From Acidimicrobiales bacterium (GTDB lineage: Bacteria > Actinomycetota > Acidimicrobiia > Acidimicrobiales > AC-14): a stretch of DNA of 28,252 nucleotides. This document shows, one piece after another, positions 1 to 28,252 of this stretch. Location: positions 1 through 28,252 of the forward strand of contig DATLGZ010000371.1 in NCBI GenBank assembly GCA_035540235.1, read 5' to 3'. Under the pieces are notes generated by a model. It was not told where the DNA came from, did no database searches, and saw only the letters and a list, made by a program, of their open reading frames with translations. Each line of letters begins with the position of its first letter. The first letter of the stretch is position 1. The translations under genes and the position numbers were made by a program.

Positions 1-33
1 CCCTGGGCGCCGCCCCCACGCCGGCGCCCAGGG
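1..33. repeat. Terminal inverted repeat/hairpin (12-bp perfect stem, 9-nt loop) starting at base 1
   Basis: 1-12 CCCTGGGCGCCG is the exact reverse complement of 22-33 CGGCGCCCAGGG. Confidence 0.9.
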
Positions 34-499
34 TGTTGATGGCGTAGAGCCGGCCGACGAGAGGGCCGGCGTCCTGCACCCGGTCGACGATGCCCCGCGA
101 CACGAGCGGCAGCGACAGGCCCATGAGCACGGTGGGGACCAGAAGGAGGGCGAAGTGGAACAGGAAGGCGCCGAGGGTCCCGCTCACGTGGGGCACCATG
201 GCCCGGTAGCCGTCGTAGAACAGTCGGATGCTCAGCCAGGCGAACCCCCCGACGCCGGCGTTGGAAAAGGCGAAGGCGAGCAGGGAGCGGCGGGGCCCGA
301 GGCGGTCGGCCAGCGTCCCCCCCACCAGGCTGCCGATGCCCAACCCGGCCAGGAAGGCGGACACCACCGTGGCGAACGAGAACAGGTCGACGCCCGCGTG
401 CATGGAGATGACCCGCTGCCACACGACCTGCAGGGTCAGGGCCGAGAAGCCCGTCACCGCGAAGAGCGCGAAGAGAACTGCTTTCAGGCGGCCCGGCAT
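1..499 (-). CDS. Fused MFS/spermidine-synthase-like membrane protein, N-terminal part (truncated by window edge)
   Basis: Not in the ORF track. Manual translation from ATG 499 gives MPGRLKAVLFALFAVTGFSALTLQVVWQRVISMHAGVDLFSFATVVSAFLAGLGIGSLVGG...PTVLMGLSLPLV...VGRLYAINTLGAGVG, the hydrophobic pattern typical of this family. No stop before base 1. Confidence 0.75.
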   Translation of the reverse strand, partial: MPGRLKAVLFALFAVTGFSALTLQVVWQRVISMHAGVDLFSFATVVSAFLAGLGIGSLVGGTLADRLGPRRSLLAFAFSNAGVGGFAWLSIRLFYDGYRAMVPHVSGTLGAFLFHFALLLVPTVLMGLSLPLVSRGIVDRVQDAGPLVGRLYAINTLGAGVGAAPR

Positions 500-526
500 G
501 CGGCGGTCACTATCGCGCAAGCGGGT

Positions 527-1318
527 CTACGCGCACCCGTCGGCAGCAGCCGGGTAGCTGACCGCCCACAGGCACAGGCCGGAGGCGGGCGCCACCCGTT
601 CCGCCGCCGCCCGCTCCCGGCGGAGGAGGATCGAGCGCATCTCGCCCGCCTTGCGGCGACCGGCGCCCATGGCGACCATGGTCCCCACCACCGCCCGCAC
701 CATCTGCTGGCAGAACGAGTTGGCCTCGATCTCGAACCGGAGCACCCCGTCGCCCGCCGCGACCCACCGGGCGTCGGTGACACGCCGCACGAGGCTGTAG
801 CCCTCGACGCCCTTGGGCGCCCGGCAGAACGAGGTGAAGTCGTGCTCGCCGATCAGCGGGTCACACGCCAGGCGCAGAGCGGGCAGGTCGAGCGGCTCGG
901 CCACGTGCCACGCAGTGGCGGCCAGGAAGGGGTCGGGGACCGGGCGGTTGAGCACGGTGTAGCGGTAACGCCGGCTCAGGGCCGAGCGGCGGGCGTGGAA
1001 CCCGGGTGGAGCGCACGCCACCTCCCGGGCCACCACACGGGGCGCCAGCTGGGAGTTCACCGACCGCTGTAGGCGGGCCAGGTCGAGGCCGGCAGCGGGG
1101 GCGTCGAAGGTGACCACCTGGCCCCAGGCGTGGACCCCGGCGTCGGTGCGACCGGCCACCGCCAGCTCGGGCGGCTCGGGCATCCGCAGGGCCCGCTGCA
1201 GGGCAGCGGCCAGGACGCCGCCGACGGTGACGGCATTGGGCTGGGGTGCGATGCCCGAGAACCCCCGGCCGTCGTAGGCGACGGTCATCCGCACCCGGAC
1301 GACCGCGCCGTCGGTCAC
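527..1318 (-). CDS. truA: tRNA pseudouridine(38-40) synthase
   Basis: AYDG, GRTDAGVHA catalytic motif, HDFTSF, F..QMVR..VG. GTG overlaps the rplQ TGA. Confidence 0.97.
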   Translation of the reverse strand: MTDGAVVRVRMTVAYDGRGFSGIAPQPNAVTVGGVLAAALQRALRMPEPPELAVAGRTDAGVHAWGQVVTFDAPAAGLDLARLQRSVNSQLAPRVVAREVACAPPGFHARRSALSRRYRYTVLNRPVPDPFLAATAWHVAEPLDLPALRLACDPLIGEHDFTSFCRAPKGVEGYSLVRRVTDARWVAAGDGVLRFEIEANSFCQQMVRAVVGTMVAMGAGRRKAGEMRSILLRRERAAAERVAPASGLCLWAVSYPAAADGCA

Positions 1319-1668
1319 ACGAGTTCGATGCGGGCCATGGGGGCGTTGTCCCCGTGGCGGGGGCCGAGCTTGAGGATACGGGTGTAGCCCCCGGGCCGAT
1401 CCTCGTAGCGCGGCGCGATCTCGTCGAAGAGCTTGAAGGCCATGTCCTTGTCGCGGAGGAAGGCGACGACCTGGCGGTGGTGGTGCAGCCCGCCCTTCTT
1501 GGCCTTGGTGATGATCTTCTCGGCCACGGGCCTCATGGCCTTGGCCTTGGCCTCCGTGGTGACCACCGCCTCGGCGGCGATGAGCGACGCCACCAGGTTC
1601 CCCATCATCGCCTTCTGGTGGGCGGCGTCGCCGCCGAAGCGGCGAGCCTTCTTGGGAGTGCCGGGCAT
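1315..1668 (-). CDS. rplQ: 50S ribosomal protein L17 (bL17)
   Basis: TTEAKAKAMRPVAEKIIT, RPGGYTRILKLGPRHGDNAPMA. Confidence 0.98.
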   Translation of the reverse strand: MPGTPKKARRFGGDAAHQKAMMGNLVASLIAAEAVVTTEAKAKAMRPVAEKIITKAKKGGLHHHRQVVAFLRDKDMAFKLFDEIAPRYEDRPGGYTRILKLGPRHGDNAPMARIELV

Positions 1669-1674
1669 GGGGGC

Positions 1675-2613
1675 CTACGCCTTGGTGCGGAGGGAGAGCC
1701 CCCGCTCGTCGAGCTTCTGGAGCACCTCGTCCAGCGACTTCTGGCCGAAGTTGGTGATGGCCAGCAGGTCGTCGGCCGTCTTCTGGACCAACTCGCCGAC
1801 GGTGTTCACTTGGGCCCGGCGCAGGCAGTTGCGGGGGCGCTCCGAGAGGTCGAGGTCCTCGATGGGCAGGTCGAGGTCGGGCGACCCGCTGCCCAGCACG
1901 CCGACCTCGCCCAGCTCCAGCGAGCGGGGCGCGTCGCTCATGTCGGCCACCAGGGAGACCAGCGAGCGGAGGGTGCCGCCGGCCGAGGCCAGCGCCTCGC
2001 GGGGCGAGATCGACCCGTCGGTCTCGATGTCGAGGGTGAGGCGGTCATAGTTGGTCGCCTGCTCCACCCGGGTCGGCTCGACGTTGAACGCCACCCGCCG
2101 CACGGGCGAGAAGATGGAGTCCACCGGGATGACCCCGATCACCGACGACTTCTTGTTGCGCTCGGCCGACACGTAGCCCCGGCCCCGCTCCACCGTCACG
2201 TCGATCGCCAGCCTGCCCTTGGCGGTGAGGCCGGCGATGTGGAGGTCGGGGTTGAGGATCTCCACGTCGTTGTGGGGCTGGATGTCGCGGGCGGTGACGT
2301 CGGCCGGGCCCCGCACGTCGAGGCGGAGGGTGACGGGCTCGTCGGACTCCACCCGCAGCACCAGGTCCTTGAGGTTGAGGATGATGTCGGTGACGTCCTC
2401 CTTCACCCCCGCGATGGTGGTGAACTCGTGGAGCACGTCGTCGAAGCGGATCTGGGTGACGGCCGCACCGGGGATCGACGACAGCAGCGTGCGGCGCAGG
2501 GAGTTGCCGAGGGTGTGGCCGAACCCGGGCTCGAGGGGCGAGATGACGAACCGCTGGCGGTTGTCCTCGGTGGTGTCGAGAGGCTCGACGGTGGGGCGCT
2601 GGATGATGAGCAT
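1675..2613 (-). CDS. rpoA: RNA polymerase alpha subunit
   Basis: MLIIQRP...EPLEPGFGHTLGNSLRRTLLSSIPG...DLSERPRNCL. Start placed at ATG 2613; the ORF track over-extends. Confidence 0.98.
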   Translation of the reverse strand: MLIIQRPTVEPLDTTEDNRQRFVISPLEPGFGHTLGNSLRRTLLSSIPGAAVTQIRFDDVLHEFTTIAGVKEDVTDIILNLKDLVLRVESDEPVTLRLDVRGPADVTARDIQPHNDVEILNPDLHIAGLTAKGRLAIDVTVERGRGYVSAERNKKSSVIGVIPVDSIFSPVRRVAFNVEPTRVEQATNYDRLTLDIETDGSISPREALASAGGTLRSLVSLVADMSDAPRSLELGEVGVLGSGSPDLDLPIEDLDLSERPRNCLRRAQVNTVGELVQKTADDLLAITNFGQKSLDEVLQKLDERGLSLRTKA

Positions 2614-2654
2614 GGCGTGTCCTGGGGGAGTTTGGGGCCCGAGGCCCGGGTGAC

Positions 2655-3278
2655 CTACTTGGAGTAGAGCTCGACGATGAGCGACTCGCGCACGGGCACG
2701 TCGATGTGCTCGCGCAGCGGGAGGTCGCGCACCGTTACCGACGTGCGGTCGGGGCCCGCTTCCAGCCAGGGGACGATGGCCCGGTCGATGGTGTCGAGGT
2801 TGTGGCGGAGCACGATCATCGACCGCGACTTCTCCCGCACCTCCACCACGTCGCCCTTGCGCACCTGGTAGCTGGGGATGGTGACGCGCTTGCCGTTGAC
2901 GTTGATGTGCCCGTGGCGCACCCATTGGCGGGACTGGGAGCGGCTGGAGCCCCAGCCCGCCCGGTACACGACGTTGTCGAGCCGCAGCTCGAGCATGCGC
3001 AGGAGGTTCTCGCCGGTGATGCCACCCCGCCGGTTGGCCTCCTCGTACATGTTGCGGAACTGCTTCTCCAGCACGCCGTAGATGCGGCGGGCCTTCTGCT
3101 TCTCCCGCAGCTGGAGCAGGTACTCCGACTCGCGCACCCGCCCCCGGCCGTGCTCGCCGGGCGGGTAGGGGCGCCGCTCGATGGGGCACTTCATCGAGTC
3201 GCACTTGGCGCCCTTGAGGAACAGCTTCATCTTCTCCCGGCGGCACAACCGGCAGACCGGGCCGGTGTAGCGGGCCAT
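2655..3278 (-). CDS. rpsD: 30S ribosomal protein S4 (Zn-motif type)
   Basis: [15 protein letters not shown]...KC...KC...RLDNVVYRAG. ATG 3278 overlaps the rpsK TGA. Confidence 0.98.
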   Translation of the reverse strand: MARYTGPVCRLCRREKMKLFLKGAKCDSMKCPIERRPYPPGEHGRGRVRESEYLLQLREKQKARRIYGVLEKQFRNMYEEANRRGGITGENLLRMLELRLDNVVYRAGWGSSRSQSRQWVRHGHINVNGKRVTIPSYQVRKGDVVEVREKSRSMIVLRHNLDTIDRAIVPWLEAGPDRTSVTVRDLPLREHIDVPVRESLIVELYSK

Positions 3279-3676
3279 CAGACCCTCCGCCGCTTGGGCG
3301 GGCGGCAGCCGTTGTGCGGGATGGGGGTGAGGTCCTTGATCCCGGCCACCTCGATGCCGGCGGTGGTGAGCGAGCGGATGGCGGTCTCCCGCCCCGAGCC
3401 CGGGCCCTTCACCAGCACCTCGACGCGCCGCACGCCATGCTCCATCGCCCGCCGGGCGCACGCCTCGGCGGCCAACTGGGCGGCGAAGGGGGTGGACTTC
3501 CGGGAGCCCTTGAAGCCGACGTTGCCGGCCGACGCCCACGCCAGCACGTTCCCCTCGGGATCGGTGATGGAGATGATCGTGTTGTTGAACGAGCTCTTGA
3601 TGTGCGCCACCCCGTAGGCGACGTTCTTCCGTTCCTTGCGGCGCGGTCGCCGCCCTCCGGGCTTCGGCTTAGCCAC
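3278..3676 (-). CDS. rpsK: 30S ribosomal protein S11
   Basis: [40 protein letters not shown] start with GGAG upstream. Confidence 0.98.
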
Positions 3677-3740
3677 TCCAACTCCAGTCGATGAGATGCT
3701 GACGTCGGCCGTGGCCGCTCTGGTTGCGAGGCGAGACCAT
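3669..3740 (-). other. Intergenic bridging mini-ORF rpsM->rpsK (23 aa, [23 protein letters not shown])
   Basis: ATG overlaps the rpsM stop (TGATG). The TAA lies in the rpsK start region (GTGGCTAA). Translation not demonstrated. Confidence 0.5.
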
Positions 3741-4120
3741 CAGTGCTTCCTGACCTTCTTCTTCCCGGCGACGGTCTTCTTGGGGCCCTTGCGGGTGCGG
3801 GCGTTGGTGTGGGTGCGCTGGCCCCGCACCGGGAGGCCGCGGCGGTGGCGGATGCCCTGGTAGCACTGGATCTCGATCTTGCGCTTGATGTCCTGGGCGA
3901 CGTCGCGCCGCAGGTCACCCTCGACCTTGAGGTTCTGGTCGATGAAGCCCCGCAGGCGGGCGACCTCCTCGTCGGTGAGATCGCGCACCCGGGTGGAGGG
4001 ATCGATCTCCGTGCCCTGGCACACCTGGGCGGCCGTGGTGCGGCCGATGCCGTAGATGTAGGTGAGAGAGATCTCCAGCCGCTTCTCGCGGGGTATGTCG
4101 ACGCCGGCGATGCGGGCCAT
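3740..4120 (-). CDS. rpsM: 30S ribosomal protein S13
   Basis: [10 protein letters not shown]...[26 protein letters not shown]. Confidence 0.98.
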
Positions 4121-4123
4121 CGA

Positions 4124-4237
4124 TCAGCCCTGCCGCTGCTTGTGCCGGGGGTTGACGCAGATGACCATCACCACGCCGTGACGGCGGATCACCTTGCACT
4201 TCTCACAGATCTTCTTGACACTGGGTCGTACCTTCAT
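4124..4237 (-). CDS. rpmJ: 50S ribosomal protein L36 (Zn-binding type)
   Basis: Below the ORF track cutoff. Manual translation [37 protein letters not shown]. Confidence 0.98.
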
Positions 4238-4264
4238 TCCCTGTCCCTGCGGTCGTCGGGCCCG

Positions 4265-4489
4265 CTACTTGTACCGGTAGGTGATGCGGCCTCGGCTGAG
4301 GTCGTAAGGCGTGAGCTCCACCTGCACCCGATCGCCGGGCAGGATGCGGATGTAGTGCATGCGCATCTTGCCGGAGATGTGGGCCAGGACCTTGTGCTTG
4401 TTCTCCAACTCCACGCGGAACATGGCGTTGGGGAGTGACTCGACGACCGTCCCCTCCATGACGATCGTGTCTTCCTTGGGCTTCGGCAG
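4265..4489 (-). CDS. infA: Translation initiation factor IF-1 (probable CTG start)
   Basis: (L)[27 protein letters not shown]...[14 protein letters not shown] lies 5 nt before CTG 4489. Alternative ATG at 4459. Confidence 0.95.
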
Positions 4490-4562
4490 GTGAACCTCCA
4501 ACTGGCGGACTGCGAGCCTCCGGCCGCGCGCATCGGCGCGCCGAGAGGACGCGGAGTTGGCC

Positions 4563-4568
4563 AGTATA
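4563..4568 (-). promoter_or_regulatory. Putative housekeeping -10 element (TATACT) for infA and the alpha operon
   Basis: TANNNT hexamer in the ftsH-infA gap, 73 nt upstream of the infA CTG. Confidence 0.6.
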
Positions 4569-4611
4569 CCCCAGGGAAGATGGCTGCTACTGCCCCGACG
4601 ATGAGGGCGGA

Positions 4612-6429
4612 CTAGCCGGCGGCCACCGCGACCTTCGGGCCACGCAGCTCGCGGGGCACGCCGGCCAGAAGGCGCTCGATCTCGGGCCCGGAGACGGTCT
4701 CGGCCACGAGCAGGCGGTTGGCCAGGGCGTCGAGCGCGCTCCGGTGCCGGCGCAGCACCCGCGCCACCTGGTCCTGGCTCTCGCCCAGCAGGCGGCGGAC
4801 CTCGCTGTCGACGGCGCCGACGACCTCGGCCCCGGTCAGCACGGGCTGCTGCCCGGTGGAGGCCAGCGGGTCGGGGGCCACGCTGACGGGGCCCACCCGC
4901 TCGCTCATGCCGTAGTCGGTGACCATCTTGTGGGCGATCCGGGTGGCGCGGCGCAGGTCGTCCTCCGCCCCCGTGGTCGGCTCGCCGAAGACCAGCTCCT
5001 CGGCCGCCCTCCCTCCCAGCAGCACGGCGAGCTGGCGGGCCAGATCGGAGTGGCTGAACAGCACCCGGTCCTCGGTCGGCATCGAGATGGTGTACCCGTG
5101 CGACCGGCCCCGGCTGACGATCGAGACCTTGTGCACGGCGTGGTCGTTGCCCAGCGCCCACGAGGCCAAGACGTGACCGCTCTCGTGGTAGGCGACCACC
5201 CGCTTCTCGCCCTCGGAGATCACCCGGCTGCGCCGCTGCGGCCCGGCCATCACCCGGTCGACGGCCTCCTCCAGCTCGGCCATGCTCACCAGGCCGCGCC
5301 GCCGCCGCCCGGTCAGGAGGGCGGCCTCGTTCATCACGTTGGCCAGGTCGGCGCCGGTGAAGCCGATCGTCGCCCGGGCCACCGCCCTCAGGTCGGCATC
5401 GGGGTCCAGCGGCTTGTTGCGGGCGTGCACGGCGAGGATCGCCTGCCGGCCGTCGAGGTCGGGGGCGTCGACCACCAGGCGGCGATCGAAGCGCCCGGGC
5501 CGCAGCAGGGCGGGGTCGAGCACGTCGGGCCGGTTGGTGGCGCCCACCACCAGCACGCCCGCCTCCGAGTCGAAGCCGTCCATCTCCAGCAGGAGCTGGT
5601 TGAGCGTGCTCTCCCGCTCCTCCTGCCCGCCGACGGAAAGGCTGGCCCGGGCCCGGCCGATGGCGTCGAGCTCGTCCAGGAAGACGATCGAGGGCGCCGC
5701 CTGGCGGGCCTGCTCGAACACCTCGTGGACACGAGCGGCGCCCACCCCGACGTAGACCTCGACCAGGTTGGCCGCCGACACCACCTGGTAGGGCACCCCT
5801 GCCTCGCCGGCCAGGGCCTTGGTCAAAAGCGTCTTGCCCGTGCCGGGAGGCCCGACCAGGAGGATGCCCTTGGGCAGCTTGGCCCCGAGCGAGCGGAACC
5901 GCTCGGGGTCGAGGAGGTACTCCTTGACCTCGACGAGCTCCTCCACCACGTCGTCCAGCCCGGCCACGTCGCCGAACCGCACGTCGGACAGCTCGGTGCG
6001 GGGCGTGGCCATCTTCACCGCCGGGTGGTGGGACCCGCCCTGAGTGGCCCGAGCGCCGCGACCCTCCGGCGTGGCCCGGGCACCGCCGGCCCCCGCGCCG
6101 GCGCGGTCGGAATGGCGTGGGTCGTGGCGCCGGCCGGCGCGCCGGTGCGACCGCCACCGGCGCCGCCCGGCTGCGGGGGCCCGCCGCTCCGCCACCTCGG
6201 GCAGGAGGATCTCGCCGGACGACGCCGCCATCGGGGCGGTCAGGTCCTCCAGCGTGCTCGTCGGCGGCACGTGGAGGGGGCGGGTGTCGTCGTCGCGCAC
6301 CCGGACGGGGCTCAGGCGCGGCGGCCGCCGGGGTCCGGCGTAAGCCCACCCGGCCAGGGCGGTGGCCAGGATGGCCAGGGTGGAGAGGACGAACAAGGCG
6401 GGAACGGGCAGCTCGGCGATGGGCGGCAT
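4612..6429 (-). CDS. ftsH: FtsH-family ATP-dependent Zn metalloprotease paralog with one N-terminal TM segment
   Basis: Walker A GPPGTGKT, Walker [44 protein letters not shown]. Start at ATG 6429 is uncertain; the ORF is open to 6498. Confidence 0.9.
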
Positions 6430-6558
6430 GGCGTGGCGATCTCCGGGCGAGGGCGGGAGGCGGGAAGCCGTCAGCCCCTGGTTTGGCCGACAGCGCACCC
6501 CTACCCCGGGGAGTGGCCTGGTACTCGCGAGGCGGCGAGCTCCGGCGACCAGTTCAGT

Positions 6559-7302
6559 TCAGTCGAGGACGGTGAGGACCTCGGGCCCGTCGTCGGTGAC
6601 GGCGATGGTGTGCTCGAAGTGGGCCGACAGGCTCCCGTCGGCGGTGACCACAGTCCAGCCGTCGTCGTACATGGCGGTCTCGGGCCCGCCCAGGTTGACC
6701 ATGGGCTCCACGGCGAGGACGTGGCCCACCTTGAGCTTGATGCCCCGCCCGGGCTGGCCGTAGTTGGGCACCTTGGGCTCCTCGTGGAGAGCGGTGCCGA
6801 TGCCGTGCCCCACGTACTCCCGCACGACCGAGTAGCCGGCGCCCTCGGCCACCGTCTGCACGGCGTGGCCGATGTCGGAGACCCGGCTCCCGTCGCGGAC
6901 CCACTTGATCCCCGCCTCCAAGCTCTCGCGGGTAGCCTGCATGAGCCGCTTGGCCTCCTCGTCCACCTCGCCGATCGGGAAGGTGCGGGCCGCGTCGGCG
7001 TGGTAACCCTCGATGATCGCTCCGCAGTCGACCGAGAGGATGTCGCCCTCCTTGAGGCGGTAGGAGCCGGGGATCCCGTGGACGATCACGTCGTTGGGCG
7101 ACGTGCAGATCACCCCCGGAAAGCCGTGGTAGTTGAGGAAGTTCGACCGTGCGCCGCGCCGCTCGAGCACCTGGCGGGCCAGGACGTCGAGGTCGTGAGT
7201 GGTCATCCCGGGCCGGGCCGCCTGCTCGCACGTCTCGAGCATCTCGGCCACCACCCGGCCCGCCCGCCGCATCTTCGCCACCTCTTCCTTGTTCTTGCGC
7301 AC
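6559..7302 (-). CDS. map: Type I methionine aminopeptidase
   Basis: CTSPNDVIVHGIP, DCG...YHADAART, GHGIG..LHEEP, EPM, SAHFEHT. Confidence 0.97.
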   Translation of the reverse strand: MRKNKEEVAKMRRAGRVVAEMLETCEQAARPGMTTHDLDVLARQVLERRGARSNFLNYHGFPGVICTSPNDVIVHGIPGSYRLKEGDILSVDCGAIIEGYHADAARTFPIGEVDEEAKRLMQATRESLEAGIKWVRDGSRVSDIGHAVQTVAEGAGYSVVREYVGHGIGTALHEEPKVPNYGQPGRGIKLKVGHVLAVEPMVNLGGPETAMYDDGWTVVTADGSLSAHFEHTIAVTDDGPEVLTVLD

Positions 7303-7308
7303 GGTTAG

Positions 7309-7314
7309 AACGTA
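7309..7314 (-). promoter_or_regulatory. Putative -10 (TACGTT) for a leaderless map transcript
   Basis: TANNNT exactly 6 nt before the map GTG, in an AT-enriched gap. Confidence 0.5.
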
Positions 7315-7317
7315 CCT

Positions 7318-7977
7318 CTATTCCGGTCGCAACCGGCCCTCGATGCCCCGCAGCAGCCGGGCCGTAACCGTGTCGGCGTCGCCGGTGCCGTCGATCGACG
7401 CCAGCTTGTCCTGGGCGAGGTAGTAGGCGACGAGCGGCTCGGTGCGCTCGGCGTAGAGGTCGAGCCGGCGCTTGATGGCGGCCTCGGTGTCGTCCTCTCG
7501 CTGCACCACCCGCCCGCCGCAGACGTCGCACGTCCAGTCGTCCTTCGGAGGGGTGTCGAGGCTGTAGGGGGCGCCGCAGATCATGCAGACCCGGCGGCTG
7601 GCGATGCGCCGCAGCACGATCTCGGTGGGCACCTCCAGCTCGATCACGAGGTCGACCAGGTCGGAGCCCATCTCCTCGTCGAGGGCCTGGGCCTGCTCGG
7701 CGTTGCGGGGGAAGCCGTCGAGCACGAACCCGTGGCGCGTGTCGTCCTCGGCCAGGCGCACCTCCACCACGCCGATCACCACGTCGTCCGGCACCAGCTC
7801 GCCGGCGTCCATGTACTTCTTGGCCCGGATACCGGCCTCGGTGCCGAGCTCGACGGCGTGGCGGAAGATGTCGCCGGTGGAGATGCGCGGGATCCCGTAG
7901 GTCCGCGCCAGCCTCTCCGCCTGGGTGCCCTTCCCTGCTCCCTGCTTGCCGAGGATCACGAGCCTCGGACCTGCCAT
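7318..7977 (-). CDS. adk: Adenylate kinase with Zn-LID
   Basis: GKQGAGKGTQ, STGDIFR, LDGFPR, CxxC...CxxC lid, REDD. Confidence 0.97.
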   Translation of the reverse strand: MAGPRLVILGKQGAGKGTQAERLARTYGIPRISTGDIFRHAVELGTEAGIRAKKYMDAGELVPDDVVIGVVEVRLAEDDTRHGFVLDGFPRNAEQAQALDEEMGSDLVDLVIELEVPTEIVLRRIASRRVCMICGAPYSLDTPPKDDWTCDVCGGRVVQREDDTEAAIKRRLDLYAERTEPLVAYYLAQDKLASIDGTGDADTVTARLLRGIEGRLRPE

Positions 7978-8006
7978 TGCCGCGCCTTTCGGTCAGTGGC
8001 GAGCCG

Positions 8007-9299
8007 CTACGTGAGGAAACCCTCGTAGTTGCGCATCATGAGCTGGCTGTCGATCTGCTTCATGGTCTCCAGCGCGACGCCCACCGCGATCAGGATCGTC
8101 GTGCCGCCGAAGGGAAAGCTGGTGACGCCGTAGACCGCCAGGGCGATCTGGGGCAGCAGGGCGACCGAGGCAAGGAACAGCGACCCCGGAAGGGTGATGC
8201 GGTTGAGGATGGTGGCGAGGTAGCGCTCGGTGGGCGGGCCGGGCCGGATGCCCGGGATGAACCCGCCCTGCTTGCGGATGATGTCGGCCTGCTGCTGGGG
8301 GTTGAAGGTGATGGCGGTGTAGAAGTACGTGAAGAACACGATCAGCAAGCCATAGATCGTGATGTAGAACACGTTGTCGGGCTGCACCAGGTTGCGGTTG
8401 ATGAAGTCGACCACGGCGCGCCACTGCACGACGTTGGAGAGCAGCACCGGGAAGTACAGCACCGAGCTGGCGAAGATGATCGGGATGACGCCGGCCTGGT
8501 TGACCTTCAGAGGTATGTAGGTGCTCTGGCCGCCGTACATCCGCCGGCCCACGACCCGCTTGGCGAACTGGACGGGGATGCGCCGCTGGCCCTGCTCCAC
8601 GAACACGATGGCCATGATCATCAGCAGGCCGACGACGATGACCAGCGAGAAGACCACGTTGCCGCCCTCGGCCCGTACGCCCCCCACCTGGTACGGCAGG
8701 CGGCTGACCACGTTGGCGAAGATGAGGATCGACATGCCGTTGCCGATCCCCCGCTGGGTGATCAGCTCGCCCATCCACATCACCACCGCGGTGCCGGCGG
8801 TGATGGTCAGCACGATCAGGGCCACATGGGGCACGTCGAAGTTGGTGACGAGCCGGAGGTTGGTGGAGCCGCCGTCGCCCAGCAGGCCGTTGTTGAACTG
8901 GTAGGTGATGCCGGTGGCCTGCAGGATGGCGAGGCCTATCGTCATGTAACGGGTCCACTGGGTGATCTTGCGCTGGCCGATGGCGCCCTGGTTCCGCCAC
9001 TGCTCGATGCGGGGGATGACCACCGCCAGCAGCTGCATGATGATCGAGCTGGTGATGTAGGGCATGATCCCGAGGGCGAACACCGCCATCTGGGTCAGCG
9101 CACCGCCCGAGAACAGGTTGAGGAAGCCCAGGACGCCGCCCCGCTCGGCCTGGCGCTGGAGGTCCTGCACGGCGGCGAAGTCGATGCCGGGGACCGTGAT
9201 GTTCGACCCGAGCCGGTACAGGCCGATGATCATCAGGGTGAACAAGATCTTGTTCCGGAGGTCCGGGATCTTGAACATGTTCTTCATGCTTCCGAACAT
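8007..9299 (-). CDS. secY: Preprotein translocase subunit SecY
   Basis: FALGIMPYITSSII, RRIPVQFAKR, PLKVNQAGVIPIIFA, FIPGIRPG. Confidence 0.98.
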   Translation of the reverse strand: MFGSMKNMFKIPDLRNKILFTLMIIGLYRLGSNITVPGIDFAAVQDLQRQAERGGVLGFLNLFSGGALTQMAVFALGIMPYITSSIIMQLLAVVIPRIEQWRNQGAIGQRKITQWTRYMTIGLAILQATGITYQFNNGLLGDGGSTNLRLVTNFDVPHVALIVLTITAGTAVVMWMGELITQRGIGNGMSILIFANVVSRLPYQVGGVRAEGGNVVFSLVIVVGLLMIMAIVFVEQGQRRIPVQFAKRVVGRRMYGGQSTYIPLKVNQAGVIPIIFASSVLYFPVLLSNVVQWRAVVDFINRNLVQPDNVFYITIYGLLIVFFTYFYTAITFNPQQQADIIRKQGGFIPGIRPGPPTERYLATILNRITLPGSLFLASVALLPQIALAVYGVTSFPFGGTTILIAVGVALETMKQIDSQLMMRNYEGFLT

Positions 9300-9310
9300 G
9301 GCGGCTCGTC

Positions 9311-9799
9311 CTAGCGGTTGGTCAGGGCGCTGCCCCGTGAGGGCGGGCGGCCGTGCTTGTAGGGCGACGGCAACACGTCCACGCTACCGCCCGCCGCCGT
9401 GATCGCGGCCTCGGCCGACTTCGAGAAGGCGTGGGCCGACACCCGCACCGCCCGCGTCAGCTCGCCCCGCCCCAGCACCTTCACCAGGCCGTGTTTCTGC
9501 ACGAGCCCGTGGGCACGGAGGGAGTCGGGGGTGATCTCGGAGCCCTCGAAGCGCTCCAGGGTGTCGAGGTTGACCACCGCGTACTCCACCCGGAAGGGGT
9601 TGGTGAACCCCTTCAGCTTGGGCACGCGGCGAGTGAGGGGCATCTGCCCACCCTCGAACCCCGGCTTGACCCGGTTGCGGGCCCCCTGGCCCTTGGTGCC
9701 CCGACCGGCGGTCTTGCCGCCCTTGCCTCCCGTGCCCCGGCCGACCCGGCGGCGGCCGGCGTTGGACCCGGGGGCGGGCTTGAGCTCGTGGACCTTCAC
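9311..9799 (-). CDS. rplO: 50S ribosomal protein L15
   Basis: GRGTGGKGGKTAGRGTKGQGAR, FEGGQMPL. GTG overlaps the rpmD TGA. Confidence 0.97.
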   Translation of the reverse strand: MKVHELKPAPGSNAGRRRVGRGTGGKGGKTAGRGTKGQGARNRVKPGFEGGQMPLTRRVPKLKGFTNPFRVEYAVVNLDTLERFEGSEITPDSLRAHGLVQKHGLVKVLGRGELTRAVRVSAHAFSKSAEAAITAAGGSVDVLPSPYKHGRPPSRGSALTNR

Positions 9800-9993
9800 C
9801 CTTCTCCTCCTTCCTCGACCCTGACCAGGTGGGTGACCTGGGCCACCATCCCCCTGATCTCGGGCCGATCGGGCAGGACGCGCCGCTTGCCGATACGCCC
9901 CAGGCCCAGCGCCCTCAGCGTGCCGCGGTGCTTGGGCTTCGAGCCGATGGCGGAGCGGACCTGCACGACGGTGATCTCGCCCGACGGGGCCAT
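9796..9993 (-). CDS. rpmD: 50S ribosomal protein L30
   Basis: ITVVQVRSAIGSKPKHRGTLRALGL...IRGMV. ATG overlaps the rpsE stop. Confidence 0.96.
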   Translation of the reverse strand: MAPSGEITVVQVRSAIGSKPKHRGTLRALGLGRIGKRRVLPDRPEIRGMVAQVTHLVRVEEGGEG

Positions 9994-10541
9994 CACGCCA
10001 CCTCGACGGGGGTGTGAGGGCCGCGCTTGGTCTCCTTGTAGGCCCGCAGCAGCCCGCTGGGGGTGACCTCCTCGGGCGACTTGCCGCGGGCGGCCGCCAC
10101 CTCGTCGGGCCGCTTGAGGGCCTGGAGGCCGGCGATGGTGGCGTGGGCGACGTTGATGGCGTTGGACGACTTGAGCGACTTGGCCAGGATGTCGTGGATG
10201 CCCGCCGCCTCCAGGATGGCCCGGGCCGCGCCGCCGGCGATGACACCCGTGCCGGGGGCGGCCGGCTTGAGCAGGACCCGGCCTGCCCCGCGGGCGCCGA
10301 GCACGGGGTGGGTGATGGTGGAGCCGGCCAGGGGGACGTCGAAGAGGTTCTTGCGGGCCTCCTCGATGCCCTTCTGGATGGCGGCCGGCACCTCCTTGGC
10401 CTTGCCGTAGCCCAGGCCGACCCGGCCCGCGCCGTCGCCCACCACCACCAGCGCGGTGAACGAGAACCGCCGGCCGCCCTTGACGACCTTGGCGACCCGG
10501 TTGATGTCGATCACTCGTTCTTCGTACTGGTTCTCTGCCAT
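9993..10541 (-). CDS. rpsE: 30S ribosomal protein S5
   Basis: [34 protein letters not shown]. Confidence 0.98.
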
Positions 10542-10586
10542 GCGCTTCCTTCCCGGGCGGCTGCCTCAGTGGGCGCCCCCGCGGCG

Positions 10587-10955
10587 TCAGAACTCCAAGC
10601 CCGCCTCTCGGGCGGCGTCGGCCACGGCCGCGACCCGGCCGTGGTACAGGTTGCCGCCCCGGTCGAACACGACCTTGGTCACGCCGGCGGCCCTGGCTCG
10701 CTCGCCCACCAGCTGGCCCACCCTGGCCGCCGCCGCCTTGTTGCCGGTGGGCCCGCCGCTGCGCAGGTCGGCCTCGACCGTGCTGGCGGCGGCGAGGGTG
10801 CGGCCCGCCACGTCGTCGATGACCTGGGCGGTGATGTGCTTGTTGGAACGGAAGACCGCCAGCCGCGGCCGTTGCGCGGTTCCCCGGACCAGCTTGCGCA
10901 CCCGCCGGTGCCGGCGCGTCCGCGCCTGCTGCTTCTGCTTCGTGGAAAACGTCAT
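10587..10955 (-). CDS. rplR: 50S ribosomal protein L18
   Basis: [37 protein letters not shown] 10955 preceded by GGAGG. Confidence 0.97.
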
Positions 10956-11035
10956 GCGGTCCCTCCACCCAATGAGGCGGTCACCTCGGAGGTGGCCATG
11001 GCGACCACAACCGTGACCAGAACGGGGGTCGTCAC
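10952..11035 (-). other. Intergenic bridging mini-ORF rplF->rplR (27 aa, [27 protein letters not shown])
   Basis: GTG overlaps the rplF stop (GTGA). TGA overlaps the rplR start (ATGA). Confidence 0.5.
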
Positions 11036-11571
11036 TTGGCCGCCTTCCCGGCCTTGCGGCGCACGACCTCGCCGGCGTAGCGGACGCCCTTGCCCTTGTA
11101 GGGCTCGGGCTTGCGCAGCTTGCGGATGTTGGCCGCCACCTGGCCGACCGCCTCCTTGTCGTTGCCCCGCACGGTGATGCGAGTGGGGGCGGGAACCTCG
11201 AAGGTGATCCCCTCGGGCGCCTCCATCCGCACCGGGTGGCTGAAGCCGAGGGCCAGCTCGATCGTGCTCGGCCCCTGGGCCGTGGCCCGGTAGCCGACGC
11301 CCACGATCTCCAGGTCCTTCTGGAAGCCCTGGGTGACGCCCACGACCATGTTGCTGACCAGCGTGCGGGTGAGCCCGTGCAGGGCGCGGTGCTGGCGCTC
11401 GTCGTCGGGCCGCTCGACCACCAGCACGTCGCCGTCCTGGCGCACGGTGATGTCGGGCGGCAGGACGCGCTCCAGCGAGCCGCGCGGGCCCTTGACCGCG
11501 ACTCGGCGGCCGTCGAGGGTGACATCGACGCCCGAGGGTACGGGGATGGGGGCTCGGCCGATTCGGGACAT
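11032..11571 (-). CDS. rplF: 50S ribosomal protein L6
   Basis: [26 protein letters not shown]. Confidence 0.98.
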
Positions 11572-11580
11572 GTCGCTACC

Positions 11581-11985
11581 TCACCACACGTAACAGAGGA
11601 TCTCGCCGCCGACGCGGCGCTCCCGGGCCTCTCGGTCGGTCATCAGGCCCTGGCTGGTGGACAGCACCGCCACGCCCAGGCCGCCCAGCACCCGGGGGAG
11701 GCGGTCGGCCTTGGTGTAGACCCGCAGGCCCGGCTTGGACACCCGCCGGATGCCGGTGATCGTCGGCACCCGTTCGGTGCTGTACTTCAGGTCGATCTCG
11801 AGCGTGCGCCCGGGGCGGCCCGGATGCTCGCTCACCCTGAAGTCGACGACGTACCCCTCCCGGCGGAGGATGGCGGCGAGCGCCTCCTTCAGCTTGGAGG
11901 AGGGCATGCGTACCGTCTCCTGGGCCGCCACGCTCCCGTTGCGGATACGGGTGAGCATGTCGGCGATCGGGTCGGTCATCGTCAT
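11581..11985 (-). CDS. rpsH: 30S ribosomal protein S8
   Basis: [33 protein letters not shown]. Confidence 0.98.
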
Positions 11986-12005
11986 AGTGCCGCTCCTCCT
12001 CTCAC
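11982..12005 (-). other. Intergenic bridging mini-ORF rpsN->rpsH (7 aa, MRGGAAL)
   Basis: GTG AGA GGA GGA GCG GCA CTA TGA, with GTGA and ATGA overlaps at the two ends. Confidence 0.4.
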
Positions 12006-12187
12006 CAGCTCGACTTCGTGACGCCCGGCACCTCGCCGGCGTGGGTCATCTCCCGCAGGCAGATCCGGCACAGCCCGAAGGCCCGCAGCACCGCCCGCGA
12101 GCGCCCGCACTTGCGGCAGCGCGTGTAGGCCCGCACCTTGAAACGGGGCTTGCGGGCCTGCTTGATCATCAGGGACTTCTTGGCCAT
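12002..12187 (-). CDS. rpsN: 30S ribosomal protein S14, type Z (Zn-binding)
   Basis: 61 aa, RCRKCGR...GLCRIC. Confidence 0.98.
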
Positions 12188-12817
12188 TTAGGTGGAGCCC
12201 TCCCGACGGAAGGGGAAGCCGAAGGCGTCGAGCAGAGCCCGGCCGCCGGCGTCGTCCTGCGCCGTCGTCACGATGGTGATGTCCATTCCGCGGACGGTGT
12301 CGATCTTGTCGTAGTCGATCTCGGGGAAGATGAGCTGCTCGTTCACGCCGAACGTGTAGTTGCCGCGGCCGTCGAAGGCGTTGGCGGGGAGCCCCCGGAA
12401 GTCCCGGATGCGGGGGATCGTGACGCTGATGAGGCGGTCGAGGAACTCCCACATGCGGTCGCCCCGGAGGGTGACCTTGGCGCCGATGGCGTTGCCCTCC
12501 CGCAGCTTGAAGGCGGCGATGGAGCGGCGAGCCCGGGTGACCAGCGGCTTCTGGCCCGTGATCAGGGTGAGGTCGTTGACCGCGCCCTCGAGGAGCGACG
12601 CCTGCTGGGTGGCCTTGCCCACGCCCATGTTGACCACGATCTTCTCGAGCCGGGGAACCTGCATGACGTTGGCCAGGCCCCGCTGGTCCTTGATCCGAGC
12701 TTGCAGCTCGTCGCGGTAGCGGAGCTTGAGCCGGGGCGGCTCGCGGGGGGCCAGCGGCTCGTTGGAGGGCGCCCCGTCCCGCTGCTTCCTCTTCTGGTCC
12801 TTGGCAGTCGTGGCCAT
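12188..12817 (-). CDS. rplE: 50S ribosomal protein L5 (N-terminal extension)
   Basis: [46 protein letters not shown] 12817 preceded by GGAGG. Confidence 0.97.
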
Positions 12818-12840
12818 CAGTTCGATCCTCCGCCGATCAC
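12817..12840 (-). other. Intergenic bridging mini-ORF rplX->rplE (7 aa, MIGGGSN)
   Basis: GTG ATC GGC GGA GGA TCG AAC TGA, with GTGA and TGATG overlaps. Confidence 0.4.
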
Positions 12841-13139
12841 AGCTCTCCCTTGCACTTCTTGCAGATGCGGATCTTCTCTCTGCCCGAGATCCGGTAGCCG
12901 ATGCGGGTCGGACCGCAGCTGCCGCACACGATGGCCACGTTGGAGGCCGGCAGCGGCATGTCCTTGTCGATGATGCCGGCCTGCATGGTGGCCCGCAGGG
13001 CACGCTGGTGCTTCTTGGCCACGTTCACGCCCTCGACGATCACCCGGTCCTCCTTGGGGAGCACGCGCATGATGTCGCCCTCGTCGCCCCGGTCCTTCCC
13101 GGTGAGGACCCTGACCCGGTCACCCTTCTTGAGCTTCAT
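12837..13139 (-). CDS. rplX: 50S ribosomal protein L24
   Basis: [28 protein letters not shown]. CxxC...CxxC at the C-terminus. Confidence 0.97.
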
Positions 13140-13507
13140 CACAACACCTCCGGCGCCAGCGACACGATGCGCATGAACTTCTTGTCCCGCAGCTCCCGAC
13201 CCACGGGGCCGAAGATGCGGGTGCCCCGGGGCTGGAGCGCGTCGTTGATGAGGACGGCAGCGTTCTCGTCGAAGCGGATGTAGGAGCCGTCGGGGCGCCG
13301 GTTCTCCTTCTTGGTGCGCACGACGACGCACTTGACCACGTCGCCCTTCTTCACCGCCGCCCCCGGGATGGCGTCCTTGACGGTGCCGACGATGATGTCG
13401 CCGATCGAGGCGTAGCGGCGCTTCGAGCCCCCCAGCACCTTGATGCAGAGGACCTCCTTGGCCCCCGAGTTGTCTGCCACCCGGAGCCGCGTCTCCTGCT
13501 GGATCAC
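13139..13507 (-). CDS. rplN: 50S ribosomal protein L14
   Basis: [35 protein letters not shown]. Confidence 0.98.
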
Positions 13508-13536
13508 TGTGCCGTCCTGTCGTTTGTGGAGCTCAC
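13504..13536 (-). other. Intergenic bridging mini-ORF rpsQ->rplN (10 aa, [10 protein letters not shown])
   Basis: GTG overlaps the rpsQ stop. TGA overlaps the rplN GTG (GTGA at both ends). Confidence 0.45.
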
Positions 13537-13826
13537 TTCGCCCTCTCCAGGATCTGCACGACGCGCCACCGCTTGAGCTTCGACATGGGGCGCGTCTCCA
13601 TGAGGCGGACCCGGTCGCCCAACTTGGCGTCGTTGGCCTCGTCGTGGGCGTGGAACCGCTTCGTGCGCTGGACCGTCTTGTCGTAGCGGGGGTGACGCAC
13701 CCGCTCGATCACGGCCACCACCGCGGTCTTGTCGCCGGCGGTGGAGACCACCACCCCCTCCCGGACCTTGCGGCGGTTGGGGCGGGGCGTCGATGCGGCC
13801 GGCGAGGAGGCGGACTGGTCAGCCAC
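13533..13826 (-). CDS. rpsQ: 30S ribosomal protein S17
   Basis: GVVVS..DKT.VV, HPRY.K, AHDE, ETRPMSK.KRW. Confidence 0.97.
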
Positions 13827-14052
13827 GACGGCTCCCTTCGTGTTCGGCCGCCTCGGCGGCGGCTATCTCCCGCTCCCTCAGCAGACCGTTGATGCGGGCC
13901 ACCTCCCTGCGGAGCTGTCCCAGGCGGGCGTAGTTGTCGAGCTGGCCGGTGACGTGCTGGAACCGCAGGTTGAACAGCTCGTGCTTGCTCTCGACCAGGC
14001 GGGTCTGCAGCTCGTCGTCGTCCATGTCTCGCAGCTCGGAAGGCTTGGGCAT
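13819..14052 (-). CDS. rpmC: 50S ribosomal protein L29
   Basis: [16 protein letters not shown]...RREVARI. ATG 14052 overlaps the rplP stop. Confidence 0.96.
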
Positions 14053-14468
14053 CAGATCTCCTCCGACCGCACGACGACCTTGGCCTTGATGGGCAGCTTC
14101 TGGATGGCCCGCTCGAGGGCCTCCCGGGCCAGCGCCTCGTTGACGCCCGCCAGCTCGAACATGATCCGCCCGGGCTTCACCACCGCCACCCAGTGCTCGG
14201 GGTTGCCCTTGCCCGACCCCATGCGGGTCTCGGCCGGCTTCTGAGTGACGGGCTTGTCGGGGAAAACGTTGATGAAGACCTTTCCCCCACGCTTGATGTG
14301 GCGGGTCATGGCGATACGGGCGGCCTCGATCTGGCGGGCCGTGATCCACCCCGGCTCCAGGGCCTGGATGCCGTAGTCGCCGTAGTTGATGGTGGTGCCG
14401 CCCTTGGCCGTGCCGGTCATCCGGCCACGGTGCTGCTTGCGGTGCTTGACCCGTCGGGGCATCAACAT
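14052..14468 (-). CDS. rplP: 50S ribosomal protein L16
   Basis: [30 protein letters not shown]. Confidence 0.98.
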
Positions 14469-14482
14469 GGCATGGACCTCAC
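14462..14482 (-). other. Intergenic bridging mini-ORF rpsC->rplP (6 aa, MRSMPC)
   Basis: GTG AGG TCC ATG CCA TGT TGA. The stop lies inside the rplP ATG-TTG-ATG start. Confidence 0.4.
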
Positions 14483-15396
14483 TCGTCCCCGCTGCGGAAG
14501 TGCGGGGTCTCGTGGTGCTGGCGCGTGCGCCGCTCGATCTCCTCCTCCTCGGCGAGGAGGCGCTCCAGCTCGGGGTCGGCCTCCTTCACCACCGGGCCGG
14601 TGTCGACGGGGAGCTCGCCGTCGGGCGGGACGGGCACGCCTTCCTCGCCCTCGGGACGGCGGCGGCCGCCGCCGGCGGAGATGATGCGCCGGGGCCGGGC
14701 CGGGCCGGACGTCTCGCCCACCGCCATGCCCGCCTCCCGGGAGATCTTGTCCTCCATCGACGTGCGGTAGGGGAGGATGTCGCCCTTGTAGATCCACACC
14801 TTCACGCCGATGCGCCCGAAGGTGGTGCGGGCCTCGCGGAACCCGTAGTCGATGTCGGAGCGGAGGGTGTGCAAGGGCACCCGCCCCTCGCGGTACCACT
14901 CGCTGCGGGCCATCTCCGAGCCGCCCAGGCGTCCCGAGCACTGGACGCGGATGCCCTGGGCCCCCGCCTTCTGGGCGGTCTGCACGGCCCGCTTCATCGC
15001 CCGCCGGAAGCTGACCCGCCCGGCCAGCTGGTCGGCCACGCCCTGAGCGATGAGGGCGGCATCCAGCTCGGGCTGGCGGATCTCCTGGATGTTGAGCTGG
15101 ATCTTGACGTTGCCGGTCAGCTTGGCCAGGTCGGCGCGGAGGCGATCGGCCTCGGCGCCCCGGCGGCCGATGACGATGCCGGGTCGGGCGGTGTGGACGT
15201 CGACCCGGAGGCGGTCACGCGTGCGCTCCACCTCGATGCGGCTGATGGCGGCGTGAGGCAGCTGGCGCATCAGGTAGTCGCGGATCTTCCAGTCCTCGAT
15301 GAGGTAGTCGGTGTAATCACGGTCGCTGAACCAGCGCGACTTCCAGTCGGTGGTGACACCGAGCCGGAACCCGTAGGGGTTGACCTTCTGACCCAT
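14479..15396 (-). CDS. rpsC: 30S ribosomal protein S3 with long C-terminal extension
   Basis: [37 protein letters not shown]. Confidence 0.98.
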
Positions 15397-15400
15397 TGCG

Positions 15401-16135
15401 CTACTCGGCCCTCTCGTCGTCGTTGCTCGTGGCGTCGTCGGTGGTCTCGGTGGCCCCCGCGGTGTCGGCGTCGGCGGGAGCGGCGTCGGCGGGAGCGGCG
15501 ACCTCGGTCTCCGGTTCGGGTGCGGCGACCGGGTCGATCTCCGGCTCCAACTCGGGTGCGGCGGTGGCGCCTACCGGCGCCGCCTCCTGGTCCTGGTCGC
15601 GGCGGCGGCTCGCCTGCACCCGGCGCTCGCGCTCGGGTGACGGCCCGCTGCGGCTCACCCGCCGGCGCCGGTCGGCCGCGCCCGGGACCCGGGCTGCTCG
15701 CCGCTTCCGCAACTCGGTCTCGGGCAGGCGGCTGACGACCACCGTCACGTGGCAGGTGCGCTTGCGGATTCGGGTCGCCCGACCCCTCGCTCGGGGACGC
15801 CAGCGCTTGAGCGTGGGCCCCTCGTCGGCGTAGCACGCCGACACGAACAGCTCCTCGGCCGGCACCTCGCCGTTGTGCTCGGCGTTGGCGATGGCCGAGC
15901 GCAGCACCTTGCCGACCACCGCGGCGGCGTCGCGCTCGCAGAACTGCAGGGTCTCCTGGGCCCGCTCGGCGTCCTGGCCGCGGATGAGGTCGAGCACCTC
16001 CCGGACCTTGTAGGCCGACACCCGCACGTAGCGGGCGACCGCCCGCGCCGACGTGCCCCCCGGCTCCACCGCCCGGGCCGGGCCGGTGGGGCTGGTGCGC
16101 AGGACAGGCTGCTCGTTGAGCTTGGGACCGGTCAT
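15401..16135 (-). CDS. rplV: 50S ribosomal protein L22 with N- and C-terminal extensions (244 aa)
   Basis: [51 protein letters not shown] 16135 lies 2 nt after the rpsS stop. Confidence 0.93.
15466..15500. repeat. 15-bp tandem repeat (CGGCGTCGGCGGGAG x2.3) in the L22 tail
   Basis: Two exact copies plus CGGCG, encoding AAPAD repeats. Confidence 0.85.
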
Positions 16136-16137
16136 GG

Positions 16138-16416
16138 CTACCTCCGGCCCGACCGTTCCTGGCCGGCGTGGAAGCGGAAGGTGCGGGTCAGAGCGAACTC
16201 GCCCAGCTTGTGGCCCACCATGGCCTCGGTGATGTAGACGGGCACGTGCTTGCGCCCGTCGTGGACGGCGATTGTGTGGCCGACCATGTCGGGGATGATC
16301 GTGGACCGCCGGGACCACGTCTTGATCACCCGCTTCTCGCCGCGGGAGTTGAGGTCGTCGACCTTCCTGAGCAGGTGGTCGTCGACGAACGGCCCCTTCT
16401 TGACACTTCTGCTCAT
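16138..16416 (-). CDS. rpsS: 30S ribosomal protein S19
   Basis: [32 protein letters not shown]. Confidence 0.98.
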
Positions 16417-16514
16417 CGGGTGGCCACCTCCGGTGGCTGCCCCGATGACCGGAAGGCGCATGACATGGCGCTGTGCTCCTCCGCTGCGCTTCGGTGCTCG
16501 ATTGTCCTGCTCAT
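16413..16514 (-). other. Intergenic bridging mini-ORF rplB->rpsS (33 aa), MIRU-like architecture
   Basis: ATGA overlap with the rplB stop and ATGA overlap with the rpsS start. Sequence [33 protein letters not shown]. Confidence 0.55.
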
Positions 16515-17347
16515 CGGCGGGCTCCACGGGTACGGCGCCGCCGCACGATCAGGCGCTGGGACGGCTTGTTCTTCTTGCGGGTGCGACCCTCGGGCTTGCC
16601 CCAGGGCGACACGGGATGGCGGCCCCCGGACGACTTGCCCTCGCCGCCGCCCAGGGGGTGGTCGACAGGGTTCATGGCCACGCCCCGGGTCTGGGGGCGG
16701 ACCCCCCGCCACCGGTTCCGGCCTGCCTTGCCCAGGGAGGTGAGCTCGGCCTCCGGGTTGCCGACCTCGCCCACGGTGCCCCGGCAGTCGATGGGTACCC
16801 GGCGCATCTCGGTGCTGGGCAGGCGGAGGGTGGCGAAGTCGCCCTCCTTGGCCACCAGCTGGATGGCGGACCCTGCGCCCCGGCCCATCTTGCCGCCGCC
16901 GCCCGGCTTCAGCTCCACGTTGTGCACGGTGGTGCCGACGGGGATGTACCGCAACGGCAGGGCGTTGCCCGGCCGGATCTCGGCCTTCTGGCCGCTCTGC
17001 AGGACGTCGCCCACCTTCACCCGGGCCGGGGCGAGGATGTAGCGCTTCTCGCCGTCGACGTAGTGGAGCAGGGCGATGCGGGCGTTGCGGTTGGGGTCGT
17101 ACTCGATGGCTGCGACCTTGGCCGGGATGTCGTCCTTGGTGCGCTTGAAGTCGATGATGCGGTACTGCTGCTTGTGGCCGCCGCCGCGGTGGCGGGCGGT
17201 CTTGCGGCCGTAGCTGTTGCGGCCGCCCGACTTGGGCAGGGGGGCCAGCAGCGACTTCTCGGGAGTGGTCTTGGTGATCTCCGAGAAGTCCGACACCGTC
17301 TGGAACCGGCGGCCGGCACTCGTCGGCTTGCGCTTGCGAAGGGGCAT
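16511..17347 (-). CDS. rplB: 50S ribosomal protein L2
   Basis: [38 protein letters not shown]. Confidence 0.98.
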
Positions 17348-17360
17348 GTCTGCTACCGCC

Positions 17361-17651
17361 TCACGTCTCGAACAGGTCGATCCGGTTGCCGGCCGACAGG
17401 GTGACGATGGCCCGCTTGGTGTCGGGGCGCTTGCCGAAGGTGGGGAGGCGCCGGTTGCGCTTGCGCTTCCCCTTGCGGTTGAGGGTGTTCACCTTGGTGA
17501 CCCGAACGTTGAAGATCTGCTCCACCGCGTCGCGGATCTGGATCTTGGTGGCGTCGGAACGGACGATGAAGGTGTACACGTTGTCATCGAGCAGGGCGTA
17601 GGACTTCTCGCTCACGACCGGCCGCAGGACGACGTCGCGCGGATCGCTCAC
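17361..17651 (-). CDS. rplW: 50S ribosomal protein L23
   Basis: [12 protein letters not shown]...[21 protein letters not shown]. Confidence 0.97.
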
Positions 17652-18367
17652 GGGCGCTCCTCACTGGCCACGGGCGCGTCCCAGTCGCGCTCACCGGCGG
17701 TCGGGGCGGTGTCGCCGGCAGGGCCGGCGGGGCCGCCGCTGGCGTCGTCGGTCGTGACCCCGGGCAGGGTGGACCGGGTGAAGACCACCCAGTCGCTGCA
17801 CAGCACGTCGTAGGCGTTGAGCTCGGAGTCGAGCAGCAGCTCGACGTCGGGCAGGTTGCGGAACGACTTGGCCGCCGCCTCCGCCTCACGATCGAGCACG
17901 ACGAGCACCTTGCCCTGGCCCACCAGCTCCAGGGCTCGCAGGGCGTCCAGGGCGTCCTTGGTCTTGGGGGCGTCGAAGGCCCACCGGTCGACCACGGCCA
18001 CCCGGCCCGACGCGGCCCGGTCGGAGAGGGCGGAGTGGAGGGCGAGCTGCACCATCTTCTTCGGGGTGCGCTGGCGGTAGGACCGGGGCTTGGGCCCGAG
18101 GGCCACGCCCCCGCCCCGCCAGTGGGGCGCTCGGGTGGAGCCCTGGCGGGCTCGGCCCGACCCCTTCTGCCGCCACGGCTTGCGCCCGCCGCCTCGGACC
18201 TCGGCCCGGGTCTTGGTGCTCTGGGTGCCCTGGCGGGCCGCCGCCAGCTGGGCCGTCACGACCTGGTGCATGACCGCCACGTTGGGCTTCACGCCGAAGA
18301 TGGCGTCGTCGAGGCGGATGGTGCCGACGACCGAGCCGGTGGCGGAGCGGACCTGCACGGTGGGCAT
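17648..18367 (-). CDS. rplD: 50S ribosomal protein L4
   Basis: [44 protein letters not shown] overlaps the rplC stop. Confidence 0.98.
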
Positions 18368-19017
18368 CAGACCGCCCCCTGCCCGTTCTTGACCGCGTTG
18401 CGGATGAGGACGAGGCCGCCGCGGGGACCGGGCACGGCGCCCTTGAGGAGGATGAGGTCGCGGTCGGGGTCGGCCTCCACCACCTCCAGGTTGAGGACGG
18501 TCACCTTCTGGTGGCCCATGCGCCCCGCCATGCGGGTGCCCTTGAACACCCGGGCCGGGGTGGCGCACGCCCCGATGGCTCCCGGCGCCCGGTGGACCTT
18601 GTGGGCGCCGTGGGCCGCCCCCAGCCCGCCGAAGTTGTGGCGCTTCATGACCCCGCTGAAACCCTTGCCCCGGCTGACGGCGGTGACGTCGACCCGCTCG
18701 CCCGCGGTCATGATGTCGGCCTTGATCTCCTGGCCCACGGTGTAGGCGCCGGCGTCGTCGACGCGCAGCTCCACCAGGCGCTTGCCCGGCTCCACGTTGG
18801 CCTTGGCGTAGTGACCCAGCTCGGGCTTGCTGAGCCGCGAGGGCTTCACCGAGCCGAACGTGACCTGGACGGCGCTGTACCCGTCGTGTTCGGGCGTCTT
18901 CACCTGCACGACCCGGCACGGCGAGACGCGCACCAACGTGACCGGGACGGCCCGGTTCTGGTCGTCCCAGACCTGGGTCATGCCGACCTTCTCGCCGACG
19001 ATCGCTTTCGTTGCCAT
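18367..19017 (-). CDS. rplC: 50S ribosomal protein L3
   Basis: GEKVGMTQ, S.GKGF.GVMKRHNF, VFKG.RMAG.MG, KGAVPG. Start at ATG 19017. Confidence 0.98.
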   Translation of the reverse strand: MATKAIVGEKVGMTQVWDDQNRAVPVTLVRVSPCRVVQVKTPEHDGYSAVQVTFGSVKPSRLSKPELGHYAKANVEPGKRLVELRVDDAGAYTVGQEIKADIMTAGERVDVTAVSRGKGFSGVMKRHNFGGLGAAHGAHKVHRAPGAIGACATPARVFKGTRMAGRMGHQKVTVLNLEVVEADPDRDLILLKGAVPGPRGGLVLIRNAVKNGQGAV

Positions 19018-19210
19018 AGCTGTGCCTGAACGCTCTTCTGCTCTCGAGTCGTTTCGAACTGGGGTAGTCACGCGGACGCTCCGCACAGGTAGGGCCTGGC
19101 GGAGCGCAACAGGTTGTGCCTCGGGGTACCGCATCGGCGACAAACCCAACGGCGACCGAGGACGTCGACATGACGGTGGAGCGTCAGCTCCCTGGGACCG
19201 AACGAGTATA
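19018..19210 (-). promoter_or_regulatory. Putative rplC-operon promoter (-10 TATACT at 19205-19210) and ~180-nt structured 5' leader
   Basis: TANNNT hexamer. Stems 19077-19089/19095-19106, 19119-19124/19156-19161 and 19178-19191. Confidence 0.6.
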
Positions 19211-19241
19211 GCGGGCCGTCCGGAAAGCGCCCGCCGGCACC

Positions 19242-19247
19242 TACCCT
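19242..19247 (+). promoter_or_regulatory. Putative -10 (TACCCT) for a leaderless ComB-like transcript
   Basis: TANNNT 7 nt before GTG 19255. No SD visible. Confidence 0.5.
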
Positions 19248-19254
19248 CGGTACC

Positions 19255-19944
19255 GTGCACCTCGAGTGGGGACGGCCCGGGCTGCGAGAGGCCGGGCGCC
19301 AGGCCGACGTGGTGGTCGTGGTCGACGTGCTGTCGTTCACCACTGCGGTGGCGGTCGCCACCGAGCGGGGGGTGGTCGTCCACCCCATGCGGCCCGGCGA
19401 GCCCTACGCCCCCGCTATCGCCCGCCGCCTGGGGGCCCACCTGGCCGGCAAGCGGGGCGCGGCGGTCTCCCTGTCGCCCCTCACCCTGGCGCGGCTGCCA
19501 GCCGGCGAACGGGTCGTCCTGGCCAGCCCCCACGGCGCCACGCTGGCGCTGGAGGCGGCCGCCACGGGTGCGACGGTGGTGGCAGCCAGCCTCCGCAACG
19601 CCGCCGCGGTGGGGGCGTGGCTGCAAGGAAGGCCGCGGCGGGTGGTGGTCATCGCCGCCGGGGAGTCCTGGCGCGACGGCCCGCCCCGGACCGCGGTGGA
19701 GGACCTCCTGGGGGCGGGGGCGGTGCTCAGCCACCTCCCCCCGTCCACGCTGTCGGCCGAGGCTCGGGTGGCGGCCGACGCCTTCCGGGCCAGCCGGCAG
19801 GAGCTGGAGGCGATCCTGCGGGGCTGCACGTCGGGTCGGGAGCTGGCCGCCCAGGGCTTCGTGGACGACGTGTCGTGCGCGGCCGAGCTCGACGCCTCGC
19901 CGGTGGTGCCCGTGCTGGTGGAGGGGGCGTTCAGACCTTGGTGA
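19255..19944 (+). CDS. 2-phosphosulfolactate phosphatase (ComB)-family protein
   Basis: VVVVDVLSFTT, SLSP, LASPHG, AASLRNA.AV, VIAAGE.W, AVED.LGAG. Overlaps the MBL gene end convergently by 14 nt. Confidence 0.85.
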   Translation: MHLEWGRPGLREAGRQADVVVVVDVLSFTTAVAVATERGVVVHPMRPGEPYAPAIARRLGAHLAGKRGAAVSLSPLTLARLPAGERVVLASPHGATLALEAAATGATVVAASLRNAAAVGAWLQGRPRRVVVIAAGESWRDGPPRTAVEDLLGAGAVLSHLPPSTLSAEARVAADAFRASRQELEAILRGCTSGRELAAQGFVDDVSCAAELDASPVVPVLVEGAFRPW

Positions 19945-21430
19945 CCTTGTCGCCCACGGGCACCCCGCCGCTGAGCTTGAAGGCGTAGGCCTCCTTCATG
20001 TCGTCCTTGCCGCTGTAGGTGTAGACGAGGAGGCGGGCGCCGTCGGTGCGAAGCCGCACCAACCCGAACGCGGACCGGCTGAAGGCGAAGAAGCTCCGCC
20101 GCCGCTTGGTCTGGTCGGGGCCGCCGACGAAGTCGGGATGGGGGGTGACGTAGCCCTCCACCTTGAAGAAGGCAGCCAGCTCGGTGACGAAGATCAACGG
20201 GTCGTCGACTCCCGGGCGAGAGCACCGGCCGAGGGCGGCCATGAGGTTGGCCCGGGGGTGCATGTACTCCTTGCGCTCGTGCTCGTCGCCGGCGGAGACG
20301 ATCGACACGATCGGCGAGACCCGCGACAGGAACTCCGAGGAGTAGTCGGCCGAGCCGTGATGGGGCACCTTGAGGATCTCGGCGGTGAGGTCTATGCGTC
20401 CCTCGTCGTGCGCTTCGACGAGGGCGTGCTCGGCCTCCTCGTTGAGGTCGCCGGCGAACAGGAACCGCATCCCGCCGAAGGTCACGTGCAGGATCACCGA
20501 GTGGCCGTTGATGGTGTGCGACGCCGAGAAGGCGCCGAACCGGGCCGGTCCCGGCTGGCGGCCCACACGGGCCGGGGGCTGGCGGAGGAAGGCCAGTCCC
20601 GCCACCCCGTCGGCGTCGGTCACGATGGGCCCCAGCACCTTCACCTCCACGCCACCGTCGCGGAGGAAGTCGAAGGCATCGTGGTCGCCCTCGGCCAGCC
20701 TCCGGAGCTCGATCGGACCCCGGGCGCGGAACGCCTCCAGCGCCTTCCGCCACGCCCGGAACGGGGTGTTCATCTGCGAAGGAGGCACGGCCAGGAGGTC
20801 GTCGACCAGGTCGACGACGACCGGCGACCCGTCCACCTGCCGGGTCGGGCCCAGCATCTCGAGCTCCTTGACCGAGCCCGGCCGCTTGACCAGCCCGTTG
20901 TGGAACACCCGCTGGGGACGGAGGAACAGGCGCTTGCTGTGGTTGCTGTGCGTCTCCGACTTGTGGATCTCGACCAGGCCGGAGAAGTGGTCGGCGTCGC
21001 CGTGGCTGACCACGATGCAGTCGACCACTCGGGAGGCGGCGGCCGACGAGCCCCGGAAGCGAGCGGCGAGGTAGCGGGCGAACAACCGGTTCTCGCCCCC
21101 GTCGACGAGCACCGTCTTGCCGTCGGGGGTCTCGAGCAGGGCGGCGTCGCCCTGCTGGACGTCGACGACATCGACCTTGAGCACCTTGGGAGCGGCCGGG
21201 CCGACGGGCAGGAGGGTCTTGGCCGTGGGCTTGCGGATGAAGCCGGTACGGAACCCGGGGGTGAAGCTGCCGTTGTCGGGCACGAGCATGGGCACCTTCA
21301 CCGTGGCCCGCTGGGGCGTGCGCTCCACCACCTCCACGTCGTCCCCCCACGCCAGGGTGGTCAGGAAGCGACCGCTGCCGTCGAACACGTTGGCCAGGTC
21401 GACGCCGACCCGGTGAAGCTCGCCCGCCAT
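19931..21430 (-). CDS. ComEC/Rec2-like MBL-fold metallo-hydrolase with an extra N-terminal domain
   Basis: DVQQGDA.L, LVDGG, SHGDADH..G, N..S, LFAGD, KVPHHGS, S.G....YMHP. Start ATG 21430; alternative GTG 21490. Confidence 0.85.
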   Translation of the reverse strand: MAGELHRVGVDLANVFDGSGRFLTTLAWGDDVEVVERTPQRATVKVPMLVPDNGSFTPGFRTGFIRKPTAKTLLPVGPAAPKVLKVDVVDVQQGDAALLETPDGKTVLVDGGENRLFARYLAARFRGSSAAASRVVDCIVVSHGDADHFSGLVEIHKSETHSNHSKRLFLRPQRVFHNGLVKRPGSVKELEMLGPTRQVDGSPVVVDLVDDLLAVPPSQMNTPFRAWRKALEAFRARGPIELRRLAEGDHDAFDFLRDGGVEVKVLGPIVTDADGVAGLAFLRQPPARVGRQPGPARFGAFSASHTINGHSVILHVTFGGMRFLFAGDLNEEAEHALVEAHDEGRIDLTAEILKVPHHGSADYSSEFLSRVSPIVSIVSAGDEHERKEYMHPRANLMAALGRCSRPGVDDPLIFVTELAAFFKVEGYVTPHPDFVGGPDQTKRRRSFFAFSRSAFGLVRLRTDGARLLVYTYSGKDDMKEAYAFKLSGGVPVGDKVTKV

Positions 21431-21508
21431 CGCCGCCGCCCCGCCCGCCCGCCTACGGCCCTGGCCAGAAACGTTCGCCCGCCCGTCCACGACCTCGCCC
21501 GCGAGGCA

Positions 21509-21865
21509 TCAGAGCTGGAGGAACGACGGCGGGGGTGGCTCGATGCCCTGGGGCGGTGGCCCGATGAACACGTGCCCGTCGTCGACGCCCACCGGGAAGG
21601 CGGTGGCGTCTACCGGCGAGGGGCCGTCGAGGCGCTCGCCGGTCGAGATGCGGAACATGCTCCCGTGCCAGGGGCAGACGACCACGTCGTCCTTCTGGTA
21701 CCCCTCGTTGAGAGGCCCGCCGGCGTGCGGGCACCGCGACCACAGCGCGAACAGCTCGTCGTCGACCCGGAACAGGGCGATCGGGTAGCCGTGCGCCTGC
21801 ACCGCCAGCGGCTCCCGGTCGGTCACGTCCGATTCCTCCGCCACGTACACCCAGTCGTCGGCCAC
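21509..21865 (-). CDS. Rieske [2Fe-2S] ferredoxin
   Basis: CPHAGGPL and VCPWHG ligand motifs. Start placed at GTG 21865, with TAGGCT 8 nt upstream; the ORF is open to 21970. Confidence 0.9.
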   Translation of the reverse strand: MADDWVYVAEESDVTDREPLAVQAHGYPIALFRVDDELFALWSRCPHAGGPLNEGYQKDDVVVCPWHGSMFRISTGERLDGPSPVDATAFPVGVDDGHVFIGPPPQGIEPPPPSFLQL

Positions 21866-22018
21866 GAACGGCGAGCCTACGCCCCGTTCCCGCTCAACGC
21901 CCGAGCGCTGCTCCCCGCCCCTGCCGGACGCCCGCCGCGTCGCGCTGCCGAACTGTTGCGTCTCGGCCACCGAAACGGTGGTCGAGCGCCAACACTTCCC
22001 CCACTCCGACCCGGAGGG

Positions 22019-22333
22019 TCAGGCCTGCTGGATCTTGATCTCGATGTCGACGCCGGCCGGCAGGTCGAGGCGCTGGAGCGAGTCGACCGTCTTGGGGGTC
22101 GGCTCGAGGATGTCGAGCAGGCGCTTATGGATCCGCATCTCGAAGTGCTCGCGGGAGTCCTTGTCCTTGTGCGGGCTGCGGATGACGGTCCAGCGGTGCG
22201 TCTCCGTAGGCAGCGGGACCGGGCCCCGCACCTTGGCCTGGGTGCGCACGACCGTCTCCACGATCTTCTTGGTGGACTGATCGACGATCTCGTGGTCGTA
22301 CGCCTTGAGCCGGATGCGGATCTTCTGTGCCAC
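22019..22333 (-). CDS. rpsJ: 30S ribosomal protein S10
   Basis: [35 protein letters not shown]. Confidence 0.98.
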
Positions 22334-22337
22334 CGGG

Positions 22338-23525
<1,188 letters not shown>

Positions 23526-23564
23526 GGAAGGTTCCCCTGCTCCTCGTTCCTGTCGTCCCCGCCC

Positions 23565-25682
<2,118 letters not shown>

Positions 25683-25702
25683 TGGTCGTGCTCTCTCATG
25701 AC

Positions 25703-25731
25703 GATGGCCGGGCGACGTGCGCCCGGCCATC
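25703..25731. promoter_or_regulatory. Perfect 12-bp hairpin in the rpsG-fusA spacer
   Basis: GATGGCCGGGCG-ACGTG-CGCCCGGCCATC. No U-tract follows. Confidence 0.7.
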
Positions 25732-25748
25732 AAGACGTGTACGGGGTA

Positions 25749-26219
25749 TTACCAGCGGTAGTGCGCGAACGCTCGGTTGGACTCGGCCATCTTGTGCATG
25801 TCCTCACGGCGCTTCACGGCCGTGCCGGTGGCGTTCATGGCGTCCATGAGCTCGCCGGCCAGGCGCTCGGCCATGCTGCGCTCGCGGCGCTGGCGCGAGT
25901 AGCCGACCAGCCAGCGGATGGCGAGGGTGGTGGCCCGGCGGGGACGGACCTCGACCGGGACCTGGTAGGTGGCGCCGCCGACCCGGCGGCTCTTGACCTC
26001 GACCTGGGGCTTGACGTTCTCGACCGCCCGCTTGAGGGCGGCGAGGGGCTCCTGGCCGCTCTTCTCGTTCACGATCTCGAGGGCGCGGTAGACGGTGCGC
26101 TCGGCCAGCGAGCGCTTGCCCCGCTGCATGATCTTGTTGACGACCTGGGTCACCAGCACCGACCGGTAGATGGGGTCGGGCATGAGGTCGCGACGCGGCG
26201 GCGGGCCCTTTCTGGGCAT
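25749..26219 (-). CDS. rpsG: 30S ribosomal protein S7
   Basis: [32 protein letters not shown]. Confidence 0.98.
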
Positions 26220-26224
26220 GAGTC

Positions 26225-26596
26225 CTAGCCTTCCCTCTTCGCGCCGTAGCGGCTGCGGGCCTGCTTGCGGTCGCGGACGCCGGAGGCGTCGAGCACACCG
26301 CGGATGATCTTGTAGCGGACCCCGGGCAGGTCCTTCACCCGGCCGCCACGCACGAGCACGATGGAGTGCTCCTGGAGGTTGTGGCCGACGCCGGGGATGT
26401 AGGCGGTGACCTCCTGGCCGGTGGTGAGCCGCACCCGGGCGACCTTGCGCAGGGCGGAGTTGGGCTTCTTGGGGGTGTGGGTGTAGACGCGCGTGCAGAC
26501 GCCGCGCCGCTGAGGGGCGCCTCGGAGGGCGGGAGTCTTGGTCTTGGTGACCTTGGACTCGCGGCCTTTGCGGACGAGTTGAGCGATCGTGGGCAT
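26225..26596 (-). CDS. rpsL: 30S ribosomal protein S12
   Basis: [32 protein letters not shown]. Confidence 0.99.
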
Positions 26597-26607
26597 ACGG
26601 GGCTTCC

Positions 26608-26613
26608 ATTCTA
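26608..26613 (-). promoter_or_regulatory. Putative str-operon -10 (TAGAAT) overlapping the nucleotidyltransferase stop codon
   Basis: TAGAAT begins with the NTase TAG and lies 11 nt before the rpsL ATG. Confidence 0.55.
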
Positions 26614-27183
26614 GCTGGTCTCGGAGACCTCCTCGCCGGTCGGCCCCCGACCGGCTAGGCGGCGCAGCTCGGCCAGGGCGGCGAGGTCCTTCGGACGACC
26701 GGCCGCCGCCTTGGAGTCGATGATGTCGGCGAGGGACGCCACTGCCACCTCGACACCGGCCACCCGCACCTTCGTGGCACGAGCGGCGAGAGGCTCGAAG
26801 CCTCCCGGCCCGTCGATGACCAGGAGCACGTCGAGGCGCCCACCCACGGTGCTGAAGTACCACGCCAGCTCCTGCAGAAGCGACGCCGGCTCGTCCAGGT
26901 CCAGGACGGCTGCCTCCGGCGGCGCACCGCCCGGACCCGGCCCGGGGCCCTCCCGGCCCGCGAAGATCCGGGCGTCCAGGGCGCGGAGGGCGGCGGCGAG
27001 CCGGCGGAGGTTGCCGTCGCCGCGGTCCGGGACGACGTCGGCGTCGAAGGTCGCCCCCGAGTAACCGTGAACGATGGCGGCGATGCCGCCGACCAGGACG
27101 TAGCGGACGTCGTGATCGGCGAGGGTGCGTAGGATGAGAGCCGGATCGAACTGCCGGACCTCGGTCGTCCACTCCGTCGCCAT
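26611..27183 (-). CDS. Nucleotidyltransferase (AbiEii/DUF6036-like), putative toxin
   Basis: YVLVGG.AA..HG...T.DAD pol-beta-type motif and C-terminal K...GRPKD. ATG overlaps the HTH TGA. Confidence 0.8.
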
Positions 27184-27488
27184 CAGGCGCCGGACGACTG
27201 CCGCACCTCAGGGGTCAGGAGCGAGAGTCGCTTCAGCTCCTCCAGGCGAGCGTCGAGGCCGGTGAGGGACAGAGGCGCGTCCGTGGGTGCCGGCGGCGAG
27301 AGGCGCAGCCGCAGCTCGAGCCCGCAGGCGTGGACGAGCCGCAGCAGGAGCGCCAGCGTGGGCTCCATGCGCCCCATCTCGATGCGGGCGACGGTGGAGG
27401 GCGATACGCCGGCGCGCGACGCCAGCTCCCGCTGGGAGAGCCGGGCCTGGCCCCGGGCCTCGCGGCACAGCGCCCACGCTGGCGACAT
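27183..27488 (-). CDS. XRE-family helix-turn-helix regulator, putative antitoxin
   Basis: AR..A.LSQRELA.RAGVS.STVARIE.G..EPT...L.RL. Confidence 0.9.
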
Positions 27489-27516
27489 GATGCAATCGTA
27501 TTGCCAATATCGTTGC
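27489..27516 (-). promoter_or_regulatory. Leaderless promoter (-10 TACGAT, 27495-27500) overlapped by an imperfect palindrome, putative HTH operator
   Basis: Hexamer 6 nt before ATG 27488. GCAAtcgTATTG-c-CAATAtcgTTGC at 27492-27516 forms an AT-rich island in GC-rich DNA. Confidence 0.7.
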
Positions 27517-27612
27517 TTGCAGTCGTATATGCCAGCAGCCGCCCGCCCGGGAATCCCGGCGGTAGGTCGTCGGCGACTGCTGGAGCGTCAAGGGGTTGCA
27601 AGGACCAGCGGG

Positions 27613-28252
27613 TCAGCGCAGGGCCAGGGCAGCCACCCGCGACCCCAGGCAATAGCCCTGCTGCAGGCCGAGCTGGATCCCGCACATGAAGTGGATGCCG
27701 CCGTAGAGCCGCGACATGGCCGCCTCGTTGGCCGCCTGGTTGAACGACCCGAACGACCGGGGGGCCAGGCCCCGGGAGTCGTGGGTGTGGTCGGTGAACG
27801 ACCGCCCGCCGAAGAGCGACGTGAGCACGACGGCGGCGGCCGCCGACTGGGTGGAGTGGCCGGAGGGGTACTCGGGGAACGGCGGCGTGACGAGCAGCGG
27901 CGACCACGCCGGGTCGAAGACCTGGCGGATGTAGGTGACGGGGCGCAGCAGGCAGTGGCGGTACTTGGCCCACCAGCAGGCGATGAAGGCGTCGGCCACG
28001 GCGATGCCCAGCCGGGCGTAGGCCTCGGCGGCGGTGGCGAGGGAGGCGCCGTCGGCCCGCATGATCTGGCTGAGGATGGAGACCGAGTGGCCCGGCGGCG
28101 TGGAGGTCAGCCCCGGGTCGTCGGACCAGAAGAGGGCGATGGCCCGCTGCTCGGCGGTGAGGTTCGCTCCGATGGTTCGCACCTGGTGCGACTCCATCCA
28201 CAACTGGGTGCCCTCCGCCGTGGAGAAGGGCGGGGGGCACCCAGTTGTGGAT
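27613..28252 (-). CDS. Vanadium-dependent haloperoxidase / PAP2-superfamily protein, C-terminal part (5' end outside window)
   Basis: KY-x5-RP, PPFPEYPSGH, SRLYGGIHF. The frame stays open past the ORF-track start at 28203 (PPPFSTAEGTQLWMES) to the edge. Confidence 0.88.
   Translation of the reverse strand, partial: STTGCPPPFSTAEGTQLWMESHQVRTIGANLTAEQRAIALFWSDDPGLTSTPPGHSVSILSQIMRADGASLATAAEAYARLGIAVADAFIACWWAKYRHCLLRPVTYIRQVFDPAWSPLLVTPPFPEYPSGHSTQSAAAAVVLTSLFGGRSFTDHTHDSRGLAPRSFGSFNQAANEAAMSRLYGGIHFMCGIQLGLQQGYCLGSRVAALALR
28196..28252. repeat. Terminal inverted repeat/hairpin ending at the last base
   Basis: 28196-28213 is the exact reverse complement of 28235-28252 (18 bp). The stem extends to 24 bp with one G-T pair and has a 9-nt loop. 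Confidence 0.92.

What the first reader, a model, noticed from the sequence alone, without database searches (positions are those of the whole stretch)
3669..17364. Systematic stop-to-start 'bridge' mini-ORFs spanning the gaps between ribosomal protein genes
Seen: ten ribosomal protein genes end in TGA and are followed by a gap of 9 nt or more (rplW, rplB, rpsC, rpsQ, rplX, rpsN, rpsH, rplF, rplR, rpsM). In nine, an ATG or GTG overlaps that TGA and opens a stop-free mini-ORF. In seven, the mini-ORF stop overlaps the next gene's start: rplB>rpsS 33 aa, rplF>rplR 27 aa, rpsM>rpsK 23 aa, rpsQ>rplN 10 aa, rplX>rplE 7 aa, rpsN>rpsH 7 aa, rpsC>rplP 6 aa. The rplW and rpsH mini-ORFs end 5 and 4 nt before the next ATG. 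Only rplR>rpsE lacks one. Known: (A/G)TGA and TGATG overlaps mediate translational coupling by termination-reinitiation, and mycobacterial MIRUs carry small ORFs with this geometry. Inference: unannotated micro-ORFs relay ribosomes across the gaps, keeping the supercluster coupled and stoichiometric. Caveat: G before TGA is common at high GC3, so the landing of the stop on the next start is the informative part.
Basis: partly seen in the sequence, partly recalled or inferred. Interest (0 to 1): 0.8.

Follow-up and report, generated by a model that had tools for sequence, protein, structure and literature searches.

The report
Relay mini-ORFs bridging ribosomal-protein gene gaps
In this uncultured Acidimicrobiia bacterium, most gaps between ribosomal-protein genes hold a tiny reading frame that starts on the stop codon of one gene and ends on the start codon of the next; relatives keep that phasing while gap length and sequence change, as in the MIRU repeats of mycobacteria.

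Summary
The r-protein cluster is on the minus strand. All ten TGA-ended genes, their gaps and the mini-ORF lengths are as stated. Five mini-ORF stops lie on the next start codon. Two (rpsC>rplP, rpsM>rpsK) end 4-5 nt inside the next gene.

It is not chance. With shuffled spacers and random phase, 1.1 exact bridges are expected and 5 are seen (P=6e-4). Shifting the spacer phase by 1-2 nt removes all of them. The same control gives 26 versus 0-3 in 15 loci of the same family, and 26 versus 3-7 in the rest of this genome. The signal is weak outside the family.

Upstream proteins end at the same residue in relatives, so the spacers are insertions, several into former (A/G)TGA or TGATG overlaps. 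The 94-nt rplB>rpsS spacer belongs to a dispersed, tandemly expandable repeat bounded by ATGA, with a 27-31-codon frame and a hairpin holding the Shine-Dalgarno sequence (SD). This is MIRU-like. The rplF>rplR spacer holds a fragment of a palindromic repeat. The short spacers are unique.

Best reading: the old start codons still fire, and only spacers that hand ribosomes to the next gene survive. Translation itself is untested. The design is known from MIRUs, and this scan has noted it before in other Acidimicrobiia.

The parts
17353..17364 (-). rplW>rplB mini-ORF GTG-AGG-CGG-TAG. It starts in the GTGA of the rplW stop and ends 5 nt before the rplB ATG (17347).
   Evidence: The same 3-codon frame is present in L001, L026 and L028.
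16413..16514 (-). rplB>rpsS bridge of 33 codons, ATGA to ATGA. It is a copy of a dispersed MIRU-like repeat. A hairpin (GCCACC/GGUGGC) holds the SD, and an outer helix (UCAUCGGG/CCCGAUGA) pairs the rpsS AUG.
   Evidence: fold z=-2.58; repeat hits in 41 of 58 family genomes; nhmmer E=7e-19; compensatory pairs. The closest relative G001 has an intact GTGA overlap at this junction.
14462..14482 (-). rpsC>rplP mini-ORF of 6 codons, from GTGA to the TGA at +4 of rplP (ATGTTGATG).
   Evidence: All seven family loci with an (A/G)TGA stop and an alignment-confirmed rplP start have gaps of 1, 7, 7, 10, 31, 37 or 160 nt, all 1 mod 3, and dock on the same TGA; L002 (41 nt, 2 mod 3) has an unconfirmed start and was set aside.
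13504..13536 (-). rpsQ>rplN bridge of 10 codons, GTGA to GTGA.
   Evidence: Five family relatives (L002, L004, L006, L007, L008) have the plain GTGA overlap here; L022, from another family of the order, has an ATGA overlap. Filled sites of 13, 13, 22, 25 and 160 nt are all in phase.
12817..12840 (-). rplX>rplE bridge of 7 codons, from GTGA to TGATG. The spacer carries GGAGGA.
   Evidence: Relatives have a 1-nt TGATG or TAATG overlap at this junction.
11982..12005 (-). rpsN>rpsH bridge of 7 codons, GTGA to ATGA. Both contexts are fixed by conserved residues: Trp-stop upstream and Met-Thr downstream.
   Evidence: Among TGA-ended loci in the listing the gaps are 7, 13, 16 or 70 nt (1 mod 3) in 10 loci (9 of the family, plus L022 of another family) and 15 nt in one, L020.
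11576..11584 (-). rpsH>rplF mini-ORF GTG-AGG-TAG. It ends 4 nt before the rplF ATG (11571).
10952..11035 (-). rplF>rplR bridge of 27 codons, GTGA to ATGA. Positions 10999-11025 are the left arm of a palindromic repeat that is dispersed in this genome.
   Evidence: (26 nt at 96% to C269, E=9e-6). Family gaps of 10, 10, 55, 76, 142, 145 and 169 nt are all in phase, and L002 has the plain ATGA overlap.
10542..10586 (-). rplR>rpsE spacer of 45 nt, the one exception. It has CTGA and no overlapping start. rplR ends in a Phe codon (TTC), which cannot supply a purine before TGA.
   Evidence: L008 bridges this junction with a TGATG start instead.
3669..3740 (-). rpsM>rpsK mini-ORF of 23 codons. It starts at TGATG because rpsM ends in a His codon (CAC), so a start one base before the stop is impossible. 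It stops at a TAA 5 nt inside rpsK.
   Evidence: L003 (15 nt) and L021 (45 nt, rpsK start not confirmed by alignment) use the same start type and the same TAA. G003 (L001, 56 nt) has lost the phase. It is not a dispersed repeat.

Best explanation
The gaps are insertions at r-protein gene junctions, several of which were once 4-nt (A/G)TGA or 1-nt TGATG stop/start overlaps. The insertion leaves the old start codon sitting on the upstream stop, and the downstream start keeps its own ATGA, GTGA or TGATG context. Inferred mechanism: ribosomes finishing the upstream gene restart on that old start as before. They translate the spacer, opening any hairpin that hides the downstream SD and AUG. They then terminate on a UGA that overlaps, or lies within 5 nt of, the real start, and restart there. 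Only spacers of the right length mod 3 and free of stops in that frame allow this, so only they persist. At least one spacer (rplB>rpsS) is a mobile MIRU-like repeat built to satisfy this rule. One (rplF>rplR) carries a decayed palindromic repeat. The 10-25-nt spacers are unique sequences under the same constraint. Shown here: the geometry, the excess over controls, the phase conservation in the family, the insertion origin and the repeat membership. Inferred: that the mini-ORFs are translated and that the hand-over matters for expression.
For: Geometry. Window-only chance test: 5 exact bridges against 1.10 expected, P=5.5e-4. Matched phase-shift control, real versus delete 1, delete 2, insert 1, insert 2 nt: window contig 5 vs 0,0,0,0; rest of own genome 26 vs 3,7,7,3 over 551 co-directional pairs; 28 loci of relatives 31 vs 0,6,6,0; same family alone 26 vs 0,3,3,0. 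Junctions with a start on the stop have gap mod 3 = {1:57, 0:17, 2:11}. Those without have {1:29, 0:48, 2:30}. About 33 distinct junction-length states are in phase. At rpsC>rplP, rpsQ>rplN, rpsN>rpsH and rplF>rplR, about 20 different lengths are in phase against 1-2 that are not. Upstream proteins end at identical residues in relatives, and empty sites are plain overlaps. Where the last sense codon ends in a pyrimidine, 6 of 15 family spacers begin with TG, making TGATG. The figure is 3 of 56 after a purine, and the TG dinucleotide makes up about 4% of spacer positions. The rplB>rpsS spacer is a dispersed repeat with ATGA at both ends, unit lengths of 80 and 92 nt (2 mod 3) and tandem dimers. 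The mini-ORF is intact and docked on a long downstream ORF in 16 of 20 copies. Its SD hairpin has 3 pairs with compensatory changes. Literature: coupling efficiency falls when the stop-start distance grows by less than 20 nt, and MIRUs insert at start codons with an ORF coupled at -4 nt (PMC12548453). MIRUs have tetranucleotide direct repeats, and their ORF ends overlap the flanking genes (PMC3184786).
Against: There is no ribosome profiling, proteomic or reporter evidence. The organism is an uncultured MAG. Most downstream genes have their own SD inside the spacer, so they could initiate independently. Two window mini-ORFs stop early (rplW, rpsH), two dock 4-5 nt inside the next gene, and one junction has no bridge. 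G003 has lost the phase at rpsM>rpsK. The excess is weak outside the family: 20 vs 4,14,15,4 in 61 other Acidimicrobiia loci and 2 vs 0,1,1,0 in 18 other Actinomycetota. Relatives are not independent, so P values across them overstate. My genome-wide background rests on a home-made gene caller.
Confidence: 0.7

Rival explanations
1. Damage limitation only. The old start codon still fires after an insertion, and selection merely removes spacers whose frame would run far out of frame into the next gene or extend it. The surviving phase (1 mod 3) is the one that meets a stop soonest. Hand-over of ribosomes plays no positive part.
For: In this high-GC genome the frame reached with gap = 0 mod 3 is nearly stop-free inside genes (GC3 about 95%), so such ORFs would be long. 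Most downstream genes have their own SD in the spacer. The ATGA at the downstream start is inherited, not newly selected.
Against: It does not explain why the frame is also kept stop-free across spacers of 55-178 nt. An early stop would limit damage equally well, yet 13 of 27 long family spacers run exactly to the start and 16 of 27 when the two near-miss dockings are counted. It does not explain the conserved hairpin that buries the SD and AUG in the repeat. It does not explain the TGATG starts found where a purine before the stop is impossible.
Confidence: 0.15
2. Chance in a stop-poor, high-GC genome, combined with shared ancestry of the loci compared.
For: Stop codons are rare at 70-74% GC. 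With phase kept, shuffling alone gives 3.2 expected bridges against 5. Many relatives share junction states by descent.
Against: Phase-shift controls give 0-7 where 26-31 are seen. Many different spacer lengths at the same junction are all in phase. The baseline for a purine before TGA is only about 30%.
Confidence: 0.03
3. The mini-ORFs are relics of longer C-terminal tails of the upstream genes, cut short by a frameshift, or artefacts of start-codon choice.
For: The bridge frame equals the frame an upstream gene would have if it ended on the downstream ATGA. A +1 shift in a high-GC gene meets TGA quickly.
Against: L2, L6, S13, S14, S17 and S3 end at the same residues in relatives with and without spacers. 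Starts were accepted only where the alignment reaches residue 1 on a start codon. One spacer is a mobile repeat.
Confidence: 0.02
4. The spacers are r-protein autoregulatory RNA structures or encode functional micro-proteins.
For: The rplB>rpsS spacer folds better than shuffles (z=-2.58). The repeat's peptide (MSEHRSEAEERSS...) recurs among copies.
Against: The window has no Rfam family hit. Spacer sequences are not conserved between orthologous junctions. The other four spacers tested (rplF>rplR, rpsM>rpsK, rplR>rpsE, rpsQ>rplN) do not fold better than shuffles. The recurring peptide reflects DNA repeat identity at unrelated loci. Lengths range from 2 to 56 codons.
Confidence: 0.05

Closest known systems
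MIRUs, mycobacterial interspersed repetitive units (Supply et al. 1997, as summarised in PMC12548453 and PMC3184786)
   Same: Both are short (40-100 bp) dispersed repeats at gene junctions or start codons in operons. Both have tetranucleotide direct repeats at the ends, filled and empty sites between relatives, and tandem copies. Both carry an ORF in the gene orientation whose start and stop overlap the flanking genes, read as a way to keep translational coupling. The rplB>rpsS spacer and its family show all of these.
   Different: The lineage differs (Acidimicrobiia, not Mycobacterium), and sequence relatedness to MIRUs was not tested. Most bridges in this window are unique 10-25-nt spacers, not repeats. 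Here the rule is shown as a phase constraint on spacers in general, across at least three unrelated repeat families and non-repeat spacers.
Translational coupling by termination-reinitiation at ATGA/TGATG overlaps (reviewed in PMC12548453)
   Same: Each end of a bridge has the classic -4 or -1 overlap geometry. This genome uses such overlaps at 330 of 1206 co-directional pairs.
   Different: Two overlaps are chained through a non-conserved mini-ORF, instead of one overlap between two genes.
Short upstream ORFs that 'deliver' ribosomes to a downstream gene, and bicistronic-design expression cassettes (PMC12548453, citing Shell et al. 2015 and Sun et al. 2021)
   Same: A short ORF with no conserved product ends on the start of the real gene and removes the effect of inhibitory structure at the ribosome-binding site.
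   Different: Here the short ORF is itself fed by a terminating ribosome from the upstream cistron, and it sits inside an operon, not in a 5' leader. Some repeat copies in relatives do sit at apparent 5' ends.
REP/BIME-type extragenic palindromic repeats
   Same: The repeat whose fragment lies in the rplF>rplR spacer is a roughly 50-nt palindrome. At least 30 paired copies were found, often in tandem with a 72-nt period, and most often between convergent genes.
   Different: No associated transposase was looked for. When it lies between co-directional genes it can be read through: on contig C97 a 52-codon bridge spans two copies.

Membership tests
MIRU-like junction repeat (applies to the rplB>rpsS spacer) | Dispersed repeat of about 40-100 bp with many copies per genome | tested here: met
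   matches in 41 of 58 family genomes, up to 18 per genome, with full-length copies of 80-92 nt. The tally includes three unpublished genomes (G013, G018, G042); without them it is 38 of 55. The window's own 83%-complete, fragmented assembly holds only this one copy.
MIRU-like junction repeat (applies to the rplB>rpsS spacer) | Sits on a start codon or stop/start overlap, with a 4-nt direct repeat at both ends and filled versus empty sites in close relatives | tested here: met
   ATGA bounds both ends of the window copy. In the listing, ATGA or GTGA precedes 17 of 20 fetched copies and follows 19 of 20. Same-genus G001 has the bare GTGA overlap and G003 has a 10-nt gap.
MIRU-like junction repeat (applies to the rplB>rpsS spacer) | Carries an ORF in the gene orientation whose start and stop overlap the flanking genes | tested here: met
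   in 16 of 20 copies a 27-31-codon ORF (41 in one) runs from the 5' ATGA to the TGA that overlaps the start of a long downstream ORF. About seven copies also follow a coding-like upstream ORF.
MIRU-like junction repeat (applies to the rplB>rpsS spacer) | Tandem copies of variable number | tested here: met
   Dimers in L121 (80-nt units) and L126 (92-nt units), each unit a separate ATGA-to-ATGA ORF. A 33-nt module forms arrays with a 43-48-nt period. The window copy is single.
MIRU-like junction repeat (applies to the rplB>rpsS spacer) | Sequence homology to mycobacterial MIRUs | not tested
   No MIRU sequence was available from a tool, and typing one from memory would be unreliable. The element is therefore filed as MIRU-like by design, not as a MIRU.
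Termination-reinitiation coupling | Stop and next start overlap or lie within a few nucleotides | tested here: met
   At the upstream end, 9 of 10 junctions have a start on the stop. At the downstream end, 5 stops lie on the start codon, 2 lie 4-5 nt inside the gene and 2 lie 4-5 nt before it.
Termination-reinitiation coupling | Downstream translation depends on translation of the upstream frame | not testable with these tools
   This needs reporters or ribosome profiling. The only indirect support is phase conservation.
Conserved small protein gene | Peptide sequence and length conserved at orthologous positions | tested here: not met
   Orthologous spacers differ in length (1-178 nt) and sequence. 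Only phase is kept.

The most novel reading that the evidence does not exclude
In this Acidimicrobiia family, internal cistrons of operons depend so much on ribosome hand-over that intergenic spacers are under purifying selection on reading phase alone. They would be ORFs kept for the act of translation, not for a product. Several unrelated mobile repeat families would then have converged on an ATGA-to-ATGA, 2-mod-3 design to colonise gene junctions, including the ribosomal-protein operons, without breaking expression.
Probability: 0.35. Interest if true: 0.7.

Novelty: new variant of a known kind. Interest (0 to 1): 0.55.

Why it matters
Whether translational coupling works by RNA unfolding or by the same ribosome restarting is still debated (PMC12548453). 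This lineage offers a natural experiment. Dozens of independent insertions sit at junctions whose flanking codons are fixed by conserved proteins, and the surviving spacers keep reading phase and a stop-free frame but not sequence. A scanning-only or unfolding-only view does not predict that pattern. A relay of termination-reinitiation events does. The result extends the MIRU design beyond mycobacteria and beyond repeats. It shows that even the most conserved operons can host such insertions. It also has a practical side for annotation: these mini-ORFs are neither genes nor noise, and spacer length mod 3 can help place start codons. The repeat with its SD-in-hairpin module is a ready-made natural bicistronic-design element for high-GC hosts.

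Tried and rejected
1. Relic-tail or frameshift origin: rejected, because upstream proteins end at the same residue with and without spacers.
2. All long spacers being copies of one repeat: rejected. The rpsM>rpsK spacer has only chance-level matches in 58 family genomes. The rplB>rpsS and rplF>rplR spacers belong to different families.
3. Known RNA families, promoters or terminators in the spacers: no Rfam hit in the window. No minus-strand promoter-like or terminator-like site in 3200-17800.
4. Strong structure as a general feature: only the rplB>rpsS spacer folds better than shuffles. The rplF>rplR, rpsM>rpsK, rplR>rpsE and rpsQ>rplN spacers do not.
5. Generality across the class or phylum: the excess is weak in 61 other Acidimicrobiia loci and absent in 18 other Actinomycetota loci. 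The claim is limited to the window's family.
6. Earlier scan notes: a look-up by the sequence of the rplF>rplR spacer found nothing.
7. No gene caller was available in the Python box. I wrote a codon-score caller that recovered nearly all r-protein starts in the window. It misses genes shorter than 50 codons, and it calls some real small genes as 'bridges', for example a 44-codon membrane protein on C435 and a 92-codon ferredoxin-like gene on C32.
8. Sequencing-run, structure-prediction and complex tools were not used, because none bears on translation of a mini-ORF in an uncultured organism.

Full report
WHAT IS THERE. The window is about 70% GC. It is the whole of contig C371 of a 2.39-Mb, 518-contig, 83%-complete MAG. 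The nearest public records are titled uncultured Acidimicrobiaceae, Acidimicrobiales or Acidimicrobiia. The str/S10/spc/alpha ribosomal-protein cluster lies on the minus strand, from fusA (23565-25682) to rplQ (1315-1668). I fixed each start by the conserved N-terminus. A codon-score gene caller I wrote later recovered nearly all of these starts independently.

CHECK OF THE OBSERVATION. One search prints every junction. Five mini-ORF stops overlap the next start codon itself. The rpsC>rplP stop is the TGA in ATGTTGATG, at +4 of rplP. The rpsM>rpsK stop is a TAA at +5 of rpsK. The rplW and rpsH frames stop 5 and 4 nt short of the next ATG. rplR>rpsE has none. Seven of the ten gaps are 1 mod 3, the only phase in which a frame opened on the upstream stop can close on the downstream start.

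IS IT MORE THAN CHANCE? In the window alone, shuffling each spacer and randomising its phase gives 1.10 expected exact bridges against 5 observed (P=5.5e-4). With phase kept, shuffling gives 3.2, so the signal is mostly gap length mod 3. As a matched control I deleted or inserted 1-2 nt in mid-spacer, which keeps both codon contexts. The window contig then gives 5 real bridges against 0,0,0,0. The rest of the genome gives 26 against 3,7,7,3 over 551 co-directional pairs with gaps of 9-150 nt. A purine before TGA is found at only 26-37% of comparable genes, against 8 of 10 here.

RELATIVES. I fetched the orthologous cluster from 31 loci of the same order. None comes from the genomes flagged unpublished. 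I kept only junctions where the alignment reaches residue 1 on a start codon. For gaps of 9 nt or more, junctions with a start on the upstream stop have gap mod 3 = {1:57, 0:17, 2:11}. Those without have {1:29, 0:48, 2:30}. Thirty-six are exact bridges. The phase-shift control gives 31 against 0,6,6,0. Splitting by kinship, the same family gives 26 against 0,3,3,0 and other families of the order give 5 against 0,3,3,0. Sixty-one further Acidimicrobiia loci give 20 against 4,14,15,4, and 18 other Actinomycetota give 2 against 0,1,1,0. The rule is therefore strong in this family and weak or absent elsewhere.

Within the family it holds for short spacers (9-30 nt: 13 against 0-2) and long ones (31-200 nt: 13 against 0-1, with 20 of 27 being 1 mod 3). 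The same junction carries many lengths, all in phase:
- rpsC>rplP: 1, 7, 10, 31, 37, 160 nt
- rpsQ>rplN: 13, 22, 25, 160 nt
- rpsN>rpsH: 7, 13, 16, 70 nt, against one locus with 15 nt
- rplF>rplR: 10, 55, 76, 142, 145, 169 nt

At rpsN>rpsH both codon contexts are forced by conserved residues (Trp-stop, Met-Thr), so phase is the only free variable. Relatives are not independent. The variety of lengths argues for many separate events, but the P values should be read loosely.

ORIGIN OF THE SPACERS. L2, L6, S13, S14, S17 and S3 end at the same residue whether or not a spacer follows. At several junctions the empty state in relatives is a plain (A/G)TGA or TGATG overlap. Examples are rplB/rpsS in same-genus G001, rpsQ/rplN in six loci, rplX/rplE in most loci and rplF/rplR in L002. 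The spacers are therefore insertions that leave the old start on the upstream stop, and they are not frameshifted tails.

The 94-nt rplB>rpsS spacer matches 41 of 58 family genomes, with up to 18 hits each. Three of those genomes are unpublished (G013, G018, G042), and 38 of 55 remain without them. Twenty fetched copies align over about 90 nt. In that listing ATGA or GTGA precedes 17 copies and follows 19. Units of 80 and 92 nt (2 mod 3) form tandem dimers in L121 and L126. In 16 of 20 copies a 27-31-codon frame (41 in one; MSEHRSEAEERSS...) ends on the start of a long ORF. The window's peptide is a diverged version, and nhmmer places the window copy in the family at E=7e-19.

A 6-bp hairpin that holds GGAGG in its loop and 3' arm is 96% paired, with compensatory changes at three pairs. 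An outer helix pairs the terminal CCCGAUGA, which contains the downstream AUG, with an internal UCA(U/G)CGGG in 84% of cells. This helix is perfect in the window copy.

The rplF>rplR spacer contains the left arm of a different repeat, a palindrome dispersed in this genome with at least 30 paired copies and a 72-nt tandem period. On contig C97 two tandem copies of it are spanned by a 52-codon bridge. Two more repeat families occupy different r-protein junctions in other genera, all bridged. The rpsM>rpsK spacer and the short spacers are unique sequences.

A DETAIL THAT FITS A TRANSLATED RELAY. The start one base before the stop needs a purine as the last base of the upstream gene. rplR ends in Phe (TTC) and rpsM ends in His (CAC), so that start is impossible there. 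rpsM uses TGATG instead. In the family, 6 of 15 spacers after such pyrimidine-ended genes begin with TG. The figure is 3 of 56 after purine-ended genes, and the TG dinucleotide makes up about 4% of spacer positions. Part of this is inheritance from former TGATG overlaps.

HOW IT MOST LIKELY WORKS. Established background comes from the review PMC12548453. Coupling is strongest at -4 and -1 overlaps and falls off within 20 nt. It is explained by ribosome re-use, by RNA unfolding, or by both. MIRUs insert at start codons with an ORF coupled at -4 nt. PMC3184786 adds that MIRUs are 40-100 bp, have tetranucleotide direct repeats, show filled and empty sites, and carry ORFs whose ends overlap the neighbouring genes. 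My reading is a two-step relay. A terminating ribosome restarts on the old (A/G)UG, reads the spacer while melting any hairpin over the SD and AUG, stops on the UGA at the real start, and restarts there. The steps from restart on the old codon onwards are inference.

The main rival keeps translation of the mini-ORF but denies the hand-over: selection only removes phases that would run far into the next gene. It does not explain why long spacers stay stop-free right up to the start, or why the repeat buries its own SD and AUG.

COMPARISON AND NOVELTY. By design this is the MIRU principle. The rplB>rpsS element meets every structural MIRU criterion I could test, but homology to MIRUs was not tested. 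Three things go beyond the published picture I could find. The same phase rule governs non-repeat spacers of 10-25 nt. It operates in the ribosomal-protein supercluster. It is shared by several unrelated repeat families in one Acidimicrobiia family. The scan itself has already noted MIRU-like relay repeats in other Acidimicrobiia and actinobacterial genomes, and a note on this window describes the same rplB>rpsS hairpin. I rate this as a new variant of a known kind, of moderate interest.

Noticed in passing
window 10999-11025; own-genome contigs C137:13493-13686, C97, C269, C437, C506, C509 and others: A palindromic repeat of about 50 nt (arms CGTTCTGGTCACCGT / ACGGTGACCAGAACG, flanked by C-run and G-run). 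At least 30 paired copies exist in this genome, often in tandem with a 72-nt period. It lies most often between convergent genes, like REP/BIME elements. On C97 two tandem copies between co-directional genes are spanned by a 52-codon ATGA-to-GTGA frame.
   Followed up: partly
L113, L116, L118, L120, L121, L128, L129 (copies of the rplB>rpsS-type repeat in relatives): Several copies have no coding-like sequence upstream. They sit 7-8 nt after a -10-like hexamer (TAGAGT, TAGCCT, TATTGT, TATCCT). The mini-ORF may therefore be translated from a leaderless mRNA and pass ribosomes to the first gene.
   Followed up: no
L003 rpsC>rplP, L005 rplF>rplR, L021 rpsQ>rplN; also L004 rplF>rplR, L004 rplN>rplX, L007 rplF>rplR: Two further repeat families of 140-180 nt occupy different r-protein junctions in different genera of the family. 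Every copy is in phase as a bridge.
   Followed up: partly
L001 (G003) rpsM>rpsK: The same-genus relative has a 56-nt spacer that begins like the window's (TGATGGT...). It is 2 mod 3 and its mini-ORF stops 21 nt early, so the phase is lost. This shows the rule is not absolute.
   Followed up: no
window 15401-16135 (rplV) and 14479-15396 (rpsC), minus strand: L22 is 244 aa, with a long Ala/Pro/Glu/Arg-rich C-terminal extension. S3 is 305 aa, with an acidic C-terminal tail. Both tails vary in relatives (53-63% identity for L22 in L001 and L002, against 85-96% for S3 and 90-92% for L2).
   Followed up: no
window 19018-22018: Three kb lie between rpsJ and rplC. They hold a Rieske-like [2Fe-2S] domain gene (21509-21865), a metallo-beta-lactamase-fold gene (19931-21430) and a plus-strand ORF (19255-19944). 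These assignments come from motifs seen in the translations only.
   Followed up: no
window 4612-6429: An FtsH-like AAA+/Zn-protease paralog lies between map and infA, with a Pro/Arg/Ala-rich N-terminal linker. It is absent from this position in same-genus G003 (L001).
   Followed up: no
own genome, all contigs: Of 1206 co-directional neighbour pairs called, 283 overlap by 4 nt ((A/G)TGA) and 47 overlap by 1 nt. About 27% of such pairs are therefore directly stop/start-overlapped.
   Followed up: yes
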